A stretch of DNA of 64,000 bases from Clostridia bacterium. GTDB lineage: Bacteria > Bacillota > Clostridia > UBA1212 > UBA1255. The position numbers were made by a program, and so were the translations under genes. Below are positions 1 to 64,000 of the stretch, in pieces (the stretch's first letter is position 1; every line of letters starts with the position of its first letter). Location of the stretch: contig JAFZSK010000014.1 of NCBI GenBank assembly GCA_017620915.1, positions 2,712-66,711 of the forward strand, read 5' to 3'. The notes under the pieces were generated by a model. The model was not told where the DNA came from. It saw only the letters and a program-made list of their open reading frames with translations, and did no database searches.

Positions 1-347
1 GGCATCGAGAGCGCATGCTCGGTGGCTTCCTTGGCCTTCAGTACGTCGCCCTTGGCCTCTTCCCACGCTTTGCCGTTCTCGCGCGCCACGCTCATGGTCA
101 GCTCATCCATTTCTTCCACCAGCAGCCGGCGCACGTTGTGCAGCACCTGCATCCGTTTCAGCACCGGAGTGTCGCGCCAGGCGGGAAACGCGCGGTACGC
201 GGCTTCCACCGCTTTGAGCGCTTCGTCCTGCGTGCATTTTGGCGCGCGGGCAATGATCTCGCCCGTGCTGGGATTGTACACGTCGTAGTATTCCGCGGCG
301 GCGGACTCGACGTACCGGTTGTCAATAAACAAATTTAACTTTTCCAT
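1..347 (-). CDS. Aldehyde dehydrogenase family, CoA-acylating methylmalonate-semialdehyde dehydrogenase-like (N-terminal part only; the gene runs off the window start)
   Basis: Reverse-strand translation from the ATG at 347 gives MEKLNLFIDNRYVESAAAEYYDVYNPSTGEIIARAPKCTQDEALKAVEAAYRAFPAWRDTPVLKRMQVLHNV..., a typical MmsA/IolA-type ALDH N-terminus. It is not in the ORF track because it is truncated by the window edge. Confidence 0.7.
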   Translation of the reverse strand, partial: MEKLNLFIDNRYVESAAAEYYDVYNPSTGEIIARAPKCTQDEALKAVEAAYRAFPAWRDTPVLKRMQVLHNVRRLLVEEMDELTMSVARENGKAWEEAKGDVLKAKEATEHALSM

Positions 348-957
348 AATTATCGATCAGCTCCTTAAACGGTTTGTGAGAAAAGATTCGTTCTATAAGC
401 GCGGGGTCAATATCGCACAATATCGACTGAAAGTCCTTATGCGCGGACGCGCTGATGACCTTCAGTTTTTCGCGGCTCTGGGCCTGACTTTCGGCGCGGT
501 GGGGCGGATAACCGGCCCCCATCGGATCGGCAAACAGCTTCTCGAAAATGTATTTCAAATTGATATCCGCCGCCCAGCCGAAGCCTTTGTTGAGGGCGAG
601 GGAGATGCAGTTGCCGCCGTTGATCTGCGAAAACAGCCACGCGTCCAGCGAATCCAGTATCAGGCCGCAGAACACGTTGGGATACTGCATCGCGGAGATC
701 AGGAAGCCCTGGCCCGTGCCGCAGCCGCCGATCACGAGGTCTGCCGCGCCGGAATTCAGTGCGATCGCCGCCATCAGGCCGGTGTGGATGTACGTCAGCT
801 CGGGCTCATTGCCCGCGCCGGTCATGCCCACGTTGAACACTTCCGCCGGGACGTTCGCGAGCGCCTCCATGACTTTCGGGTTTTTGTCCTGTGAAGAAAC
901 TTCGTTGATTACTGCGATCCTCATAATTATCCTTTTCCACCCTTTCTTTCGATGCAT
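322..957 (-). CDS. RpiB/LacA/LacB-family sugar-phosphate isomerase
   Basis: 211-aa ORF containing a GGCGTGQG motif, and RIAVI...N.G, characteristic of the ribose-5-P isomerase B / galactose-6-P isomerase family. It is co-oriented with the transketolase genes. Confidence 0.7.
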   Translation of the reverse strand: MHRKKGWKRIIMRIAVINEVSSQDKNPKVMEALANVPAEVFNVGMTGAGNEPELTYIHTGLMAAIALNSGAADLVIGGCGTGQGFLISAMQYPNVFCGLILDSLDAWLFSQINGGNCISLALNKGFGWAADINLKYIFEKLFADPMGAGYPPHRAESQAQSREKLKVISASAHKDFQSILCDIDPALIERIFSHKPFKELIDNYGKVKFVY

Positions 958-1901
958 ATCTTAGCTTTGCGTGCGATCTCCGCCGCCGTCAGCTTGAAGC
1001 GCTCCTGCAGGAACGCCTGCGAGCCTACTTCGCCGAAAGATTCGAACACGCCTACGCGCTCCACCGGCACGGGATATTCTGCACACAGCAGTTCGCTCAC
1101 CGCGCTGCCCAGGCCGCCGGTGGCGTTGTGGTTCTCCGCGGTGACAATTGCGCCCGCGCGGCGCGCCGCGTCCAGCACGGCGTCGTTGTCCAGCGGCTTC
1201 AGCGTGTGCATATCGATCACGCCGGCGTCAATGCCCTCCGCCTTCAACAGCTCCCGCGCCTTCAGCGCTTCATATACCATAATACCGCAGGCGATGATGT
1301 ACACGTCTTTGCCCTCGTACAGCCGCATGGCTTTGCCGATCTTGAACTGCGTGCCGTCGCGGTACAGTTTCGTGGTCACGCGGCGGGAAGTGCGCAGGTA
1401 GATCACGCCGTACGTCTGCGCCATTTCATGCACCACGGACGCGTACATCGTGCTGTCCGCGGGCTCGATGACGGTGGTATGAGGGATCAGCCGCATCAGG
1501 CCCAGATCCTCGAAGGGCATGTGGGTGCCGCCGTTGGTGGCCGCCGTGACGCCCGGATCCGCGCCGATGATCTTAACGTTCAGATCCTGATACGCGCAGG
1601 ACAGGAACAGCTGGTCAAACACGCGCCGCGTGGCGAACACGCCGAACGCGTGGAAGAACGGCACCAGGCCCGTGGCGGACAATCCCGCGCTCATGCCTAC
1701 GGCCTGCGCTTCCATGATGCCGCAGTTGACCGCGCGCTCCGGGAAGGCGGCGTAGAACCGGCCCGTGCCTACCGAATGGCTGACGTCGGCGTCAACTACC
1801 ATAAGTTTATCGTTGACCTTCGCCTCCGCGATCAGCGCGTCGCAGTACGCCTGGCGCATCTCTACCGTATCCGGGGCGAAGCTATCCAGTAAAACACTCA
1901 T
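927..1901 (-). CDS. Transketolase, C-terminal (pyrimidine-binding) subunit
   Basis: 324-aa ORF. The MEAQAVGMSAGLSATGLVPFFHAFGVFATRR and TNGGTHMPFEDLGLMRLIP motifs match split-transketolase subunit B. Confidence 0.9.
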   Translation of the reverse strand: MSVLLDSFAPDTVEMRQAYCDALIAEAKVNDKLMVVDADVSHSVGTGRFYAAFPERAVNCGIMEAQAVGMSAGLSATGLVPFFHAFGVFATRRVFDQLFLSCAYQDLNVKIIGADPGVTAATNGGTHMPFEDLGLMRLIPHTTVIEPADSTMYASVVHEMAQTYGVIYLRTSRRVTTKLYRDGTQFKIGKAMRLYEGKDVYIIACGIMVYEALKARELLKAEGIDAGVIDMHTLKPLDNDAVLDAARRAGAIVTAENHNATGGLGSAVSELLCAEYPVPVERVGVFESFGEVGSQAFLQERFKLTAAEIARKAKICIERKGGKG

Positions 1902-2752
1902 ATTTCTGCCTCCAGTCTCCGGTCGATCTCCGCGATCGCGCGCTCCGCGTCCTCATGGGACACCGGCATGTAGTGGTTGAAACCGTCGATCTCAGCAAAG
2001 CAGCCGCCGTGGCCTTTTTCGGTGTCGCAGATGACCGCCGTGGGTCTGTCGCCGCTGCCCGCACTGATAAGCGCATTGTACAGCTGCGTCACGTCGTGAC
2101 CGTCAACGCGCCGGATCTCAAACCCGAACGCGGAGAGCTTGTTGCCCAAGTCTTCTTCGTTGCAGATATCTTTGACGTAGCCGTCCAGCTGGCGGCGGTT
2201 GTTGTCGATCAGCACTACCAGGTTGGTCAGCTTCCGGTGGGCGATGAACATGAACGCCTCCCAGTTCTGGCCTTCCTGCAGCTCGCCGTCGCCGAGGATC
2301 GCGTACACCTTGCCCGGGATGCCCTGCAGCCGTTTGCCCAGCGCCACGCCCGAGGCCAGGGACAATCCCTGCCCGAGCGATCCCGTACTGATGTCAACGC
2401 CCGTCGTTTTCAGACGGTCGCAATGGCTGGGCAGGTGCGTGCCGCCCTTGTTCAGCGTGAGCAGCTCCGCGGGGTCAAAATACCCTTTCAACGCCAGCGT
2501 CGCGTACAGCGCGGGACCGCAGTGCCCTTTGGACAACACCACCCAGTCCCGTTCTTCCCACTGCGGATCTGCGGGGTCAATATTCAGAATATCATTGTAC
2601 AGCACCGCCAGCATATCCGCGATGGACATGCTGCCGCCGATGTGCCCCGAGCCGGCCGCTTCCAGCGCGCGGATGCAGTTTTTGCGGATCTCCGCCGCGA
2701 AACGCTTAGTTTCCCGCGCGTCAAACGGTTTCTTCTGTGATGGCATGCTCAT
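1898..2752 (-). CDS. Transketolase, N-terminal (TPP-binding) subunit
   Basis: SMSIADMLAVLY...GHCGPALYATLALKGY...GDGELQEGQNWEAFMFIAHRKLTNLVVLIDNN. The start was chosen at MSMPSQKK (2752) rather than the longer track ORF. The gene overlaps the upstream TPP-enzyme stop. Confidence 0.9.
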   Translation of the reverse strand: MSMPSQKKPFDARETKRFAAEIRKNCIRALEAAGSGHIGGSMSIADMLAVLYNDILNIDPADPQWEERDWVVLSKGHCGPALYATLALKGYFDPAELLTLNKGGTHLPSHCDRLKTTGVDISTGSLGQGLSLASGVALGKRLQGIPGKVYAILGDGELQEGQNWEAFMFIAHRKLTNLVVLIDNNRRQLDGYVKDICNEEDLGNKLSAFGFEIRRVDGHDVTQLYNALISAGSGDRPTAVICDTEKGHGGCFAEIDGFNHYMPVSHEDAERAIAEIDRRLEAEI

Positions 2753-4508
2753 AAGCCTTTCTTCTTTCTTCCATGTAGCCCGGGATCGGCACATCCCACC
2801 AGCCGAACGCTTCGCCGCCGGACCAGGGGTGTACGGAAGATACGGGCACGTGGATCAGCGCGGGGCCGTTCTGCTTGAGGGCGTCGGTCAGCGCGGCTTT
2901 GAGGCTCGCGTTGTCCTCCGCGCGGTACGCTTTGATATGGAAGCCCTCGGCGATGGCGCGGAAGTCCGGCGTGTACATTTTGCCGTCCTGTTCGAAGTCG
3001 TTGCCGAAGGTGTTTTCTTTGCCCAGCACATCCACCTGGAGGTCTTTGATGGCCATCCAGCCGCGGTTGTCCGCCAGTATGATCACGATGGGGATATTGT
3101 ACTGCGCCGCCGTAGACAATTCCTGCATCACCATCATAAAGTCGCCGTCGCCCACGAGGGCAACCACCGGCCGCTCCGGCGCCGCCAGCTTCGCGCCCAG
3201 CGCCGCGGGGAACGCCCAGCCCATGGTGGAGAAGCCGCCTGTGGTCAGGTTGCAGCCGCGCTCTGCGTAGCAGTATTCCTGGAACAGCTGCGCCTGGGTG
3301 TTGCCCGAAGACGTAGCGATGATCGTATCTTTCGGCAGCGTATCCGCCAGCACGCCGATCATGCGAGAGATGGTCATCTCCTGCGTCTGCGCGTTCCATT
3401 TGTCATGCACGAATTTGAACCAGTCCGCGCGGCGCTGTTTGATCTCGTCCAGGTAAGCCTGGTTGACTGTGAAGTCCGGATCTTTTTCCAGCACGCGGGT
3501 GAGGAAGGCGTTGACATCGGAGAACACGCCTACATCCGCGGCGTAGTTCTTGCCGATCTCGTGGCCGTCCAGATCCACCTGGATCAGCTTGGTATCCGGG
3601 AAGTTGAACGCCACGCCCTTGCGGTACGAGCAGGTGGACTCGTCGGCAAACCGCGTGCCCAGCGCCAGTATCACGTCCGCGCTGCGGCTGATCTCGAGAC
3701 CGATCTTGGTGCCCTTGCTGCCCGTGTGGAAGCAGTACTGGTCGTGGGTCTCGCGCACGGTGCCTTTGGCCGCCAGCGTGGTGATGATCGCCGCACCCCA
3801 TTTTTCCGCCAGTTTTTCGATGAGCTCGCCGGATTTAGCGTGCAGCGCGCCGCCGCCCGCAAAGATCAGCGGCCGTTTGGCGGTCTTCATAAGTTCGATG
3901 GCTTTGTCCACGGCGCCTTCATCCGGGCCCGGGAGCGTCCAGACCGGCTGCTTGGCCAGCGGGATCGTTTTTTCGGTGGAATCCGCCTGCACGTCCATGG
4001 GCAATGTGATGGCGCACGGACCGCGCCGCCCGGACAACATCTCTTTGAACGCGTTGTTCATGATGCGGGGCAGCTGATCCGCGGTCTCGGCGCGCCAGCA
4101 GCGTTTTACCAGCGGCTCCAGCGCGCGCTGGATGTTGCTGTCGTGGTTCTTTTCCACTTCCTGCAGCACGCCCACGCCGTACATGTTTGTGTGGGTGTCT
4201 CCGCACAGCGCCAGGAACGGGGTGGAGTCAACGAACGCCGTTGCCAGCCCGATGGACAGGTTCAGCGTGCCGGGGCCAATGGAGGCAAACACTGCCAGCG
4301 GCTCGCCCTTGACGCGGTAGTAGCCGTCCGCGATAGCCGTTGCCGCCTGCTCGTGCTTGACCTGCATATACTTGATCTTGCCGTCTGCTTCCGCCTTGCG
4401 GATCGCGTCGAACAGTCCCAGCACGCCGTGGCCGGGGATGCCCAGAATGTACGGCACTTTTTCATTTATAAGTTTCTGTACGATAACTTCTCCGCCAGTC
4501 TTTTTCAT
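2721..4508 (-). CDS. Thiamine-pyrophosphate enzyme of the acetolactate-synthase-large-subunit superfamily (IolD-like or Xsc-like; specificity unresolved)
   Basis: 595 aa with three-domain TPP-enzyme architecture: N-terminal PYR domain HEQAA..ADGY, a central domain, and C-terminal GDGDFMM...ILADNRGW (the TPP-binding GDG...N motif). Confidence 0.8.
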   Translation of the reverse strand: MKKTGGEVIVQKLINEKVPYILGIPGHGVLGLFDAIRKAEADGKIKYMQVKHEQAATAIADGYYRVKGEPLAVFASIGPGTLNLSIGLATAFVDSTPFLALCGDTHTNMYGVGVLQEVEKNHDSNIQRALEPLVKRCWRAETADQLPRIMNNAFKEMLSGRRGPCAITLPMDVQADSTEKTIPLAKQPVWTLPGPDEGAVDKAIELMKTAKRPLIFAGGGALHAKSGELIEKLAEKWGAAIITTLAAKGTVRETHDQYCFHTGSKGTKIGLEISRSADVILALGTRFADESTCSYRKGVAFNFPDTKLIQVDLDGHEIGKNYAADVGVFSDVNAFLTRVLEKDPDFTVNQAYLDEIKQRRADWFKFVHDKWNAQTQEMTISRMIGVLADTLPKDTIIATSSGNTQAQLFQEYCYAERGCNLTTGGFSTMGWAFPAALGAKLAAPERPVVALVGDGDFMMVMQELSTAAQYNIPIVIILADNRGWMAIKDLQVDVLGKENTFGNDFEQDGKMYTPDFRAIAEGFHIKAYRAEDNASLKAALTDALKQNGPALIHVPVSSVHPWSGGEAFGWWDVPIPGYMEERRKAYEHAITEETV

Positions 4509-4557
4509 AGTAGCTCCTTAACTTAAAACTTAAAACTTATAACTTGCAACTTGCAAC

Positions 4558-5610
4558 TTATTTGAGTTCCAGGTACGGATACGTGTCATTGACCACGATC
4601 TCGACCTTCCGGTTCTCCTCGATGCTCTTGATGCTGGCCAGCACCATGGCGATGCTGTAAACGTTGTCCTTGCAGTCCGTGCCGGGCGTGCGGCCGGTGT
4701 CCAGCGCGTCGAACAGATCTTCCAGTGCGCCGTCATGCTGATCGCGCACGACCTCAGGCTTCTCGAACACGCCCTCTTTGTACCACTCGCCGTAGTGGAG
4801 GCCGTTGGTGTGCTCAAAGTATTGGTAGTGCACGTCGCCGAAGCCGTCCCAGACCACGGAGCCCTTGTCGCAGTCGATGCGCCATTCGTTGTCCCAGGAT
4901 GTCCAGCAGGCCTGCGCGCCGTTGTAGCCGCGGAACAGGTAGGTCACGCCGTTGTCGAACTCGAATACCGCGTCGCACGCGGAATCGCCGGTGTACATGG
5001 AGCCCTTCGGCCGGAAGCTGTGGTAGATGACCGACGTGGGCTTGCCGTCCACGAGGTAGCGCGCCATATCGAAGCTGTGGATGTTGTTGTCCTGCAGCTG
5101 CGGGTATTTGAGGTTGTTGCGGATGCTGCCCATATCGGCGTTGACGTAAATGCTGCCGCTCAGCAGGGTAGGTTCGCCCAGCAGGCCGGATTTGACCAGT
5201 TCGCGGATCTTGCCCACGCGGTCAATGAAGCGGCGGTTCTGCATCACGAAGTAGTGCTTGCCGGTCTCGTCCACGGTCTTGAGGATCTCGTTGACCTGGT
5301 CAACGGTGAACGCCATCGGCTTCTCGCCGAACACGTTGTAGCCCGCTTTCAGCGCAGTGGTGACGATCTCGCAGTGCGCGGTGACGAAGGTGAGGTCAAT
5401 GAGCAGATCGCCCTTTTCGTTCTCCAGCGCTTCTTTTTCGCTGGTGTAGATGCGGCAGTCGAGGCCGTAGCGGTCGCGGTATTTGATGGCGTTGTCAACG
5501 TTCCGGTCCACGAGCGCGAGTACTTTGCAGTCGTCGCGTTTGGTGATGTGATCCAGCCAGCGGAAGGTGATGGCGCCGCAGCCGACGATGATGATGTTGT
5601 GTTTGATCAT
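4558..5610 (-). CDS. Gfo/Idh/MocA-family NAD(P)-dependent oxidoreductase (inositol 2-dehydrogenase-like)
   Basis: MIKHNIIIVGCGAITFRWL Rossmann N-terminus. AAAGGAG RBS 7 nt upstream of the ATG at 5610. The longer track ORF start was rejected. Confidence 0.85.
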   Translation of the reverse strand: MIKHNIIIVGCGAITFRWLDHITKRDDCKVLALVDRNVDNAIKYRDRYGLDCRIYTSEKEALENEKGDLLIDLTFVTAHCEIVTTALKAGYNVFGEKPMAFTVDQVNEILKTVDETGKHYFVMQNRRFIDRVGKIRELVKSGLLGEPTLLSGSIYVNADMGSIRNNLKYPQLQDNNIHSFDMARYLVDGKPTSVIYHSFRPKGSMYTGDSACDAVFEFDNGVTYLFRGYNGAQACWTSWDNEWRIDCDKGSVVWDGFGDVHYQYFEHTNGLHYGEWYKEGVFEKPEVVRDQHDGALEDLFDALDTGRTPGTDCKDNVYSIAMVLASIKSIEENRKVEIVVNDTYPYLELK

Positions 5611-5664
5611 GGTGAGTTCTCCTTTATATATAGTTGTGTGTCGTTTCAATGATTTAAGTTCTGC

Positions 5665-6522
5665 TCACAGATACAGGTCCAGCAGTTTGCGCATGTCCGG
5701 CGCGGCGGGCGCGTGTTTGCCGCCGTACGTGGTCGCCCGGTAGCCCCAGGACTCGAATTCCACGCTGGCGCAGCCCTCGTAGCCGATCTCTTTGAGCGCG
5801 TCGAAAAAGGCTTTGAAGTTCACATTGCCCTCGCCGATGACGGGGAAGGTGAAGCGGCCGGGTTCCGCGATGCCCACGGCATCCTTCAGGTGCACGTGGA
5901 AGATCTTGTTTTTGCCCCAGCCCTTGACCAGGAACTCCATGTCGGTGTTGCCGTACAGTACTTCGTGGGACGGATCCAGGTTGACGCCCAGGAACGGCGA
6001 ATCGTAGCGGCTCTGCAGGTACTGATTGGTGTAGAAATCGTGAACGAGCATGCCCCAGACGTTCTCCACAGCCAGCTTCACGCCGCACTGTTCCGCCACG
6101 GGCAATATCTCGTCGAACGCTTCGAAGACCCACTTCCAGGCGGTGCCGGCGGATACGTGGCGACCAACGATCACCGGATCCGGATTCCACGGCACGGGGC
6201 CGGTGAACAGGTTCGCGGTGGTGACGCCGAGGTCGGCAACTTTCTTCAGATTGGTCTTGATGGTCTCTATCGAGGCGCGACGGGCGTCAACGTCGGGTAT
6301 GACCAGGTCGTGCTGCAGCAGCACTTCGGATATTTTGAGGCCGTTGTCCGCGAGCGCCTTTGTGAGCGCTTCGTTGTCCGCGGCGGTCTTGCCGGGCGCG
6401 AAAATGATGTCGTCGATCAATTCCACGCAGTCGTACCCCGATTCCCGCACGTAATGGCATAGTTTACCGTAGTCCCAGCCGAGCATTTCTCCGTTCGCCA
6501 AAAAGCCTAATTGGATCATGAT
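5665..6522 (-). CDS. Sugar phosphate isomerase/epimerase (xylose-isomerase-like TIM barrel; IolE/IolI-like)
   Basis: MIQLGFLANGEM...CVELID....VENVWGM...LDPSHE...FHVHLKD motifs typical of the AP-endonuclease-2 / xylose isomerase-like fold. AAAGGAGG RBS before the ATG at 6522. Confidence 0.85.
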   Translation of the reverse strand: MMIQLGFLANGEMLGWDYGKLCHYVRESGYDCVELIDDIIFAPGKTAADNEALTKALADNGLKISEVLLQHDLVIPDVDARRASIETIKTNLKKVADLGVTTANLFTGPVPWNPDPVIVGRHVSAGTAWKWVFEAFDEILPVAEQCGVKLAVENVWGMLVHDFYTNQYLQSRYDSPFLGVNLDPSHEVLYGNTDMEFLVKGWGKNKIFHVHLKDAVGIAEPGRFTFPVIGEGNVNFKAFFDALKEIGYEGCASVEFESWGYRATTYGGKHAPAAPDMRKLLDLYL

Positions 6523-6677
6523 GTTCCTCCTTTGCGCAGTTGAGATGCAGCGTTTTCGTTTCTTATTGTGCAACGCGTTTCTGCATCTATAATTATACCT
6601 TAAAACTGCTCAAAACGCAAGCGTTTGTCCTTTGCTTTGTACTCTGGGTTATCCTTGTCACCATTATAGAGCGTGAG

Positions 6678-6822
6678 TGTCAGCCACAATTCTATTTTTA
6701 GTTGATTGTGGCTGATGGATAGAAGGAGTGTGTCAGCCACAATCCGTCATTTTGCCAATTGTGGCTGATGGACAGAAGAAGTGCGTCAGCCACAATCCGT
6801 TGTTTTGCCAATTGTGGCTGAC
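6678..6822. repeat. Tandem palindromic repeat family A: 3 copies of about 53 bp, each TGTCAGCCACAAT-N14-ATTGTGGCTGA
   Basis: Read directly at 6678-6732, 6733-6785 and 6786-6822. The arms are perfect 11-bp inverted repeats. The array sits in the divergent intergenic region between the catabolic operon and the IclR gene. Confidence 0.9.
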
Positions 6823-6837
6823 AAATCATTCTGTTTT

Positions 6838-6978
6838 CCCAGAAATGCGGCGCCATCACCCGGTTCGCAGCCTTTGCCATCTTCCTCTTTTCCCGCCCTG
6901 CGAAGCCGAGTGAATGGCAAAGCATTTCGTTCCTCAGAAATGCGCCGCCATCACCCGGTTCGCAGCATTTGCCATTTG
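6838..6978. repeat. About 40-bp direct repeat x2 (AGAAATGCGGCGCCATCACCCGGTTCGCAGC(C/A)TTTGCCAT), spaced about 97 bp
   Basis: Copies at about 6838-6880 and 6936-6978 are nearly identical. They generate spurious small ORFs. Confidence 0.8.
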
Positions 6979-7027
6979 CCCTCCGGTATGTTATTATAGT
7001 CCCACTTCCCGAAGGGCGGTCATCAAC

Positions 7028-7789
7028 ATGGACAAACAAGTGCAGACGATCAATTCACTGGCGCGGGGGCTCGCGATCATTGACCTCATACACGAACATG
7101 GGCGGCTCGGCGTGACCGAGCTGGGCAAGCTGCTGGGCGTCAACAAAAGCAGCGCATACCGCCTCCTGAAAACGCTGGAGGAGCACGGCTACGTGGAGCA
7201 GATCGCCGAGAACGGCAAGTATACCCTGGGCCTTAAACTCTGCAAATTCCGGGAGCGCGTGCTGGACTCTTACGACATTCGGGCGGTGGCGCATCCATAT
7301 CTGGAAGAATTGACGCGGCTCACCGGCGAAGCGGCGGGACTCAGCGTGCGCAAAGGGGACGAAGTGTTCCTGATCGACTGCCTCAGCGCGCCGCATCATC
7401 TGGGCGTGATCCTGCAGATCGGCGACCGGGAGGAACTGCACTGCACCGCGCACGGGAAGGCAATGCTTTCTGCGCTCCCCGAAGACGAGCAGCGGCGGCT
7501 GCTGAAAAAAGAGAAATTGACCGCGCATACCGTGTATACCGTCACGGACCGGGAGCAGCTGCTGGCGGTGGCGAAGGCAGACAAGGCGCGGCGGTACGCC
7601 GTTGACAACGAAGAAACGACGCTCGGCATGCGCTGCGTCGCGGCCAATATATACGATTTCAGCGGCAACGTCGTCGCGGCCATCGGCATCTCCGGCCCCA
7701 CAGACCGGGTCACCGAAGAAAAGATCCCCGAGTATGCGGGGATCATAACGCGGATCGCGGAAACTATATCGCGGCGGCTGGGGTATTGA
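7028..7789 (+). CDS. IclR-family transcriptional regulator
   Basis: N-terminal HTH (INSLARGLAIIDLIHEHGRLGVTELGKLLGVNKSSAYRLLKTLEE) plus a C-terminal IclR effector domain. Divergent from the catabolic operon. The start was moved to MDKQVQ. Confidence 0.85.
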   Translation: MDKQVQTINSLARGLAIIDLIHEHGRLGVTELGKLLGVNKSSAYRLLKTLEEHGYVEQIAENGKYTLGLKLCKFRERVLDSYDIRAVAHPYLEELTRLTGEAAGLSVRKGDEVFLIDCLSAPHHLGVILQIGDREELHCTAHGKAMLSALPEDEQRRLLKKEKLTAHTVYTVTDREQLLAVAKADKARRYAVDNEETTLGMRCVAANIYDFSGNVVAAIGISGPTDRVTEEKIPEYAGIITRIAETISRRLGY

Positions 7790-7804
7790 CCCTGCGCCGT
7801 TTTT

Positions 7805-8812
7805 TTACAGCAGCGGGATGCCCGCGTTTTCGCAGGCGGCAACGGTTGCCTCGTCCCAGATACTCGACTGCACTTCGCCTATGTGGGCACAGCCCAGCAT
7901 CAGCATGCAGAGGCGGGATTGGCCGATGCCTCCGCCGATGGTGAGCGGGAGTTCCCCGGCCAGCAGCATCTTATGGAACGGCAGTTTGCGGCGGTCATCA
8001 CAGCCCGCGAGCGTGAGCTGGCGGTCCAGCGATTCGGGATCCACGCGGATGCCCATAGAGGAGATCTCCAGCGCGTTGTCCAGCACGGGATTCCAGAACA
8101 GGATATCGCAGTTGAGCGCCCAGTCGTCGTAGTCCGGCGCGCGGCCGTCGTGAGGAATGCCCGAGCGCAGGTTGCCTCCGATCTGCATGATGCACGCGGT
8201 GTGGTGGCGGCGCAGGAATTCGCGCTCGCGCTGCTTCGGCGTCAGTTCCGGATACATGTCCTCCAGTTCCTGCGAAGTGATGAACGTGACGTCGCGCTCC
8301 AGTTCGACGGTGAGCTGCGGAAAACGCACGTGCAGGCTGTCGTTGGTGTCGGCGATAGCGCCCACCACGGCGCGGACAATAAGTTTCAGATAGTCGAGAT
8401 CACGGTTCGCGGCGGTGATGATCTTTTCCCAGTCCCACTGGTCAACGTAAATGGAGTGGATGTTGTCCGGTTCCTCGTCCCGCCGGATGGCGTTCATGTC
8501 GGTGTACAGTCCGTTGCCCACGCTGAAATGATACCGCTTCAGTGCGAGCCGCTTCCATTTGGCCAGCGAATGCACGACCTGGGCGTCAACGCCGATCGCC
8601 GGCACGTCGAAATCCACCGGCCGCTCGTAGCCGTTGAGGTTGTCGTTGAGGCCGGAACTTTCGGTGACGAACAACGGCGCCGATACGCGCTTGAGGTTCA
8701 GCGCTTTGGCAAATTCGCGCTGGAATGTATCTTTTATGAACGCGATCGCGCGCTGCGTGTCGTATTCGTCGAGGATCGGCTTATAGCCGGCGGGGATGAT
8801 GAGTCTGTTCAT
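7805..8812 (-). CDS. asnA: Aspartate--ammonia ligase (asparagine synthetase A)
   Basis: 335 aa with ...YVDQWDWEKII... and full-length similarity to class-II aaRS-like AsnA. GAAAGGA RBS. Confidence 0.9.
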   Translation of the reverse strand: MNRLIIPAGYKPILDEYDTQRAIAFIKDTFQREFAKALNLKRVSAPLFVTESSGLNDNLNGYERPVDFDVPAIGVDAQVVHSLAKWKRLALKRYHFSVGNGLYTDMNAIRRDEEPDNIHSIYVDQWDWEKIITAANRDLDYLKLIVRAVVGAIADTNDSLHVRFPQLTVELERDVTFITSQELEDMYPELTPKQREREFLRRHHTACIMQIGGNLRSGIPHDGRAPDYDDWALNCDILFWNPVLDNALEISSMGIRVDPESLDRQLTLAGCDDRRKLPFHKMLLAGELPLTIGGGIGQSRLCMLMLGCAHIGEVQSSIWDEATVAACENAGIPLL

Positions 8813-8904
8813 ACGCGTATTCCTTTCGGCAGGGCGGAGGGCAATCGGAGCGCCGCGCGGTACCGGGCAATATTATAACAAACGGGAAGGGAAATGGCAA
8901 AAGC

Positions 8905-10689
8905 CTATTCGACCACAGTCACTTTGACCGTAAAGCTGTGGGTGCCGGCGATCGTGACGTTGACCTCCGCCGTGCCCGGAGCGTGGGGGTAGATCAGGCC
9001 GCGCTGATTGAGCGTGATCACGGACGGGTCGGACACCTCGTATGTGACGGGGAAGTTGCGGGCAGAGATCATGTTGCCCTCGTTGTACGCCTCGCCCCAG
9101 CTGTGGTCGGAAAAGCGCACCAGCCCGCGGATCTGCTGCCGGTGGACGTCCGTCAGCGACAATGTATACTCCGCGATCACCGGCGTAAACTCCACCACCG
9201 TTCGGGGCGAGGAGCCCTGAAACTCGGAGAACGTCTCCCGGATGTACACTTTGAACTCGTTCTCGAAATTGCCGTAGCGTACGGTCACCCGGGTCTCACC
9301 GGTCTTGCCTTTGGTGTAGACGCGGTTGCCCTTTATCGAGATCAGCGAGCTGTCGTAGCCGGAGTATTTGATCTTTTTCGTGTCGTTCAGCGCATGGGCG
9401 CCCAGCATCGGATCCAGCCACACGAAAGAGACCGTGCCGTAATCCTCGTTTTTCTGGATCTCCACGATCTTGACGTTGGGGGCAATGCCGATCATCGGCG
9501 GATCGCTCTCCCGCTCCTGCAGGTAGCCTTCTTTCAGCACGCCGCGGGCGTTGGGGTCAATTGCCTCCGGCTCGCCGGTATACAGCTCCAGCTTCACAGG
9601 CTGGAAGGCGGTGGCCCATTTGCCCCAGTTGCCCTCGGCGCCGTCGCTGAACGCGTACCCCACGAACACCGGGTCCTTCAGCTGGATGTGGCCATCCGGC
9701 CGCCGTGCCACGCCCATATTGTGACAATACTGATACAGTCCCGTGCGCAGCAGCCCGGTCTGGCGGAACGTCAATCCGTCCTCCGACTCCAGTATAGCGA
9801 TCCCGCTCTGTGCCGAGAACCGGTGCTGGGTACAGAAACCGATGAACTTGCCCGCATCCTCTAAATACGCCACGTCGCAGGAGTCCTGGCTGTTGATCTT
9901 TTCGTATGCCTGCCCCCGGAACTCCAGCCGCGCGGGCCAGTCCTCCGCCGTGTCCGACGTGGACACATACACGAAATTGCCCTCGGGGCAGATCCAGGTG
10001 TAGTACATGTATAAAACGTCGTCCACGATCACAAAACTGGGCTCGCCGGCGCCGTAACTCAGGTCATATTCGTCGTAATAGATGATCGGGGCCGGATCGC
10101 CGCCCCAGCCGCTGCCGTTCCACTTTTCGTACGGGCCGTCCGCCGATTTGGAGCGGGCAACGAACACGTTATTGTTGACTCCGCCGTTCGTGCTGACAAT
10201 GGTGGAAGTGTAGCCTAAATAATAATACCCGCCGAAATACACCGCACCGGGATCGCAGCAGGAGAATTTGTCCATGGAATCCGCGCAGGGGACCAGTGTG
10301 ACTTTTTCGCCGCTGAAATTGACGCCGTCAACAGAATGCTTCACCGACAGCCAGTCCCACTCGCCGCCGTACCCGTTGGTGGAGAACCAGGCATCGCACG
10401 TGCCGTCCGCATAATACATGATCGTGGGGCCGTAGCGGTATCCGGCGGCGTCCACCGGCGGCGCGTATATAATGTTGGGCTCTCCGGCGGCGGTGACTCG
10501 CACATGGGTGTCCGGATCGGGGTCAATGGCCGGCAGCGTGTCCGTAAACAACGCCGGCGGCTTCGGTCCTTTGCGGCAGCCGGAAAACAGCAGCGGAAGA
10601 CACAAAGCAATGCACAGCACGAGGCAAAAAGCCCTGCGCAGTGCATTGCGGGTCAATATGCTTTTTTGCTTTTCAGCGTGCTTTCCCAT
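8905..10689 (-). CDS. Secreted lipoprotein of unknown function (possible glycoside-hydrolase-like beta-propeller) with C-terminal bacterial Ig-like domain
   Basis: Signal peptide with lipobox LLFSGC. Long Trp/Tyr/Gly-rich central region. C-terminal GTAEVNVTIAGTHSFTVKVTVV Big_2-like strand pattern. Function not assignable from sequence alone. Confidence 0.5.
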   Translation of the reverse strand: MGKHAEKQKSILTRNALRRAFCLVLCIALCLPLLFSGCRKGPKPPALFTDTLPAIDPDPDTHVRVTAAGEPNIIYAPPVDAAGYRYGPTIMYYADGTCDAWFSTNGYGGEWDWLSVKHSVDGVNFSGEKVTLVPCADSMDKFSCCDPGAVYFGGYYYLGYTSTIVSTNGGVNNNVFVARSKSADGPYEKWNGSGWGGDPAPIIYYDEYDLSYGAGEPSFVIVDDVLYMYYTWICPEGNFVYVSTSDTAEDWPARLEFRGQAYEKINSQDSCDVAYLEDAGKFIGFCTQHRFSAQSGIAILESEDGLTFRQTGLLRTGLYQYCHNMGVARRPDGHIQLKDPVFVGYAFSDGAEGNWGKWATAFQPVKLELYTGEPEAIDPNARGVLKEGYLQERESDPPMIGIAPNVKIVEIQKNEDYGTVSFVWLDPMLGAHALNDTKKIKYSGYDSSLISIKGNRVYTKGKTGETRVTVRYGNFENEFKVYIRETFSEFQGSSPRTVVEFTPVIAEYTLSLTDVHRQQIRGLVRFSDHSWGEAYNEGNMISARNFPVTYEVSDPSVITLNQRGLIYPHAPGTAEVNVTIAGTHSFTVKVTVVE

Positions 10690-11050
10690 ATTTTTCCACG
10701 TGTTTTTTGATGGCGTCGAAGGTCTTGTCGCTCAGATAGTGTTCGATGCGGCAGGCGTCTTCCGCGGCGGTCGCTTCGTCAACGCCCAGATCGGTGAACA
10801 GCCGGCTGAGCAGCTGATGGCGCTCGTAAATGTGTTTTGCCCGGTTTTCGCCCGCTTCGGTGAGCGAAATGAATCCCTGCGCGTCGGTGACCACGAGCCC
10901 GTCCTTTTTCAGCAGCCCCAGCGCACGGCTGACGGAGGGCTTCGAGTAGCCCATGTACGTACCGACGTCAATGCTCCGCACCGCCGTTGACTTCTGTGAC
11001 AACACATATATGGTTTCGAGGTACATTTCTCCGGATTCGCGTAAAGTCAT
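10673..11050 (-). CDS. DtxR/MntR-family metal-dependent transcriptional regulator (short form, no SH3-like domain)
   Basis: MTLRESGEMYLETIYVLSQ...SVSRALGLLKKDGLV HTH and dimerisation region typical of MntR/IdeR. Divergent from the feo operon. Confidence 0.85.
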   Translation of the reverse strand: MTLRESGEMYLETIYVLSQKSTAVRSIDVGTYMGYSKPSVSRALGLLKKDGLVVTDAQGFISLTEAGENRAKHIYERHQLLSRLFTDLGVDEATAAEDACRIEHYLSDKTFDAIKKHVEKYGKAR

Positions 11051-11203
11051 ACTGCTGCCTCCTCCGTCTGCCTGCGGTCAATGCTCGCCCGGCCGCGGTT
11101 TGCGGCCACGTTCCGGCTGTGATTGCCCGGCTGTCAACCGAAATTATAGCGTAAACAGCGGCAAGTTGCAAATGGCGGCCGGCGCTTCGCCTCCTTTTCT
11201 GTT

Positions 11204-11520
11204 TTCGTCAGCCACAAAGTGCAAAAGTCCCGAGTTGTGGCTGACACCTCCTTGTGATTCGTCAGCCACAAAGTGCAAAAACCCCGGGTTGTGGCTGACA
11301 CCTTCCGCTGATTCGTCAGCCACAAAGTGCAAAAGCCCCGGGTTGTGGCTGACACCTCCTTGTGATCCGTCAGCCACAAAGTGCAAAAACCCTGGGTTGT
11401 GGCTGACACCTTCTTGTGATTCGTCAGCCACAAAGCGCAATATTCCCGGGGTGTGGCTGACACCTCCTTGTGATTCGTCAGCCACAAAGTGCAAAAGTCC
11501 CGGGTTGTGGCTGACACAAT
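11204..11520. repeat. Tandem palindromic repeat family A-prime: 6 copies of about 61 bp (TCGTCAGCCACAAAGTGCAAAAGTCCCGGGTTGTGGCTGACACCTCCTTGTGAT)
   Basis: The arms GTCAGCCACAA / TTGTGGCTGAC are the same as in family A at 6678 but with a different 17-bp spacer. The six copies are more than 90% identical. They explain the repeat-derived ORFs 11134..11517 and 11144..11743. Confidence 0.9.
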
Positions 11521-11760
11521 TCTTCGCGGAGGCCGAAAAGATGAAAAGAAAGGGGTTTCGGCCTACGTCCATCCTTGTTGCGGAGGCCGAAAAGGTGGAA
11601 AGAAATGGTTTTCGGCCTACGCTCCGCCTCTTCGCGGAGGCCGAAAAGATGGAAAGTAAAGGGTTTCGGCCTACGCTCCACCTCTTCGCGGAGGCCGAAA
11701 AGATGGAAAATAAAGGGTTTCGGCCTCCATCATCGGCCTCCAAACATTTTTCAAAAAAGC
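11521..11760. repeat. Tandem palindromic repeat family B: 4 copies of about 60 bp (CGCGGAGGCCGAAAAGATGGAAAG.AAAGGGTTTCGGCCTACGCTCC)
   Basis: Each unit has GAGGCCGAAA ... TTTCGGCCTC inverted arms. The same family occurs at 32380-32690. Confidence 0.9.
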
Positions 11761-11762
11761 TA

Positions 11763-11791
11763 TTGACAAGTTAGCGGCGGCTAATTATAAT
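11763..11791 (+). promoter_or_regulatory. Consensus sigma-A promoter TTGACA-N17-TATAAT upstream of feoA
   Basis: TTGACA at 11763-11768, 17-nt spacer, TATAAT at 11786-11791. The first DtxR-like box overlaps the spacer. Confidence 0.6.
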
Positions 11792-11884
11792 ATACGACGG
11801 TTAGCGACAGCTAACCTATTATTACGATGAATGGTTAGCATAAACTAACCAATAATTACGACCAAAAGTTAGCAAAAGCTAACT
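11769..11884. promoter_or_regulatory. Array of four 18-bp DtxR/IdeR-like palindromic operators (GGTTAGC-N4-GCTAACC), phased about 34 bp apart
   Basis: Boxes at 11769-11786 (AGTTAGCGGCGGCTAATT), 11799-11816 (GGTTAGCGACAGCTAACC), 11833-11850 (GGTTAGCATAAACTAACC) and 11867-11884 (AGTTAGCAAAAGCTAACT). The half-sites resemble the DtxR consensus TTAGGTTAGCCTAACCTAA but have a longer centre. Confidence 0.65.
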
Positions 11885-11918
11885 CAATCGACACATATCA
11901 CGGGGAGGGCAGGAAAAC

Positions 11919-12131
11919 ATGATACCGCTCTGTTACGCAGAAACAGGACAGCCGCAGATCATAAAGAAGATCGGCGGCAATCCGGAGACCAGACAGCACC
12001 TGGAGAACCTCGGGTTCAACATCGGGGGAGAGGTCGTTGTCATCAGCACCCTGGGCGAGAACATGATCATCAAAGTCAAGGAATGCCGTGTTGCCGTCAG
12101 CGACGAGCTGGCGCGGAAAATAATGGTCTGA
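11919..12131 (+). CDS. feoA: Ferrous iron transport protein A (FeoA domain)
   Basis: 70 aa, SH3-like FeoA (..TGQPQIIKKIGGNPETRQHLENLGFNIGGEVVVIS..). GGGGAGGG RBS. Confidence 0.85.
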   Translation: MIPLCYAETGQPQIIKKIGGNPETRQHLENLGFNIGGEVVVISTLGENMIIKVKECRVAVSDELARKIMV

Positions 12132-12153
12132 CAATATAAAGGAGGAATATCAC

Positions 12154-12384
12154 TTGAAAACACTCAGAGACGTAAAAATCGGCGAGACCGCCACAGTTGT
12201 GAAACTTCACGGAGAAGGCGCGGTAAAGCGGCGCATCATGGACATGGGCATCACCCGGAGAACTAAAGTATACGTGCGCAAAGTTGCCCCGCTCGGCGAC
12301 CCCATCGAAGTCACTGTCCGGAATTACGAGCTCTCAATCCGCAAAGCGGACGCGGAAATGGTCGAGGTCGAAGAAACCGAGTGA
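12154..12384 (+). CDS. feoA: Second FeoA-domain protein (TTG start)
   Basis: 76 aa, LRDVKIGETATVVKLHGEGAVKRRIMDMGI.. FeoA fold. AAAGGAGG RBS 7 nt before the TTG. Confidence 0.8.
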   Translation: MKTLRDVKIGETATVVKLHGEGAVKRRIMDMGITRRTKVYVRKVAPLGDPIEVTVRNYELSIRKADAEMVEVEETE

Positions 12385-12411
12385 GCAGATAAGCAGAAAG
12401 GAAGCATTTTT

Positions 12412-14937
12412 ATGGACATCAGAATCGCCCTCGCGGGCAATCCGAACAGCGGTAAAACGACGCTATTCAACGCGTTGACCGGCTCCAACCAGTTCGTGGG
12501 CAACTGGCCCGGCGTCACCGTGGAAAAGAAGGAGGGCAAGCTGAAGAAGCACGACGGCGTTATTGTCACCGACCTGCCCGGCATCTACTCGCTCTCGCCG
12601 TACACGCTGGAAGAAGTGGTGGCGCGCAACTACCTCATAGGCGAGCGGCCGGACGCGATACTGAACATCGTTGACGGCACAAACCTGGAACGAAACCTGT
12701 ACCTGACCACGCAATTGACGGAGCTGGGGATCCCGGTGGTAGTCGCCATCAATATGATCGACATCGTTAAAAAGGAAGGCGACAAGATCAACACCGCGGA
12801 ACTGTCGCGCCAGATCGGCTGCCCCGTGATCGAGATCTCCGCGCTGAAGGGCACCGGTATAATGGAGGCTGCGGAAGCGGCCATTGACGCCGCGCAGAAC
12901 GGCAAGACCATACCGCAGCACAAATTCTCCGGCCCCGTGGAGCACGCGCTGGCGCATATTGAGGAGGCCGTTGTCCACGACCTGCCCGAAGAGCAGCAGC
13001 GCTGGTACGCGGTGAAGATCTTCGAGCGCGACGAAAAAGTGCTGGAATCGGTCAAACTGGATCCCGACACGCTGGCGCACATCGAGAAGGATATCCAGGC
13101 TGCCGAGACCGAGCTGGATGACGACGCGGAAAGCATCATCACCAACGAGCGCTACATCTACATCGCGGAAGTCATCAAGGCCTGCTATAAAAAGAAGAAA
13201 GAGAATCAGCTGACGAAGAGCGACAATATCGACAAAGTCGTCACCAACCGGTGGCTTGGTCTGCCGATCTTTGCCATCGTAATGTTCCTGGTGTACTACA
13301 TCGCGATGGTGACGGTGGGTACCGCGGCTACCGACTGGGCCAACGACGGCCTGTTCGGCGACGGCTACCATCTGTTCGGCATTGGGTCAAAAAAATACGA
13401 GACGAAAGTCGAAGATTACGAAGCCGCGGTCAACGCCCTCGCCGCGTTCGAATTTGACGTGGATACCGAGGCGGAGGATTTTGACGCGGACAAACTCGCA
13501 ACGAAGATACAGAGTTTCACCACGGACAAGACGTCTGCCGAAGTTGATGTAACGGATGATGAGACGCTGGAAGAGACGACGCTGACGGTATATTATGACA
13601 CGGTCCCCGCGGATGCCGATGAGGAAACCACTAACGCTATGACATTTAAAGAAGCGGTGGAATACTTCAAGGGCAGGGACTTCAGTTTCGACGAGCCGGA
13701 TCCCGCGGACGACGGCGTCTGGGTGCCCGGTGTTCCCGCGCTGCTGGATAAGCTGCTCCTTGATGCGAATGGCGATCCTAAAGTTCCCGACTGGCTGTAC
13801 GGCCTGATCCAGAACGGTATCGTGGCCGGCGTCGGCGCGGTGCTCGGCTTCGTGCCGCAAATGCTGGTGCTGTTCTTCCTGCTGGCGATCCTGGAGGGCT
13901 GCGGCTACATGGCGCGTATTGCCTTCGTGCTGGACCGTATTTTCAGAAGATTTGGTCTTTCAGGCAAATCCTTCATACCGATGCTCGTGGGTACCGGCTG
14001 CGGCATCCCCGGCATAATGGCCTCGCGAACGATAGAAAATGAACGCGACCGCCGTATGACAATTATGACCACCACGTTCATTCCCTGCGGCGCCAAACTG
14101 CCCTTCATCGCGATGGTGGCCGGCGCACTGTTCGGCGGGTCTGCGTGGGTATCCGTTTCCGCATACTTTATCGGCATGGCGGCGATCATCATCTCCGGTG
14201 TGATGCTTAAGAAGACCAAGCGATTCGCGGGCGATCCCGCGCCCTTCGTAATGGAACTTCCGGCGTACCATCTGCCTACACTGAAAAACGTGCTGCGTTC
14301 CACCTGGGAGCGCGGCTGGTCCTTCATCAAAAAAGCCGGCACGATAATCCTGCTTTCCACTATTGTAGTCTGGTTCACGTCGTACTTCGGCTGGGTCGAC
14401 GGTTCGTTCCGGATGCTGGCGGAAGAGGAGATGGGCAACTCGATCCTGGCTTACATCGGCAAAGGCTTCGCCTGGCTCTTCGCACCGCTCGGCTGGGGCA
14501 ACTGGAAAGCTGCGGTCGCGTCCGTCACCGGACTGGTGGCCAAGGAAAATATTGTCGGTACGATGGGTATCCTGTACGGCAACTGGGCCGGCATTGCCGC
14601 CTCGTTCGCAACTAAATTCGCGGGCTTCTCGTTCCTGGTGTTCAACCTGCTCTGCGCCCCGTGCTTCGCGGCGATCGGCGCTATCCGGCGCGAGATGAAC
14701 AGCGCGAAGTGGACGTGGTTCGCGGTAGGCTATCAGTGCGGTTTCGCGTATGCGATCGCGCTCATGATCAACCAGTTCGGCAATCTGTTTACCGGCAAAC
14801 TCGCTTCCGGCGCCGGAGCCGCGGTCAATGTGATCAGTCTGATCGTTGCCTTCGCGGTGCTGGGTCTGATGATCTACATGTTGTTCTTCCGCAAATATAA
14901 GGAGGCAACGAAACTCACTCAGACTGTCAAAGTCTGA
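12412..14937 (+). CDS. feoB: Ferrous iron transporter FeoB (unusually long, 841 aa, with a large acidic insertion)
   Basis: N-terminal G-domain (IALAGNPNSGKTTLFNALTG ... DLPGIYSL), a GDI-like region and a polytopic C-terminal membrane domain. About 140 aa of D/E-rich sequence is inserted near residues 300-440. Confidence 0.9.
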   Translation: MDIRIALAGNPNSGKTTLFNALTGSNQFVGNWPGVTVEKKEGKLKKHDGVIVTDLPGIYSLSPYTLEEVVARNYLIGERPDAILNIVDGTNLERNLYLTTQLTELGIPVVVAINMIDIVKKEGDKINTAELSRQIGCPVIEISALKGTGIMEAAEAAIDAAQNGKTIPQHKFSGPVEHALAHIEEAVVHDLPEEQQRWYAVKIFERDEKVLESVKLDPDTLAHIEKDIQAAETELDDDAESIITNERYIYIAEVIKACYKKKKENQLTKSDNIDKVVTNRWLGLPIFAIVMFLVYYIAMVTVGTAATDWANDGLFGDGYHLFGIGSKKYETKVEDYEAAVNALAAFEFDVDTEAEDFDADKLATKIQSFTTDKTSAEVDVTDDETLEETTLTVYYDTVPADADEETTNAMTFKEAVEYFKGRDFSFDEPDPADDGVWVPGVPALLDKLLLDANGDPKVPDWLYGLIQNGIVAGVGAVLGFVPQMLVLFFLLAILEGCGYMARIAFVLDRIFRRFGLSGKSFIPMLVGTGCGIPGIMASRTIENERDRRMTIMTTTFIPCGAKLPFIAMVAGALFGGSAWVSVSAYFIGMAAIIISGVMLKKTKRFAGDPAPFVMELPAYHLPTLKNVLRSTWERGWSFIKKAGTIILLSTIVVWFTSYFGWVDGSFRMLAEEEMGNSILAYIGKGFAWLFAPLGWGNWKAAVASVTGLVAKENIVGTMGILYGNWAGIAASFATKFAGFSFLVFNLLCAPCFAAIGAIRREMNSAKWTWFAVGYQCGFAYAIALMINQFGNLFTGKLASGAGAAVNVISLIVAFAVLGLMIYMLFFRKYKEATKLTQTVKV

Positions 14938-14987
14938 CCGAAAAGTGTGCCGAACGTACGGCGGAACAGTGAAAGGAGCTGATCAAT

Positions 14988-15167
14988 ATGAAATGGTTTG
15001 CGGACAATGCGGTCACGCTCATCACGGTTGCCGCCGTCCTGGCGCTGGTGGCGCTGGCAATATGGTCGCTGATCCGGAGCAAAAAGCACCGCCCCACCTC
15101 CGGCGGTTCCGGCTGCTCCGGGAACTGCGCCTCCTGCGGCGCGGGCTGCCCGTATTGTAAAAAATAG
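14988..15167 (+). CDS. FeoB-associated Cys-rich small membrane protein (59 aa; absent from the ORF track)
   Basis: MKWFADNAVTLITVAAVLALVALAIWSLIRSKKHRPTSGGSGCSGNCASCGAGCPYCKK: one TM helix plus a C-terminal CxGxCxxCxxxCxxC cluster. GAAAGGAG RBS. Located immediately downstream of feoB. Confidence 0.7.
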   Translation: MKWFADNAVTLITVAAVLALVALAIWSLIRSKKHRPTSGGSGCSGNCASCGAGCPYCKK

Positions 15168-15182
15168 TCGGGTCTGACTGTT

Positions 15183-15227
15183 ATTCGGCCTCCGCTGCGC
15201 AGGGACGCCTTGCAGCGGAGGCCGAAC
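15183..15227. terminator. Bidirectional intrinsic-terminator hairpin (15-bp perfect stem TTCGGCCTCCGCTGC / GCAGCGGAGGCCGAA)
   Basis: Lies between the convergent feo operon and the surface-protein gene. The GC-rich stem was read directly. The flanking T-tract is weak. Confidence 0.55.
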
Positions 15228-15272
15228 TCATTCATATAATAACGGTTCTGCGCGCCTTAAGCGCTTTCGCCG

Positions 15273-16754
15273 TTATTTCTTTTTCTTTTTGGCGACAGCG
15301 ATGCCGATAGCCGCCGCAGCCACAACTGCGCAGCCGGCAGCGATTCCGATGATCGCCCCGGTGGGAAGGCCTTTCTTATTGTCCTTGTTGTCCTTTTGGT
15401 CGTTATTGCCGCTGTTGCCGGGATCCTGCGTAGCATTATCCTTCGGCGCTTCCGTGGCAGTCGCCTTGGGAGCATCCGTCACTTCCGGCGCTTCCGTCGG
15501 TTCGGGAGTGGCGGTCGGTTCGGGAGTAGCGGTCGGCGGAGGAGGATCGCCCGGCGCCTGATAATAGAACTGCATGTTGTTGCTGCTTTCATCCATATTC
15601 AGATATGCGTAGGAGATCTCGTCATCTTCCGACTTAAGCTCTACGACCGCTCTGATCTCGTGCATAAGGCCGTCCTGCAGGCCGGTAACGTCAACTTCGA
15701 TCTCGAGCCGGGAAGCATATCCGCCGCCCGCGCCTCTAACAGCTGCCTCGGTCGCCTTAAACGCGTTTTCAAGGAAGACCGGATCGCCGTCGTCGATCTG
15801 ATATCCGGCGCGGGTCATCTCCGCTTCGAAACCGGCCCAGCCGCGGAAAGTGAAGTTCTCGTACGGATCCGCCCGGCCGTCGATCTCTCTGCCGTATTCC
15901 TCAAGCTTTGCGCTGGCGCTGCCGTCCACGCCTTCCATAATAATATTATCCAGCTGAACTCTATTGACGAAGAACGTGTCAAAGCTCATGTTTTTGCCGC
16001 CCGCATCCAGGAAGTCTTCGATCTCTGCGCCTTCCACGACGGTGTGCTCACCGACATCCTCCGGGTCCTTCATTATCTTGACGTCGTTGTCGTTGATCCC
16101 GAGCGCCGAAACGGTCCATTCGGTGGGCGCTTTGGGCAGCGTCGTATAGCCATGTCCTTTAATGACCGCGAACAATCCCATCTTCATCGTTTCGGTAAAT
16201 TTGTAGCCTTCGCCTTCATCGTAATCATCGCCGATCGTGAAGAACGACTGCGGAAGCTTTACTTCGATGACAACATTTTCCTCGTCCTGTACATAGACCG
16301 CCTCCGGAATCAGGTCGGTAATATCCGCCCCGGCGGGATCAGAGTCGTCAAGAAGCTTGGTCTCCCAGTTATGCTGCAGAATCTTCAGCGCGTGATTTTC
16401 CACAACAAATGTGACGAACAGAGGCTGCTGGTCGTCGGCAATATTGCCCGGATTGAACGCGATCTGATACCGGTCGCCTTCGTTAAAACCGCTGTTCGGA
16501 ATAACGATACCCACGAAAAGGACCTGGAACAGCAGACCGTCTCTCGGGGTATTAAGATAGTACGTGATCGTCGTGTCCAGCGTTCCGCCCGTCCACGTTT
16601 GTACGTTGTCGGGCTTCATCTCGAACATGGTCGCGTACTCGCCTTCAGTGATAACGCCATCCACCATGGGATCGTCGTCCGCTGCGATCACCGGAAGGGT
16701 AAAGAGCGAAAGCAGCATTACGGCGGTAATTATGATCGCTAATACTTTTTTCAT
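15273..16754 (-). CDS. Secreted surface protein with Pro/Thr-rich linker and C-terminal LPxTG-like (GLPTGA) motif plus TM anchor and poly-Lys tail
   Basis: Signal peptide MKKVLAIIITAVMLLSLFTLPVIA. PPPTATPEPTATPEPTEAPEVTDAP linker. LPTGA followed by a hydrophobic stretch and KKKKK. AGGAGG RBS. Confidence 0.8.
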   Translation of the reverse strand: MKKVLAIIITAVMLLSLFTLPVIAADDDPMVDGVITEGEYATMFEMKPDNVQTWTGGTLDTTITYYLNTPRDGLLFQVLFVGIVIPNSGFNEGDRYQIAFNPGNIADDQQPLFVTFVVENHALKILQHNWETKLLDDSDPAGADITDLIPEAVYVQDEENVVIEVKLPQSFFTIGDDYDEGEGYKFTETMKMGLFAVIKGHGYTTLPKAPTEWTVSALGINDNDVKIMKDPEDVGEHTVVEGAEIEDFLDAGGKNMSFDTFFVNRVQLDNIIMEGVDGSASAKLEEYGREIDGRADPYENFTFRGWAGFEAEMTRAGYQIDDGDPVFLENAFKATEAAVRGAGGGYASRLEIEVDVTGLQDGLMHEIRAVVELKSEDDEISYAYLNMDESSNNMQFYYQAPGDPPPPTATPEPTATPEPTEAPEVTDAPKATATEAPKDNATQDPGNSGNNDQKDNKDNKKGLPTGAIIGIAAGCAVVAAAAIGIAVAKKKKK

Positions 16755-16836
16755 AGGTACCTCCTGTATATTGTTTTTGGTAGGTCAATTATATCAGGCG
16801 GCTCCGGCCGGTGTCAATGCTGACGGCGGCTTGACT

Positions 16837-17373
16837 GGGCTCTGCTCCCGATTTCGCAAAAACCACAGCCGCGCGACCGGCGGCGCCATGTCGGCTAGCA
16901 GGCGGATTAGGACAAAAATGCATATTTCTTTTCTTATTATACCATGGAAGGCGACTTCTAAGGCAATTTGTATGCTAATGCGTATTGCCTACTTGGGCAA
17001 TTTTATAATTCTAGGATTGTTTTATACCAGATTGGGCGCCTTCTCTCGATTATCGGCTCTATCGACTTTTAAGCGATTAGGATAAAATGACTTCAGATTA
17101 AAGTTTTTATACCACGATAGTCTCGGATGATAGGATTAATTTAATCTATATCAATGTTTCTATACCATTTTTTGAGTTTCGCGTTTTTGAAAATGAGCGG
17201 GAGCAAGAAAAAACTAGTATTAAACCATGTGGGTCAAGACTTTTTATACCAGATATGGCCCAAAAAATGAAAATGAGGCGGCCACAATGGAAAAAAACAG
17301 GCGGACAAGCAAAGCTGACCGAGCGCCGTCGGTCGCGCGACTTGACTCTGCTGCGAAATCGGGAGCAGAGCCC
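16837..17373. mobile_element. MITE-like / foldback element: about 50-bp imperfect terminal inverted repeats (GGGCTCTGCTCCCGATTTCGCA...GCGCGACCG(G/A)CGGCGC) flanking a 430-bp AT-rich core with 5 copies of a TTTTATACCA motif
   Basis: Left IR 16837-16888. The reverse complement of 17322-17373 has 22 perfect plus 17 near-perfect matching bases. The core holds TATACCA motifs at about 16930, 17020, 17110, 17160 and 17245. Only spurious small ORFs lie inside. Confidence 0.5.
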
Positions 17374-17451
17374 TTGCCCGCGGCCGCTTGCCAGCACCCG
17401 TTTATTTATGCTAAAATTCCATTGTCGAATTTCTGCTGAAAGGTGAGCGCC

Positions 17452-18270
17452 ATGGGAAAAAACTGGATAATACTCGGGGTAGTGCTGGTTGCCGTCGTTG
17501 TCGTCGTGGCGGTCACCGCGGTCATTATAATTGACCGGAAAAACAGCAAAGCCAAAACCGAAGACGCGGCCTTCGAGCCGGGCGGTAAATCGTTTGTCTG
17601 GGAAAAAGACGGCTTCGGCGGCGACTTCGTAATAACGCTGAATGAAGACAGCACGTATACGTATTACGAAGGCGGGCTCAGCAGCTATATCGGCACGGGC
17701 GCGTGGACGGTCAATGACGGGATATTGACCCTGACCGAAGCGACCGGTTATCAAAAAATATTTAATTTCAATGTTAAAACAAACGAACTGGTTTATATTG
17801 CCGACGGCTCGGATCGGTTCCTGTATGTCAATGTTGAGGACGGTGACAGATTCATCATGAGAAAAGATGCTAAAATCGAATTGCCCCCGGAAGCGGTAAA
17901 GCCCACCTGCGTGCTGGTGGTGGAAGCCGGCGGCAAATGCTTTTATGCGAACCTGGATGACAATCCCTCCGCAAAAGCCCTGATCGAAAAGCTTAACTCC
18001 GGCGGGATCACCGTAGAGATGCACGACTACGGCAATTTCGAAAAAGTCGGTGCGCTGCCGTGGGAACTGCCCCGCAGCGACACGCAGATCACGACCCGAC
18101 CGGGGGATATCATTCTTTATCAGGGCAACCAGATCACGCTCTACTACGATGAAAACACCTGGAATTTCACCCGGCTCGCCAATATCGGCAACGTAACGAA
18201 GGAAGCGCTGCTCTCCGTCCTCGGCGAGGGCGATGTCTCGGTCCGGTTTTCGCTCGAATGGGGGGAATGA
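17452..18270 (+). CDS. Membrane-anchored protein with C-terminal cyclophilin-like (DUF3830-type) domain
   Basis: N-terminal TM helix (WIILGVVLVAVVVVVAV). C-terminal VEAGGKCFYANLDDNPSAKALIEKLNSGGITVEMHDYGNFEKVGALPWELPRSD...GDIILYQGNQITLYYD, a typical cyclophilin-like-fold domain. Confidence 0.7.
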   Translation: MGKNWIILGVVLVAVVVVVAVTAVIIIDRKNSKAKTEDAAFEPGGKSFVWEKDGFGGDFVITLNEDSTYTYYEGGLSSYIGTGAWTVNDGILTLTEATGYQKIFNFNVKTNELVYIADGSDRFLYVNVEDGDRFIMRKDAKIELPPEAVKPTCVLVVEAGGKCFYANLDDNPSAKALIEKLNSGGITVEMHDYGNFEKVGALPWELPRSDTQITTRPGDIILYQGNQITLYYDENTWNFTRLANIGNVTKEALLSVLGEGDVSVRFSLEWGE

Positions 18271-18436
18271 CAAGGGCATTTTGATTCCGTCGAGCTGACG
18301 ATAAATAATTAGTACAGGATAATCCTATCGTACAAAAATGCGGATTCCGCATTTTTGGCTAATAAGACCTGCTGGTGGAAGAGTGAACTATGGTGAACCG
18401 AAGGGACATTTAAAAAAGGAAAGGAGCTGCCTCAAA

Positions 18437-19348
18437 ATGATACTTTCAATTTTAATAATAGCAATTTATGCGGCACTGCATGTCGTCCTGTTTATGTTCA
18501 TCGCGAAAGACATCCGGCTCATTGAAACCAATTACAGCCGCGCTGCCGGCTATGGAATGCGGCGCATGAAAATAATTTTGCTCGTATTGTCGCTGCTCCT
18601 GGTGCCGTTAACAATTGCGATTGGAGTGTTTCTGACCGCGGCTCCCATATTCGATCCGGGTGTATCGAGCGTTATCGCCATCGTTGTTCTGATCCTCGCG
18701 TGTGCGCTTACGGAGACAATACTCCTGAACCGCGGCGAAGAAAAACACCGTGTGCTTCCCTGGGCGCTGGCGGCGGTAAATCTGATTTCCGCTCTGCTGC
18801 TCTGGCTGACCTTGCTTGCGCTTCTAAGATTCAGCAATGGATTATCGGATTGGCTGTACAGTTATTACTATACGCCGCCTTATGATCCGTGGAAGATGAT
18901 CGACATTGTCCCGTTTGTCGCTTTGATGATCACTGCGCTGCAGCTGGTGCTCATGGCAAAACAACTGTTTTATGCGCTGCGTTTTCGGGTGGGAGCAAGT
19001 GTGATCCCCATGCATCTTGCGGTGATCGGTGCGAATCTGATTTCCTGCGGTATCGCTATGGTATTGCCCCGCGTGATCCCCGACCCTGAAGTGTACGCAA
19101 ACGTTAGTATTGCGGTCCTGATCCTCTTGAACTTAGGCGCCATTGCCGCCTCGATAGTTATTTATCTGCGTGATGACTACAGGATCAGGTTTTCCAAATA
19201 TCCGCCGCAGCCGAAGGAGTTGAGGCCCGGCGGCGTCGGAGCGATCTCCGACGGGCAGGCGATCTCGGAGCTGCCGATAGGCATTGACGGAGGGCTCGAC
19301 GGAGTGAGCGGCATCAGCGGCGATATGATAGTTACAACAAAAAAGTAG
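18437..19348 (+). CDS. Polytopic integral membrane protein, unknown function
   Basis: Multiple hydrophobic helices. AAAGGAG RBS before the ATG at 18437. Translationally coupled to the downstream GH3 gene. Confidence 0.6.
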   Translation: MILSILIIAIYAALHVVLFMFIAKDIRLIETNYSRAAGYGMRRMKIILLVLSLLLVPLTIAIGVFLTAAPIFDPGVSSVIAIVVLILACALTETILLNRGEEKHRVLPWALAAVNLISALLLWLTLLALLRFSNGLSDWLYSYYYTPPYDPWKMIDIVPFVALMITALQLVLMAKQLFYALRFRVGASVIPMHLAVIGANLISCGIAMVLPRVIPDPEVYANVSIAVLILLNLGAIAASIVIYLRDDYRIRFSKYPPQPKELRPGGVGAISDGQAISELPIGIDGGLDGVSGISGDMIVTTKK

Positions 19349-19351
19349 GTG

Positions 19352-21709
19352 ATGACATTGTCCGGATCGATCAGTAAGCTCGGGAGCGGGATACAGAAGA
19401 TCGTTGACAAATTCATGGGCTGCGGCCTGTCGCAGGAAGAGACGCGCGCCGAAGGGGAGCGATACGTCACGCCCGGAATCGGCGAAGTGGCCCGTAGAGT
19501 GGCGGCGGAGAGCGTTGTCCTCCTCAAAAACGACGGCATGCTGCCGCTCTCGAAGGAGAAGCCGGTGGCGGTGTTCGGGCGTTGTCAGTTCGACTGGTTT
19601 TACGTGGGATACGGCAGCGGCGGCAACGTCCACGCGCCCTATTATGTGAATCTGATGAAGGGGCTGGACAACGCGGGCGCGGCATACGACCGCGAACTGG
19701 CGGCGGAGTACCGCAGCTGGACAGAGAGTCCGAAATACAAGGCGAACCACGGCTGGTGGGGGCACTGGCCGTTCAGCCATCCGGAGATGGAAATCACGGA
19801 CGAGACGCTTAGGCGGGCGGCGGACAATACGGACACCGCACTGGTGGTCATCGGCCGCGCGGCCGGCGAGGATCGGGACAACCGCCTTATTCAGGGCAGC
19901 TACTATCTGACCGACGCGGAGCTCCGGCTGCTGGACCAGGTCACCGAGGCGTTTGCGCATGTTGCCGTCGTGCTCAACACCGGCAGCATCATCGATATGG
20001 CGTGGACGGAGCGGTACGGGAATAGATTGTCCGCGATCCTGATCGCGTGGCTGGGCGGCATGGAGAGCGGCAACGCGGTGGCCGACGTCCTGTACGGCGC
20101 CGTCGATCCATGCGGGAAGCTGCCGGACACCATCGCGCGGCGATACGAGGATTATCCGTCGGCGGCGAATTTCGGGGGCAAAAAGTTCAACGAATACCGC
20201 GAAGACGTGTTCGTGGGCTACCGGTATTTTGACGAGCATCCGGACCGGGTGCTGTGGCCGTTCGGGTTCGGATTGAGCTACGCGCAGTACGAGTTCGGGG
20301 CGCCGGAGGACAGCGTGCGCCTGCCGGAAGCGGACAACGCGCCGCTGCGGCTGCGCGCGGAAATTACAGTGAAGAATCTTGGCTTTTGTACAGGGGGACA
20401 GACCCCGTGTTCAAAAAGCCGGACGTCGGTGGCGCTGTATTGCCGCCGGCCGGAGGGCAATATCCGCAAGCCGCGCCGGGTGCTGGTCGCCTTCGCGATG
20501 ACGCAGGAACTGGCGCCGGGAGAGGCGGAGCGCGTGGTGCTGGAGGCGGATGCGAAGAGCATTGCCACCTTCGACGCAGACCGGAACGCGTTCGTGCTGG
20601 AAGCGGGTCAATACGAGTTTTACGCGGAATCCACCCCGATCGGCGGTTTTTCGACGGAGTTCCGCGTGCTGGAGCAGTGCACTGAGATTTGCACCTCGAG
20701 CGTCGCACTGCGCGAGCGTATCCTGTCTGATTTGAACAAGGGGACAGACCCCGTGTCAAAAGAAAGCGTGTCAGCTCACGCGGCGGAGATCTTAGACCGG
20801 CTCACGGACGCGGATATGGCGGCGTTGACCCGCGGCCACGGAATGATGAACTCCCCGCTGGGCACGAAGGGCAACGCCGGCGTTCTCGGCGGCATCACGC
20901 CGGCGCTCCGGGAAGCGGGTATTCCGCCCATTGTCACCTCCGACGGCCCCGCGGGCCTCAGGCTCGCCGCGTATTGTACGCTCTTGCCGTGCGGGACCGC
21001 CATTGCCGCCTGCCGGGACACGGCGCTGGCAGAGCAATTGTTCGCGCTGGTGGGGAATGAAATGGGGCACTACGGCATTGACATCTTCCTCGGCCCCGGC
21101 ATGAACCTGCACCGCAACCCGCTCTGCGGCCGGAATTTCGAGTATTTCGCGGAAGACCCCGTGGTCACCGGAACCATGGCGACGGCGGTGGTGCGCGGCA
21201 TACAGTCCGCGGGCAAAGCGGCCTGCCCGAAGCATTTCGCGTGCAACAACCAGGAGTTCAAGCGCAACACCAACGACTCGCGGCTGTCAACACGCGCCCT
21301 GCGCGAACTCTATCTCCGCGGCTTCGAGATCTGCGTAAAGACCGCAGCGCCCCTCGTGCTGATGACCTCGTACAACAAGGTCAACGGCGTCTGGGCCCAC
21401 TACAATTACGACCTGGCCACCGCGGTGCTGCGGGGCGAGTGGGGATTCGAGGGCCTGGTGATCACCGACTGGTGGATGCAGCGGTCAAAAAGCCCCGAAT
21501 TTCCGCGCCTCCGGGACAATGCGTACCGCGTCCGCGCGGGTGTTGACGTCCTGATGCCGGGCAACCTCGGCAAATCTGCCCACAAATACGTCCCCGACCG
21601 CTCGCTGACGAAGCGCCTCGACACGCCCGGCGGGCTTACGCGCGCCGAACTGCGCCGGACCGCGGCACGGGTGATAAGGCTGGGGGAGAAAATTAAAAGT
21701 GATAAGTGA
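19352..21709 (+). CDS. Glycoside hydrolase family 3 beta-glucosidase-like enzyme (domain order permuted; carries two in-frame palindromic element insertions)
   Basis: GH3 catalytic-domain motifs (KHFACNNQE..R, SYNKVNGVWAHYNYDL, GFEGLVITDWW) lie in the C-terminal half. The GH3 C-terminal alpha/beta domain lies in the N-terminal half. Confidence 0.8.
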   Translation: MTLSGSISKLGSGIQKIVDKFMGCGLSQEETRAEGERYVTPGIGEVARRVAAESVVLLKNDGMLPLSKEKPVAVFGRCQFDWFYVGYGSGGNVHAPYYVNLMKGLDNAGAAYDRELAAEYRSWTESPKYKANHGWWGHWPFSHPEMEITDETLRRAADNTDTALVVIGRAAGEDRDNRLIQGSYYLTDAELRLLDQVTEAFAHVAVVLNTGSIIDMAWTERYGNRLSAILIAWLGGMESGNAVADVLYGAVDPCGKLPDTIARRYEDYPSAANFGGKKFNEYREDVFVGYRYFDEHPDRVLWPFGFGLSYAQYEFGAPEDSVRLPEADNAPLRLRAEITVKNLGFCTGGQTPCSKSRTSVALYCRRPEGNIRKPRRVLVAFAMTQELAPGEAERVVLEADAKSIATFDADRNAFVLEAGQYEFYAESTPIGGFSTEFRVLEQCTEICTSSVALRERILSDLNKGTDPVSKESVSAHAAEILDRLTDADMAALTRGHGMMNSPLGTKGNAGVLGGITPALREAGIPPIVTSDGPAGLRLAAYCTLLPCGTAIAACRDTALAEQLFALVGNEMGHYGIDIFLGPGMNLHRNPLCGRNFEYFAEDPVVTGTMATAVVRGIQSAGKAACPKHFACNNQEFKRNTNDSRLSTRALRELYLRGFEICVKTAAPLVLMTSYNKVNGVWAHYNYDLATAVLRGEWGFEGLVITDWWMQRSKSPEFPRLRDNAYRVRAGVDVLMPGNLGKSAHKYVPDRSLTKRLDTPGGLTRAELRRTAARVIRLGEKIKSDK
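20384..20417. mobile_element. In-frame palindromic element copy (TTTTGTACAGGGGGACAGACCCCGTGTTCAAAAA) inside the GH3 gene
   Basis: Imperfect palindrome. It encodes the extra peptide FCTGGQTPCSKS within a GH3 beta-sandwich region. It has TGT where the consensus TGA would create an in-frame stop. Confidence 0.7.
20731..20762. mobile_element. Second in-frame palindromic element copy (TTTGAACAAGGGGACAGACCCCGTGTCAAAAG) inside the GH3 gene, in a different reading frame
   Basis: Encodes LNKGTDPVSKE. Same core, GGGGACAGACCCC. Confidence 0.7.
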
Positions 21710-21865
21710 TAAGTTATAAGTGATAAGTGATAAGGGAGGGACTTCCAACTTCTAACTTGAAACTTAAAACTTAAAACTTGAAACTTTACATTCTTCCGTG
21801 ACTGGGATATAATGCACATATGCAGCGAGCGCAAAACGCGCTCCGTAAAAAGGAGGAACGAAATC

Positions 21866-22255
21866 ATGGCAGACGTAAACGAAACCCTCAATAAACTCAA
21901 CGACACGAAAGATTTCACCGAAGAGTACGAGCAGGAAGATATCCAGAACAATAAAGTGATGGGTATCCTGGCGTATCTCGGCATTCTGGTGCTGATCCCG
22001 ATCTTCGCGGCGAAGGATTCCAAATTCGCGCGCTTCCATGCGAACCAGGGCCTTGTGCTGGCGATCGCCGGTATTGCACTCAGTATCATCGGCGGCGTGC
22101 TGAGCTGGATCCCGATCGTCAACATCATTGCCGGCATCGTATGCGGCCTTGCCGGTCTGGTGCTCTTTATTCTTATGATCCTGGGCATCGTCAACGTGGT
22201 CAACGGCCGCGCCAAAGAGCTTCCCATCGTGGGCAAGATCCGCATCCTGAAGTAA
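21866..22255 (+). CDS. DUF4870-family small membrane protein
   Basis: MADVNETLNKL... then ILAYLGILVLIPIFAAKDSKFARFHANQGLVLAI..., the characteristic DUF4870 motif. AAAGGAGG RBS. Confidence 0.75.
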   Translation: MADVNETLNKLNDTKDFTEEYEQEDIQNNKVMGILAYLGILVLIPIFAAKDSKFARFHANQGLVLAIAGIALSIIGGVLSWIPIVNIIAGIVCGLAGLVLFILMILGIVNVVNGRAKELPIVGKIRILK

Positions 22256-22300
22256 GACAGCGGGCGGCTTGTCACCGCCGGCAACACTGAAAAGCGCATT

Positions 22301-22352
22301 TGGAGCTGTTCAAAAACCTTGCCTGCTCTTGCGAGGCGGATGAACAGCTCCA
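22301..22352. terminator. Hairpin TGGAGCTGTTCA...TGAACAGCTCCA (12-bp stem, long loop) after the DUF4870 gene
   Basis: Read directly. It shares the GCTGTTCAAAAACCTGCC motif with the terminator at 45376. Confidence 0.4.
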
Positions 22353-22463
22353 TCTTATAACGGCTGTTAAAACAGGGACGGTGTTCAGGCAGCCTTTTCT
22401 TTTTGTTTTTTCCGTGGTTATATAGTGAAAAGGCAGTTGGGAATACTTCCGGCGCCATGGGTG

Positions 22464-22775
22464 GTATCCCTAATTTAGAAATATGAAAAACGGGATACCG
22501 CCAGCGCTCCGAACGGTATCCCTAATTTAGGTATATGTAAAATTAGGATACCGCCAACGCTCCGAGTGGTATCCCTAATTTATGGATATGGAAAAACGGG
22601 ATGCCGCCAGCGCTCCGAGCGTTATCCCTGATTTCGGTATATGAAAAATCGGGATACCGCCAGCGCTCCGAGTGGTATCCCTAATTTAGAGATATGGAAA
22701 AACGGGATACCGCCAATGCTCCGAGCGGTATCCCTGATTTAGAAATATGGAAAATCGGGATACCGTCAATGGATT
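22464..22775. repeat. Tandem palindromic repeat family C: 6 copies of about 52 bp (GGTATCCCTAATTTAGAAATATGGAAAAACGGGATACCGCCAGCGCTCCGAGC)
   Basis: Arms GGTATCCC / GGGATACC separated by about 21 nt. Six copies are phased 51-53 bp apart upstream of the GH2 gene. Confidence 0.9.
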
Positions 22776-22864
22776 CCAACAGGCTCCGGCGGGCTCCGGC
22801 GGATCCCGGGGAAGCGCGGCAGCGGCTTAGGCAGCGTCCGGCAGCGCCCGGATTCATTTTGTTG

Positions 22865-22893
22865 TCGACAATTTACCGCATAAATGGTAGAAT
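22865..22893 (+). promoter_or_regulatory. Putative sigma-A promoter (TCGACA-N17-TGgTAGAAT) for the GH2 gene
   Basis: TCGACA at 22865-22870 and extended -10 TGGTAGAAT at 22885-22893, about 95 nt upstream of the start codon. Confidence 0.4.
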
Positions 22894-22990
22894 TACCCCA
22901 AAGACCGCGGCCGAAGAGGCCGAAGAGACGGAAGAGACTGCAGAAGCAGGAGCTGCGCAGCCGCAGCAAACACGAAAGGACTCAGATACT

Positions 22991-24745
22991 ATGGTGCGAA
23001 GCGAATATCCCAGACCGCAGCTCCGGCGCAGCGATGACAGCTGGGTCAATCTGAACGGTAAGTGGGAGTTTGAAATTGACCACGGAAACAGCGGGGTGTC
23101 GCGCGGGATGTTCCGGGCGGATGCGAAATACAGCCGGGAGATCTTTGTCCCGTTCTGCCCGGAGAGCAAATTGTCCGGCATTGAGAATAAAGACTTCATG
23201 CGCTGTGTATGGTACCGGCGGCAATGTACGCTAAAGCCCGACTGGGACACGGCGAAAGGCCGCGTGCTGGTGCATTTCGGCGCGGTGGACTATTTCGCGC
23301 AGGTCTGGGTGGGTGATGAATACGCCGGCGGCCACAAAGGCGGCTACGCGCCGTTCCAATTGGATATAACCGACAAACTCAAAGGCGCGCGGGAGTTCCG
23401 GCTCACGGTGCGGGCGGAGGATGACGTACATTCGCCGGCGCAGCCGTCGGGCAAGCAGAGCTACGACTACTTCTCCGCGGGCTGCCACTACACGCGCACC
23501 ACGGGCATCTGGCAGACCGTGTGGCTCGAGTACGTGCCAAACTATTATATACGTCATGTGCTGTTGACGCCCGACGTGAAGAACGAAAAGCTTAACGTGC
23601 GCGTGCGGCCGGAGCGGTATCTCGCGGCGGGGTCAAAATTGACCTTCACCGTGCGCGACGGGGACAACATCCTCCGCACCCTCACTGTAGCGGCCAACTG
23701 GGGCGAGACCGAAATTGACATCCCGATGCCGGGGGCAACGCTCTGGGAGCCCGGAAAGCCGTACCTGTACGGGCTGGACGTAGTATTGACCGCGCCGAAC
23801 GAACCGGAAGACCGCGTCGAATCGTATTTCGGCATGCGCAGCGTGGAAGTGACGCCCAAATGCGTGCTGATCAACGGCAAGCCCGTGTTCCAGCGCCTGA
23901 TCCTGGATCAGGGTTTCTATCCCGACGGCATTTACACCGCGCCGGATGACAGCGAGCTCCGGGCGGATATCGAGCGGTCGATGGCAATGGGCTTCAACGG
24001 CGCCCGCCTCCACCAGAAAGTGTTCGAGCCCCGCTTCCTGTACTGGGCGGACATACTCGGCTACCTGTGCTGGGGCGAACACGCCAGCTGGGGCTTCGAC
24101 GTGTGCGATCCCGCGGTGTTCACTTCGTTCCTGAACGAATGGTGCGAGATCGTGGAGCGCGACTGCTCCAGCCCGGCGATAATCGGCTGGTGCCCGTTCA
24201 ACGAGACGCCCCGCGCCGAGGAGACGCTGGGGGCAATATACCGGCTCACTAAACGGCTGGATCCGTCGCGGCCGGTGATCGACACCAGCGGCTGGAGCCA
24301 CCATATTACACCGGACGGCAGACCGGGTACCGATGTGTACGACTTCCACGACTACGAGCAGAACGCCGCGGTGCTGGCGGAGCGGATCAGGCCGTATTCC
24401 GAGGGCAAAACGCCGCCGCACGCGCCGGTCACCGACCCGAAAGCCTGGCACCCGGACACCCCGTATTTCTGCAGCGAGTTCGGCGGCACGCGCTGGGCGG
24501 AGACGGACGCAGGCTGGGGCTACGGCGTGGGTCCGGCCAACGAGCAGGAATTCATAGACCGGTTCGGATCGCTGGTGACACTGCTATTGCAGGATCCGGA
24601 TATGTGCGCGTTCTGCTACACGCAGCTTACGGATGTGGAGCAGGAGAAGAACGGACTCTACACGTACGAGCGGCAGGCGAAGTTCCCGCCGGAGACGCTG
24701 CGGAAGTATGTGGCGGCGAAAGCGGCAATAGAATCAGGGAATTGA
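22991..24745 (+). CDS. Glycoside hydrolase family 2 protein (beta-galactosidase/beta-mannosidase-like)
   Basis: MVRSEYPRPQLRRSDDSWVNLNGKWEFEID matches the GH2 sugar-binding-domain N-terminus. This is followed by a TIM-barrel region (...FNGARLHQKV...WCPFNE...). The start was moved from the track ORF to 22991 (RBS GAAAGGA). Confidence 0.8.
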   Translation: MVRSEYPRPQLRRSDDSWVNLNGKWEFEIDHGNSGVSRGMFRADAKYSREIFVPFCPESKLSGIENKDFMRCVWYRRQCTLKPDWDTAKGRVLVHFGAVDYFAQVWVGDEYAGGHKGGYAPFQLDITDKLKGAREFRLTVRAEDDVHSPAQPSGKQSYDYFSAGCHYTRTTGIWQTVWLEYVPNYYIRHVLLTPDVKNEKLNVRVRPERYLAAGSKLTFTVRDGDNILRTLTVAANWGETEIDIPMPGATLWEPGKPYLYGLDVVLTAPNEPEDRVESYFGMRSVEVTPKCVLINGKPVFQRLILDQGFYPDGIYTAPDDSELRADIERSMAMGFNGARLHQKVFEPRFLYWADILGYLCWGEHASWGFDVCDPAVFTSFLNEWCEIVERDCSSPAIIGWCPFNETPRAEETLGAIYRLTKRLDPSRPVIDTSGWSHHITPDGRPGTDVYDFHDYEQNAAVLAERIRPYSEGKTPPHAPVTDPKAWHPDTPYFCSEFGGTRWAETDAGWGYGVGPANEQEFIDRFGSLVTLLLQDPDMCAFCYTQLTDVEQEKNGLYTYERQAKFPPETLRKYVAAKAAIESGN

Positions 24746-24763
24746 GAAATTGGAGGAATTCGG

Positions 24764-25111
24764 GTGTTGACAAGCAAGGCGAGAGCAGAACTCCGGGCGG
24801 AGGCCAACGAACTGCAGGCGATCTTTCAGATCGGCAAAGGCGGTGTGGAAGAAAACCTGATAAAGCAGGTGGACGATGCGCTGGAAGCCCGCGAACTGAT
24901 AAAAATAAAGGCGCTGGAAACGGCGCCGTTGTCCGCGAAAGAAGCGGCAGAAGCGCTGGCGGAGGCAACGGGCGCCGACGTGGTGCAGGTCGTCGGCCGC
25001 GCGATAGTGCTGTGGCGGAAATCAAATAAGTTGCAAGTTGCAAGTGATAAGTTGCAAATTAAGGGCGGCAAATTGCCGGCGGGAGGCAGAAAAAATGCAG
25101 CGAAACGCTAA
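24764..25111 (+). CDS. yhbY: YhbY/CRS1-type CRM-domain RNA-binding protein (ribosome assembly), with C-terminus extended through a low-complexity tract
   Basis: LTSKARAELRAEANELQAIFQIGKGGVEENLIKQVDDALEARELIKIK...VVQVVGRAIVLWRKS is canonical YhbY. The last about 28 aa are encoded by the AAGTTGCAAGTTGCAAGTGATAAGTTGCAAAT repeat. GTG start with GGAGGA RBS. Confidence 0.75.
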   Translation: MLTSKARAELRAEANELQAIFQIGKGGVEENLIKQVDDALEARELIKIKALETAPLSAKEAAEALAEATGADVVQVVGRAIVLWRKSNKLQVASDKLQIKGGKLPAGGRKNAAKR

Positions 25112-25964
25112 AAGCACGGCGGCGCTCCGCAAAGTGAAATACTTCCTGCTGGACATGGACGGCACTATCTACCTGGACACCACGCTGTTCGACGGTACGC
25201 TGGAATTTCTGGACATACTGAAGCAGCAGGGGCGGCGCGCGATATACATCACCAACAACTCCTCCAAAAGCGTGAAGGAGTACGTAAAAAAACTGCACAA
25301 CATCGGCATCGAGGTCCCGGCGGAAGATTTCTGCACCTCGGCGCAGGCGCTGGTGTATAATCTGGACAAGGTCAAGCCCGGCGCCCGCATCTACCTCGTA
25401 GGCACGCCGCCGCTGGCGGATTATCTGCGGGAATGCGGCTTTACGCTGCTGGATGACTACACCGATGATCCCGCACTCCGGCCGGATTACGTGGTGCTGG
25501 GTTTTGACACCACTGTCACGTACGAGAAGCTGCGGATCGCGTGCGACTACCTCACCGACGGCGTGGAGTTCTGGGCCACGCACCCCGACATGGTGTGTCC
25601 GATGCGGCCCGGTCATTCGGTGCCCGACGCCGGTGCGTTCATGCTGCTGTTTGAGGGGGCAACGGGCCGCCGTCCCTCATTTGTGGCAGGCAAACCGAAC
25701 CCGTGCATGATCCAGATGTGCATGGACAAATACGGATTGAAACCGGACGAAGTGGCGGTGGTGGGCGACCGGCTGAATACGGATATATTGTCCGCGAAAA
25801 ACGCCGGAGTGATCTCCGTGTGCGTGCTGACGGGAGAGGCAACGCTCGCGGATATTGACGCCACGCCCAAAGAGCGCAAGCCGGATTACGTGTTTGACAG
25901 CATAAAAGATATATACGAGATCTTGAAAGCGGCGCGCAGGCCGCGGGGAGGCAGACATGCATAA
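25095..25964 (+). CDS. HAD-superfamily hydrolase, subfamily IIA (NagD-like phosphatase)
   Basis: FLLDMDGTIY motif I (DxDGT). ...YITNNSSKS...GKPNP... and GDRLNTDI motif IV. GGGAGG RBS before the ATG at 25095. Confidence 0.8.
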   Translation: MQRNAKSTAALRKVKYFLLDMDGTIYLDTTLFDGTLEFLDILKQQGRRAIYITNNSSKSVKEYVKKLHNIGIEVPAEDFCTSAQALVYNLDKVKPGARIYLVGTPPLADYLRECGFTLLDDYTDDPALRPDYVVLGFDTTVTYEKLRIACDYLTDGVEFWATHPDMVCPMRPGHSVPDAGAFMLLFEGATGRRPSFVAGKPNPCMIQMCMDKYGLKPDEVAVVGDRLNTDILSAKNAGVISVCVLTGEATLADIDATPKERKPDYVFDSIKDIYEILKAARRPRGGRHA

Positions 25965-26655
25965 TCACGCATTTTCTACGATCAAAGTCACCGGCAAAGG
26001 CGTGCTCAGACTGCGCCCGGATACCACGCGGGTGAGCATCACGCTGAACGGCCGCCACAAAGATTACAGCGAGACGGTGCGCCGCAGCACGGAAGACAGC
26101 GAAAAGCTGAAGGACGTTCTGGAAAAGCTGGGCTTTAAGCGCACGGAGCTGAAGACGCTGAATTTCCGCGTTGACCCGCGCTACGAGAGCTACCGCGAGA
26201 ACGACGAATACAAACAGCGCCTGGTGGGATACGAGTTTTACCACGGCATGAAGCTGGAATTCCTTTCCGACAGCGCGCTGCTGGGCCGGGTGCTGTACGC
26301 GCTCGCCACTTCCGGACTGGATCCGGAGTTCAGCCTGAGCTACACCGTGCGCGATACCGAGGGGGCAAAGAATCAGCTCCTCAGCGCGGCGGTGGCGGAC
26401 GCCCGGGCGAAGGCGGAGGTGCTGTGCGCGGCGGCGGGCAATACGCTGGGCGACGTCCTGCACATCAACTACTCCATGGACGAACCGGATTTCGTGGTGC
26501 GGCCAATGGCGAAAGCGATGCTGCGCTCCGATATGGCGGCCAACGGCGCCGCGGAATCTTTTGACATGGACATCGAACCGGACAACATCGAAGTCAGCGA
26601 CACGGTGACGCTCGTCTGGACTACATGGAAAAACCGGGACGGCGAAATATATTGA
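25957..26655 (+). CDS. SIMPL-domain protein (DUF541; 26 kDa periplasmic immunogenic protein family)
   Basis: 232 aa. IKVTGKGVLRLRPDTTRVSITL...KDYSE architecture typical of SIMPL/YggE proteins. Confidence 0.7.
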   Translation: MHNHAFSTIKVTGKGVLRLRPDTTRVSITLNGRHKDYSETVRRSTEDSEKLKDVLEKLGFKRTELKTLNFRVDPRYESYRENDEYKQRLVGYEFYHGMKLEFLSDSALLGRVLYALATSGLDPEFSLSYTVRDTEGAKNQLLSAAVADARAKAEVLCAAAGNTLGDVLHINYSMDEPDFVVRPMAKAMLRSDMAANGAAESFDMDIEPDNIEVSDTVTLVWTTWKNRDGEIY

Positions 26656-26714
26656 CCGGAACGGCGGGAAACGCGAATTGACCGCCTGTAAGATATAAAG
26701 GAGGAAACGTTGAA

Positions 26715-29464
26715 ATGAAACGATTGATCGCACTGCTTCTGGCTTCCGCTATGCTGCTGGCAACGGCGGCCGGCTGCGCCGTGAAAAACAATGAAGGACC
26801 CACACAGGCGCCGGTCGTTACGGACGAGCCGGTCGTAGTCGAGCCTACCGATGAGCCCTTTGCCACCGACGCGCCAACTGAAGCGCCCGTTGTCACCGAT
26901 GCACCGACGAGCCGGCGACCACCGACGAGCCGGCAGCCACCGACGAGCCGGCGCTCACCGAAGAACCGGTAATCACCGGTCCGGCGACGGAAGGACCCGA
27001 AGTGACGGTCGAGCCTGCTACGGCAGAACCGGCTACCGGCGAACCCGCGACGAATGTTCCGGCCACGCAGGTGCCCGCGACAAATGTACCGACACCCACG
27101 AAAGTGCCGGCCACCGCTACGCCGAAACCTACCACCGCTGCGCCTACGCCCACGGCGGAACCGGGCCCCGATTCCAACATCCGGGTCACGTTCAAGTCGT
27201 CTAAAGCTGCAACATATTTCACGGGCGGCAACGCGGTCAAAGCCGAATCGGTCACCGACGCGGACTACGGCCGGGTGATCAAGCTCAGCACTACTTCCGC
27301 GACCAACGACCCGTTCATTTCGTTCAACTACAAGAAATACATGACAGACTACGGTCTGACGCAGGCGTCGGCCAGCACGTATAAGGTCGTGGTGATGAAG
27401 ATCAAGCAGGAGAAATGCTCCAGTACCCAGAGTGAGATCTTCTACATGGCGGGCAATATGGTTGGGGCTACACCGGGCTACAGCAAAACCTCCGTGTTCG
27501 ACAACTCCGATCCCGACTGGCAGTATGTGATATATGACCTGACCAACTCCACCGGCTGGAGCGGCAATATCAACGGCTTCCGATTTGACTACATGTACAC
27601 CGCGCAGGCCGCCGGCGAGTCTATCTACATCGGCGAGCTGATCTTCGCCAAGAACCTGGACGAAGTCGTCGAGCTGCTGGGCGGCGGCGGGGCGGATGCG
27701 CATGCGTTGTCCGCGGCGGACCAGCAGCGCGCAGAGCAGCTGATCAACAGCGCCTCCGATCCGGCACCCAGCGTATCCAACAAAAAGCTCAACGCGGCAC
27801 ACGAAGATTCGGACATCTCCCTGTGGTTCAACCATCCGTACGTAAAGACGCCCGAAGCCTCCACCAAGTCCACCGGCCTCAACACCTACCAGATCCGCAT
27901 GGCAAAGAACGAGATCGAGGGCGTGCAGTTCCTGCTGGCTTCCACCAAGGCCAAGACGGGGCTCACCGCCGAATTGACGCCGTTCACCGACGCGTCGGGC
28001 AATACGCTCCGCCACGTGATCTGCTATGGCTACTATTTTGATGACGTGGAAGGGCAGTCGATCGTTGACCCCATCCCCGAACTGGAAGGCAGCTTCGACC
28101 TGAAAGCCAATAAGAGCAAGACGTTCCTGATCAAAGTCTACACCGAAAAGACCACAAAAGCGGGTCAATACTCCGCGACCCTCACCATTAAAGACAGCGC
28201 GGGCAGAGAGATCAAGAAAGCCAAAGTTTACGTCTATGTGTGGAATTTCGCGCTGCCCGATGCCTGCAGCTGCAAGATCCAGGCGGACCTGTCCTGGTGG
28301 AATATTTATTCCGCGAACCCGCCCTGGACCTACTACGGCGATGACGGTGTGGCTTACGAGCGCTACTATGAATATCTGCTGGAGAACAAGGTCAACGCCT
28401 ACAACCTGCCGTATATGGATTCCAGTGCGGATAATGCGAACCCGTTCCCGGATCCCAGGGTCAACAAATACCTGAACGATCCCCGCGTGCAGTGCTTCAA
28501 CCCCGTGGGCTTCGGCACCGACCGCGTGACGCAGGCGCGCGTGCAGAACGCGTACAACTACCTCAAGCAGAACCCCGAGTGGCTGGCCAAAGCGTATTTC
28601 TATCCCGTGGACGAGCCGATAGTTGTTAAACATAATTCACAGATCCACAATCTTGAAGACCTCGTGAATCTGGGCAACATGATCAAAAGCATCTGGGGCA
28701 ACAATTACAAACTGATCGCGCCGATGCACATCAACCAGGCGCTGAACAGCTCCTCTACCGAGGACTTCTTCAGCTACGTGGCGGGCGTTGTCAACGTCTG
28801 GTGCCCCAAGACCTACTTCTTCAACACGATGGCGGATTACAAGAACAACCCGAAACTGATGTTCCAGTACTACACCGCGATGCTGGAGAAGAATCTGGGC
28901 ACGTTCGTTGACCGTATGGCGGCGGAACAGGCCGGCGGCGACGAAGTGTGGTGGTACGTGACGCGGTTTCCGCACCATCCCGAGATCACGTTGTCCATCT
29001 CCGACCCCGAAGTCGAGCACCGCATACTGTTCTGGCAGCAGAAGCTGTACAACGTGGACGGCTTCCTGTACTATCTGGTCAACGACTGGTGGCTGGACTA
29101 TATCTGGACCTCCAAACACGAGACGGACAATTCCTACCCGTACAATGTTTACGGCAACGGAGTGCTGGTGTACAACGGTTTCAAAGATGCCAACGGCGAT
29201 TTCTACATCAGCCGCGAACATTTCGATGAGATGGATGATCATTCGTTTACGGCGTACCCGGTAGGCTGTCTGCGGCTCGAATCCGTCCGCGACGGTGCCG
29301 AAGATTACGATTACTTCACGATCCTGGACCAGCTGTACGGCGAGGGCACGTCGGACCTGATCATCAAGCAGATCACCACGTCGCTGGGCAATTACAGCGA
29401 TGACGACGAACTGTTCAACTCGCTCCGCATCGCGGTGGGCAACCTGATCGCGGCGAGAAGCTGA
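26715..29464 (+). pseudogene. Lipoprotein with Pro/Thr/Glu-rich linker and DUF4091/GH123-like glycoside-hydrolase domain, interrupted by an apparent 1-nt frameshift near 26900-26912 (or a sequencing error)
   Basis: Frame 0 (26715..26972) has a signal peptide with lipobox LLATAAGC and the linker ...TEAPVVTDAPT, then decays into SRRPPTSRQPPTSRRS and a stop. Frame 2 is open from 26882 and continues the same (T)DEPATTDEPAATDEPALTEEP repeat into an 820-aa domain protein (27002..29464 in the track). The downstream part has IxFWQQKLYNVDGFLYY and WW...W motifs typical of DUF4091. Confidence 0.55.
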
Positions 29465-29478
29465 AAAGCTGATATGGA

Positions 29479-29507
29479 TTGACAGCGGTCCGCGTTAGCG
29501 TTATAAT
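29479..29507 (+). promoter_or_regulatory. Perfect consensus sigma-A promoter TTGACA-N17-TATAAT
   Basis: TTGACA at 29479-29484, spacer GCGGTCCGCGTTAGCGT (17 nt), TATAAT at 29502-29507. Confidence 0.6.
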
Positions 29508-29522
29508 ATTGACCGCAAAGGC

Positions 29523-29560
29523 AAAGGCGTCTTGGTTCATCCAAGGCGCCTTTTTGTTGT
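29523..29560 (+). terminator. Intrinsic-terminator-like hairpin (AAAGGCGTCTTGG-TTCAT-CCAAGGCGCCTTT, then TTTTGTTG) between the promoter and the RBS of the next gene
   Basis: 13-bp stem with one G·U pair, 5-nt loop and a U-tract. It serves either as the terminator of the upstream lipoprotein gene or as a leader attenuator of the 29572 gene. Confidence 0.55.
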
Positions 29561-29571
29561 GGAGGTCCGTT

Positions 29572-32154
29572 ATGGCAGCATTTGAAAAGACCTGTTCCGG
29601 CATTCCGGACATGGACGAGGCGCTTCAGTACATCCGGCTGGGGGACAACGTCGTATGGCACGTGCCCTCACTGGATGAGTTCCGGTACGTTGCCCGGAAG
29701 TTCGCGCAGCAGGCGATCAACGACCGCCGCAATCTCATATACGTCCGCTTTGCGGAGCACGCGCCGATCCTCGAGCCGCAGGAGGGATTGAAGATCGAGC
29801 ATGTGGAATTGTCCCACCGCTTCGAGACCTTCACAGTCAACATCCACAACCTGATCGAGCGGGAAGGGAAGGACGCGTTCTATGTGTTCGACTGCCTGTC
29901 GGAGCTCGAACAGGCGTGGTCCACCGACCTGATGATGGGCAACTTCTTCCACCTGACTTGCCCGTTCCTGTTCATTCTCGACACCGTCGCGTTTTTCCCG
30001 GTCATCCGCGGCCGCCATTCTTTTGACGCCATCGCTACGATACGCGACACTACGCAGCTGTTTCTGGACGTGTACACCGACGTCGGGGACATATACGTGC
30101 GCCCGGTCAAAGTCTGGAACCGCTATTCGCAGACAATGTTCCAGCCGTACCATCTGAGCACCGTGGACAACAGCTTCACCGTCCTCTCCGACGGCACGGA
30201 AGTCAGCCGGTTCTACAGTGTGATGAACAAGGCGGCGAGCCAGGCGGCGGATCAGAACGTGGACAGCTGGGAGCGCTTCTTTACCCGCACGAAGCTGCTG
30301 CACGAAAACGGCATTGACGTCTCGAATGAGTGCTCCAAGATCTGCAATATTATGTTGACCCGCGACGTAAAAATGCGGGAGCTGATCAAGCAGAACTTCA
30401 CGCCGGAGGATTATTTCGAGATCCATTCCCGCATGGTGGGCACCGGCATGATCGGCGGCAAAGCGTGCGGCATGCTGCTGGCGCGCAAGATCGTGGAGAA
30501 TCACCGCCCGGACATTTTCGCGCGCTTCGAGCCGCACGATTCGTACTACATCGGCTCGGACGTATTCTACGCGTATATCGTGGACAACGGCTTCTGGGAC
30601 CTCCGCATAAAACAGCGTACGTCGGAAGGCTATTTCACGCTGGCGAAGGAGTTTGAGCAGCGTATAATGGAGGGCAGATTCTCGCCGCGCATCGAGGCGG
30701 AATTCCGCCGGATACTCGACTATTACGGGGGCGATCCGGTGATCGTCCGCTCCAGCTCGATACTGGAGGATGGTTTCGGCAACGCGTTCGCGGGCAAATA
30801 CGAATCGGTCTTCTGCGGCAGCCAGGGTTCGCCTGAAGATCGCCTGCAGAAGTTCGAAGAGGCGGTGAAGACGGTCTATGCCAGCACGATGAGCCTGTCC
30901 GCCCTGGATTACCGGCGGCGGCGCGGGCTGGACAAGCGCGACGAACAGATGGCAATACTGGTGCAGCGCGTTTCCGGCTCCCGGTACGACGGCTTTTTCA
31001 TGCCCTGCGCCGCGGGTGTTGGATACTCCGCGAGTCCGTACCGCATCGGGTCCGAGCGGCCGAAATCCGGCATGCTGCGGCTGGTGATGGGGCTGGGGAC
31101 TGCGGCCGTTGACCGCCGGACCGGTTCGTATCCGCGCATTGTCCCCCTCGACGATCCGACGAAGCTGCTGCATTCCGCCGCGTCGGACCGGCAGCAATTT
31201 TCGCAGCGCATCGTGGACGCCGTGAGCGCCGCGGCCAACGACGTGGAAGGCTTCGACGCGCTGAAGCTCAGTAAAATCGTGCCGGACTACCTGAAACGAC
31301 TGATGTACACGCACAACTACGACACGGAACAGATCCTGCAGGAACGCGGCGCCTGGCGCGAGGTGCTGTTCGTGACCTGCGACGGATTGACCCGCAACGC
31401 GCAGCTGATGGCGGACATGCGGGACATGCTCGAACTGATCCAGACCCGCTACGAATACCCGGTGGATACGGAATACACGATCAACTTCGCGCCCGACGGC
31501 AGCTACGTGATCGATCTTTTGCAGTGCCGGCCGCTGCAGCTCACGGCGGAGGGGGACAAGGTCAATGTTCCTGATAATATCCCCGCAGGCAATATAATTC
31601 TGGAGACCAGGGGAGTGTCCATGGGCTTTTCGCGGGAACTGGCGCCGGACGCGGTGGTGTACATCGATCCGATCAAGTATTATCAGCTGCCGTACCGCCG
31701 TAAATACGAGGTCAAAACGGCACTTTCGGAGGTCAACTGGTCCTACCGCTCCCAGGGCAAACACCTGCTGCTCCTGACGCCGGGCCGGATCTGCACGTCG
31801 TCGCCGGAACTGGGCGTGCCGTCGGCGTTTGCGGATATCAGCGAGTTTTCGATGATCGCGGAGATCTCCGAGTCGCGCGCGGGCTACATTCCCGAACTGA
31901 GCTACGGCAGCCATATCTTCCAGGATCTGGTGGAGGCGGGGATATTGTACACTGCGGTCTTCGAGCAGGCGAGCACTGTGGCGTATTCGCCGGAACTGCT
32001 GGAGCGATTCCCGGACGCGGCGGCCGCGCTGTCAACGCTCCCCGACGACATCAAAGAAGTCTTCCACGTCTACGTGCCGCCGGCGGGGGCAATACGCCTT
32101 TACTATGACATGGGAGAGGAACACCTGCTCATGATGATTAGTTATAAGTTATAA
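29572..32154 (+). CDS. PEP-utilizing-enzyme family protein with C-terminal pyruvate-phosphate-dikinase/PEP-synthase-type nucleotide-binding (PPDK_N) domain and an about 290-aa N-terminal domain of unknown function
   Basis: ...HSRMVGTGMIGGKACGMLLARKI...YIGSDVFYAYIV... and DPVIVRSSSILEDGFGNAFAGKYESVFC match the PPDK_N ATP-grasp. There is no obvious swivel His domain. GGAGG RBS. Confidence 0.7.
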   Translation: MAAFEKTCSGIPDMDEALQYIRLGDNVVWHVPSLDEFRYVARKFAQQAINDRRNLIYVRFAEHAPILEPQEGLKIEHVELSHRFETFTVNIHNLIEREGKDAFYVFDCLSELEQAWSTDLMMGNFFHLTCPFLFILDTVAFFPVIRGRHSFDAIATIRDTTQLFLDVYTDVGDIYVRPVKVWNRYSQTMFQPYHLSTVDNSFTVLSDGTEVSRFYSVMNKAASQAADQNVDSWERFFTRTKLLHENGIDVSNECSKICNIMLTRDVKMRELIKQNFTPEDYFEIHSRMVGTGMIGGKACGMLLARKIVENHRPDIFARFEPHDSYYIGSDVFYAYIVDNGFWDLRIKQRTSEGYFTLAKEFEQRIMEGRFSPRIEAEFRRILDYYGGDPVIVRSSSILEDGFGNAFAGKYESVFCGSQGSPEDRLQKFEEAVKTVYASTMSLSALDYRRRRGLDKRDEQMAILVQRVSGSRYDGFFMPCAAGVGYSASPYRIGSERPKSGMLRLVMGLGTAAVDRRTGSYPRIVPLDDPTKLLHSAASDRQQFSQRIVDAVSAAANDVEGFDALKLSKIVPDYLKRLMYTHNYDTEQILQERGAWREVLFVTCDGLTRNAQLMADMRDMLELIQTRYEYPVDTEYTINFAPDGSYVIDLLQCRPLQLTAEGDKVNVPDNIPAGNIILETRGVSMGFSRELAPDAVVYIDPIKYYQLPYRRKYEVKTALSEVNWSYRSQGKHLLLLTPGRICTSSPELGVPSAFADISEFSMIAEISESRAGYIPELSYGSHIFQDLVEAGILYTAVFEQASTVAYSPELLERFPDAAAALSTLPDDIKEVFHVYVPPAGAIRLYYDMGEEHLLMMISYKL

Positions 32155-32379
32155 GTTTTAAGTTTTAAGTTGAGGAGTTTTAAGTTGAGGAGTTTTAAGT
32201 TATACGTTCGCTCCTCAACTTATCACTTATCACTTGAAACTTGCAACTTGAAACTTACAACGGAAGTAGTATAATACCGGCATCGGGGAGCGCAAAGAAA
32301 CGGCGCTCAATAATATTGTCCACTATTTGGAGGCAGACCATGAAAGTATGGAAATGCTGTCTGGCGGCGAAAACGCGGC

Positions 32380-32690
32380 TAATTGAGTTTTGGCCTCCGC
32401 TCTTTCTCATTGCGGAGGCTACAATCTCAAAATAGAGGAGTTTCGGCCTCCGCTTCAGCTCATTTGGGAGGCCGAAATCATTAAAAAAAGGAATTGCGGC
32501 CTCCGCTTCAGCTCGTTTGGGAGGCCGAAATCATGAAAAGAAGGAATTGCGGCCTCCGCTTCAGCTCGTTTGGGAGGCCGAAATCATGAAAAGAAGGAAT
32601 TGCGGCCTCCGCTTTAGCTCATTTGGGAGGCCGAAATCATGAAAAGAAGGAATTGCGGCCTCCGCTAGTGGTGGCCGCTTGTTTTTCAGG
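32380..32690. repeat. Tandem palindromic repeat family B-prime: about 5 copies of about 61 bp (GGAGGCCGAAATCATGAAAAGAAGGAATTGCGGCCTCCGCTTCAGCTCGTTTG)
   Basis: Same arm motif (GGAGGCCG / CGGCCTCC) as family B at 11521. Lies upstream of the beta-helix lipoprotein gene. Confidence 0.9.
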
Positions 32691-32743
32691 AGCCTCATGC
32701 GCTATTATATAAAACGAAATGAGGCGAAAGGAAGGCTGTTGAC

Positions 32744-34981
32744 ATGAATGCCGGGGCGCTGAAGCGTGCTATCCGAATATTGACCTTGCTCCTGGCGGGG
32801 TGCGTATTGACCGCGGCGGTGTGCGGCTGCACGAAACGGCGGGATAACAACGGCACTGCGACCGATGGAGGTCCGACAGACACGGTGGGTCCCGGTACTG
32901 TGCTGGTCCGGCTGGCGGAGGATGCGGGTGAGCCGGAGGGCGGGGTGTTGACCTTTGAAGGCTACCGCATTTACGCATGTAACGGCGGGCTCGTGATCGA
33001 AGGCGGCAGCGAGGAAGGCACCCGCGCCGCAGTCGAATACTATACAGAAAATCTGGAGCCGGCAGGAGTGGAAGCGTTGCCGCCGGACTATTATTACGCG
33101 TTCCATCCGTTTATGATGGCGCGCGGGCTGACGGTGTGCGGGCGTCCGATCTCGGATTATAAGATCCGTGTGGAGGCGGGGGACGAGTTGGCCGCCGTTG
33201 CCGCCGAATACATCCGAAAGTACGTATTCACGCACACCGGTGAAACGATGGAGTACGCCTCGGTCAACGAAGATCCGGCATCACCGGAACTCGTTTTTCA
33301 CTACTTTTCCGGCGTCGGCGGCAGCACCAAGGGATATGTAAACGTTGACGCGCAGCAGATCCTGATCTTATCAAACGAGACCCTCGGATTCTTCCGGCTG
33401 TTCCGGGACTTTTTAAACGAGGGAACAGACTTGCCGCCGGATCCGGACGCGGGACCGGCCCGGATAACTGAACCGGCCGCTTTCGTTAAAGACTATGGCG
33501 AGTTTTTGACCTACGAGGAATTCGGCGCGGCGGGCGACGGCGTCACAGACGACTCACAGGCGATATACAAGGCACATAAAGCCGCGAACGAAACAGGAAA
33601 ATTGATCCTGGCGCGTGAAGACGCCACATACTATATCGAAACCGGAATAAATGCGATGATCACCACCGGCATCGACTGGTCCGTTGCTCATTTTGTGATC
33701 GACGACAGCAATCTTGATCCCGGGCAGCTTTCGCTGTATTTGTTCCACGTACCGTACTCAGTGAAAGCCGGCAGCCTCGGCGGGGCTATTGGCACGCTTG
33801 CGGCGGGGCAGGAGCATATTGACGTCGGAGGGGAATTGCCGGGGAAGGCGCTGGTCACCGTTTTCAACGACCGCGTCCTCCAGTACATCCGCAAAGGCGT
33901 AAATCAGAACGATGGCACTCCCATGCGCGAAGTGATTCTGGTGGACGGGGAGGGGAATGTCGACCCGTCGACGCCGGTGATCTGGGACTATGCCAGTGTC
34001 ACATCGGCGACGTACAAACTGGTCGACGAACCGCCCCTTACGATACGCGGCGGGATATTCACCACCATTGCCAACCGCGCCAAAAGTGAATATAACTACT
34101 ACAGCCGTGGCATCGATATCCAGCGTTCGCAGCTGTTGATCGAGGACGTCTGCCACTATATCACCGGCGAAGGCAGCACCGGCGCACCGTACGCAGGCTT
34201 TTTCATGATCTCGCAGTGCTGCGGCGTCACCATGAAAAACTGCGTCATCACGCCGCACAAGACGTACTGGACCACCGGCTCCGGCGGCCTGCCTTCCGCC
34301 ATGGGTTCATACGAATGTCAGGCCAATTCGACCGTGGGGCTTTCGTGGATCAACGTCATCCAGTCCCGCAGCATCAACGACACCGCGTACTGGGGCACAT
34401 TTGCGTCAAGCTTTTCGCGCAATATCCTGTTTGACGGCTGCCGGCTGAGCCGTTTCGACGCGCACATGGGCGTATGCAACGTCACTCTCCGCAATTGCCA
34501 TTTGGGCCACCAGGGCATCAATCTCATCGGCCACGGCACGGCGCGCCTCGAAAACTGCGCGGTGTACGGCAGCAATCTGGTCAACCTGCGCTCCGACTAC
34601 GGCTCCTCCTGGAACGGCGACCTGATCATCCGCAACTGTTATTTCTATCCGAAAAACGGCAAATACGCCAATGCCGTGCTCATCGGCGGCGCGAACTCGT
34701 TTGACCACGATTTCGGGTACACGTGCTATCTGCCGCGGACGATCGACATCGACGGGCTGTATATTGACGACCGCAATCCGGGGGACAGCGAGCGCCCGCC
34801 GATGCTGTTCGCGGACTTCAACAGCAGATATGACTCGGCGGACTACACCGGGGCGTATCCGCTGGTGCTGCCGGAGAAAATAATAGTCAGCGGCCTGCGC
34901 ACGTACTCGGGCAAACCGCTGGCAATGTCAGTCAATGAGTTTATGTTCGCCGGCCTTGAGATCGAACAGCGGGGAGGGTGA
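32744..34981 (+). CDS. Secreted lipoprotein with right-handed parallel beta-helix (pectin-lyase-fold) domain
   Basis: Signal peptide with lipobox LLAGCVL. Repeated NxxxRNC / NCxxxG coils, e.g. NVTLRNCHLGHQGINLIGHGTARLENCAVYGSNLVNLRSD...LIIRNCYFY. GAAAGGAAGG RBS. Confidence 0.7.
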   Translation: MNAGALKRAIRILTLLLAGCVLTAAVCGCTKRRDNNGTATDGGPTDTVGPGTVLVRLAEDAGEPEGGVLTFEGYRIYACNGGLVIEGGSEEGTRAAVEYYTENLEPAGVEALPPDYYYAFHPFMMARGLTVCGRPISDYKIRVEAGDELAAVAAEYIRKYVFTHTGETMEYASVNEDPASPELVFHYFSGVGGSTKGYVNVDAQQILILSNETLGFFRLFRDFLNEGTDLPPDPDAGPARITEPAAFVKDYGEFLTYEEFGAAGDGVTDDSQAIYKAHKAANETGKLILAREDATYYIETGINAMITTGIDWSVAHFVIDDSNLDPGQLSLYLFHVPYSVKAGSLGGAIGTLAAGQEHIDVGGELPGKALVTVFNDRVLQYIRKGVNQNDGTPMREVILVDGEGNVDPSTPVIWDYASVTSATYKLVDEPPLTIRGGIFTTIANRAKSEYNYYSRGIDIQRSQLLIEDVCHYITGEGSTGAPYAGFFMISQCCGVTMKNCVITPHKTYWTTGSGGLPSAMGSYECQANSTVGLSWINVIQSRSINDTAYWGTFASSFSRNILFDGCRLSRFDAHMGVCNVTLRNCHLGHQGINLIGHGTARLENCAVYGSNLVNLRSDYGSSWNGDLIIRNCYFYPKNGKYANAVLIGGANSFDHDFGYTCYLPRTIDIDGLYIDDRNPGDSERPPMLFADFNSRYDSADYTGAYPLVLPEKIIVSGLRTYSGKPLAMSVNEFMFAGLEIEQRGG

Positions 34982-35009
34982 GCGCTGCCGCTTTTGCCGC
35001 CGCGCCGCC

Positions 35010-36293
35010 TCAGAACAAGTCGCTGATCGGATTAGGTTCGCGCAGCCACTGCTTGCGCACGTTCTCGAACGTTTCATCCGGAATATACACATCGCCGTGG
35101 GAGGTCTTGGGCAGTAACTGATCGCCGGCGACCTCCTTCGTGCAGCACGCGTTGTCGAACCGGAATTTGTCGCGGTCCGGCAGGTTGCGGAAGTCGGGGA
35201 TGTCCATCGGAGCGTTGCCCGCCAGCACCGAGCGCCAGGCCATTATGCCGCAGAGGCCCATGTTGGCCGCAGTGTAAACGTCAATGCACCAGTCCCCGTC
35301 CGGCCGCCCGAGGATCTTCTCGATGAAGCAGTGGGTGGTGTAGAAATCGCTGCCGCCGTGGCCCTGGGATCTGACGGCAATACTGCTGCCGATATCGTTG
35401 GACGGATCGTAATTGTCCCACGTGCCCTGGCAGACTTTATTGCCCTCGCGGTATATATTGAACTCCGCGCTGCCGTAGCGGCGTGACTGCATCATGCCTT
35501 TGGTGCCGTAGACCTGGTAGTTGACGCTGCCGGGCTCCATTTTGAGGCCGCCGTGGATGCTCTTGACGATGGCGCCGTTCTCCAGCGTGATCATTTCGAT
35601 GCCGGCGCGTTCGGGTATGCCTACGCGCAGCTGCTTTTCTTCAATGTTGAGGTTGGTCTCGAAGCCCACGACTTTGACCGCGCGCAGCCCGGAGATCGTG
35701 ATCAGCGGCCCGCACGAGTGGGTGCAGTAGAAGTTCGCGAACAGCCGGTTGCGCCAGTGATCCCGCTCGCCGTACGTTATGTCGGGCCAGATGGAGGTGC
35801 AGTCGTGGATGTACTCGCCCTCGGCGTACTGGATCTCGCCGATGTCGCCCGCGCGGTACCGCTTCCACATCTCGAACGGCGCCTTCATGTAGCAGTAATT
35901 CTCGGCGTATGAGTAGATCAGGCCGGTGCGCTCCACGGTCTCGATGAGCTTCACCAGCTGCGCGGGCGTCTCCGCGGGCAGCACCTCAGACATCACGTGC
36001 TTTCCCGCCTCCAGGCACTTCACTGCGTAGATCGCGTGCTCATGCGCGTAGTTGGCGAGGACAACGGCGTCCATATCGTGCTTTATGAATTCGTCAAACG
36101 AGGTGTAGACGTCAATTTGCGTGCCGGCTTCCTGCGCGGCGCGCTGACAATTTTCCAGCAGCGGTTCGTATTTGTCGCAGACGGCAACCAGCTCCGCGTC
36201 CGGGTGATTCAGCAGCTGATGGACCATCACCGACCCGCGTGCGCCGCCGAAAACACCGATCTTGACTTTCTTTGTGTTGTCACTGTTAGCCAT
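35010..36293 (-). CDS. Gfo/Idh/MocA-family oxidoreductase, long form (GH109-like NAD-dependent glycosidase architecture)
   Basis: VKIGVFGGARGS...LVAVCD Rossmann N-terminus, a dimerisation domain, and a C-terminal extension to 427 aa as in GH109 members. AAGGAGTGGG RBS. Confidence 0.7.
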   Translation of the reverse strand: MANSDNTKKVKIGVFGGARGSVMVHQLLNHPDAELVAVCDKYEPLLENCQRAAQEAGTQIDVYTSFDEFIKHDMDAVVLANYAHEHAIYAVKCLEAGKHVMSEVLPAETPAQLVKLIETVERTGLIYSYAENYCYMKAPFEMWKRYRAGDIGEIQYAEGEYIHDCTSIWPDITYGERDHWRNRLFANFYCTHSCGPLITISGLRAVKVVGFETNLNIEEKQLRVGIPERAGIEMITLENGAIVKSIHGGLKMEPGSVNYQVYGTKGMMQSRRYGSAEFNIYREGNKVCQGTWDNYDPSNDIGSSIAVRSQGHGGSDFYTTHCFIEKILGRPDGDWCIDVYTAANMGLCGIMAWRSVLAGNAPMDIPDFRNLPDRDKFRFDNACCTKEVAGDQLLPKTSHGDVYIPDETFENVRKQWLREPNPISDLF

Positions 36294-36394
36294 ATTATCT
36301 TCCCACTCCTTAGATGTAGGTTTTGTTTCCCCATGATTATATCGCAGACGTACTGCTTAAATCAATCGCTATGCAACTGGCACTGCCGACATCT

Positions 36395-36800
36395 AGCAAA
36401 AGTGGGAAATTTGGCGGTTTGCTAGACGTGGGCGCCTTCTCTCACTTTTAGGAGCAGCGGGATTTTCGCGAGCGTCTAGCAAAAGTGGTCAAATATAGCG
36501 GTTTGCTAGACGCGGGCTCCTTCTCTCGCTTTTAGGAGTAGCAGGATTTTCGCGAGCGTCTAGTAAAAGTGGTCAAATCAGGTGATTTGCCAGATGCAGG
36601 CTCTTTCTTCCCCTTGAGAAGCAGTAATAATCACAATCATCGTCTAGCAAATCACGAAAAGCAACCGTTTTGCTAGAAGCAGGAGCTTTAACAGTATTGA
36701 AAATGAGCGAGAATTGTAACTGTCGTCTAGCAAATCATAAAGAACAGCCGATTTGCTAGACGCAAGCACTCTTTCTGCTTGCAAAATGGGAATAATCAGT
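36395..36800. repeat. Tandem palindromic repeat family D: 5 copies of about 84 bp, each with GTCTAGCAAA-N20-TTTGCTAGAC
   Basis: Example: CGTCTAGCAAAAGTGGTCAAATATAGCGGTTTGCTAGACG. The array sits in the divergent region between the GH109-like and DUF3737 genes. Confidence 0.85.
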
Positions 36801-36941
36801 TCTAGTGTGGATGAAAGCCGCTCGATACGGACACTTTGACTTTGGCATTCAACTGTTGGTATAATATCATTAGTTGTAAATGTGCAGAATGCGGGCAACG
36901 CCTCGCGAAGCCTGCAGTGGCACCCGGAAAGGATGATCGAC

Positions 36942-37832
36942 ATGGGCGAACAAAAAGAAGTATACACACAGATGTCCTTTGCGGGCGAACGCGCGCTGTT
37001 CGGGAAGAGCGGGATCAAAGTAGTTGACAGCGTGTTCGACAACGGCGAATCGCCGCTCAAGGAATGCCGCGACGTGGAATTGTCCTGTTGCCTTTTCCGC
37101 TGGAAATATCCGCTGTGGTACTGTGATAACGTGTACGCCGACAACTGCACCTGGTTCGAAATGGCGCGCGCCGGCGTGTGGTATTCCAAAAACATCCATA
37201 TCAAAAATACCTCCATCGAGGCGCCCAAAAACTTCCGGCGCTGCGACGGGGTCAAACTCGAGAACGTAACGTTCCACAAAGCCGAGGAGACGTTCTGGAG
37301 CTGCGAAAACATCACGCTCAATAAAGTCACTGCCTCCGGGGCGCCGTATTTCGGCATGAACAGTCGGAATATTGATATTGACGACCTGACGCTGGACGGG
37401 AATTACGCTTTTGACGGCGCCGAAAACATCGTTATCCGCAATTCGCGGCTGCTCACGAAAGACGCGTTCTGGAACAGCAAAAACGTGACCGTGTACGATT
37501 CGTTCATTTCCGGCGAATATCTGGGCTGGAATTCGCAGGACCTCACGTTTGTCAACTGCACCATCGAGAGCCTGCAGGGGATGTGCTACATTGACCGCCT
37601 GAAAATGGTCAATTGCAAGCTCATTAATACTACGCTGGCGTTCGAGTATTCGAACGTTGACGCCGGGCTCACCGGCAAAGTGGACAGCGTGTTCAACCCC
37701 GCAAGCGGCCGCATCGAAGCGGACAGCATAGGCGAACTGATCATAGAAAAGGACAAGGTCGATCCGGCCCGCACCGTGATCCTCGCCAAAGACATCGTCA
37801 AAAGATCCGACAGACCGGAGTGGATAGCATGA
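36942..37832 (+). CDS. DUF3737-family protein (parallel beta-helix repeats)
   Basis: MGEQKEVYTQMSFAGERALFGKSGIKVVDSVFDNGESPLKE... with repeated NxxxxNS/NC coils. GGAAAGG RBS. Start moved to 36942. Confidence 0.7.
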   Translation: MGEQKEVYTQMSFAGERALFGKSGIKVVDSVFDNGESPLKECRDVELSCCLFRWKYPLWYCDNVYADNCTWFEMARAGVWYSKNIHIKNTSIEAPKNFRRCDGVKLENVTFHKAEETFWSCENITLNKVTASGAPYFGMNSRNIDIDDLTLDGNYAFDGAENIVIRNSRLLTKDAFWNSKNVTVYDSFISGEYLGWNSQDLTFVNCTIESLQGMCYIDRLKMVNCKLINTTLAFEYSNVDAGLTGKVDSVFNPASGRIEADSIGELIIEKDKVDPARTVILAKDIVKRSDRPEWIA

Positions 37833-38992
37833 AGTACGATTTTGACACCGTGCATGACCGGAGAAGCACCGACAGTATCAAGTGGGCGGTCAAAGAAAAC
37901 GAGCTTCCCATGTGGGTCGCGGACATGGATTTTGCCACCGCGCCGGAGATCATAGAGGCCCTCGAAAAGCGCGCGGCACATGGCATTTTCGGGTATTCCG
38001 ACATAACCGATGAGTGGTACGGCGCATATATCGGCTGGTGGAAAAAACGGCACGGAATCGAAATGGATAAAGACGCGCTGATGTTCTGTACGGGAGTCGT
38101 GGCCGCCATATCCAGCATCGTGCGTAAATTGACCACACCCAATGAAAACGTCGTGATCCAGACCCCGGTGTACAATATCTTTTTCAACAGTATCCTCAAC
38201 AACGGCTGCCGCGTCTGCGAAAGTCCGCTGGTATATAAAGACGGTGAGTACAGCATCGATTTCGACGATCTGGACGCGAAGCTGGCCGACCCGCAGACCA
38301 CGCTGATGATCCTCTGCAACCCTCACAACCCCATCGGCAAGATCTGGGACGCCGCGACGCTCTCCCGTATCGGCGAACTGTGCAAAAAACATCACGTCAC
38401 GGTGATCTCCGACGAGATCCACTGCGATATAACCGCGCCGGGGACGGAGTATGTGCCGTTTGCATCGGTCTCCAAAACGTGCCGGGATATCAGCATCACA
38501 TGCATCGCGCCGACAAAAACGTTCAATCTCGCGGGGCTGCATACGGCGGCAATATACGTGCCCGATCCCGTGCTGCGGCATAAAGTATGGCGCGCGGTCA
38601 ATACCGACGAGGTCGCCGAGCCCAACGCGTTTGCCACCGTGGGCGCCATTGCCGCGTTTGAAAAGGGCGGGGAGTGGCTGGACGAGCTGCGGGCGTATAT
38701 TGACGGCAACCGCAATACCGTGGAAGCGTACCTGCGCGAATTCGTGCCGGAGGTCAGGCTCGTGCCCGGCGACGCCACGTACCTGCTGTGGCTGGATATC
38801 AGCGCCGTGGGGAGCAGTGCGGAGGTGGCCCGGTTCCTTCGCGAAAAGACCGGCCTTTTCATAACTGCCGGGACGGTGTACGGCCGCAGCGGCGAAGGCT
38901 TCCTGCGCATGAATATTGCCTGCCCGAAAATGCTGCTCAAAGACGGGCTCGAACGGTTTTCCGCGGGGATACGCGCTTATCTTCACAGGTGA
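37829..38992 (+). CDS. MalY/PatB-type PLP-dependent C-S lyase (aminotransferase class I/II fold; cystathionine beta-lyase-like)
   Basis: MKYDFDTVHDRRSTDSIKW...MWVADMDF...NPHNP.G..W... and a conserved PLP-lysine region SVSKT/SKTFN. ATGA overlap with the upstream gene. Confidence 0.8.
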   Translation: MKYDFDTVHDRRSTDSIKWAVKENELPMWVADMDFATAPEIIEALEKRAAHGIFGYSDITDEWYGAYIGWWKKRHGIEMDKDALMFCTGVVAAISSIVRKLTTPNENVVIQTPVYNIFFNSILNNGCRVCESPLVYKDGEYSIDFDDLDAKLADPQTTLMILCNPHNPIGKIWDAATLSRIGELCKKHHVTVISDEIHCDITAPGTEYVPFASVSKTCRDISITCIAPTKTFNLAGLHTAAIYVPDPVLRHKVWRAVNTDEVAEPNAFATVGAIAAFEKGGEWLDELRAYIDGNRNTVEAYLREFVPEVRLVPGDATYLLWLDISAVGSSAEVARFLREKTGLFITAGTVYGRSGEGFLRMNIACPKMLLKDGLERFSAGIRAYLHR

Positions 38993-39012
38993 AGCGAGGA
39001 GGCACGGCGGCG

Positions 39013-40539
39013 TTGGCCGGGGAGACAGGAAAGCAATACGAGGCCGTGATCGGCCTGGAGATACATATCGAGGTCAAAGGCGCCGGCAAGATGTTCTGCG
39101 GGTGTCCGGCGGAGTTTTCGTTGACGCCCAACGTCAACGTCTGCCCGATCTGCATGGGCTACCCCGGGGCGCTGCCGCGGTTCAACCGGCGCGTGTTGGC
39201 CCCGGCGGTGCGCGAAGGGCTGATGCTGGGCGCGGAGATCGCGCGGGAGGTCCGGTTCGACCGCAAACACTATTTTTATCCCGACCTGCCGAAGGGCTAC
39301 CAGATCACTCAGGCCGAACTGCCGCTGGCATCCGGCGGCGCGATCTTTGTGCACGGGGACAGACCCGCTTTTGAACACGGGGACAGACCAGTGTTCAAAA
39401 ACGAGGACGAAGTTGCGATCCGCATCCGCCGCATGCACATGGAGGAGGACGCCGCGAAGGTCAATTACGGCGCGGACGGCGCAATGCGCATCGACTACAA
39501 CCGCGCGGGGGTGCCGCTGCTGGAGATCGTCACCGAACCCGACCTGCGGAGCGGCGCGGAAGCGGCGGAATTCGCGGAAAAGCTGCGGCTGTACACGGTG
39601 TACGCGGGGGTCTCGGACTGCCGGATGAACGAGGGCAGTATGCGCATTGACGTCAACGTCTCCGTTCACCGCCCCGGCGATCCGCCCGGCAGCCGGGTGG
39701 AACTGAAAAACATCAATTCCTTTGCGTTCATGCGGGCGGCGATCGATTTCGAAGTCCGGCGCCAGACCGCGCTGCTGGAGGCGGGAGAGGCCGTGCCCCA
39801 GGAGACCCGGCGGTTCTCCGAGGAGACGGGGGAGACGCTCCCGATGCGAGCTAAAGAAAATTCAGCGGAGTACCGGTATCTGCCGGAGCGGGATATTGTC
39901 CCCGTGCCGGTGAGCGCGGAACTGATCGAAGCGGAACGCAAAGCATTGCCGGAAAGACCGGAGGCGAAACTCGCGCGGTATATTGAATCGTTCGGGCTGC
40001 GGGCCGCGGACGCGGAACTGATCGCCTCGGAACCGGCGCGGGCGGCGTATTATGAAGCGGTGTGCGGCGCGGCGGAAATCGCGAGGCGGTATGAGGCGGA
40101 AGCGGCCAAGTTCTGTATCTCCCGGGTGTTTCCCGGCAAGGCGTTGCTGACAACAGCGCAGACCGCGGCGATCGTACGGCTCATTGCGGAAGGCGAACTG
40201 GGCAGCGCGAATGTGGTAAAACTGATCGAGGCGGTGAGCGGCAGACCGGACGCGGATCCGGCCGCGGAGCTGGCCGCGCGGGAACTGGGGCTGATCCGGG
40301 ACGAGGCGGTACTGGCCGAGGCGGCGGACAACGCCATTCGTGATAACCCCGAGGCAGTGCGGCAATACCTGAACGGCAAAACGGCGGCGCTGCAGGCGCT
40401 GAAGGGCGCGTGCATGAAGGCGACGCGGGGGAGAGCGGAACCGATGCGACTTGATTCGGTGCTTAAAAGCAAGTTGCAAATGTCAAATGGCAAAGGGCAA
40501 GTTGCAAATGGCAAGTTGCAAATGGCAAAGGGAAAATGA
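39013..40539 (+). CDS. gatB: Asp-tRNA(Asn)/Glu-tRNA(Gln) amidotransferase subunit B, with in-frame palindromic insertion and low-complexity C-terminal tail
   Basis: YEAVIGLEIHIEVKGAGKMFCGCPAEF...CPICMGYPGALP... then the cradle domain and C-terminal YqeY-like domain. TTG start chosen at 39013 with GAGGAGG RBS. The track ORF extends spuriously upstream. Confidence 0.8.
   Translation: MAGETGKQYEAVIGLEIHIEVKGAGKMFCGCPAEFSLTPNVNVCPICMGYPGALPRFNRRVLAPAVREGLMLGAEIAREVRFDRKHYFYPDLPKGYQITQAELPLASGGAIFVHGDRPAFEHGDRPVFKNEDEVAIRIRRMHMEEDAAKVNYGADGAMRIDYNRAGVPLLEIVTEPDLRSGAEAAEFAEKLRLYTVYAGVSDCRMNEGSMRIDVNVSVHRPGDPPGSRVELKNINSFAFMRAAIDFEVRRQTALLEAGEAVPQETRRFSEETGETLPMRAKENSAEYRYLPERDIVPVPVSAELIEAERKALPERPEAKLARYIESFGLRAADAELIASEPARAAYYEAVCGAAEIARRYEAEAAKFCISRVFPGKALLTTAQTAAIVRLIAEGELGSANVVKLIEAVSGRPDADPAAELAARELGLIRDEAVLAEAADNAIRDNPEAVRQYLNGKTAALQALKGACMKATRGRAEPMRLDSVLKSKLQMSNGKGQVANGKLQMAKGK
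39345..39402. mobile_element. Tandem (about 2 copies) in-frame palindromic element inside gatB (CTTTGTGCACGGGGACAGACCCGCTTTTGAACACGGGGACAGACCAGTGTTCAAAAAC)
   Basis: Encodes the inserted peptide VHGDRPAFEHGDRPVFKN between conserved GatB segments. Confidence 0.7.
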
Positions 40540-40583
40540 TAAAGGGCAAATTGAAAATGGTGAGCGGAGAAGGGAAGAAAAAG

Positions 40584-42125
40584 ATGAGTAATGGATACGT
40601 AAACACCGGACTGCGGGAATTCACCGCGCGGCTGCCGGAGCAGAAGATCGCTGTGCTGGGCTTCGGCGTCAGCAACCGCGCGCTGCTGCGGTTTTTGAAG
40701 GCCAACGGCGCGAAAAAAGTGTTTCTGCTGGAACTGAAGGACAGCGCGGAGGCGCGGGCAGAGGCGGAGGCGCTGGCGGCGGACGGCACGCTGGCGGGAT
40801 TTACGTTCGGGGAGGGGTATCTGGACGGATTGCCCGCAGGCGGCTTCGACCTGATCTTCCGGTCGCCGATAATACGGCCGGACGAGGCGCATATTGACGC
40901 CGCCGTGCGGAACGGAGCGGTATTGACCTCCGAAATGGAAGTGTTCATGGAGCATTGCCCCTGCCCGATGTACGCCATCACCGGCAGCGACGGCAAGACC
41001 ACCACGACCACGCTCACCGCGCGCCTGCTGGAGGAACATTATAAGGACACGGACGTGCGGATCTGGCTCGGCGGCAACATCGGCACCCCCCTCATCGACA
41101 AACTCGACCTGATCCGGCCCCGCGACCGCGTGGTGCTGGAGCTGTCCAGTTTCCAGCTGATGCACACGCGCGTTTCGCCCGAAGCGTCCGCGATCACCAA
41201 CATCACGCCCAACCACCTGAACGTGCACAAGGACTATCAGGAATATATCGATGCCAAAAAGGCCATTTTCAACCGGCCGCTTTTGAACAGGGGACAGACC
41301 CCGATTTTAAACGGGGGACAGACCCGTGTTCAAAAAAAGCGGGTGGTGCTGAACGCAGGCAACGCAGTCACCGCCGGCATCGCGCGCGACCTGGCGGAAA
41401 ACAATGCGGGGGATATGATCGTTGACGTCTTTACCGCCAAATCCGCGAAGGAGACCGCGTTGACGCTGGCGCACAACGGCGCCACGGCGTATTTTGACGA
41501 CGGCAAACTCGTGTTCACCGGCTTCTGCGCGGGCTGCGGCGCCTGCGCGGGACAGCGCTTCGAACTGGCGCGGGAAAACGTGCAGCTTCCGGGCATGCAC
41601 AATGTGGAAAACCTCATGACCGCGGCGCTGCTGCTCCGGACGGAGATCAGCCCGGAGGACGTGCGCGCAGTTGCCGCCCGCTTCGGCGGCGTCGAGCACC
41701 GGCTCGAAAAAGTGCGAGAGCTGGACGGCGTGACGTACATCAACAGTTCTATTGACAGCAGCCCCGAACGCACGATCAACGCGCTCTCGGTATTTCCCGA
41801 CCGCAGCCTAGTGATGATCGCCGGAGGCAAGGACAAAAACCTCGACTACTCGCCGCTGGGCGCGCATCTGGTGCGCAAGGTCAAAACGCTGATCCTCACC
41901 GGTCCCACCGCGGACAAGATCGAGGCGTCGCTGAATGCCGCCGGAGGCGCGGATATTGTCAACGTCGTTCACGCTTCTTCGTATCCCGAGGCGGTTGCCG
42001 CCGCGCGGCGGTGCGCCGTGGCCGGAGATGTTGTCCTCCTGTCGCCCGCCAGCACCAGCTTCGACATGTTCAAAAATTTTGAAGAGCGGGGCAATACGTT
42101 CAAACGGCTGGTGAACGAGCTATAA
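40584..42125 (+). CDS. murD: UDP-N-acetylmuramoyl-L-alanine--D-glutamate ligase, carrying an in-frame palindromic insertion
   Basis: KIAVLGFGVSNRAL Rossmann-like N-terminus, Mur ligase P-loop TGSDGKTTTTTL, and ...GGNIGTPL..., ..NSSIDSSPERT.. MurD motifs. RBS GGAGAAGGG before the ATG at 40584. Confidence 0.85.
   Translation: MSNGYVNTGLREFTARLPEQKIAVLGFGVSNRALLRFLKANGAKKVFLLELKDSAEARAEAEALAADGTLAGFTFGEGYLDGLPAGGFDLIFRSPIIRPDEAHIDAAVRNGAVLTSEMEVFMEHCPCPMYAITGSDGKTTTTTLTARLLEEHYKDTDVRIWLGGNIGTPLIDKLDLIRPRDRVVLELSSFQLMHTRVSPEASAITNITPNHLNVHKDYQEYIDAKKAIFNRPLLNRGQTPILNGGQTRVQKKRVVLNAGNAVTAGIARDLAENNAGDMIVDVFTAKSAKETALTLAHNGATAYFDDGKLVFTGFCAGCGACAGQRFELARENVQLPGMHNVENLMTAALLLRTEISPEDVRAVAARFGGVEHRLEKVRELDGVTYINSSIDSSPERTINALSVFPDRSLVMIAGGKDKNLDYSPLGAHLVRKVKTLILTGPTADKIEASLNAAGGADIVNVVHASSYPEAVAAARRCAVAGDVVLLSPASTSFDMFKNFEERGNTFKRLVNEL
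41280..41338. mobile_element. Tandem in-frame palindromic element inside murD (CTTTTGAACAGGGGACAGACCCCGATTTTAAACGGGGGACAGACCCGTGTTCAAAAAAA)
   Basis: Encodes LLNRGQTPILNGGQTRVQKK, inserted in the central domain. Confidence 0.7.
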
Positions 42126-42166
42126 TAAATGTAAACGGGCGCAATAAGAATATTAACAATATAATA

Positions 42167-42196
42167 TTGAAAATACGGTATTAACTGTGTTATAAT
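42167..42196 (+). promoter_or_regulatory. Putative sigma-A promoter TTGAAA-N18-TGtTATAAT for surface-protein gene 1
   Basis: Lies in the AT-rich 42126-42250 region. -10 at 42191-42196 with an upstream TG. Confidence 0.5.
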
Positions 42197-42251
42197 CCGA
42201 ATATACTTTGGCCGGACTATGGCCACAAGTAAAATATAGGAGGTTTTTCAG

Positions 42252-45200
42252 ATGAAGAAAATCGTTTCAATAGCACTGGCGATCGTTTTAATTGCATCGC
42301 TGTGCTTGCTGAGCGTATTCGCGGACGGCACGGAAGTGACCAACCTGGCGCTCGGCAGACCGGTGGACGTGTCCATCGATTCCGGAAACGGCAATCTCGG
42401 CAGCGGATTCTGGGATAAAGACTACCTTACCGACGGTCAGGTCCCGGTATTCGGCGGCGAAGGCGATCAGTCCAGACTGGGCTGGTATGCGCAGACCATG
42501 GTCGAAGCCATCGATTGCAAGATCACCATCGATCTGGGCGGCCTGTGCGCGGTAAGCAAAGTTGTGCTTTCTCCGCAGACGTTCCTTGACGGTGCGCAGT
42601 TCCCCACGGATTATACGATCCAGGTCTCTACCGACGGTTCCGCCTGGACAAACGTTGCCGGCGAGACCGGTCACACCGCGTCCTCTACCGCAAACGTTGT
42701 ATTGACGTTTGACGAAGTAGACGCGCGTTATGTCCGCATGGCTATAACCAAAGCCGGCGTTGCCCCGGGCGACGGCACGTATCATACCGGTTTTGCCGAG
42801 TTCGAGATCTACGGCTATGCAAAAGGCGAGATCGCGGAACCCGATACCGAAGTGTACACTGCGGCGGGCGGCGGTATCGTTTGGGATGCCGGTGTATGGC
42901 TTGCCAACGAAACCGATGTCGACGGACACGGTGGCCGTACTTTCGGCGCAATGGTCAATACCAGCGCTCCCATCCTTGAAGCCGGTGTTCCCAACTACTG
43001 GGCCAGCAATCCCAACAACAACGCGGCACAGGCCAGAGCCACAGTACATATTAATGTATACAAATTTGACACCAACTATGCCGCGACCAAGAAGATCGCT
43101 CCGGTCGCTTCCGGAGAAGTGGAACTTGCCGGTGACTCGGGTGTAGGCGAAGTAACGGAAGTCGCGGGCACGAACTGCAAGATCGTGGCCAACGGCAGCG
43201 CCGGTGCAAAACTTGTATTTAACACTCCGCTCGAAGCCGGCCAGTACCTGATCGAGATCAGCCAGGTTACGCAGCAGGAAGCATCTCACTATCTTGTTCT
43301 GCCCATGACGCAGGAAGCTCCCGGTTCTAAGGCTACTTACTACCTGAACGATGTGCTTCAGGACAACCTGACCTGCAGAGTGCGTCTGCTGCTGAAGGGC
43401 TCCGGCGAACTGCTGGATGTGACCGCGGACTCTGAAGCCGAGTTCAAACATTCGCTTGACGCGCTTGCGGTTAACGAGAACAAATATCCTGTCTCCTCTA
43501 ACCAGAACGAGGCGACCACGATCACTATCAATGAAGGCGATAAGCTTTATATCCTCGGCTGGACCGCCAAGACCGGTACGAACCTTGATAAGATCATCTG
43601 GCAGTACATTGAAGGCGACCACAAGTTCAATGAGGACGGCGTGGAGATCATCACAAAAGATTGCTCCGACACGTACAGACCCAGAACGGAGATCTCTCCG
43701 TATATTGGCGTCAACGAAGCGTTCCTTACCAACGCCGGTTTCGGTCTGGACAACAGCCTGATGGAACTGGTGGGCGTTGACGAACTGGCTCCCGGAACGT
43801 ATTCTCTGAGAATCCGTGCCCAGTTTGATGACGGCTCCGACGGCGCGATAAAAAAGAAATTCGTGCTGAATGTTGTCGAGACTCCGAAGGTCAAAGTTAT
43901 CCTTGGCACCGAAGAGACCGCTGTCAAACCCGACGCGGTATCTCAGGTCGCACTGTCCATGGACGAAGGCAGCATGGTCGTTGCCACCAATTCGGATGCT
44001 TCCGATCCCTGGGTCTCCATCCCGCTGAACAACATCGACACTTCCGTGTACACTTCGTTCACGGTCAAGTACAGACTGGTAGGCGAGAGCGCGTTCGCAG
44101 CCAACAACGTCTACTTGCGCGACACCGAAGTCAACAAGGGTTACTCCGGCGTGGGCGGCACCTGGCATGCTCCGGAAATGGACGGCAAGACCGAGAGAAC
44201 ATTCGTTATTGCCGATGACTTCCCGACCATGGCCGGCACGCTTCTTACCGGTGTGCGCTTTGTGGCCTGCAAGCCCGGCCAGACGTTCATAATCGACTCC
44301 ATCACCTTCAACAAGGCGGAAGAGCCGCACACTCCCGTAACGCGCAGCTTTGACTCCGCTACGGACAATCAGTACTTTGACGCCATCTTCATCAACGACG
44401 AAGAAGGCCCGAGAGCTAACGGCAACGACGCGGTGGCGGCCCTCAAAGCCCTCATCGACGGCAGCGCCGAAGAGATCAACAAGATCGGTCTGTACGGCTG
44501 GTTCGCCTCCGATTCTCCGATCGTGCAGTTCGGTTATATCCTTGACGACGCTGATCCTGTGTTTGACGACTCGTTCGTTGCTCCCTTCGGCAGCCCCGAA
44601 GAGGAAGCTACCATCACCGGCACCAGAGCGGGCGGCAAGAGATACCGCGTCAACGTTGACGTCTCCGGCCTGAAGGACGGTGCGACTCACGTTATTAAAG
44701 TAGTTGCCAAACTCGAGAACGGCGACATCGTTATCTTCGACAGACCGAATAGAGAAGCTATCGTGAACTATCAGGCTCCCGCACCGGCGGAGACCCCGTT
44801 CGTGGAATATATGTCCCGCGACCAGGTCACCATCGACGGCGTTGACAAAGCGAGCTTCGGCGGCAACGCTGAAGTCACCGATATCGCGGACAATCTGTAC
44901 GCTGACTTCGGCAAGCAGCTGCGCTTCTGGGGCTGGTACGGCAACAACAAATCGCTGGAGAAATACGGCGTGAGAGTTGACGGCGGCGAGGCTCAGTATT
45001 TCGACAGATACGAGGCTGAGGACATTGTCAACCACTTCAAAGCCAACCTGATCAAAGACGACGACGTGTACGCGTCCCGCTTTGAGATCTTCGTTGACAT
45101 CACCGAAGGTCAGCACACCGCGGAAGTGTTCGCGGTCGTGAACGGCGAAGAGCACCTGATCTGGACGATCAACTACAACTGCATGCCTGAGGAAGTTCCT

Positions 45201-45323
45201 CAGACGACCAAGCCCGGGACCGAGCCTCCGCAGACCGGCGACGCGCTGCTTGCGATGTTCGCGGTCATCGCTGTGCTGGCCATGAGCGCTGCTGTGGTGT
45301 TCGCCCGCAGAAAGTCTCACTGA
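42252..45323 (+). CDS. Large cell-wall-anchored surface protein: N-terminal F5/8 type C (discoidin/CBM32-like) domain, repeated about 110-aa modules of unknown function, C-terminal PPQTGD sorting motif plus TM and positively charged tail
   Basis: Signal peptide MKKIVSIALAIVLIASLCLLSVFA. F5/8-C-like block DYLTDGQV...YTIQVSTDGSAWTNVAG...ARYVRMAI. C-terminal ...PPQTGDALLAMFAVIAVLAMSAAVVFARRKSH. AGGAGG RBS. Confidence 0.8.
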   Translation: MKKIVSIALAIVLIASLCLLSVFADGTEVTNLALGRPVDVSIDSGNGNLGSGFWDKDYLTDGQVPVFGGEGDQSRLGWYAQTMVEAIDCKITIDLGGLCAVSKVVLSPQTFLDGAQFPTDYTIQVSTDGSAWTNVAGETGHTASSTANVVLTFDEVDARYVRMAITKAGVAPGDGTYHTGFAEFEIYGYAKGEIAEPDTEVYTAAGGGIVWDAGVWLANETDVDGHGGRTFGAMVNTSAPILEAGVPNYWASNPNNNAAQARATVHINVYKFDTNYAATKKIAPVASGEVELAGDSGVGEVTEVAGTNCKIVANGSAGAKLVFNTPLEAGQYLIEISQVTQQEASHYLVLPMTQEAPGSKATYYLNDVLQDNLTCRVRLLLKGSGELLDVTADSEAEFKHSLDALAVNENKYPVSSNQNEATTITINEGDKLYILGWTAKTGTNLDKIIWQYIEGDHKFNEDGVEIITKDCSDTYRPRTEISPYIGVNEAFLTNAGFGLDNSLMELVGVDELAPGTYSLRIRAQFDDGSDGAIKKKFVLNVVETPKVKVILGTEETAVKPDAVSQVALSMDEGSMVVATNSDASDPWVSIPLNNIDTSVYTSFTVKYRLVGESAFAANNVYLRDTEVNKGYSGVGGTWHAPEMDGKTERTFVIADDFPTMAGTLLTGVRFVACKPGQTFIIDSITFNKAEEPHTPVTRSFDSATDNQYFDAIFINDEEGPRANGNDAVAALKALIDGSAEEINKIGLYGWFASDSPIVQFGYILDDADPVFDDSFVAPFGSPEEEATITGTRAGGKRYRVNVDVSGLKDGATHVIKVVAKLENGDIVIFDRPNREAIVNYQAPAPAETPFVEYMSRDQVTIDGVDKASFGGNAEVTDIADNLYADFGKQLRFWGWYGNNKSLEKYGVRVDGGEAQYFDRYEAEDIVNHFKANLIKDDDVYASRFEIFVDITEGQHTAEVFAVVNGEEHLIWTINYNCMPEEVPQTTKPGTEPPQTGDALLAMFAVIAVLAMSAAVVFARRKSH

Positions 45324-45375
45324 GCATGATCAACCGGCCGCGCCGCAGGGCGTGACCCGGGAATAAGCAAAACTA

Positions 45376-45432
45376 AAAGAGGCTGTTCAAAAACCTGCCG
45401 ACGCGGGGGCTTGAACAGCCTCTTTATTAATT
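45376..45432 (+). terminator. Intrinsic terminator (15-bp stem AAAGAGGCTGTTCAA / TTGAACAGCCTCTTT, then T-rich tail)
   Basis: Read directly downstream of the 45323 stop. Confidence 0.7.
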
Positions 45433-45605
45433 AATTAATCTATTGAAACCGCATAAAAACGGGCAGGAAATAGTAAAATGAAAAAAATGCAGTAAAGTCA
45501 AAAAACTGTTGCGGCATTTGATTTTTTATGTTATACTGACAACGACTTGGTTTTTATGGAAAACGAAACATAAACCAAACAAAAAGAATAATTGGAGGAG
45601 TAAAC

Positions 45606-48600
45606 ATGAAGAAGCTGACAATCGCGTTGATCGTAGTATTGACGCTGGTTCTGGGACTTGGCGTTCTGACGGTCGTCGGAATGGATGCCATGTATGCTGA
45701 CGTTAATACACTTCAGTGGGACGGCACGACCCCGGATTCCGGCCTTGTCGGAGCATCAACTGTTAAGATCGATCCCGGACAGAAACTTTATATTCTCGGC
45801 TGGTTTGCAGAGCATGGAAAAACTGTCGATAAAGTAGTCTGGACGCTTGACGGCGTTGAAAAAGAATGCGCTGATAACTACAGAGACAGGGGCGAGATCG
45901 CGGGAATATTTGGCTCACCGTGGGTCGCGGAAGATTTCAATAGAGCAGGCTACGGAAAAGACGCTGACATGATGGAACTGCTCGGCGTTGACGAACTTGC
46001 AGAAGGCATTTACACCGTTTCGATCATAGGTAAATTTACGGACGGTTCTTCGCAAACGCTTAAAAGCGATTTTACCCTTGCCGTCGGCAACGTCGCTACC
46101 CTGTCTGATCATCCTATCAGAAACGGCGGCGAGAGCATCGGTACCTGGATCCAGAAAGGCAGTGTTTCCAACTATGTAGAATTCACTACTGCAGGGAAGG
46201 TAAGCGGCTTTAACTTCCATTACTGGGCTTCCAACCCGGCCGGAACCGGTCCCAAAGCTACGTGGAAAGCAGAACTTTACAAATTCGTGAACAATCCGGA
46301 TTATTCGTTCACAAAAGACCCGCTTAAAACTGTGACTGTCACGTCTAATGGTGACAACGATCCTGTCGTTAACGTTAAGTGGGACGAAGCTCTGGATGCC
46401 GGAACTTATCTCATTAAATTCACGATCCTGAATCCGGATTACACCGAGGAGATCGGCGGCGAAATGAAGCGTCCTTACTTGGTTCTGCCTAAGATCACCA
46501 ATCCTGACGCTGCTAAATTCGCATACGGTGCAGATGCTTTCAATCTCTCGGTATACGGCGAAGACGTTGACGGCGACTTCTTCCTGGAAAATCCCGCGAA
46601 TGTTGATTCAAAAGAAATTTTACAGATCGACTACGTATGGCTTCATACATCAGGCGAAGTGATTGAAAATGTAGGCACAGGACCCGATATCGGTAATATA
46701 AAGACCGCAGTTGACAAGGGTGCTTCGCTTTTCTCGATTATCGGATGGTATTATCCGCAGAAACCGATCGACCACTTTGAGATCCAGGTTGACGACGGTG
46801 AACGCATCGCTGTCGAGGGCACCTATAATGCCGATACAGCTGCGGTCATCGGCGGATGGGACGGATGCTCCGATTATGAATGGTACAGAAATTATACTGC
46901 TACAGTTCAGCTCCTTGAAGGCGAGCACAATGTTAAATTATATGTCAAATCTTACGATGGAACTGAGAAATTGCTCTATTCGGGACGCTACCTGAATGAC
47001 GATTCCAATATTGCGTATGGAAAGAGAACAGTCGTAGGTTATACTGCAGGATCGCCTTACGGTTCTCCCTACTGGAGCGAAGGCTACCTCACGGACGGAA
47101 CAAAATGGAAATTCAGCGACGGCACAGTTAAAAACCCGGTCCCGCTGGGCTGGTACGTTCAGGATCCTGCAGACAACATGATCTACATCGACCTTGAAGA
47201 TGTGTACGATCTGACGGAGATCAAACTCTATCCTATGGGCTTCGCTTACGGCACGTTCCCGAATACGTTCACCGTATATACTTCTCTCGATATGGCGGCC
47301 TGGGATGTGGTCGGCGGCGAGACCGGCCTGACGGGTGCTTTTGACTCTGCAGCTCCGTTCTCATATACCACGACCAACCGTGCAAGATATATCTGTGTTG
47401 TTATTAACACGGGCAACAACGGTCAAGTAAGTTTAGGCGAGATCGAAGCTTACGGTACTTTCGTTGAGGAAGGAACCGGGCTTCCGGCATATCTGCCTTA
47501 TTATTCCAACTATGGCGGCGGTGTAAGATATGACGATCCGTGGAACGATTCCTCCTGGACCGGCTTTAACACCGGTTCGCTTGAGAACAAGATAGTATTC
47601 AATACCGATGTTCCGATCAGCGCAATACAGTTCCCTGCGGCATGGGCGGCGGAGGATACTCCTGTGACCTTCACGTTTAAGAAAGACGGCGCGGTCGTCG
47701 CGACAGTCGAAAAGGTGTTCACAGGCGACGGCGGATTTATTCTTGAGTTTGCCGAGGAACTTCCGGCGGGTGAATATGTATTAGATATCAAGATAACGGA
47801 TGATAAGGTCAATCCCGAGAATGGCGCCTATGCGTACTATCTTGCCCTTGGTTACGCGGATGCTGCTCCGTACGGCAAAGAATATGTTGACCAGCTGCGC
47901 GGCCGCAATGTTGCTATTAACCTCTATTCCAGCGACACGACCGGCGAAGGCTTCATCAAGCGTAATTACAAAGAGGGAATGTCCCGCGATCAGGTAAGAG
48001 TTGACGGCGTGGACAAAGCGAGCGTCGGCGGCAATGCTGCTGTAACGGACATTGCAGAAAACCTTTACGACTCCATCGGCAAAAACATCAACTTCTGGGG
48101 CTGGTACGGAAACAATATGGGCCTCGATAAGTTCGGCGTCAAAGTTGACGGCGGAGAAATGGTCTACTCTGACAGATACTCCGATCCCAGCATCGCGGCG
48201 CATCTTACCAACAACGTATTCAATGGCGATATTGCGTACAGCGATCGCTTCAATATCGATGTCGAGATCACCGAAGGCGAACATACCGCTGAGGTTTACG
48301 CTATCACCAACGACGGCGAAGTGCTTGTCTGGACGATCAACTACAAAGCGACTGCTCCGGAGGAGGAACACGGCCTGCGCGATTTCGACAAGAACAAAGG
48401 CGACGCTCTGTCCTATGACAACATTTTCGTCAACGGCGAACAGGTGGCCGAAGGCAACAGCCAGGTCATCGCGACCAAGAAGCTGATCGACGGTTCTGAC
48501 GGCTCTGTTGAAAACATCGCTATGCGCGGCTGGTACGGCAACGCGAACGCGAGCGTAGTAAGCTACGGATACCGGATCGACGGCGGAGAGCCGGTATACG

Positions 48601-49382
48601 GCGATTTCGCGTCCGAAGCAGAGCAGCCTGTAATTGAATCGGGCGGCGAGTCCAGATTCCTGGTCACCGTTGACGTGACCGGACTTAAAGACGGCAAGGA
48701 GCATAAGATCGAAGTCGTGGCCAAGCTGGACAACGGCGACATCGTTATCCTCAACAGATACGACGTTGATACCGATAAGGATCGCGAAGTCTACGTGAAC
48801 TACAAAGCGCCGGAAGCTCCGGAAGAAGAGCTGAAGTGGCATGTCAATATTGACGCCATCACCGCGGGCGGAGCCGCTCAGGATAAGACCGATCCGCTTG
48901 CGCTCGAAGTTGCCAACGACGTTGACAGCATCAACTTCCACGGCTGGGTCGCTTCCAACAAGCCTATCACGAAATACGGATACAGAGTTGACGGCGGGGA
49001 AGTCGTTTACTTCGACGGAACGCTCGGCGGAGAAGACGCTGATTCTGTGGCGATCATGAACGCCGCGAAGGGCATGTACGGCGAGAACGGCAACGGCTAC
49101 CGCTACAGCAAGGATATCCCGCTTGATGAAGGTGAGCATACGCTCGAGATCATCGCGCTGTGCGGCGATACCGATGTTGCGGTCTTCACGATCAACTACA
49201 AGAGAGCTCAGGCTGAGACTCAGCCTACCACCGAGCCCACCACCGAACCTACCACCGAGCCCGGGACCGAACCCGGAACCGAGCCGCCGCAGACCGGCGA
49301 CGCGCTGATCGCGATGTTCGCGGTCATCGTGGTGCTGGCAATGGGTGCCGCTGTGGTATTCGCGAAGAAAAGATCGTTCTGA
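45606..49382 (+). CDS. Large cell-wall-anchored surface protein paralog (1258 aa): central F5/8 type C-like domain, multiple copies of the same about 110-aa repeat module, PPQTGD anchor
   Basis: Signal peptide. F5/8-C-like block around residues 480-640 (YLTDGTKWKF...FTVYTSLDMAAWDVVGGETG...ARYICVVI...GEIEAYG). Modules with GWYGN...YG(Y/V)(R/K)VDGGE...EGEHT. C-terminal ...PPQTGDALIAMFAVIVVLAMGAAVVFAKKRSF. GGAGGAG RBS. Confidence 0.8.
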   Translation: MKKLTIALIVVLTLVLGLGVLTVVGMDAMYADVNTLQWDGTTPDSGLVGASTVKIDPGQKLYILGWFAEHGKTVDKVVWTLDGVEKECADNYRDRGEIAGIFGSPWVAEDFNRAGYGKDADMMELLGVDELAEGIYTVSIIGKFTDGSSQTLKSDFTLAVGNVATLSDHPIRNGGESIGTWIQKGSVSNYVEFTTAGKVSGFNFHYWASNPAGTGPKATWKAELYKFVNNPDYSFTKDPLKTVTVTSNGDNDPVVNVKWDEALDAGTYLIKFTILNPDYTEEIGGEMKRPYLVLPKITNPDAAKFAYGADAFNLSVYGEDVDGDFFLENPANVDSKEILQIDYVWLHTSGEVIENVGTGPDIGNIKTAVDKGASLFSIIGWYYPQKPIDHFEIQVDDGERIAVEGTYNADTAAVIGGWDGCSDYEWYRNYTATVQLLEGEHNVKLYVKSYDGTEKLLYSGRYLNDDSNIAYGKRTVVGYTAGSPYGSPYWSEGYLTDGTKWKFSDGTVKNPVPLGWYVQDPADNMIYIDLEDVYDLTEIKLYPMGFAYGTFPNTFTVYTSLDMAAWDVVGGETGLTGAFDSAAPFSYTTTNRARYICVVINTGNNGQVSLGEIEAYGTFVEEGTGLPAYLPYYSNYGGGVRYDDPWNDSSWTGFNTGSLENKIVFNTDVPISAIQFPAAWAAEDTPVTFTFKKDGAVVATVEKVFTGDGGFILEFAEELPAGEYVLDIKITDDKVNPENGAYAYYLALGYADAAPYGKEYVDQLRGRNVAINLYSSDTTGEGFIKRNYKEGMSRDQVRVDGVDKASVGGNAAVTDIAENLYDSIGKNINFWGWYGNNMGLDKFGVKVDGGEMVYSDRYSDPSIAAHLTNNVFNGDIAYSDRFNIDVEITEGEHTAEVYAITNDGEVLVWTINYKATAPEEEHGLRDFDKNKGDALSYDNIFVNGEQVAEGNSQVIATKKLIDGSDGSVENIAMRGWYGNANASVVSYGYRIDGGEPVYGDFASEAEQPVIESGGESRFLVTVDVTGLKDGKEHKIEVVAKLDNGDIVILNRYDVDTDKDREVYVNYKAPEAPEEELKWHVNIDAITAGGAAQDKTDPLALEVANDVDSINFHGWVASNKPITKYGYRVDGGEVVYFDGTLGGEDADSVAIMNAAKGMYGENGNGYRYSKDIPLDEGEHTLEIIALCGDTDVAVFTINYKRAQAETQPTTEPTTEPTTEPGTEPGTEPPQTGDALIAMFAVIVVLAMGAAVVFAKKRSF

Positions 49383-49440
49383 TCTCTGATCTCCGATCGA
49401 TCCGGCCATTTAAGCGGCTGAAATAGCTTAAACAATACGG

Positions 49441-49489
49441 GGCTGTTTGCAGACCTTGCTTTTGCGGGGCGAACAAACAGCCCTTTTGA
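49441..49489 (+). terminator. Intrinsic terminator hairpin (GGGCTGTTTG...CAAACAGCCC, then TTTTGA) immediately before the third paralog
   Basis: 10-bp stem, 23-nt loop, U-tract. The next start codon follows 10 nt later. Confidence 0.55.
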
Positions 49490-49498
49490 GGAAACGGT

Positions 49499-51955
49499 AT
49501 GAAAAAGATCATTATTTCAACGATATTGGTGCTGGCGATGTTATTGTCGCTGTGCAGCTTTGCCGGTGCCGCGGAAACGCCGTGGGAATACTGCCAGATG
49601 GATTTTGTACTGCTCTGGAACAAAGACGTGGCATTCATCGAGAACATGGGCAAGGGCAGTGATCTCGGCCAGATCAAACCGGCCGTTGACGCCGGGGCCA
49701 ACGGCATCTGCCTGATGGGCTGGTATTATCCGCCAACGACAGATGAGATCGTTGACTACGGTTATCAGGTGGATGACGGCGAGATCGTGTACGATTCCAT
49801 TGCCTGTATTTACGACGCGAATCTGGCGCCTGCGCTCGTGTCCTTTGGCGGCGACTGGGTCGATCGTGCCGACTATGCCCGTAACTTCAACGGCAACATC
49901 CCGATCCAGGAAGGCAGCCACACGGTCAAACTGATCGCCAGGTTCGCGGACGGTTCCACAAAAGCCATTTATCAGACCCGTTACGCCAACGACGATTCCG
50001 ACCTCGCGCTGAACAAGCCGGTCTATATCGAGCTGAAGAACGGTGTCCGCAACGGTTCGGGCTACTGGGACGATTCGTTCATCAACGACGGCTACAATCC
50101 CGTGCACAAGCCTGATGTGGTTCCGGATCCGGTGCCGCTGGGCTTTTATCCGATCGCCGCCGGACACGTGGTCGCGGATATATACATTGACCTCGAAGGC
50201 GAGTACGACCTGGAAAAAGTCACGCTCCACTCCCAGGGCTTCTATAGTGACTCCTTCCCGAACACATACAATGTGTATACGTCCAAAGACGGCGCCAGCT
50301 GGGATAAGATCGGCGGCGAAAGCGGACGGACCGGTGAAGTCGATACCGCCGAGCCCTTCGTGTATGCCACCACCAACCGTGCGCGCTTTATCAAAGTAGA
50401 GGTGCTCTCGGGCAATATCGTTGACGACAGCGGCTTCGAATACATGGGCATCGGCGAGATCGAGGCGTACGGCAAATACGCCGGCAAATCCACCGTGGTC
50501 AAACCCGGCTACATTCCTTACTCGAACTATTCGGGCGGCGTGGCGTTCGGCGACGCGGGCGGCAATTCCGCCTGGACCGGCTTCACTACCGGCACGCTTA
50601 CTTATAAATTTATGTTCAACACCGATGTGTCGTTCTACAAGATCGGCTTCCCGGTGGCGTGGGGCCTTGCGGGCACGCCGCTGAAGTTCGAGTTTAAGAA
50701 GGACGGGGAGGTCGTTGCCACCCAGACGTACACGGCAGTCGGCGACGCGCCGTTCACGCTGGACATCGGCAAGACGCTCGAAGCGGGCGAGTATGAGGTC
50801 ATTGTCACCATCACGGACGATGAGCTCCGGCCGGAAGGCGACCCGAACGCCGGCGCCTACCTGTATTACATGGTATTCGGCTACGCGACCGAAGGCGTGC
50901 TGGACAACACATACTTCGCCCAGGAGCGCGGCCAGATCGCCTTCGATCTATACTCGAACGAAACGAATGGCCAGGGCTTCATCAAGCGCGAATACAAGCA
51001 GCACGCCAACATTGACGCGGTCTCGCTGGACGGGGAGAGCAAGGGCAATGAGAACGGCCTGGCGATCACAGTAAGCGAGAACAGCCAGAACATCCTGGTG
51101 CACGGCTGGCTGGCGGCCAACTATCCGATCGAAAAGTACGGGTACAAAGTTGACGGCGGCGCGGCGGTGTACGACGACAGCTTCCTCAACCGGGATTACG
51201 GTACGGCGGAAGCGCCCAACGCGGACTATTTCGCGATCCTCGGCGTGGCGCAGGATCTGTACAGCGTCGCGGGCAACGGTTTCCGTGCCAACGTTCTTGT
51301 CCCCGTGACCGAAGGCGGCCACTCTGTGGAGATCGTGGCGATGGTCGCCGGTGAAGAGAAAGTGTTCTACACCTTCACGTACGCGCCGGAAGGCGTGCAT
51401 GTGCCGGTGACGCGCAGTTTTGACGCGGATACGGACAATCAGTACTTCGACGCTATCTTCTACAACAACGAGGACGCTCCCCGGGCCAACGGCAACGATG
51501 AAGTGGCGGCGCTGAAGACGCTCATTGACGGCTCGGCCGGTGACATCGAAGTGCTGGGTCTGTACGGCTGGTTCTCTTCCGATTCCCCGATCGTGCAGTT
51601 TGGTTATGTGCTGGACGGCAGGGATCCGGTATTTGACGACGCGTTCACGGCGCCGCTAAACGCCGGGGAAGAGGAGGCGATCGGCGGTTCCAGAGCGGGC
51701 GGCAAGCGGTACCGCGTGAATATTGACGTCACCCGCCTGAACGACGGCAATACCCACGAGATCAAAGTCGTGGCAAAACTGGAAAACGGCGACACGGTCA
51801 TCTTCGACCGGGCCAACCGGGAAGCGATCGTATACTACAAGGCGCCCGGCGCTGAACTGCCCGGTACCGGTGACGCAGTGATCCTCGTGCTCGCCGCGAT
51901 CGCGCTGCTGGCAATGACCGCCGCAGTGATATTCATTCGCAAAAAAGCGCATTGA
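49499..51955 (+). CDS. Cell-wall-anchored surface protein paralog (818 aa): F5/8 type C-like domain, shared C-terminal module, canonical LPGTG anchor
   Basis: Signal peptide MKKIIISTILVLAMLLSLCSFAGA. F5/8-C-like block around residues 165-320. The C-terminal 150 aa are about 75% identical to protein 1. Ends ...LPGTGDAVILVLAAIALLAMTAAVIFIRKKAH. Confidence 0.8.
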   Translation: MKKIIISTILVLAMLLSLCSFAGAAETPWEYCQMDFVLLWNKDVAFIENMGKGSDLGQIKPAVDAGANGICLMGWYYPPTTDEIVDYGYQVDDGEIVYDSIACIYDANLAPALVSFGGDWVDRADYARNFNGNIPIQEGSHTVKLIARFADGSTKAIYQTRYANDDSDLALNKPVYIELKNGVRNGSGYWDDSFINDGYNPVHKPDVVPDPVPLGFYPIAAGHVVADIYIDLEGEYDLEKVTLHSQGFYSDSFPNTYNVYTSKDGASWDKIGGESGRTGEVDTAEPFVYATTNRARFIKVEVLSGNIVDDSGFEYMGIGEIEAYGKYAGKSTVVKPGYIPYSNYSGGVAFGDAGGNSAWTGFTTGTLTYKFMFNTDVSFYKIGFPVAWGLAGTPLKFEFKKDGEVVATQTYTAVGDAPFTLDIGKTLEAGEYEVIVTITDDELRPEGDPNAGAYLYYMVFGYATEGVLDNTYFAQERGQIAFDLYSNETNGQGFIKREYKQHANIDAVSLDGESKGNENGLAITVSENSQNILVHGWLAANYPIEKYGYKVDGGAAVYDDSFLNRDYGTAEAPNADYFAILGVAQDLYSVAGNGFRANVLVPVTEGGHSVEIVAMVAGEEKVFYTFTYAPEGVHVPVTRSFDADTDNQYFDAIFYNNEDAPRANGNDEVAALKTLIDGSAGDIEVLGLYGWFSSDSPIVQFGYVLDGRDPVFDDAFTAPLNAGEEEAIGGSRAGGKRYRVNIDVTRLNDGNTHEIKVVAKLENGDTVIFDRANREAIVYYKAPGAELPGTGDAVILVLAAIALLAMTAAVIFIRKKAH

Positions 51956-52039
51956 GATTGCTGTTGAATGAGGACTTGCGCATAAACTCGCAGCTGTTGC
52001 AGTTCATGAGCCGTGTCTTCAAAAAAGTAAGAGGAATTT

Positions 52040-52215
52040 GTTCAAACGAGCGCGTTTGTCTTACATTCTCGCTCATTTGACCGGGTAATCAACGTGACTG
52101 ATAAGACAAGATTTCTCAAATGAGTGATCTTGTCTTATTTTGTTCTCTCCAGGTCTTCAAAATGTAAGACAATATGCCTCAAACGGGCAAAAATGTCTTA
52201 CTTTTCGCCTTTTGG
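52040..52215. repeat. Tandem palindromic repeat family E: 3 copies of about 65 bp with (G)TAAGACAA-N22-TTGTCTTA(C)
   Basis: Example: GATAAGACAAGATTTCTCAAATGAGTGATCTTGTCTTAT. Lies upstream of ldh. Confidence 0.8.
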
Positions 52216-52409
52216 GCAGGTCACAGACGCAGCCGACCTTTGCCATTTGCCCTTTGTCATTTACCCCCTGTCCCTTGCCCTTTGCCCCTTGCGCCAAGGC
52301 TGTCTTCGTGGTACAATACTATGAGGTGCTTTGGCCGCAGGCCCGAACGCCGCCAAATGGCAATTTGCAAACAGCAAGTTGCATGAAATAATTCAGAAGG
52401 TGAAATTCA

Positions 52410-53357
52410 ATGGGAAGAAAGATCACAGTTATTGGCGCCGGCAGCGTGGGATCCACGATAACGTATACGCTGGCGGTGGATAAAATTGCCTCCGAGATCG
52501 TGATGATCGACGTCAACGAAGAAAAAGCGCGCGGCGAAGCGATGGACATACTGCAGGGCATGCCGTTCAGCTCGCCGACGAATATATATGCGGGCACGTA
52601 CAGCGATGCCGCGGGATCGGATATTGTCATCATCACCTGCGGGCTGCCGCGGAAGGCGGGGCAGTCGCGTATTGACCTCGCGCAGACCAACGTCAACATT
52701 ATAAAGCAGATCGCGCCGGAGATCGCGAAGTACGCGCCGGATGCGATATATATCATTGTCAGCAATCCCGTTGACATCCTGACGTACGTGTTCATGCGCG
52801 TGTCCGGCATCCCCGAAAAGCACATCATCGGTTCCGGCACGATCCTGGACACCTCGCGCCTGCGTTCGCGCATTGCCGAATATGTGGGCATCAGCGAGCA
52901 GAACATCCACGCGTACGTGCTGGGCGAACACGGCGACAGTTCGTTCGTGCCCTGGTCCATCGCGCAGGTGGGGTGCGTCAATCTGTTCGATTACCGCAAA
53001 GATTTCCACTTTTACGATTCGCTGCGGCCTGAACTGGACACCGACGAGATCGAGGAGTACATCAAGACCTCCGGCGGCCAGATCATCAAGCGCAAGGGGG
53101 CCACGTTCTACGCCGTCTCCATTTCCGTCTGCCACATCGTCAAATGCCTGCTGGGCAGCGCCAACAACGCGCTCACCGTGTCGTCAATGATGCACGGCGA
53201 ATACGACATCGAAGACGTTTGCCTGAGCATCCCGTTTATTATCGGGCCTCACGGCGTGTGCGGCCATCTGCTGCCCAACCTTACCGGGCCGGAGATCGGC
53301 AAGCTGCAGAACAGCGCCAACGTGCTCAAAAACGTTATCCGCCAGGTCAATATCTGA
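52410..53357 (+). CDS. ldh: L-lactate dehydrogenase (NAD-dependent LDH/MDH family)
   Basis: KITVIGAGSVGSTITYTL...DIVIITCGLPRKAGQSRIDL...IVSNPVDILTYV...GSGTILDTSRLR..HAYVLGEHGDS. Canonical LDH motifs, including the active-site region. Confidence 0.9.
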   Translation: MGRKITVIGAGSVGSTITYTLAVDKIASEIVMIDVNEEKARGEAMDILQGMPFSSPTNIYAGTYSDAAGSDIVIITCGLPRKAGQSRIDLAQTNVNIIKQIAPEIAKYAPDAIYIIVSNPVDILTYVFMRVSGIPEKHIIGSGTILDTSRLRSRIAEYVGISEQNIHAYVLGEHGDSSFVPWSIAQVGCVNLFDYRKDFHFYDSLRPELDTDEIEEYIKTSGGQIIKRKGATFYAVSISVCHIVKCLLGSANNALTVSSMMHGEYDIEDVCLSIPFIIGPHGVCGHLLPNLTGPEIGKLQNSANVLKNVIRQVNI

Positions 53358-53432
53358 GCGCGCCGGAATCGCGCGCAAACACGGGCCGTCGCCCAGACCG
53401 ACTGCCCGTTTGTTATGTAAGGAGAGAAACTG

Positions 53433-54236
53433 ATGAATTACAGCTATTATCCGGGCTGCACGCTGAAGACCAAAGCGCAGGAGCTGGATCGTTACGGCCG
53501 CGAGAGCGCGAAGGCGCTGGGCATCGGGCTGGAGGAAATTGACGACTGGCAGTGCTGCGGCGCCGTGTATCCCATGGTGCGGGACGAGATCGCTACGAAA
53601 TTGTCCGCGGTGCGCACGCTGATGGCGGCGCGGGACAAAGGGCAGAAGCTCGTCACGCTGTGTTCGGCGTGCCATAACGTGTTGACGCGGGTCAACAACG
53701 ACATGCGCACCGATGAATACATCCGCTCCCGGGCGAACAATTATCTTGACCCCGCGGTGCCCTACGCCGGCGAGACGCAGGTGATCCACTACCTGCAGCT
53801 GCTGCGGGACGAACTGGGCTTCGAGCAGCTGGCCCAAGCGGTCAAAAACCCGCTCAAAGGACGCAAGATCGGCGCGTACTACGGCTGCCTGCTGCTGCGC
53901 CCCTCTAAAGTGATGGCCTTCGACGACCCCGAAAATCCGCGTATCATCGAAGATTTCGTGCGCGCGCTGGGCGGGACGCCGGTGGTATACGGCATGCGCA
54001 ACGAATGCTGCGGCGCGTATGTGACGCTGAAGGACGAGGCGCAGGCGCGGGTCAACGTGGAGCGCATCATCGCCAACGCCCGCAGCCAGGGCGCGGAAGA
54101 AATTATCACCGCGTGCCCGCTGTGCATGTACAATCTTAAAAAGCATCAGGACGGCAGCATGCCGGTGCGCTACATTACCGAGCTGCTGTACGAGGCGCTG
54201 GGGCTGAAGGAGGCGGACGCAAATGCAGATGAGTGA
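53433..54236 (+). CDS. hdrB: Heterodisulfide-reductase subunit B-like protein (two CCG domains)
   Basis: MNYSYYPGCTL...WQCCGAVYPM and ...YYGCLLLRP...NECCGAYV...ITACPLCMYNL: duplicated Cys-rich CCG motifs. Confidence 0.85.
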   Translation: MNYSYYPGCTLKTKAQELDRYGRESAKALGIGLEEIDDWQCCGAVYPMVRDEIATKLSAVRTLMAARDKGQKLVTLCSACHNVLTRVNNDMRTDEYIRSRANNYLDPAVPYAGETQVIHYLQLLRDELGFEQLAQAVKNPLKGRKIGAYYGCLLLRPSKVMAFDDPENPRIIEDFVRALGGTPVVYGMRNECCGAYVTLKDEAQARVNVERIIANARSQGAEEIITACPLCMYNLKKHQDGSMPVRYITELLYEALGLKEADANADE

Positions 54237-54621
54237 GAAGGACGTTGCCGCCCTCGTAAAAGAGATCAGCGGTTCCGACGTGAAAAAATGCATGAAATGC
54301 GGCAAGTGCTCCGCCACCTGTCCCGCGTACGGCGAGATGCGGTTCCATCCGCATCAGTTCGTGGCGATGGTTGCCCGCGGCCGGGTGGAAGAGCTGCTGA
54401 AGGACCCCACCGTGACGCGTTGCCTCAGCTGTTTCGCGTGCGTGGAACGTTGTCCCCGGGGCGTGGAACCCGCCAATGTGGTGGCGGCAATACGCGTACT
54501 GGCGGAACGTGAGCAGGAGGGCAACAACTTCTCTCCCGCCGACGTGCCGAAACTGCTCTCGCAGGACCCGGAGATCCCACAGCAGGCGCTGGTCAGCGCC
54601 TTCCGCAAGTACAGAAAATGA
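54223..54621 (+). CDS. hdrC: Heterodisulfide-reductase subunit C-like 2x[4Fe-4S] protein
   Basis: CMKCGKCSATCP and CLSCFACVERCP ferredoxin motifs. Overlaps the hdrB stop. Confidence 0.85.
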   Translation: MQMSEKDVAALVKEISGSDVKKCMKCGKCSATCPAYGEMRFHPHQFVAMVARGRVEELLKDPTVTRCLSCFACVERCPRGVEPANVVAAIRVLAEREQEGNNFSPADVPKLLSQDPEIPQQALVSAFRKYRK

Positions 54622-54641
54622 GATGGGCGGTGTGATCAGAT

Positions 54642-56627
54642 TTGCATAAGATCGGAGTATTTGTTTGCTGGTGCGGCAGCAATATAGCCGCGACTGTGGA
54701 CGTTGACCGAGTGGTGGCGGAGGCCAAAGTGCAGCCCGGCGTGGTGTTCGCGCAGGACTACCAGTATATGTGCTCGGAAGCGGGCCAGAATATAATAAAA
54801 GACGCAATTAAAACGCATGGACTCACAGGCGTGGTGGTGTGCTCCTGCTCGCCGCGCATGCACGAAGCGACGTTCCGCAAAGCCGCGGCGCAGGCCGGGC
54901 TCAACCCGTTCATGGTGGAGATCGCCAACATCCGCGAGCACTGTTCCTGGATCCACAAGGACAAGGAAGAAGGCACGGAGAAGGCGTGCGTGCTGATGCG
55001 GGCGGCGGTGGCAAAAGTAACCCTGAACGCGCCCCTGAAAGCGGGGGAGAGCAAAGTCGTGAAACGCGCGCTGGTGATCGGCGGCGGTATCGCGGGCATA
55101 CAGACGGCGCTGGATATTGCCGACGCCGGATTCCCGGTGGATATCGTGGAAAAGAACGCCACCATCGGCGGGCGCATGGCGCAGCTGGATAAAACGTTCC
55201 CGACGCTGGACTGCTCGTCGTGCATATTGACCCCGAAAATGGTGGAGGCCAAGGCCAACGAGAACATCCGCCTCATTACCTACGCGGAAGTGGAGGAAGT
55301 GAGCGGCTTCGTGGGCAGCTTCAAAGCGAAGATCCGCAAAAAAGCGCGCTTCGTCAAAGAAGACGTCTGCACCGGCTGCGGCGTGTGCATGTCCAAATGC
55401 CCCTCCAAGAAGGGCCTCAACGAGTTCAACATGGGGCTGAACAACCGTTCCGCCATCTATATCCCGTTCGCCCAGGCGATCCCCAACGTGGCGGTGATCG
55501 ATAAAGAGCAGTGCATCAAGCTGAAGACCGGCAAATGCGGGCTGTGCCAGAAAGTGTGCACCGCGGGGGCGATCGACTACACCCAGCAGGACGAGTTCAT
55601 CGAAGAAGAGTACGGCGCGATCGTGATGGCAACGGGGTTCCGGCCCATTGACGCCTCAAAATTCGACGAGTATTCCTACTCCACCTGCAAGGACGTTGTC
55701 ACCTCGCTGGAACTGGAGCGCATAATGAACGCGGCGGGACCTACCGGCGGCGTACTGCTCCGGCCTTCCGACGGCAAGCATCCGCACTCCATCGTATTTA
55801 TCCAGTGCGTGGGCTCCCGCGACGTTTCCGGCCGCGGCAAACCCTACTGCTCCAAGATCTGCTGCATGTACACCGCCAAGCACGCCATGCTGATCCGGGA
55901 CAAATATCCGGACGTGGAAGTGCATGTGTTCTACATTGACGTCCGCACGCCGGGCAAGAACTTCGACGAGTTCTACCGCAGGGCGGCGGAGCAGTACGAC
56001 GTTGACTACATCAAAGGCCAGGTGGGCAAAGTATACGAGGAGAACGGGCAGCTGGTGGTGCGGGGCGTTGACCTCATCTCCAACGAACAGATCGTGCTGA
56101 ACGCCGACATGGTAGTGCTGGCCACGGCCATCGAGCCGGATCCCACCGCGCGCAAAGTGGCCAACATGCTCACCGCCAGCATCGACACCAACGATTTCAT
56201 CACCGAAGCGCACCCCAAACTGCGCCCGGTGGAGAGCCCCACGGCGGGCATCTTCCTGTCCGGCGTGTGCCAGGGCCCGAAAGACATACCCGAGACCGTG
56301 TCCCAGGCGGGCGCGGCGGCCTCCAAGGTCATCGGTCTGCTGGCGAAGGACAAACTCACAACAAACCCGTGCGTGGCTCATTCCGACGAGCTTTTGTGCA
56401 ACGGCTGCTCGTGCTGCGAAAAAGTCTGCCCGTACAGCGCGATCTCCTATGAGACCAAACTGATCAACGACCACGGCGTCAAAGAGACCCGGCGCGTGGC
56501 GATGGTCAACGAAGCGCTCTGCCAGGGCTGCGGCGCCTGCACGGTGGTGTGCCCCTCCGGCGCTATGGACCTCAAGGGCTTCTCGAATAAACAGATCATG
56601 GCGGAGGTGGATGCGATATGTCTGTAA
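54642..56627 (+). CDS. hdrA: Heterodisulfide-reductase subunit A-like FAD/FeS flavoprotein (candidate bifurcating subunit); TTG start
   Basis: KIGVFVCWCGSNI N-terminal Cys cluster. FAD-binding VIGGGIAGIQTALDIADAG. An inserted ferredoxin domain (CTGCGVCMSKCP, CGLCQKVCTAGA) and C-terminal CxGCxxCxxxCP motifs. Confidence 0.85.
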   Translation: MHKIGVFVCWCGSNIAATVDVDRVVAEAKVQPGVVFAQDYQYMCSEAGQNIIKDAIKTHGLTGVVVCSCSPRMHEATFRKAAAQAGLNPFMVEIANIREHCSWIHKDKEEGTEKACVLMRAAVAKVTLNAPLKAGESKVVKRALVIGGGIAGIQTALDIADAGFPVDIVEKNATIGGRMAQLDKTFPTLDCSSCILTPKMVEAKANENIRLITYAEVEEVSGFVGSFKAKIRKKARFVKEDVCTGCGVCMSKCPSKKGLNEFNMGLNNRSAIYIPFAQAIPNVAVIDKEQCIKLKTGKCGLCQKVCTAGAIDYTQQDEFIEEEYGAIVMATGFRPIDASKFDEYSYSTCKDVVTSLELERIMNAAGPTGGVLLRPSDGKHPHSIVFIQCVGSRDVSGRGKPYCSKICCMYTAKHAMLIRDKYPDVEVHVFYIDVRTPGKNFDEFYRRAAEQYDVDYIKGQVGKVYEENGQLVVRGVDLISNEQIVLNADMVVLATAIEPDPTARKVANMLTASIDTNDFITEAHPKLRPVESPTAGIFLSGVCQGPKDIPETVSQAGAAASKVIGLLAKDKLTTNPCVAHSDELLCNGCSCCEKVCPYSAISYETKLINDHGVKETRRVAMVNEALCQGCGACTVVCPSGAMDLKGFSNKQIMAEVDAICL

Positions 56628-57055
56628 ACGCTGATTGGAAGCCGCGTATCGTGGCATTCTGCTGCAACTGGTGCAGTTACGCCGGCGCGGATCTGGCGGG
56701 TTCCTCCCGTCTCGCGTATCCCGCGGACGTGAAGATCATCCGCGAGCCCTGCTCCTGCCGGGTCAATCCCATGTTCATCCTCAAAGCCTTCGAACGCGGC
56801 GCGGACGGCGTGATCCTGTGCGGCTGTCACCCCGGCGACTGCCACTACAGCACGGGCAACTACTACACCCGCCGCCGTATGGCGCTCCTGTTCAGCATGC
56901 TGGACTACATCGGTGTGGAACGCGGCCGCACCCGCGTGGAGTGGGTCTCCGCCGCGGAAGGCGCCAAATTCTCCCGCGTCATGAACGACTTCGTGGCGCA
57001 GATCCGCGAACTGGGCGAAAATGTGAAAGTAGGTGACCTGAGATGCAAAGAGTGA
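56618..57055 (+). CDS. mvhD: MvhD/FlxD-type hydrogenase delta-subunit-like [2Fe-2S] protein
   Basis: RIVAFCCNWCSYAGADLAG...REPCSCRVNP...VILCGCHPGDCHY: the characteristic MvhD cysteine pattern. Confidence 0.8.
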   Translation: MSVNADWKPRIVAFCCNWCSYAGADLAGSSRLAYPADVKIIREPCSCRVNPMFILKAFERGADGVILCGCHPGDCHYSTGNYYTRRRMALLFSMLDYIGVERGRTRVEWVSAAEGAKFSRVMNDFVAQIRELGENVKVGDLRCKE

Positions 57056-58041
57056 GCGAGAGAGTGATCGCACGCGCCCGCGAGCTGATGCGCGAGGGTA
57101 CCGTCAATAAGGTTGCCGGCTGGAAGGCAGGCGAGTTTTTCTACGACTGCGCGCCGTACGTGTTCGAGAGCGAGGAATCGCTTAAAGATCTGGTATACGA
57201 CCGCTTCTGCGCCGCCAACCTCAGCAAATACATGATCAAAAACAGCGTTGCCGCCGGTGCGGAAGGCGGTAAAGTGCTGGTGCTGCTGAAGCCGTGCGAC
57301 ACGTACAGCTTCAACCAGCTGCTCACAGAACATCGCATTGCCCGCGAGAACGTATACGTTCTGGGCGTGGGGTGCGAGGGGATGTGCGACATTGACCGCA
57401 TCCGCGAAAAAGGCTTTAAAGGCATCACCGGCGTGGATGAGAACGCGGACGGCAAAACGCTCACCGTGCACACGCTGTACGGCGACGGCGAGGTCGCCAT
57501 CGACGACGTGCTGGTCAATAAATGTGAGTTCTGCAAAGGCAAGGCTCACATGATCTTTGACGAACTGATCTCGGACAACGAAGACGAAGGCCCCCGCGGC
57601 GACCGCTTCGCCGGCGTGCGGGAACTGGAGGCAATGTCTCCCGCGGACCGCTTTGCGTTCTGGCAGTCGGAGCTGTCCAAATGCATCCGCTGCAACGCGT
57701 GCCGCAACGCCTGTCCCGCCTGCTCCTGCCGCAAGTGCGTGTTCGACAACGACGCTTCCGGCATCGCGTCTAAGGCCAACACCGACAGCTTCGAAGAGAA
57801 AATGTTCCACATCATCCGCGCTTTCCACGTAGCCGGACGCTGCACGGACTGCGGCGAGTGCACGCGCGTATGTCCGCAGGGCATACCGCTCCACCTGTTC
57901 AACCGCAAATATATAAAAGACATCAACGAATTCTACGGCGAGTATGCCGCCGGCGCGGAAGCGGGACAGCGCGGGCCGCTGATCAACTATACCGTTGACG
58001 ACATCGAGCCTGCGGCTGTGAGCGACAAAGGAGGGAACTGA
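57043..58041 (+). CDS. FrhB/FdhB-like iron-sulfur protein with two [4Fe-4S] motifs (Flx-type electron-transfer subunit)
   Basis: N-terminal about 200-aa F420-hydrogenase-beta-like domain (..LLKPCDTYSFNQL..VLGVGCEGMCDI..). C-terminal CIRCNACRNACPACSC and CTDCGECTRVCP. Confidence 0.55.
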   Translation: MQRVSERVIARARELMREGTVNKVAGWKAGEFFYDCAPYVFESEESLKDLVYDRFCAANLSKYMIKNSVAAGAEGGKVLVLLKPCDTYSFNQLLTEHRIARENVYVLGVGCEGMCDIDRIREKGFKGITGVDENADGKTLTVHTLYGDGEVAIDDVLVNKCEFCKGKAHMIFDELISDNEDEGPRGDRFAGVRELEAMSPADRFAFWQSELSKCIRCNACRNACPACSCRKCVFDNDASGIASKANTDSFEEKMFHIIRAFHVAGRCTDCGECTRVCPQGIPLHLFNRKYIKDINEFYGEYAAGAEAGQRGPLINYTVDDIEPAAVSDKGGN

Positions 58042-58043
58042 CC

Positions 58044-59096
58044 ATGGCAATGAAGAAGATAGCATTGACCCAATTGGAACAGTTGTTCGCCGCGCTGTCG
58101 CTCACCCGTAAAGTGTATCTCCCCGTGGAGAAAGCGGGTCAATACGACTACGCCCCCTGGCAGCCCGGTCTCACATACCATCCTGAAGTGCTGCACACGG
58201 TCAAAAGCGCCAAGAGCGTATTCTTCCCCCAGAGCGAGGACCTGATCCGCTACAAGCGCGCGGGCCTCAGCCTGGAGATCAGTCAGCAGGCGCCGGAGGA
58301 CGAGGAATTCGTAGTGTTCGGCGTGCACGCATGCGACGTTGCCGGCTTTGAAGTGCTGGACCGGGTGTTCCTGTCGGAGCCTGTGGACAGCTATTATAAG
58401 GCGCGGCGGGAGCACGGCACCGTGTTCTCCGTGATGTGCGCAAAGCCCGAAGAGACGTGCTTCTGCGGTACGTTCGGGATTGATGCCGAAGCCCCCGGCG
58501 GCGACGTGCAGTCGTGGCTCGCGGACGGCGTGCTGTATATGGAGGCGCTCACCGAAAAGGGTGAGGCGCTGCTGGCGGCGGTATCGGGGATCGTCAGCGA
58601 GGTTGACGACGCCGGCACGCAGGCGGCAGCGGAGACCCGGGCGGCGCACAAAGCAATAATGGAAAGATTGCCCCTGGCGGACCTCACCACCGACGGCTTC
58701 GGCGCGGACGCGGAACTGCTCCCGCTGTTCAACCGGCCCGAGTGGAAAGAACTGGCTTCGTCGTGCCTGGGCTGCGGCACCTGCACTTATGTGTGTCCCA
58801 CCTGCCAGTGCTACGACATCCGCGAATATAACACGGGCAAGGAGATCCGCCGCTTCCGCGTCTGGGATTCCTGCATGTACTCCGACTTCACGATGATGGC
58901 GGCGGGCACGCCCCGGCCGGATCAGATGCAGCGGTTCCGTCAGCGCTTCATGCACAAACTGAAATACTATCCGGACAATTACGGCGGCGCGTTTTCGTGC
59001 GTTGGCTGCGGCCGCTGCCTGCAGAAGTGTCCAATCTCGATGAATATCGTTAAAGTTATGCGTAAACTGGGAGGTGCGAACCACAATGATAAATGA
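58044..59096 (+). CDS. AsrA-like (anaerobic sulfite reductase subunit A / sulfhydrogenase beta-like) 2x[4Fe-4S] protein
   Basis: 350 aa. CLGCGTCTYVCPTCQC and CVGCGRCLQKCP clusters. Architecture of the AsrA/HydB family. Confidence 0.65.
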   Translation: MAMKKIALTQLEQLFAALSLTRKVYLPVEKAGQYDYAPWQPGLTYHPEVLHTVKSAKSVFFPQSEDLIRYKRAGLSLEISQQAPEDEEFVVFGVHACDVAGFEVLDRVFLSEPVDSYYKARREHGTVFSVMCAKPEETCFCGTFGIDAEAPGGDVQSWLADGVLYMEALTEKGEALLAAVSGIVSEVDDAGTQAAAETRAAHKAIMERLPLADLTTDGFGADAELLPLFNRPEWKELASSCLGCGTCTYVCPTCQCYDIREYNTGKEIRRFRVWDSCMYSDFTMMAAGTPRPDQMQRFRQRFMHKLKYYPDNYGGAFSCVGCGRCLQKCPISMNIVKVMRKLGGANHNDK

Positions 59097-59913
59097 CACG
59101 CTTACGCCGCGGCTGGCGGTGGTGACGCAGATCCGCACCGAGACGCCCGACGTCAAGACCTTCCGCGTGGAAAGCGCGGACGGCACGCCGCTGTTCGACC
59201 ATATGCCGGGTCAATGCGCGATGCTCACGCTGCCCGGCGCAGGGGAGGCAATGTTCTCCATCACCTCTTCGCCTACAGTCGGCGGATATAAAGAGTTCAG
59301 CATCAAGCGGTGCGGGCGGCTGACCGACGCGCTGCACGCCATGGAGCCCGGCCAGCAGATCGGCATACGCGGCCCCTACGGCAAACCGTTCCCGGTGGAC
59401 ACGGAGTTCCGCGGAAAGAACCTGCTGTTTATTGCCGGCGGCATCGGCCTGGCGCCGCTGCACTCGGTGATCGAGTACGTGCGCGCGCACCGGGAAGCGT
59501 ACGGGCATATCGATATACTGTACGGCTCGCGGAGCGCCGCGGACCTCGTTGACCTCGACCGCATCCAGAACGAATGGATGCAGGAGCGGGATACCGGGGT
59601 GTATCTGACCATTGACCGCCCGCAGGACGGCTGGGACGGCCACGTGGGATTTGTCCCCGCGTACCTCAAAGAGCTGGCCTTTAAGCCCGACTGCACCGCC
59701 ATCATCTGCGGCCCGCCGATCATGATCAAATTCGTGCTGGCGGCGCTGATCGAAATGGGCTTCGACAAAACGCAGGTGTACACCACGCTGGAGCTCAAGA
59801 TGAAGTGCGGCGTGGGCAAATGCGGCCGCTGCAACATAGGATCGAAATTCGTGTGCAAAGACGGACCGGTGTTCCGCTGCGACGAGATCGACGAGCTGCC
59901 CAATGAGTATTGA
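59086..59913 (+). CDS. AsrB/FlxA/NfnA-like FAD- and NAD(P)H-binding oxidoreductase with C-terminal [2Fe-2S] (CGxGxCGxC) motif
   Basis: Ferredoxin-NADP-reductase-like fold (..RCGRLTDALH.., LLFIAGGIGLAPL) plus the C-terminal MKCGVGKCGRC cluster. ATG at 59086 with GGGAGGTG RBS, overlapping the upstream stop. Confidence 0.7.
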   Translation: MINDTLTPRLAVVTQIRTETPDVKTFRVESADGTPLFDHMPGQCAMLTLPGAGEAMFSITSSPTVGGYKEFSIKRCGRLTDALHAMEPGQQIGIRGPYGKPFPVDTEFRGKNLLFIAGGIGLAPLHSVIEYVRAHREAYGHIDILYGSRSAADLVDLDRIQNEWMQERDTGVYLTIDRPQDGWDGHVGFVPAYLKELAFKPDCTAIICGPPIMIKFVLAALIEMGFDKTQVYTTLELKMKCGVGKCGRCNIGSKFVCKDGPVFRCDEIDELPNEY

Positions 59914-59935
59914 CGCATCAGGAGGAGACGACAAC

Positions 59936-60610
59936 ATGGAAGAAATGGTAAACATATATTTTGCCGGCAAGTTATACACGGTGCCCGCGGGCATGACCAT
60001 CATGAACGCGCTGGAATACGCCGGGTACAAGCATATCCGCGGCTGCGGCTGCCGCGCGGGTTTCTGCGGCGCGTGCGCCACGATCTACCGGATCAAAGGG
60101 GAGCCGGAGCTGAAGTTCTGCCTGGCGTGCCAGACGCGGGTGCAGGAGGGAATGTACATTGCCAGCCTGCCGTTTTTCCCCACGCAGAAGCAGCGCTACG
60201 ATATCGAGGAAGTCAAACCGGATCAGAGCGTGATGATGGAGCTCTACCCCGAGATATACAGCTGCATCGGCTGCAACGCCTGCACCAAAGCGTGCCCCCA
60301 GGGCCTGCCGGTCATGCAGTACATCGCGTACGCCCAGCGGGGCGAGTATGAGAAGTGCGCAGAGGCGTCGTTCGACTGCATTGCCTGCGGCATGTGCTCG
60401 GCGCGCTGCCCGGCGGGGATCACGCACCCGATGGTGTCGCTGCTGGCGCGCCGGCTGAACGGCAAGTATATTGCTCCCCGGAGCGCGCATGTTGACAATC
60501 GCGTTCAGGAAGTACTGAACGGCGATTACGACGCGCTGATCAAAGAGCTGGCGGACAAGCCCGAAGCCGAGCTCCGCGACATGTACGACCACCGCGAGAT
60601 CGAGAAATAA
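59936..60610 (+). CDS. Succinate-dehydrogenase/fumarate-reductase iron-sulfur-subunit-like protein ([2Fe-2S] plant-ferredoxin domain plus two CxxCxxCxxxCP motifs)
   Basis: GCGCRAGFCGACAT...C (Cx4CxxC...C), then CIGCNACTKACP and CIACGMCSARCP. AGGAGGA RBS before the ATG at 59936. Confidence 0.7.
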   Translation: MEEMVNIYFAGKLYTVPAGMTIMNALEYAGYKHIRGCGCRAGFCGACATIYRIKGEPELKFCLACQTRVQEGMYIASLPFFPTQKQRYDIEEVKPDQSVMMELYPEIYSCIGCNACTKACPQGLPVMQYIAYAQRGEYEKCAEASFDCIACGMCSARCPAGITHPMVSLLARRLNGKYIAPRSAHVDNRVQEVLNGDYDALIKELADKPEAELRDMYDHREIEK

Positions 60611-60625
60611 GGGAGGAACGGTAAC

Positions 60626-62293
60626 ATGGCATTTGAGATCAAAGAACTGCCCGGTGTGTTCACCGGCGAAATGCTGGAATCCATAAAGAAAGTGGAAGCG
60701 ACCCGTCCGTCCCGTATCGGCGCGGAGCTCCGCCGCATGAGCGCGGAGGAAAAGGAAAAAGTGCTGCGGGACTTCCATCCCGACTATCGCGCGGACGGAT
60801 TTACCGTGCTGGAAGCGGGCCCCAACAAAGGCGAAAAAGTGCCCTCCGAACTGGCGGACCTGCTGGAAGGCCGGAGCCGCGTGCTGGGTGTGGCCGTTGA
60901 CCTGCAGCATCCGGATTACGATACCGACGTGCTGATCATCGGCGGCGGCGGCGCGGGCGCATCGGCGGCTATCGAAGCGAGCCAGGCGGGCGCGCGGGCA
61001 ATGATCGTCACCAAGCTCCGCCTCGGCGACGCCAACACCATGATGGCGGAAGGCGGCATACAGGCGGCGGACAAACCCAACGACTCACCGCTGATCCACT
61101 ACCTGGACGCGCTGGGCGGCGGTCACTTCACCAACAAACCCGAACTGCTCAAGAAGCTGGTCATGGAGGCGCCGGAGGCCATTCAGTGGCTGAACGGCCT
61201 GGGCGTCATGTTCGACAAAGACAAAGACGGCACGATGATCACCACCCACGGCGGCGGCACGTCCCGGAAACGCATGCACGCGTGCGCGGACTACTCCGGC
61301 GCGGAGATCATGCGGGTGCTGCGGGATGAGGTGCTGAACCGGGGGATAGAGGTCGTTGACTTCACCGCCGCCATCGAGCTGGTGCTGGACGATAAAGGTC
61401 AATGCGCCGGCGCCGTGCTCCGCAACATGGAGACCGGCGAGTTGCGCGTGGCGCGGGCGAAGGCGGTCATCATTGCCACCGGCGGCGCGGGGCGGCTGCA
61501 CTACCAGGGCTTCCCGACGTCAAACCATTACGGCGCCACGGCGGACGGCCTGGTGCTGGGCTACCGGGCGGGTGCGAAGCTGCTGTACGCGGATACGATC
61601 CAGTACCATCCGACGGGCGTTGCCTACCCGGCGCAGATGCTCGGCGCGCTGGTCACCGAGAAAGTGCGGTCCTGCGGGGCGCAGCTGGTCAACGTTGACG
61701 GCGTGGCCTTTATGAACCCCCTGGAGACCCGCGACGTGACCGCGGCCTCCATCATCCGCGAGTGCAAAGAGCGCGGCAAAGGCGTCCCCACGCCCATCGG
61801 CAGCGCGATCTGGCTGGATACCCCGATGATCGACGAGATCGGCGGCAAAGGCACCATCGAAAAACGCATCCCCGGCATGCTGCGCATGTACTCCAAATTC
61901 GGCATGGATATGCGCAAGACGCCTATATTGATATATCCCACGCTGCACTATCAGAACGGCGGCCTCGACGTGAGCGCGGACAGCATGACCGGCATCCCCG
62001 GCCTGTTCGTGGCGGGCGAGGCGGCGGGCGGCGTGCACGGACGCAACCGGCTGATGGGCAATTCCCTCCTGGACGTCATCGTATTCGGCCGCAACGCGGG
62101 CAAATACGCCGCGGCATACGTTCCGGGCGTGCGGCTCGGCGCGCCTACGCTCTCCCACGTGGAGAAGTTCGAGGCGGAACTCAAGGCTGCGGGCGTGGTG
62201 TCCAAAGTGGAATCGCCGCTGCTGCTGCCGGCGTACACCCACGGCAATCCCAAATTTGCCGGCACTGTGAAATGGGGGCATCCTGACTTATGA
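60626..62293 (+). CDS. Fumarate-reductase/succinate-dehydrogenase-type FAD flavoprotein (FrdA/SdhA/L-aspartate-oxidase/AprA superfamily) with an about 100-aa N-terminal extension
   Basis: FAD motif DVLIIGGGGAGASAAIEA. Active-site region ADTIQYHPTGVAYP...LVTEKVRSCGAQLVN aligns with the E. coli FrdA VQYHPTG...LMTEGCRGEGG (His-Pro-Thr and catalytic Arg retained). C-terminal SLLDVIVFGRNAG. AAGGGAGG RBS. Confidence 0.8.
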   Translation: MAFEIKELPGVFTGEMLESIKKVEATRPSRIGAELRRMSAEEKEKVLRDFHPDYRADGFTVLEAGPNKGEKVPSELADLLEGRSRVLGVAVDLQHPDYDTDVLIIGGGGAGASAAIEASQAGARAMIVTKLRLGDANTMMAEGGIQAADKPNDSPLIHYLDALGGGHFTNKPELLKKLVMEAPEAIQWLNGLGVMFDKDKDGTMITTHGGGTSRKRMHACADYSGAEIMRVLRDEVLNRGIEVVDFTAAIELVLDDKGQCAGAVLRNMETGELRVARAKAVIIATGGAGRLHYQGFPTSNHYGATADGLVLGYRAGAKLLYADTIQYHPTGVAYPAQMLGALVTEKVRSCGAQLVNVDGVAFMNPLETRDVTAASIIRECKERGKGVPTPIGSAIWLDTPMIDEIGGKGTIEKRIPGMLRMYSKFGMDMRKTPILIYPTLHYQNGGLDVSADSMTGIPGLFVAGEAAGGVHGRNRLMGNSLLDVIVFGRNAGKYAAAYVPGVRLGAPTLSHVEKFEAELKAAGVVSKVESPLLLPAYTHGNPKFAGTVKWGHPDL

Positions 62294-63597
62294 GCCTGTT
62301 CGGAGGAGTTATATCGGTCACCGGCATCGGGTTTCTGATGCTGTGCGTGCTGGCCGTTGCCGCCGTGGGCTACGCGCTCGGGCGGATCACGGTCAAAGGC
62401 GTATCGCTGGGCACGGCGGGGGTGTTCATTGTCGCCCTGGTGTTCGGCGCGCTGTGTTTTAAGTATATTGACACTCAGCTCGTGATGAAGGTGACAATGC
62501 CCGCGGCAGAGACCGCAGAGGCGGGGGCGGAAGCGGCGGCAACGACCGTCACCAAAAGCTACGCCTCGAACGCCCTAAAGATCATCGAGAACCTGGGCCT
62601 GATCCTGTTCGTGACCTCGGTGGGCTTCATTGCCGGTCCCAACTTTTTCAAGAACCTGAAAAAGAACTTCAAGTCGTACATTTTGCTGGGCCTGATCATT
62701 ATCCTGGCGGGCGCGGGAGCGTGCGCGGCGTGCTTCTTTATCGGCCGCGGCGGCGAGAGCGACTCCAAGGAGTTTGTGGCGATGCTGGTAGGGATATTGT
62801 CCGGTTCGCTCACCAGTACACCGGCGTTTTCCGCGGCGAAAGCGACGGTATTGCCCCAGTATGAAGACGCGGTAACCGTGGGCCACGGCATTGCGTACCT
62901 GTTCGGCGTGATCGGCGTGGTGCTGTTCGTGCAGCTGATCCCGAAGCTTACCAAAGCCAACATGGAAGAAGAACGCGCGAAACTGGCCGGTTCATCGGCC
63001 GCGGCTGAAGAGAAGACCGCCGAAAAAGCGCCCGAAAAGCTGTTTTCGCTGGACAAATTCGGCATCGGCATATTCGCGCTGGCGGCGGCGCTGGGCGTGA
63101 TCCTCGGCGCGATCCGCATACCGCTCAGCAGCAAAGGGCTTGACGGCACCACGTTCTCGCTGACGACTACCGGCGGCGCGCTGATCGTGTCGCTGCTGTT
63201 CGGGCATTTCCGCCGCATCGGCCGGCTGAACATCACGCCGGACAAAAAGACGCTGGAAGTGTTCCGGGAGACCGGGCTGATGCTGTTTCTGATCGGCGCG
63301 GGCATCGCGGGCGGCGCCAATTTCGTCAAATACTTCAAAGCCGTGTACTTCCTGTACGGGGTGGCAATGACGGTCATTCCGATGATCATCGGCTTCTTCT
63401 TCGCGAAATACGTGCTGAAGCTGAGCCTGCTCAACAACCTCGGGTCGATCACCGGCGGCATGACGTCGACGCCCGCGCTGGGCACGCTGATCAACGTGGC
63501 GGGGACGGATGACGTTGCCAGCGCGTATGCGGCAACGTATCCCATTGCCCTCATCGCGGTGGTACTGGCGTCGCAGTTCCTGGTGCTGCTGCTGTGA
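62290..63597 (+). CDS. AAE-family (aspartate:alanine exchanger / YidE-YbjL-like) putative dicarboxylate or amino-acid transporter, short form without TrkA-C domains
   Basis: N-terminal ...VAAVGYALGRITVKGVSLGTAGVFIVALVFG matches the AAE repeat signature, duplicated in the C-terminal half (...GIGIFALAAALGVILGAIRIP...). ATGA overlap with the upstream gene. Confidence 0.7.
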   Translation: MSLFGGVISVTGIGFLMLCVLAVAAVGYALGRITVKGVSLGTAGVFIVALVFGALCFKYIDTQLVMKVTMPAAETAEAGAEAAATTVTKSYASNALKIIENLGLILFVTSVGFIAGPNFFKNLKKNFKSYILLGLIIILAGAGACAACFFIGRGGESDSKEFVAMLVGILSGSLTSTPAFSAAKATVLPQYEDAVTVGHGIAYLFGVIGVVLFVQLIPKLTKANMEEERAKLAGSSAAAEEKTAEKAPEKLFSLDKFGIGIFALAAALGVILGAIRIPLSSKGLDGTTFSLTTTGGALIVSLLFGHFRRIGRLNITPDKKTLEVFRETGLMLFLIGAGIAGGANFVKYFKAVYFLYGVAMTVIPMIIGFFFAKYVLKLSLLNNLGSITGGMTSTPALGTLINVAGTDDVASAYAATYPIALIAVVLASQFLVLLL

Positions 63598-63718
63598 GCG
63601 GCAGGCGCGCTACTGATGCGTTTTGTCACTTGTTAACGAAAAAAGCATACGATATAATGAGTCCGGCAAAGGCAATTGCCGGACTTTTATTTGTAAGATT
63701 GCAGGGACGGAGGACCGG

Positions 63719-64000
63719 ATGGACACGGGGAGCAGGATCGCCGCACTGCGCGGGCAGGCGGGATTGACGCAGGAACAGCTGGCAGAGCGGCTGTTCGTAT
63801 CGCGCGAACTGATATCGAAGTGGGAGCACGGCGTGCGCCGTCCGGATCATCGCGAGGCGGCGGAACTCGCGCGCGTGCTGGGCGTCGGCATCTCCGAGAT
63901 CATTGACGAGACCGAACTTATAAAAGAAGAACTTGCCGAATGTATCCCGGAAGATTCCGGACCCGACGGGCAGGATATTGCCGGCATGCTGAATCTGTTT
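63719..64000 (+). CDS. XRE-family (Cro/C1-type HTH) transcriptional regulator, 3'-truncated by the window end
   Basis: IAALRGQAGLTQEQLAERLFVSRELISKWEHGVRRPD HTH_3 motif. GGAGG RBS. Confidence 0.7.
   Translation, partial: MDTGSRIAALRGQAGLTQEQLAERLFVSRELISKWEHGVRRPDHREAAELARVLGVGISEIIDETELIKEELAECIPEDSGPDGQDIAGMLNLF

Follow-up and report, generated by a model that had tools for sequence, protein, structure and literature searches.

Three neighboring plus-strand genes in a window of 64 kb (the whole stretch of DNA analyzed), from an uncultured rumen-type or gut Clostridia bacterium, encode large surface proteins (P1, P2, and P3) that are probably anchored to the cell wall and that belong to a known and ordinary adhesin-like kind of protein, made of new domain families that no database describes yet. 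On the basis of their sequences, they are likely to be paralogous, Sec-exported, fibrillar-adhesin-like glycan-binding proteins, in which one or more heads composed of a discoidin domain and a module B are carried on a stalk of repeated modules, called GW here. P1 is identical to NCBI MBO5076235.1, which is named there "discoidin domain-containing protein," P3 is identical to NCBI MBO5076237.1, and a JGI sequence in the cluster of P3 is annotated as "LPXTG-motif cell wall-anchored protein." The gene neighborhood is of the housekeeping type (gatB, murD, ldh, and Hdr-like genes) and offers no clue to function. P3 shares 40% identity with P2 across 783 amino acids (aa) and is colinear with residues 337 to 1071 of P2. 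Read directly from the sequence, all three N termini begin with MKK and a hydrophobic stretch and resemble signal peptides, and all three C termini carry three-part sorting signals, in agreement with the initial annotation, which described paralogous secreted proteins with signal peptides and sortase-type signals.

From the N to the C terminus, P1 comprises a signal peptide, the F5/8-C (discoidin) domain, module B, an ILGW-type GW module, module C, GW-b, GW-a, a short P/T linker, and a PPQTGD signal. P2 comprises a signal peptide, an ILGW module, module B, a GW module, the F5/8-C domain, a second module B, GW-a, GW-b, GW-a', a (TEP)n linker, and a PPQTGD signal, and P3 comprises a signal peptide, a GW module, the F5/8-C domain, module B, GW-a', GW-b, and an LPGTGD signal (Table 1). 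Five module kinds cover essentially all residues of the three proteins, so that no space remains for a catalytic domain.

Table 1. Genes, modules, sorting signals, and terminator-like hairpins of the three-gene cluster (positions in the window)
Feature	Position	Strand	Basis
Gene 1 (P1, 1023 aa)	42252..45323	+	ORF
P1 F5/8 type C (discoidin, CBM32-like), aa 53-167	42408..42752	+	PF00754 53 bits, PF22633 46.7 bits
P1 module B, aa 176-374	42777..43373	+	Iterated HMM E 5e-16; without Pfam match
P1 ILGW, divergent GW-superfamily module, aa 405-546	43464..43889	+	ILGW profile HMM E 2.8e-46
P1 module C ("DPWVSIPL..." type), aa 547-690	43890..44321	+	Read from sequences
P1 GW module subtype b, aa 691-847	44322..44792	+	HMM E 5e-52
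P1 GW module subtype a (FWGWYGNN...EGQHT), aa 848-981	44793..45194	+	HMM E 1e-56
P1 sorting signal: PPQTGD, hydrophobic stretch, RRKSH	45228..45320	+	Sequence
Terminator-like hairpin after gene 1, AT-rich tail behind	45376..45440	+	-32.3 kcal/mol; terminator scan
Gene 2 (P2, 1258 aa)	45606..49382	+	ORF
P2 ILGW-type GW module, aa 29-165	45690..46100	+	HMM E 9.5e-46
P2 module B copy 1, aa about 166-333	46101..46604	+	HMM E 2.7e-52, envelope 136-333
P2 divergent GW module, aa 334-479	46605..47042	+	HMM E 1.4e-7; colinear with P3 30-167
P2 F5/8 type C, aa 483-607	47052..47426	+	PF00754 32.1 bits
P2 module B copy 2, aa 611-787	47436..47966	+	HMM E 4.9e-62
P2 GW-a module, aa 788-921	47967..48368	+	HMM E 8.5e-56
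P2 GW-b module, aa 922-1072	48369..48821	+	HMM E 2.6e-41
P2 GW-a' module, aa 1073-1204 (copy modeled)	48822..49217	+	HMM E 1.9e-50
P2 Thr/Glu/Pro-rich linker and sorting signal (PPQTGD, hydrophobic stretch, KKRSF)	49218..49379	+	Sequence
Terminator-like hairpin after gene 2	49439..49488	+	-28.7 kcal/mol
Gene 3 (P3, 818 aa)	49499..51955	+	ORF
P3 divergent GW module, aa 30-167	49586..49999	+	HMM E 4.8e-15
P3 F5/8 type C, aa about 170-318 (Pfam best stretch 226-304)	50006..50452	+	PF00754 31.0 bits
P3 module B, aa 319-495 (copy modeled)	50453..50983	+	HMM E 6.3e-59
P3 GW-a' module, aa 496-633	50984..51397	+	HMM E 2.5e-49
P3 GW-b module, aa 640-786, abuts anchor motif	51416..51856	+	HMM E 9.6e-50
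P3 sorting signal: LPGTGD, hydrophobic stretch, RKKAH	51857..51952	+	Sequence
Terminator-like hairpin after gene 3	52100..52143	+	-22.2 kcal/mol

One discoidin domain per protein, as first described, exceeds the PF00754 (F5_F8_type_C) gathering score of 28.2 bits, those of P2 and P3 barely. The solved sequences nearest to the P1 domain are the CBM32 modules of C. perfringens GH84 (2j7m, 2j1a, and 2v5d; E 5e-7), and the role of glycan-binding adhesins, which had been proposed as likely, is the most reasonable reading; for the P2 domain, no solved relative by sequence was found at E<=0.01. Module B, with the signature YWASNP...LYKF, is present in four copies (one in P1, two in P2, and one in P3), and in each protein a copy lies directly C-terminal to the discoidin domain. 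No curated Pfam model matched module B. The AlphaFold2 model of the P3 copy (pLDDT 91.0) weakly resembles CBM6, CBM36, CBM61, BT0996-C, and the Bc2L-C lectin in fold, and as modeled, module B is an uncurated jelly-roll-type sandwich. Module C has no Pfam match at E<=1 and is also found in the homologues P0005, P0008, P0011, and P0012. Module B and module C of P1 were both overlooked in the initial annotation.

The GW module occurs in 11 copies in P1 to P3 (seven clear, two divergent, and two of the very divergent ILGW type), and it is 125 to 155 aa long rather than the approximately 110 aa first given. The repetition is far above chance, with HMM domain E values of 1e-41 to 1e-56 and BLAST self-matches down to 1e-68; the GW-a module of P1 shares 59% aa identity with P2 788-920, and the ILGW profile aligns with the GW profile with an hhalign probability of 96.9% (E 1.6e-10). 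At E<=1, neither Pfam nor NCBIfam has a model for the module, and the repeat is indeed without a named family. The module is not rare: an exhaustive search at E<=1e-3 retrieved 583 cluster representatives, all from uncultured Clostridia, of which 225 reach E<=1e-10. A fourth GW-module gene, overlooked previously, lies at positions 15273-16754 of the window. The AlphaFold2 model of GW-a' from P2 (pLDDT 96.6 and pTM 0.88) has seven strands and one helix, and its structural neighbors in the PDB are generic E-set domains only (TM <=0.5). The module is confidently predicted to be an Ig-like/E-set-type sandwich with one helix and without a close solved relative, and it is a new family and not a new fold; a new CBM or lectin fold had been raised as a question. 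GW relatives show sub-threshold echoes of Big_7, CopC, Gmad2, and Lmo2445-like_C.

Copies of the GW module number 3 per protein at the median and 15 at the maximum (161 proteins), 189 of 324 neighboring pairs are <35 aa apart, and of 60 anchored proteins, 31 have no more than 40 aa between the end of the last module and the anchor motif. Because of these tandem copies, short gaps, and position near the anchor, the GW module fits the operational definition of a stalk domain given in PMC8286594. After export, a sortase would cut the x-P-x-T-G-D signal between T and G and join the protein to peptidoglycan, and the wall-proximal tandem GW modules would form a spacer or stalk that holds out the discoidin (CBM32-like) domain and its constant partner, module B. 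These two would make contact with the ligand, presumably plant, host, or microbial glycans. The head-on-stalk arrangement fits P2 and P3 less well, because there the discoidin domain sits inside the protein instead of at its distal end, with GW-type modules on its N-terminal side as well.

It is conceivable, though doubtful, that the GW modules themselves bind ligand and constitute a new family, for instance of carbohydrate-binding modules or Ca2+-dependent lectins, which would make the proteins multivalent, multispecific lectins. Across the family, one Trp is invariant, one Tyr is near-invariant, and the polar residues D8, D54, E57, R91, and H103 are conserved, while copies inside one protein are only 20 to 60% identical, as expected for differing specificities; the kept polar residues suggest a site that binds, for example, metal or ligand, and not just a passive spacer. 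The module is also present in dockerin- or cohesin-bearing (cellulosome-type) proteins of rumen Clostridia, and its profile weakly matches the CBM chain 2w3j (E 0.029). However, tandem arrays of up to 15 copies close to the wall are what stalk domains typically show, and the fold neighbors are not CBMs. Partner domains across the family are F5/8-C, cohesin, dockerin, and anchors, with glycoside hydrolases almost absent; 81 members gave one GDSL esterase, one NAGPA, and one CelK-like match. A stalk role of the GW modules is still preferred. Cohesin and dockerin each occur in 5 of the 81 GW relatives, and P0012 has an ILGW module, module C, and a dockerin instead of an anchor, which would suit structural or scaffold parts of the envelope, in a cellulosome-like or S-layer-like assembly, rather than adhesins for external glycans. 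Such a role is very improbable for P1, P2, and P3, in which a Pfam profile search detected no cohesin, dockerin, or SLH domain and in which the discoidin domain, whose characterized bacterial relatives bind sugars, is kept throughout.

The anchoring of these putative adhesins would depend on tails reading TEPPQTGD in P1 and P2 and AELPGTGD in P3, with the motifs reported initially, followed by about 20 hydrophobic residues and then RRKSH, KKRSF, or RKKAH, respectively. No curated anchor model of Pfam or NCBIfam reaches its cutoff in the three proteins; the scores against cutoffs, in bits, are 13.5/20 (PF00746), 13.8/15.9 (TIGR01167), and 13.9/23.5 (NF033846) for P1 and 16.9/20 (PF00746) and 14.6/15.9 (TIGR01167) for P3. 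A sortase gene was not found in the 64-kb window or in the fetched loci. The P1 and P2 tails are 75% identical in amino acids over the last 40 residues, and the genes share 87% nucleotide identity across 99 bp that begin shortly before the anchor-coding region and run into it. Two sortase specificities or motif drift had been offered as explanations of the two motifs, and the evidence leans toward drift. Among approximately 60 anchored relatives, the motif is x-(P/T/V/Q)-x-T-G-(D/N), with P, Q, N, V, T, L, I, or A at position 1. One tolerant sortase is tentatively favored over two, with drift within a single recognition class, because positions 1 to 3 vary while T-G-(D/N) stays constant; in C. 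difficile, a single sortase cleaves several (S/P)PxTG variants (PMC4155245). That PPQTGD and LPGTGD are read by different sortases, so that P3 would be sorted or anchored unlike P1 and P2, is unlikely. LPGTGD is kept in the 91%-identical orthologue of P3 and in the sister locus, and the hydrophobic segment of P3 differs from the near-identical P1 and P2 tails, but the P3 lineage drifts from LPGTGD to IPETGD to NTQTGD, NVQTGD and NTQTGD stand side by side in one genome, and the TG(D/N) context that they share speaks for a single recognition class.

Modules are shuffled between neighboring genes. The initial annotation placed a match of about 75% identity in the C-terminal 150 aa of P1 and P3 and ascribed it to recent recombination, but these ends are only 26% identical, and the true match, in another register, joins P1 700-849 (the penultimate module) to P3 640-788 (the last module), with 73.5% aa and 74.6% nucleotide identity. 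With DNA identity of only about 75%, this match is not recent. A recent cassette exchange did occur between genes 1 and 2 in a sister strain, whose locus (L004) has the same three-gene cluster. There, the stretch matching window positions 48357-49257, within which GW-b of P2 sits, is replaced by a copy of the last two modules of gene 1; across 867 bp, this copy and gene 1 of L004 itself are 99.3% identical. Recombination among neighboring paralogues and between strains may re-assort modules and diversify the displayed surface. Against the sister strain, dN/dS is 0.13 for P1, 0.13 for P2 (codons 1-915; dS 0.44), and 0.05 for P3, which shows that the three genes are under purifying selection.

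Each gene had been assigned its own AT-rich promoter and terminator; terminator-like hairpins follow all three genes, but the promoter part lacks support for gene 3. A good promoter-like site (11/12 matches) lies only upstream of gene 1, and gene 2 is preceded by an AT-rich region with an extended -10 and has a strong GGAGG ribosome-binding site. The 116-nt spacer between genes 2 and 3, in which no promoter for gene 3 is evident, is not AT-rich and consists mostly of the terminator hairpin, which stops 8 nt short of the ribosome-binding site of gene 3. Gene 2 is lower in GC than its neighbors, as noted earlier (0.518 versus 0.563 in gene 1 and 0.585 in gene 3, with GC3 of 0.60 versus 0.70 and 0.77), and its low GC is limited to roughly the first 900 codons.

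In our reading, which we hold with moderate confidence, the three neighboring paralogous genes on the plus strand at 42252 to 51955 encode sortase-anchored, fibrillar-adhesin-like proteins (P1, P2, and P3), in which a discoidin domain together with a second module (module B) would supply the glycan contact, tandem GW modules would form a wall-proximal spacer, and module cassettes would be re-assorted among paralogues and strains. Sortase anchoring, ligand binding, and the stalk role of the GW modules are all properties that we infer. The three ORFs are located exactly where the initial annotation had placed them. P1 and P3 have identical matches at NCBI (MBO5076235.1 and MBO5076237.1, from a "Clostridia bacterium" MAG), and neighboring accession numbers are assigned to the flanking MurD and Ldh. 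PGAP labels P1 and P3 solely as "discoidin domain-containing protein," and one JGI copy of P3 is named "LPXTG-motif cell wall-anchored protein." Close relatives come from rumen MAGs, including sheep omasum RGIG5989, Ruminococcus sp. RUG13779, and Mageeibacillus sp. UBA1212. Both flanks are housekeeping, with an aminotransferase-like gene, gatB, and murD upstream and ldh, a CCG-domain gene, a ferredoxin-like gene, and an HdrA-like gene downstream. As had been claimed, all three proteins carry signal peptides, read directly from the sequence as MKK followed by a hydrophobic h-region of 18 to 22 aa; lipoprotein signal peptides were rejected because no lipobox precedes the Cys residues within the N-terminal regions of P1 and P3. 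P3 is colinear with residues 337 to 1071 of P2 at 40% identity. Five module kinds cover essentially every residue of the three proteins, and therefore a catalytic domain has no space in them.

Genes in the cluster (window nucleotides) and positions of the uncurated modules in their products (residues)
Feature	Position	Strand	Type
Gene 1 (P1, 1023 aa)	42252-45323	+	ORF
Gene 2 (P2, 1258 aa)	45606-49382	+	ORF
Gene 3 (P3, 818 aa)	49499-51955	+	ORF
P1 module B	176-374		module B copy
P2 module B	~166-333		module B copy
P2 module B	611-790		module B copy
P3 module B	319-501		module B copy
P1 ILGW	405-546		N-terminal ILGW module
P2 ILGW	29-165		N-terminal ILGW module
P2 divergent GW	334-479		divergent GW copy
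P3 divergent GW	30-167		divergent GW copy
P1 GW pair	703-843/850-978		tandem GW modules
P2 GW array	788-916/932-1069/1076-1201		tandem GW modules
P3 GW pair	499-631/645-783		tandem GW modules
P1 module C	547-690		third uncurated module

The repeat that we call the GW module, a descriptive label of our own only, had been described as a module of about 110 aa. Its recurrence is borne out by seven copies with HMM domain E-values of 1e-41 to 1e-56, and its length is corrected to 125 to 155 aa. Two further divergent copies lie in P2 and P3, and the N-terminal ILGW modules of P1 and P2 are homologous to the GW module in a profile-profile comparison (hhalign, 96.9%; E = 1.6e-10), so that P1 to P3 hold 11 GW copies when the ILGW and divergent ones are counted. 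The claim that the module belongs to no named family also stands as far as these searches reach, since it has no Pfam or NCBIfam match at an E of ≤1 in P1 to P3, and none of the Pfam and NCBIfam models covers it in 91 diverse relatives (10 plus 81). A search of the GW profile against PDB sequences gave nothing significant, the best E being 0.01 over 38 residues. A word-indexed search returned 1 match with the GW module profile and 11 with full-length P2, whereas an exhaustive HMMER search of 1.84 billion representatives returned 583 clusters at an E of ≤1e-3 and 225 at an E of ≤1e-10, and a single protein can contain as many as 15 copies. The extreme rarity of the module is thus rejected as an artifact of the search method. 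The few named members are entered as "hypothetical protein [Clostridia bacterium]."

The AlphaFold2 model of P2 1076-1201, built on a 58-sequence alignment, has a pLDDT of 96.6 and a pTM of 0.88 and consists of seven β-strands and one 17-residue helix. Foldseek against the PDB retrieves only generic E-set/Ig-like sandwiches (E of ≥4e-3 and TM of ≤0.5), such as PDE6D, UNC119, NPC2, and the C-terminal domain of sulfite dehydrogenase. The initial annotation had proposed modeling as a check for a new CBM or lectin fold; the predicted structure is instead an Ig-like sandwich of a common class, and on this model the GW module is a new family within that class and not a new fold. The family signature comprises S-x-D in strand 1, G-W in strand 3, F-G-Y-x-I-D-G-G-E in strand 4 and the following turn, R-F in strand 5, P, and G-x-H in strand 6. 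The predicted fold class is the same as that of E-set and bacterial Ig-like families (Pfam Big_7, CopC, Gmad2, and Lmo2445-like_C), of which scattered sub-threshold sequence echoes occur in multicopy GW relatives; however, the per-domain matches all lie under the cutoffs, and the GW module differs in its inserted 17-residue helix and its own signature. With the GW modules of Listeria (InlB and Ami), which are SH3-like, it has in common only the Gly-Trp dipeptide and the occurrence on Gram-positive surface proteins; it has no Pfam match to GW/SH3-type families, and the predicted seven-strand sandwich with a helix is not SH3-like.

The main alternative is that the GW modules are themselves binding modules and represent a new CBM or lectin family. 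The conserved polar residues of the family (D8, D54, E57, R91, and H103) leave room for a metal or ligand site; an intramolecular isopeptide or ester cross-link domain of the CnaB or Cpe0147 type was rejected for these residues on sequence grounds, since neither a Lys nor a Thr/Gln pair is conserved. The recurrent joining to carbohydrate-active catalytic domains that would be expected of a CBM is not observed among 81 diverse members, and we regard this alternative as unlikely. Carbohydrate-active catalytic domains are near-absent as partners in that set, in which the GW module is accompanied by F5/8-C (7/81), cohesin (5/81), and dockerin (5/81) domains and by anchors, with single instances of a GDSL esterase, an NAGPA, a 3-keto-disaccharide hydrolase, and a CelK-like match. 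It is still less probable that the GW module, perhaps with module B, constitutes an unrecognized ligand-binding family, in effect a new CBM or lectin family, that is specific to rumen and gut Clostridia and carried on both sortase-anchored and cellulosome-type (dockerin/cohesin) proteins. The arrangement of the modules is consistent with the favored spacer role. The 161 collected proteins contain 485 GW-superfamily modules (median of 3 and maximum of 15 each), and 189 of 324 neighboring GW pairs are less than 35 aa apart. Of the 60 anchored proteins, 31 have 40 aa or less between the end of the last GW module and the anchor motif, and 22 have 15 aa or less, P3 being one example. This family-wide spacing and wall-proximal place fit the operational definition of a stalk, namely, tandem domains of one family with fewer than 35 residues between them (PMC8286594).

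The initial annotation assigned one discoidin domain to each protein, and PF00754 recovers it at 53, 32.1, and 31.0 bits in P1, P2, and P3, respectively, against a gathering score of 28.2. The domain is N-terminal only in P1 and internal in P2 and P3. That of P1 has sequence relatives among CBM32 modules (2j7m, 2j1a, and 2v5d; E = 5e-7), while no PDB sequence relative of the P2 domain was found at an E of ≤0.01. The relatives of P1 are the CBM32 modules of the Clostridium perfringens GH84 enzymes NagH and NagJ, and all three P1 to P3 domains pass PF00754; the domains described here differ in that they are not joined to a glycoside hydrolase and in that the P2 and P3 copies are marginal. In all three proteins, the discoidin domain directly precedes module B, a second recurrent module that the initial annotation had missed. 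Module B is about 170 to 200 aa long, bears the signature YWASNP...LYKF or FPxxWA, and recurs across the family, 58 of the 161 collected proteins containing it. The module B model (pLDDT, 91) is an all-β, jelly-roll-like sandwich with weak fold likeness (TM of <0.5) to PHR domains, CBM6/36/61, BT0996-C, and the Bc2L-C lectin, and its profile gave nothing significant against PDB sequences. P1 also contains a third uncurated module (module C). Module C and another uncurated module, of ~105 aa with the signature DWIGIY...WWY and situated just before the anchor, also circulate in the family, as seen in the C-terminal regions of the homologues P0002, P0005, and P0011. In another homologue, P0012, an ILGW module and module C are paired with a dockerin where the sortase signal would be, which indicates that one module pool serves both wall-anchored and cellulosome-type proteins.

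P1, P2, and P3 end in PPQTGD, PPQTGD, and LPGTGD, respectively, each followed by ~20 hydrophobic residues and a basic tail (RRKSH, KKRSF, and RKKAH). The pentapeptides PPQTG, PPQTG, and LPGTG lie ~31 residues from the C-terminus, and all three tails agree with the published description of a sorting signal, in which an LPXTG-like pentapeptide 17 to 45 residues from the C-terminus is followed by a hydrophobic stretch and two or more basic residues (PMC4155245). The curated models score them below cutoff: PF00746 gives 13.5 bits for P1 and 16.9 bits for P3 (cutoff, 20), with no match listed for P2; TIGR01167 gives 12.8 to 14.6 bits for all three (cutoff, 15.9); and NF033846 gives 13.9 bits for P1 only (cutoff, 23.5). 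Such anchor models are trained on canonical motifs. Two family members pass NF033846 at an E of ≤1e-3. The anchor motifs of the collected proteins are PPQTGD (9), QPQTGD (8), NPGTGN (5), VPQTGD (5), NTQTGD (3), and TPPTGD (3), in addition to NVQTGD, IPETGD, LPQTGD, and more. The constant part across the family is T-G-(D/N), and positions 1 to 3 drift. Orthologues of P3 carry LPGTGD (91% identity), IPETGD (45%), and NTQTGD, and NVQTGD and NTQTGD occur on neighboring family proteins in one genome. From these sequences, we somewhat prefer the view that a single tolerant sortase class may read both PPQTGD and LPGTGD. Two sortase specificities, one for each motif, seem improbable, although specificity at position 1 is possible in principle, because in vitro the single SrtB of Clostridioides difficile accepts several (S/P)PxTG variants as substrates and leaves LPETG and NVQTG uncleaved (PMC4155245). 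No ORF with a TLxTC-type sortase motif was found in the 64-kb window or in the five related loci fetched for comparison (L001 to L005). P1 to P3 share with the SrtB substrates (PMC4155245) and with NF033846 "Rumino_NPXTG" a three-part signal with x-P-x-T-G, and the PPQTG of P1 and P2 literally fits (S/P)PxTG; however, the GW-family motif is looser at positions 1 to 3 and nearly always has D or N after Gly, and P1 to P3 score under every curated anchor cutoff. The occurrence of x-P-x-T-G-D/N throughout the family is further evidence that sortase signals in Clostridia are relaxed.

As a whole, P1 to P3 resemble the fibrillar adhesins and fibrillar-adhesin-like proteins of Firmicutes (Monzon and Bateman, BMC Genomics 2021; PMC8286594) in being large and secreted with a binding-type domain, in their tandem β-sandwich modules less than 35 aa apart and C-terminal sortase signal, and in their rapid module turnover. 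They differ in several respects: their binding-type domain is a discoidin domain, whereas the main text of that study contains neither F5/8-C nor "discoidin"; P2 and P3 carry this domain internally; the GW stalk candidates are not in Pfam; and the divergence among GW copies far exceeds that of typical stalk repeats. The cluster is of a well-known general kind; the domain families that make up most of it are uncurated and moderately widespread among uncultured Clostridia. It overturns nothing in current understanding. In P1 to P3 and in several hundred related clusters from uncultured rumen and gut Clostridia, most residues fall in two or three families absent from curated databases, and for this reason the proteins are labeled only "discoidin domain-containing" or "hypothetical." With the GW module and module B defined, surface proteins and cellulosome-associated proteins of rumen metagenomes could be annotated better, catalogues of stalk domains and adhesive domains would gain candidates, and testable candidates for new glycan-binding modules would become available.

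The C-terminal 150 aa of P1 and P3 had been described as ~75% identical and the likeness ascribed to recent recombination. The last 150 residues are only 26% identical; the true ~75% match lies between the penultimate module of P1 (residues 700 to 849) and the last module of P3 (residues 640 to 788), and with 74.6% DNA identity, these segments do not reflect a recent event. Among the anchor tails, the similar pair is that of P1 and P2. In a sister strain (L004; ~91% DNA identity), the same three genes occur in the same place. The dN/dS ratios against L004 are 0.13, 0.13, and 0.05 for genes 1, 2, and 3, and all three are under purifying selection. In L004 gene 2, the last two GW modules (window 48357-49257) are replaced by a copy of the last two modules of gene 1 plus a further DWIGIY module. 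The copied stretch (L004 6314-7180 versus 2259-3125, in gene 2 and gene 1 of one locus on ENA ERZ28653742 scaffold_1288) spans 867 bp at 99.3% identity and represents an intralocus event of very recent date, either a duplication of the cassette or a gene conversion. Recent recombination between paralogues is therefore real, and it is an event other than the one first proposed. Other relatives carry other C-terminal cassettes again. The L004 cassette is a clean natural example of surface-protein diversification; if the GW module, and perhaps module B, is indeed a ligand-binding family, such swaps between neighboring paralogues would permit rapid retuning of cell surface binding.

Gene 2 has, as previously noted, a lower GC content (0.518), with a GC3 of 0.60 versus 0.70 to 0.77 in genes 1 and 3 and 0.75 to 0.83 in the housekeeping genes, but the deviation is confined to its first ~900 codons (45606 to ~48300), where GC3 is 0.47 to 0.56 versus 0.63 to 0.74 in the remainder. 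The dS from L004 is 0.44 in this 5' part versus 0.12 to 0.23 in its neighbors, which, together with the low GC3, suggests segmental replacement from a more distant allele. Horizontal transfer of gene 2 was also considered. The low GC3 and high dS are limited to the first ~900 codons, and the gene is in the same place in L004; allelic or segmental replacement seems more likely than a recent insertion of the whole gene.

Each gene had been credited with its own promoter and terminator. Strong hairpins follow all three genes, as claimed for the terminators, but a consensus-like promoter was found only for gene 1; gene 2 has an AT-rich leader, and the promoter claim is not supported for gene 3. 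The 116-nt spacer between genes 2 and 3 (49383-49498) consists for the most part of the gene 2 terminator hairpin (-28.7 kcal/mol), the end of which is 8 nt upstream of the gene 3 ribosome-binding site, and no promoter-like site was found in it. The spacer length is kept in the sister strain. Gene 3 may be expressed by read-through or from a promoter within gene 2.

The window encodes a fourth secreted protein, of 493 aa (15273-16754, minus strand), with one module of the GW-b subtype, which indicates that the GW family extends beyond the three-gene cluster in this genome. No Pfam family was found in it at a meaningful score. It has an N-terminal region without an assigned domain, a PT-rich linker (PTATPEPTATPEPTEAPE), and the tail KKGLPTGA, a hydrophobic stretch, and KKKKK, and its anchor-like motif, GLPTG, is different again from those of P1 to P3. 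In a more distant relative (L005; ENA ERZ1462797 contig-81_37, 898-14430), the P2 orthologue lies in a carbohydrate-related context, with a SASA-family (sialate O-acetylesterase-like) gene and a small BcGHD glycoside-hydrolase-domain gene as neighbors, a context absent from the window. Another neighbor of the orthologue in L005 encodes a second anchored F5/8-C and module B protein with the motif NVQTGD.

Arrays of TTGCCMT-type heptamers with 7-nt periodicity (spacing 14/14/21) occur at 40469-40574, at the gatB/murD junction in minus orientation, and at 52237-52291, between gene 3 and ldh in plus orientation, so that murD and the three surface-protein genes are flanked by the two arrays in inverted orientation. 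Single matches lie near 6969, 8889, 9326, and 53634, and the heptamers have 14 matches versus 1.4 expected by chance. MurD is 513 aa at NCBI versus a 529-aa ORF in the mechanical ORF list, in which the upstream array probably explains the lengthened gatB C-terminus and murD N-terminus.

Follow-up and report, generated by a model that had tools for sequence, protein, structure and literature searches.

An uncultured gut Clostridia bacterium carries, within the 64-kb stretch of DNA analyzed here (the window), a tightly packed operon of 11 genes on the + strand, arranged as one leading gene, a core of nine and one trailing gene. The order runs from an LDH-family gene through hdrB-hdrC-hdrA-mvhD, three Flx-like genes, a gene for a 2Fe-2S/2x[4Fe-4S] protein and a TfrA/FrdA-like flavoprotein gene to an AAE transporter gene. 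All ORFs are present on the + strand at the coordinates listed in the original prediction, which had counted ten genes rather than 11 and had described the nine central genes as joined by overlapping stop and start codons. Five of the core junctions do overlap (by 10–23 nt), but at the other three the genes stand 2, 15, and 20 nt apart. The LDH-family gene lies 75 nt ahead of hdrB, and the predicted ATGA coupling of the transporter is found as a 4-nt overlap of its start with the stop of the flavoprotein gene. GC3 is 0.78–0.83 in five sampled + strand genes versus 0.52–0.84 in four sampled overlapping antisense ORFs. A promoter-like site (TTGCAA/TTTGCA, a 16–17-nt spacer and TG-AATAAT; 52364..52392, +), detected by consensus scan, lies 18 nt 5' of the first gene, in a region where the density of such sites is not above that of shuffled sequence. 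An intrinsic-terminator-like hairpin (63659..63686, +) with an 11-bp stem followed by TTATTTGT is situated 62 nt past the transporter stop; it is the strongest terminator-like site within 51900–64000, and the scan found no comparable + strand site within the operon. Operon status is thus judged by gene spacing and consensus scans, and the signals, together with the coupled or closely spaced genes, are compatible with one transcription unit.

The first gene (52410..53357, +; Pfam Ldh_1_N and Ldh_1_C) encodes an LDH-family NAD-dependent 2-hydroxyacid dehydrogenase, which had been annotated as ldh. Its product scores above the NCBIfam cut-offs for both L-LDH (TIGR01771) and MDH (NF004863). In the alignment, Arg81 occupies the LDH Gln102 specificity position (GLPRKAGQSR versus GVPQKPGETR of 1a5z), and Arg is found there in 44/44 upstream homologues from related loci; the product therefore most likely acts as a malate dehydrogenase. 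Arg81 is likewise present in Ccel_0137 of C. cellulolyticum, an LDH-like malate dehydrogenase with experimental support (PMC3268733). The ldh assignment is accordingly dropped, and the suggested feeding of the complex by lactate oxidation is unsupported given this malate dehydrogenase-type residue.

Pfam and NCBIfam domain searches upheld the proposed modules, i.e., HdrABC, MvhD, a Flx/Asr-like NAD(P)H input, an Frd-like pair, and an AAE transporter. All Hdr, Flx-like, and Frd subunits fall below the NCBIfam equivalog cut-offs; they are divergent members of their families, and their cofactor chemistry is assumed. The HdrB-like/SdhE-like protein (53433..54236, +; Pfam CCG x2) has SdhE as its top NCBIfam model (140 bits), followed by HdrB (130 bits), both under cut-off. 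It contains two complete CCG motifs, C-X31-CC-X34-CxxC at residues 9–80 and C-X39-CC-X34-CxxC at residues 152–231. Such motifs are sites for non-cubane 4Fe-4S clusters, and in genuine Hdr both form the disulfide-reducing site, so that the window protein resembles a disulfide-reducing HdrB in this respect. The HdrC-like ferredoxin (54223..54621, +; Fer4_8/Fer4_17) has two CxxCxxCxxxC motifs for two 4Fe-4S clusters and matches the HdrC and QmoC models at ~64 bits. HdrA (54642..56627, +), the FAD/FeS subunit, starts at a TTG that is the sole in-frame start; it matches Methanothermococcus HdrA (5odc_A) over its full length (693 bits, residues 3–658 versus 5–648) and NCBIfam HdrA2 at 800 bits, and is complete, retaining every cluster-binding region and the two ferredoxin domains. 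In methanogen Hdr, this subunit carries the bifurcating flavin. The MvhD/FlxD-like 2Fe-2S electron-transfer subunit (56618..57055, +) covers the whole Pfam FlpD model (180 bits) and also aligns with VhuD and with the C-terminal portion of the HdrA2 model.

Three Flx-like subunits follow. The FlxC-like FeS protein (57043..58041, +) is related to FdhB/FrhB; among solved structures, the FdhB subunit of the Fdh-Hdr complex (7bkb_E, E 8e-26) comes closest, with matches in both the N-terminal and dicluster parts. The protein displays two CxxCxxCxxxC motifs and additional cysteines. The FlxB-like FeS protein, of the AsrA/sulfhydrogenase beta (AsrA/HydB-like) type (58044..59096, +; Pfam Fer4_22 110 bits), matches ShyB, HydB, and AsrA with 186, 158, and 129 bits, respectively, all under cut-off. 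The FlxA-like NAD(P)H:FAD oxidoreductase (59074..59913, +) is a 2Fe-2S protein of the AsrB/HydG-like kind with FAD_binding_6, NAD_binding_1, and DHODB_Fe-S_bind domains and scores of 165–213 bits against HydG/AsrB/PyrK-type models; its start may be either GTG 59074 or ATG 59086.

The FrdB-like iron-sulfur subunit (59903..60610, +; Fer2_4, Fer4 dicluster) has one 2Fe-2S site (CRAGFCGAC...C) and two 4-Cys 4Fe-4S sites (CIGCNACTKAC(P) and CIACGMCSARC(P)), and motif inspection found no 3Fe-4S motif. It matches the TfrB N-terminus (residues 19–92) and, weakly, SdhB, and is naturally fused to the flavoprotein in one homologue (P0122). The flavoprotein itself (60626..62293, +), preceded by GGGAGG 9 nt ahead of its ATG, shows FAD_binding_2 at residues 101–481 (241 bits), an N-terminal extension of ~95 aa and no C-terminal helical domain. 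Among curated models, it comes closest to TfrA (336 bits, cut-off 718; model positions 6–421 of 546) and not to NadB or AprA, the NadB models scoring moderately lower at 271 bits. The AF2 model most closely resembles SdhA/FrdA. The predicted retention of the FrdA-type His-Pro-Thr and Arg residues is borne out by alignment of His328-Pro-Thr330, Glu345, Arg348, Arg369, His441, and Arg475 with E. coli SdhA His242/Thr254/Glu255/Arg286/His354/Arg399, a fumarate-binding and catalytic set that is invariant across the subfamily. Asn137 replaces the covalent-FAD histidine in all subfamily members, and the FAD is thus predicted to be non-covalent. In E. coli FrdA, loss of this histidine abolishes succinate oxidation while fumarate reduction is kept; the Asn therefore argues for a reductase. 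Judged by its residues, the protein is a dicarboxylate reductase, assigned as a fumarate reductase of a distinct TfrA-related subfamily.

The last gene (62290..63597, +) encodes an AAE-family permease (Pfam Asp-Al_Ex 194 bits) that exceeds the NCBIfam cut-off for the YidE/YbjL duplication domain (143 bits) and stays below those of the AspT models; the domain search gave no TrkA_C match. It is probably a succinate exporter or C4-dicarboxylate exchanger.

A tblastn synteny screen, with the window's own proteins as the only queries, yielded 80 loci. The gene order is conserved: all nine core genes keep their collinearity in 55/55 species-level loci that reach far enough upstream, which places their grouping far beyond chance; the nine-protein design is common in gut Firmicutes. 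An Arg102-type mdh precedes the core in 41/51 loci, and an AAE permease homologue follows in 36/54 related loci. A fumarase lies within the cluster in 39/41 long related loci, either as a class II enzyme between mdh and hdrB (24 loci) or as class I alpha/beta downstream (15 loci), while no fumarase is present anywhere in the 64-kb window. The intact catalytic residues, the nearest curated model, and the clustered fumarases uphold fumarate as the substrate. We consider it improbable that the flavoprotein acts on L-aspartate (as a NadB-like oxidase with an AAE aspartate:alanine-type exchanger) or on another enoate or dicarboxylate of the mesaconate, itaconate, or urocanate type. Such substrates would accord with the missed Frd/Sdh/Tfr equivalog cut-offs, the NadB score, the placement of aspartate:alanine antiporters in the AAE family and one clade (L001-L003) lacking mdh and fumarase, which instead has an adenylosuccinate-lyase-family gene with DcuC and TctAB transporters. 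Against this stand the invariant fumarate/succinate-binding and proton-transfer residues and the presence of mdh and fumarase alongside the core in the large majority of loci; beyond the subfamily, the flavoprotein's closest neighbors are TfrA-like sequences or SdhA and not NadB, and nadA and nadC were not seen among the called genes of six related loci. The variant clade also fits fumarate, because Lyase_1 superfamily enzymes typically release it.

The gene complement, cofactor motifs and catalytic residues, together with the strict synteny and the association with genes for malate dehydrogenase, fumarase and transporters, lead us to infer, with a probability of roughly 0.6, that the nine core proteins constitute a soluble bifurcating fumarate reductase in a branch leading from oxaloacetate to exported succinate. 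The operon would encode the cytoplasmic reductive branch of a fermenting Clostridia bacterium, in which malate would be made from oxaloacetate by the first gene product and turned into fumarate by a fumarase whose gene would lie elsewhere in the genome (inside the cluster in most relatives), and succinate would be exported by the AAE permease. As one soluble complex, the nine proteins may catalyze 2 NADH + fumarate + oxidized ferredoxin → 2 NAD+ + succinate + reduced ferredoxin. NADH would be oxidized at the FlxA-like flavoprotein, and electrons would then reach the HdrA FAD by way of the FlxB/FlxC-like FeS proteins and MvhD/FlxD; there the pair would be split, a bifurcation predicted from HdrA homology. 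The low-potential electron would reach ferredoxin through the HdrA ferredoxin domains, whereas the high-potential electron would travel through HdrC, the HdrB CCG clusters, the FrdB-like clusters (4Fe-4S, 4Fe-4S, 2Fe-2S), and the non-covalent FAD of the flavoprotein to fumarate.

The potentials of NADH (-320 mV), fumarate/succinate (~+33 mV), and ferredoxin (~-450 mV) imply that reducing fumarate can cover the cost of reducing ferredoxin. By the same values, the mean of succinate and ferredoxin is ~-210 mV, well above NAD+/NADH, and NAD+ reduction driven by this pair is therefore endergonic. Reverse running by electron confurcation during growth on succinate is thus very improbable, although bifurcating enzymes are reversible in principle and succinate import by AAE or DcuC transporters is conceivable; the invariant Asn at the position of the histidine needed for efficient succinate oxidation and the association with mdh and fumarase genes fit a reductive branch instead.

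NADH to fumarate is strongly exergonic alone, and the operon ORFs include no ferredoxin gene. Marine Gammaproteobacteria combine a related FrdB/FrdA pair with a simple NADH module of the NuoF-like type and no CCG protein. The Hdr/Flx proteins could accordingly be a long FeS wire that leaves ferredoxin unreduced, and the enzyme would then resemble the five-subunit NADH-dependent fumarate reductase reportedly obtained from Hydrogenobacter thermophilus by Miura et al. in 2008, as cited in PMC13147460. We regard this as quite unlikely: complete HdrA and MvhD accompany the FrdB/FrdA pair in 55/55 loci, and a reaction that a NuoF-like protein can apparently feed would hardly call for seven additional redox proteins. 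In another lineage (L088), the genes are ordered hdrA-mvhD-hdrC-hdrB-frdB-frdA and adjoin a 2-oxoacid:ferredoxin oxidoreductase. Moreover, in Pseudoclostridium thermosuccinogenes, the corresponding succinate operon rises and Rnf falls when CO2 is limiting, and H2 stops succinate from being formed; the authors read both observations as ferredoxin coupling (PMC7282089). The originally proposed bifurcation from NADH to fumarate and ferredoxin, advanced for the same gene set in that organism together with co-regulation data (PMC7282089), is held to be the most reasonable mechanism.

Two enzymes could also share the operon and communicate through a diffusible thiol, with FrdB/FrdA as a thiol:fumarate reductase re-oxidizing it. 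This unlikely arrangement draws on both CCG motifs of a disulfide-reducing HdrB being kept, on the thiol:fumarate reductase subunit TfrA as the flavoprotein's nearest curated family and on published models with thiols or a DsrC-like carrier (PMC7282089, PMC11636981). However, a CCG domain is absent from the FrdB-like protein, and just one CCG protein is encoded in the operon, so that separate thiol-reducing and thiol-oxidizing sites are unavailable. The thiol-oxidizing site of TfrAB is the CCG part of TfrB. DsrC-, TusA-, and lipoate-carrier-like genes were not seen among the called genes of six related loci. The NuoF-coupled pair, which lacks a CCG domain, indicates that FrdB/FrdA can be fed through FeS chains, and CCG proteins are non-thiol Frd/Sdh partners in type E enzymes, in keeping with SdhE as the top model of the HdrB-like protein. 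Direct wiring from Hdr to Frd, through HdrB to FrdB, is hence the best reading, and a free thiol/disulfide intermediate would be unnecessary. Such wiring is also favored by the FrdB–FrdA fusion in P0122, by the fused architecture of methanogen TfrB, and by the gene order in L088.

Compared with known systems, methanogen TfrB joins in one polypeptide an FrdB-like segment, an HdrC-like dicluster segment, and an HdrB-like CCG segment; in the window, these are three separate proteins, which match TfrB positions 19–92, 130–220, and 412–487. The view that this combination was not a described enzyme complex has to be revised, as Hdr-Flx clustered with tfrAB has been discussed for tubeworm symbionts (PMC6315080, PMC11636981, PMC13147460) and the gene set itself has been published. 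The literature search found genomic and transcriptomic proposals and no purified or assayed enzyme of this composition, and thus no prior biochemical characterization under another name. The 'succinate operon' of P. thermosuccinogenes combines a fumarate hydratase with seven Flx-Hdr genes, two genes for fumarate reductase, and one for a putative succinate transporter; a coupling of its fumarate reduction to that of ferredoxin was explicitly proposed (PMC7282089, citing a 2019 preprint). The window operon corresponds to it in gene content and order; the design has been in print as a proposal since 2019, and the synteny described here is new support for it.

The operon at 52410-63597 lies on the + strand exactly where the original prediction had placed it, and family scans back each of its assignments; however, it contains 11 ORFs rather than ten. 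In order, these encode an LDH/MDH-family dehydrogenase (52410-53357), an HdrB/SdhE-like protein that contains two CCG domains, an HdrC-like ferredoxin with two clusters, a full-length HdrA (693 bits to 5odc_A, aligned end to end), an MvhD/FlpD protein, an FlxC-like FeS protein (closest among solved structures to FdhB from the Fdh-Hdr complex of methanogens), an AsrA/HydB-type Fer4_22 protein (FlxB-like), an AsrB/HydG/PyrK-type FAD-NAD-2Fe-2S protein (FlxA-like), a protein with one 2Fe-2S and two 4Fe-4S clusters (FrdB-like, 59903-60610), an FAD_binding_2 flavoprotein with TfrA as its best model (60626-62293) and an Asp-Al_Ex permease (62290-63597). The junctions of the nine-gene core had all been described as overlapping, but five overlap by 10-23 nt and three are gaps of 2, 15 and 20 nt. 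hdrB starts 75 nt downstream of the first gene, and the flavoprotein and transporter genes share 4 nt at their stop/start junction. Antisense ORFs of more than 100 aa across the operon are taken as artefacts of the high GC content, since the + strand genes that they overlap match their families strongly; GC3 gives no clean separation, being 0.78-0.83 in five sampled + strand genes and 0.52-0.84 in four sampled overlapping antisense ORFs (three at 0.52-0.63, one at 0.84).

A weak promoter-like site precedes the first gene, and the sole strong terminator-like hairpin (63659-63686) is found 62 nt past the transporter. At E ≤ 1, no Rfam family matched the leader or the operon, so that neither a riboswitch nor any other known RNA was found. 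The gap of 450 nt that precedes the first gene holds three copies of a palindromic unit of ~40 nt (TAAGACA-N26-TGTCTTA) at 52028-52067, 52102-52141 and 52165-52204, spaced 74 and 63 nt, which may be operator sites, or of which the middle copy may be the terminator of the upstream gene. As none of 85 related loci has the pattern, it does not belong to the conserved parts of the system, and its reading as a conserved operator was rejected. Degenerate CCTTTGCC/CCCTTGCC repeats, in three 20-nt copies at 52237-52291, lie just upstream of the putative promoter of the operon. At the other end, a near-consensus promoter-like site (TTGTTA-17-TATAAT, 63630-63658) abuts the terminator hairpin, and an XRE-type helix-turn-helix gene starts at ~63720 and runs off the window; the class I fumarase found after the transporter in close relatives is absent here. 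Further upstream, three consecutive large + strand genes at 42252-51955 (1023, 1258 and 818 aa) each carry an F5/8 type C (discoidin, carbohydrate-binding) domain with little other annotation, and probably encode secreted glycan-binding proteins or glycoside hydrolases; still farther upstream, at 19349-24745, lie genes of the GH3 and GH2 families.

Alignment of the flavoprotein with E. coli SdhA and M. smegmatis Sdh1 revealed that all of the fumarate-binding and protonating residues are retained: His328-Pro-Thr330 corresponds to SdhA His242, and Thr344/Glu345, Arg369, His441 and Arg475 correspond to SdhA Thr254/Glu255, Arg286, His354 and Arg399, respectively. This catalytic set is invariant in both subfamily alignments, with the exception of Thr344, which is invariant only in the second and variable in more distant members. 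The position of the covalent-FAD histidine of both reference enzymes is occupied by Asn137, which is invariant in the subfamily. E. coli FrdA without its covalent FAD link loses succinate oxidation and keeps fumarate reduction; the substitution thus points to a dedicated reductase with non-covalent FAD. The start at 60626 is preceded by a GGGAGG Shine-Dalgarno sequence 9 nt ahead of the ATG, while near-identical proteins in public annotation start 15 codons later (60671; 540 aa); the strength of the GGGAGG site favours the longer, 555-aa form.

The flavoprotein is distinct from all curated families. The TfrA model (NF004900) gives 336 bits against a cut-off of 718 and matches only positions 6-421 of 546; TfrA is also the best model for the other subfamily members (322-350 bits). 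No Succ_DH_flav_C domain was detected in the domain scan, and an N-terminal extension of ~95 residues carries a conserved HPDY...GPNKGEKVP motif. An AlphaFold (AF2) model is moderately confident (pLDDT 71), with low confidence in the FAD-contacting loops, and most resembles SdhA/FrdA structures; since these matches span ~450 alignment columns of a 555-residue model, the N-terminal extension is probably left uncovered by them. An AprA or NadB identity was considered and rejected: no AprA-type match was obtained, NadB models fall below the TfrA and Sdh models (TIGR00551, 271 bits against a cut-off of 452.75), and the next neighbours in sequence space are TfrA-like proteins and actinobacterial SdhA. 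Furthermore, the genes surrounding it in related loci are of the Hdr/Flx, mdh, fumarase and transporter types, unlike the nadA/nadC linkage of NadB. The FrdA-type assignment originally made for this protein, catalytic residues included, therefore stands.

The FrdB-like partner (235 aa) combines a CRxGxCGxC...C 2Fe-2S motif with two four-cysteine CxxCxxCxxxCP motifs; since the second dicluster motif also has four cysteines, the 3Fe-4S cluster of quinone-linked enzymes is predicted to be absent. It has no CCG domain, and the CCG domains reside on the separate HdrB-like protein. A related protein of 727 aa (P0122) is a natural fusion of FrdB-like and FrdA-like parts in one polypeptide, which supports a physical association of the two proteins.

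The first gene had been read as ldh, with lactate as an input to the complex. Its product passes the LDH and MDH NCBIfam cut-offs alike, and its best PDB matches are named LDH. However, it has Arg81 at the Gln102 position of LDH (GLPRKAGQSR versus GVPQKPGETR of T. maritima LDH 1a5z), and an arginine is found there in 44/44 upstream homologues of related loci. In C. cellulolyticum, the Arg81 LDH-like protein Ccel_0137 is the primary malate dehydrogenase, while the glutamine-bearing protein is the lactate dehydrogenase (PMC3268733). The first gene product is thus most likely a malate dehydrogenase converting oxaloacetate to malate, which makes lactate unlikely as an input.

A survey scan that covered each species with one genome yielded at least 591 relatives, and synteny was analyzed in the best 80 of these, which are 68-81% identical, come from different species and do not include Pseudoclostridium (Hungateiclostridium) thermosuccinogenes. 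They belong to Lachnospiraceae, Oscillospiraceae, Christensenellaceae and other Clostridia, with Christensenella tenuis, Ohessyouella blattaphilus and a Ruminococcus flavefaciens MAG among them. The order hdrB-hdrC-hdrA-mvhD-flxC-flxB-flxA-frdB-frdA is collinear on one strand in all 55 loci with at least 7.4 kb upstream. An mdh gene of the Arg102 type lies upstream in 41 of 51 loci, and an AAE permease downstream in 36 of 54. A fumarase is encoded within the cluster in 39 of the 41 loci of at least 15.6 kb, in two alternative placements: a class II FumC (718 bits, above cut-off) between mdh and hdrB (24 loci), and a two-subunit class I fumarase after the transporter (15 loci). The window is an exception among its relatives, as tblastn with class I and class II queries found no fumarase across its 64 kb. 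Linkage of the core to genes for mdh, fumarase and a putative exporter provides the best argument for fumarate as the substrate, and indicates that the operon encodes an oxaloacetate-to-succinate branch; together with the retained fumarate-binding residues, this linkage leaves action of the flavoprotein on some other substrate as a very improbable alternative. In a Lachnospiraceae-type clade (loci L001 1-15969, L002 and L003), the nine-gene core occurs without mdh or fumarase; its neighbours are genes for DcuC, a LysR regulator, DUF1847 and the TctBA transporter, together with a gene of the adenylosuccinate-lyase family. The best model for the lyase gene is XcbD (405 bits, below cut-off), and this clade may obtain fumarate from a different, lyase-released source.

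Proteins of the AAE family have two Asp-Al_Ex permease repeats, to which AspT, YidE and YbjL add a central TrkA_C (RCK) pair. The permease of the window contains the Asp-Al_Ex repeats (194 bits) and passes the cut-off of the duplication-domain model, but misses those of the AspT equivalogs; no TrkA_C domain was detected in the domain scan, and its 435 aa compare with 553-562 positions in the NCBIfam AspT/YidE-type models. It is the sole membrane protein encoded in the operon, which has no anchor gene.

Our preferred reading, held to be more likely than not, is that the nine proteins act as one soluble complex that bifurcates the electrons of NADH. In the most novel form of this reading, to which we assign a probability of roughly 0.45, they would make up one hard-wired supercomplex, in which the non-cubane clusters of HdrB would relay the high-potential electron into the fumarate reductase without thiol chemistry. 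FlxA would oxidise NADH, and the electrons would pass via FlxB, FlxC and FlxD to the HdrA flavin, where the pair would be split; the low-potential electron would reduce ferredoxin, while the high-potential electron would travel through HdrC, HdrB, FrdB and FrdA to fumarate. The net reaction would be 2 NADH + fumarate + oxidised ferredoxin → 2 NAD+ + succinate + reduced ferredoxin. Standard potentials are -320 mV for NADH, ~+33 mV for fumarate and ~-450 mV for ferredoxin. With these values, the forward reaction is exergonic and its reverse, a confurcating succinate oxidation, is not; operation of the complex in that direction is accordingly given hardly any weight.

Several observations lead us to favour a single complex over two enzymes joined by a diffusible thiol, the P0122 fusion being the first. 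The FrdB-like, HdrC-like and HdrB-like proteins match positions 19-92, 130-220 and 412-487 of methanogen TfrB, respectively, so that TfrB behaves, in these alignments, as a fusion of the three separate proteins of the window. Additionally, NCBIfam ranks SdhE first for the HdrB-like protein, and SdhE is the protein with CCG domains that partners fumarate/succinate enzymes of type E. On a metagenomic contig (L088, 811-9771), four genes for a 2-oxoacid:ferredoxin oxidoreductase directly precede Hdr and Frd genes in the order korDABG-hdrA-mvhD-hdrC-hdrB-frdB-frdA, with a 55%-identical flavoprotein; Hdr and Frd genes are here associated a second time, in another order that recalls the rTCA cluster of Endoriftia. 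Pairs partnered by a NuoF-like protein or standing alone argue in the same direction. The thiol shuttle, by which two enzymes would be linked through a reduced carrier, is compatible with the two complete CCG motifs kept in HdrB. However, TfrAB oxidises its thiol at the CCG region and the operon has one CCG protein only; moreover, no thiol-carrier gene was seen in the called genes of six related loci (the tblastn synteny screen would not detect one). A scheme that reduces and then reoxidises a carrier would thus be left without a second site, and we consider it unlikely.

The NuoF-like partner occurs in abundant marine Gammaproteobacteria (L086, 9366-12891), where an FrdB/FrdA pair of 48% identity with the same N-terminal extension is followed, with overlapping starts, by a NuoF-like gene (Complex1_51K, SLBB and NADH_4Fe-4S domains), with no Hdr/Flx genes and no CCG protein. 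The protein is indexed in 140 blocks of the genome collection, and the three genes look like a candidate three-subunit soluble NADH:fumarate reductase. An Endoriftia-type cluster had been considered for this relative and was rejected, the NuoF-like gene being found instead. That the complex of the window might reduce fumarate with NADH without bifurcation is a reading that we hold to be quite unlikely. A subfamily member was unexpectedly found in a picocyanobacterium, Prochlorococcus sp. MIT 1201 (L087, 10001-12357), where a 43%-identical flavoprotein lies beside an FrdB-like 2Fe-2S/4Fe-4S gene with no obvious donor module at the locus, and the pair also stands alone on one further contig. With partners that vary from Flx-Hdr, Kor-Hdr and NuoF-like proteins to none, the FrdB/FrdA pair appears to be a portable module that different donors supply with electrons via FeS chains.

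The combination of genes had been put forward as not being a described enzyme complex; however, this gene set has already been published as the 'succinate operon' of P. thermosuccinogenes (Koendjbiharie et al. 2020, PMC7282089; preprint 10.20944/preprints201912.0288.v1). That operon is co-regulated, with expression increased ~four-fold under CO2 limitation, and was proposed to couple NADH-dependent fumarate reduction to ferredoxin reduction on the basis of transcriptomics and flux balance, not enzymology (PMC7282089). Tubeworm symbiont rTCA clusters also contain Hdr-Flx genes interleaved with tfrAB and korABCD (Rubin-Blum et al. PMC6315080; Mitchell et al. PMC11636981), and a 2026 survey, in which a Hydrogenobacter NADH-fumarate reductase is cited, still terms the idea 'suggested' (PMC13147460). 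Full-text literature searches returned genomic and transcriptomic proposals only, with no purification, assay or structure of such a complex, and no such enzyme appears in a 2018 review of flavin-based bifurcation. The operon of the window, whose host is an uncultured Clostridia bacterium of animal-gut metagenomes, is thus of a kind that has been predicted and not characterised. The prediction made from the sequence describes a real system that makes biological sense, but it claimed too much novelty and misread the ldh gene, and the bifurcating hypothesis itself would not surprise a specialist. What is added here is the proposed reassignment of the first gene to malate dehydrogenase, the finding of how strictly and how widely gut Clostridia conserve the nine-gene core, the two fumarase placements, the putative non-covalent-FAD and four-cysteine signatures, and the apparent use of the FrdB/FrdA pair as a module that also combines with other donors.

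If the hard-wired supercomplex is real, it would be the first Hdr-class bifurcating enzyme with a carbon-carbon double bond as its exergonic acceptor. Gut Clostridia free of menaquinone and cytochromes (Lachnospiraceae, Oscillospiraceae, Christensenellaceae and succinate producers of the Ruminococcus flavefaciens type) would gain a quinone-independent, energy-conserving 'fumarate respiration' working through reduced ferredoxin and Rnf, Ech or hydrogenase, and the FrdB/FrdA pair, including the N-terminal extension, would serve different lineages as a portable module to be joined to Flx-Hdr, Kor-Hdr or NuoF-like donors. Many succinate-forming rumen and gut Firmicutes have no textbook quinone-dependent, membrane-bound fumarate reductase; a soluble NADH-to-fumarate complex producing reduced ferredoxin would explain their succinate formation along with extra ATP or H2, which bears on rumen hydrogen and methane balance, on gut succinate/propionate cross-feeding and on the engineering of succinate producers. 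The gene set is not limited to one thermophile: at least 55 species-level genomes conserve it strictly, with genes for mdh, fumarase and a putative exporter attached, and this breadth makes the published hypothesis testable in cultured hosts such as Christensenella tenuis and Ruminococcus flavefaciens. For the Hdr field, it poses the question of whether CCG clusters can serve as a pure electron relay.

Among known systems, the P. thermosuccinogenes 'succinate operon' (CDQ83_RS03365-03315, PMC7282089) has the same layout by its published description, with seven Flx-Hdr genes, two fumarate reductase genes and a putative succinate transporter gene in a 7 + 2 + 1 arrangement on one strand. As to linked enzymes of the reductive TCA branch, the published operon begins with fumarate hydratase and that of the window with the probable malate dehydrogenase, the 64 kb of the window being free of a fumarase. 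According to domain scans and cysteine motifs, the window holds all seven subunit types of Desulfovibrio vulgaris FlxABCD-HdrABC, namely FlxA (NAD(P)H/FAD/2Fe-2S), FlxB and FlxC (FeS), FlxD (MvhD-like), HdrA, HdrB (CCG) and HdrC, although its order, hdrBCA-flxDCBA, is inverted relative to Desulfovibrio. The Desulfovibrio complex has no Frd-like pair, whereas the operon of the window adds a fumarate reductase pair and has no linked gene for a thiol carrier. As cited in PMC7282089 and PMC5861303, it was proposed to bifurcate NADH electrons (Ramos et al. 2015) and is thought to reduce the protein disulfide DsrC.

The methanogen TfrAB is soluble and quinone-independent, as is predicted for the complex of the window; TfrA is the closest curated model for the flavoprotein, and TfrB unites the FrdB-like 2Fe-2S/4Fe-4S region and the CCG domains that are also present in the window. 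However, the TfrA score is under half of the cut-off, the flavoprotein lacks the C-terminal domain and carries an extension at its N-terminus, and the CCG part resides on a separate HdrB-like protein. The predicted donor is NADH via HdrA rather than CoM-SH/CoB-SH, which are not known in Clostridia. With the methanogen MvhAGD-HdrABC and Fdh-HdrABC complexes (5odc, 7bkb), the window shares a full-length match to HdrA, as well as MvhD, HdrB and HdrC, and its FlxC-like protein resembles FdhB of the Fdh-Hdr complex. While these complexes take electrons from hydrogenase or formate dehydrogenase and pass them to CoM-S-S-CoB as the high-potential acceptor, the window has an NAD(P)H flavoprotein as the donor module, and fumarate is proposed as the acceptor.

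The clusters of Ca. Endoriftia persephone and Thioflavicoccus mobilis also combine Hdr-Flx genes, in interleaved order, with those of a soluble AB-type fumarate reductase, and are proposed to bifurcate NADH electrons to fumarate and ferredoxin, as is suggested here for the window (PMC6315080, PMC11636981, PMC13147460). Their context is the autotrophic rTCA cycle, with 2-oxoglutarate:ferredoxin oxidoreductase and ATP-citrate lyase, whereas the window-type context of mdh, fumarase and putative exporter is fermentative. The type E succinate:quinone reductase and the Campylobacter MFR (SdhABE) likewise combine a flavoprotein and an FeS subunit with a CCG-domain protein, and the fold and active site of the window flavoprotein are of the SdhA/FrdA type. 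In contrast to complex II and type E enzymes, the system of the window lacks a membrane anchor and a quinone site as well as the covalent-FAD histidine, a 3Fe-4S motif and the Succ_DH_flav_C domain, and its scores fall far below the family cut-offs.
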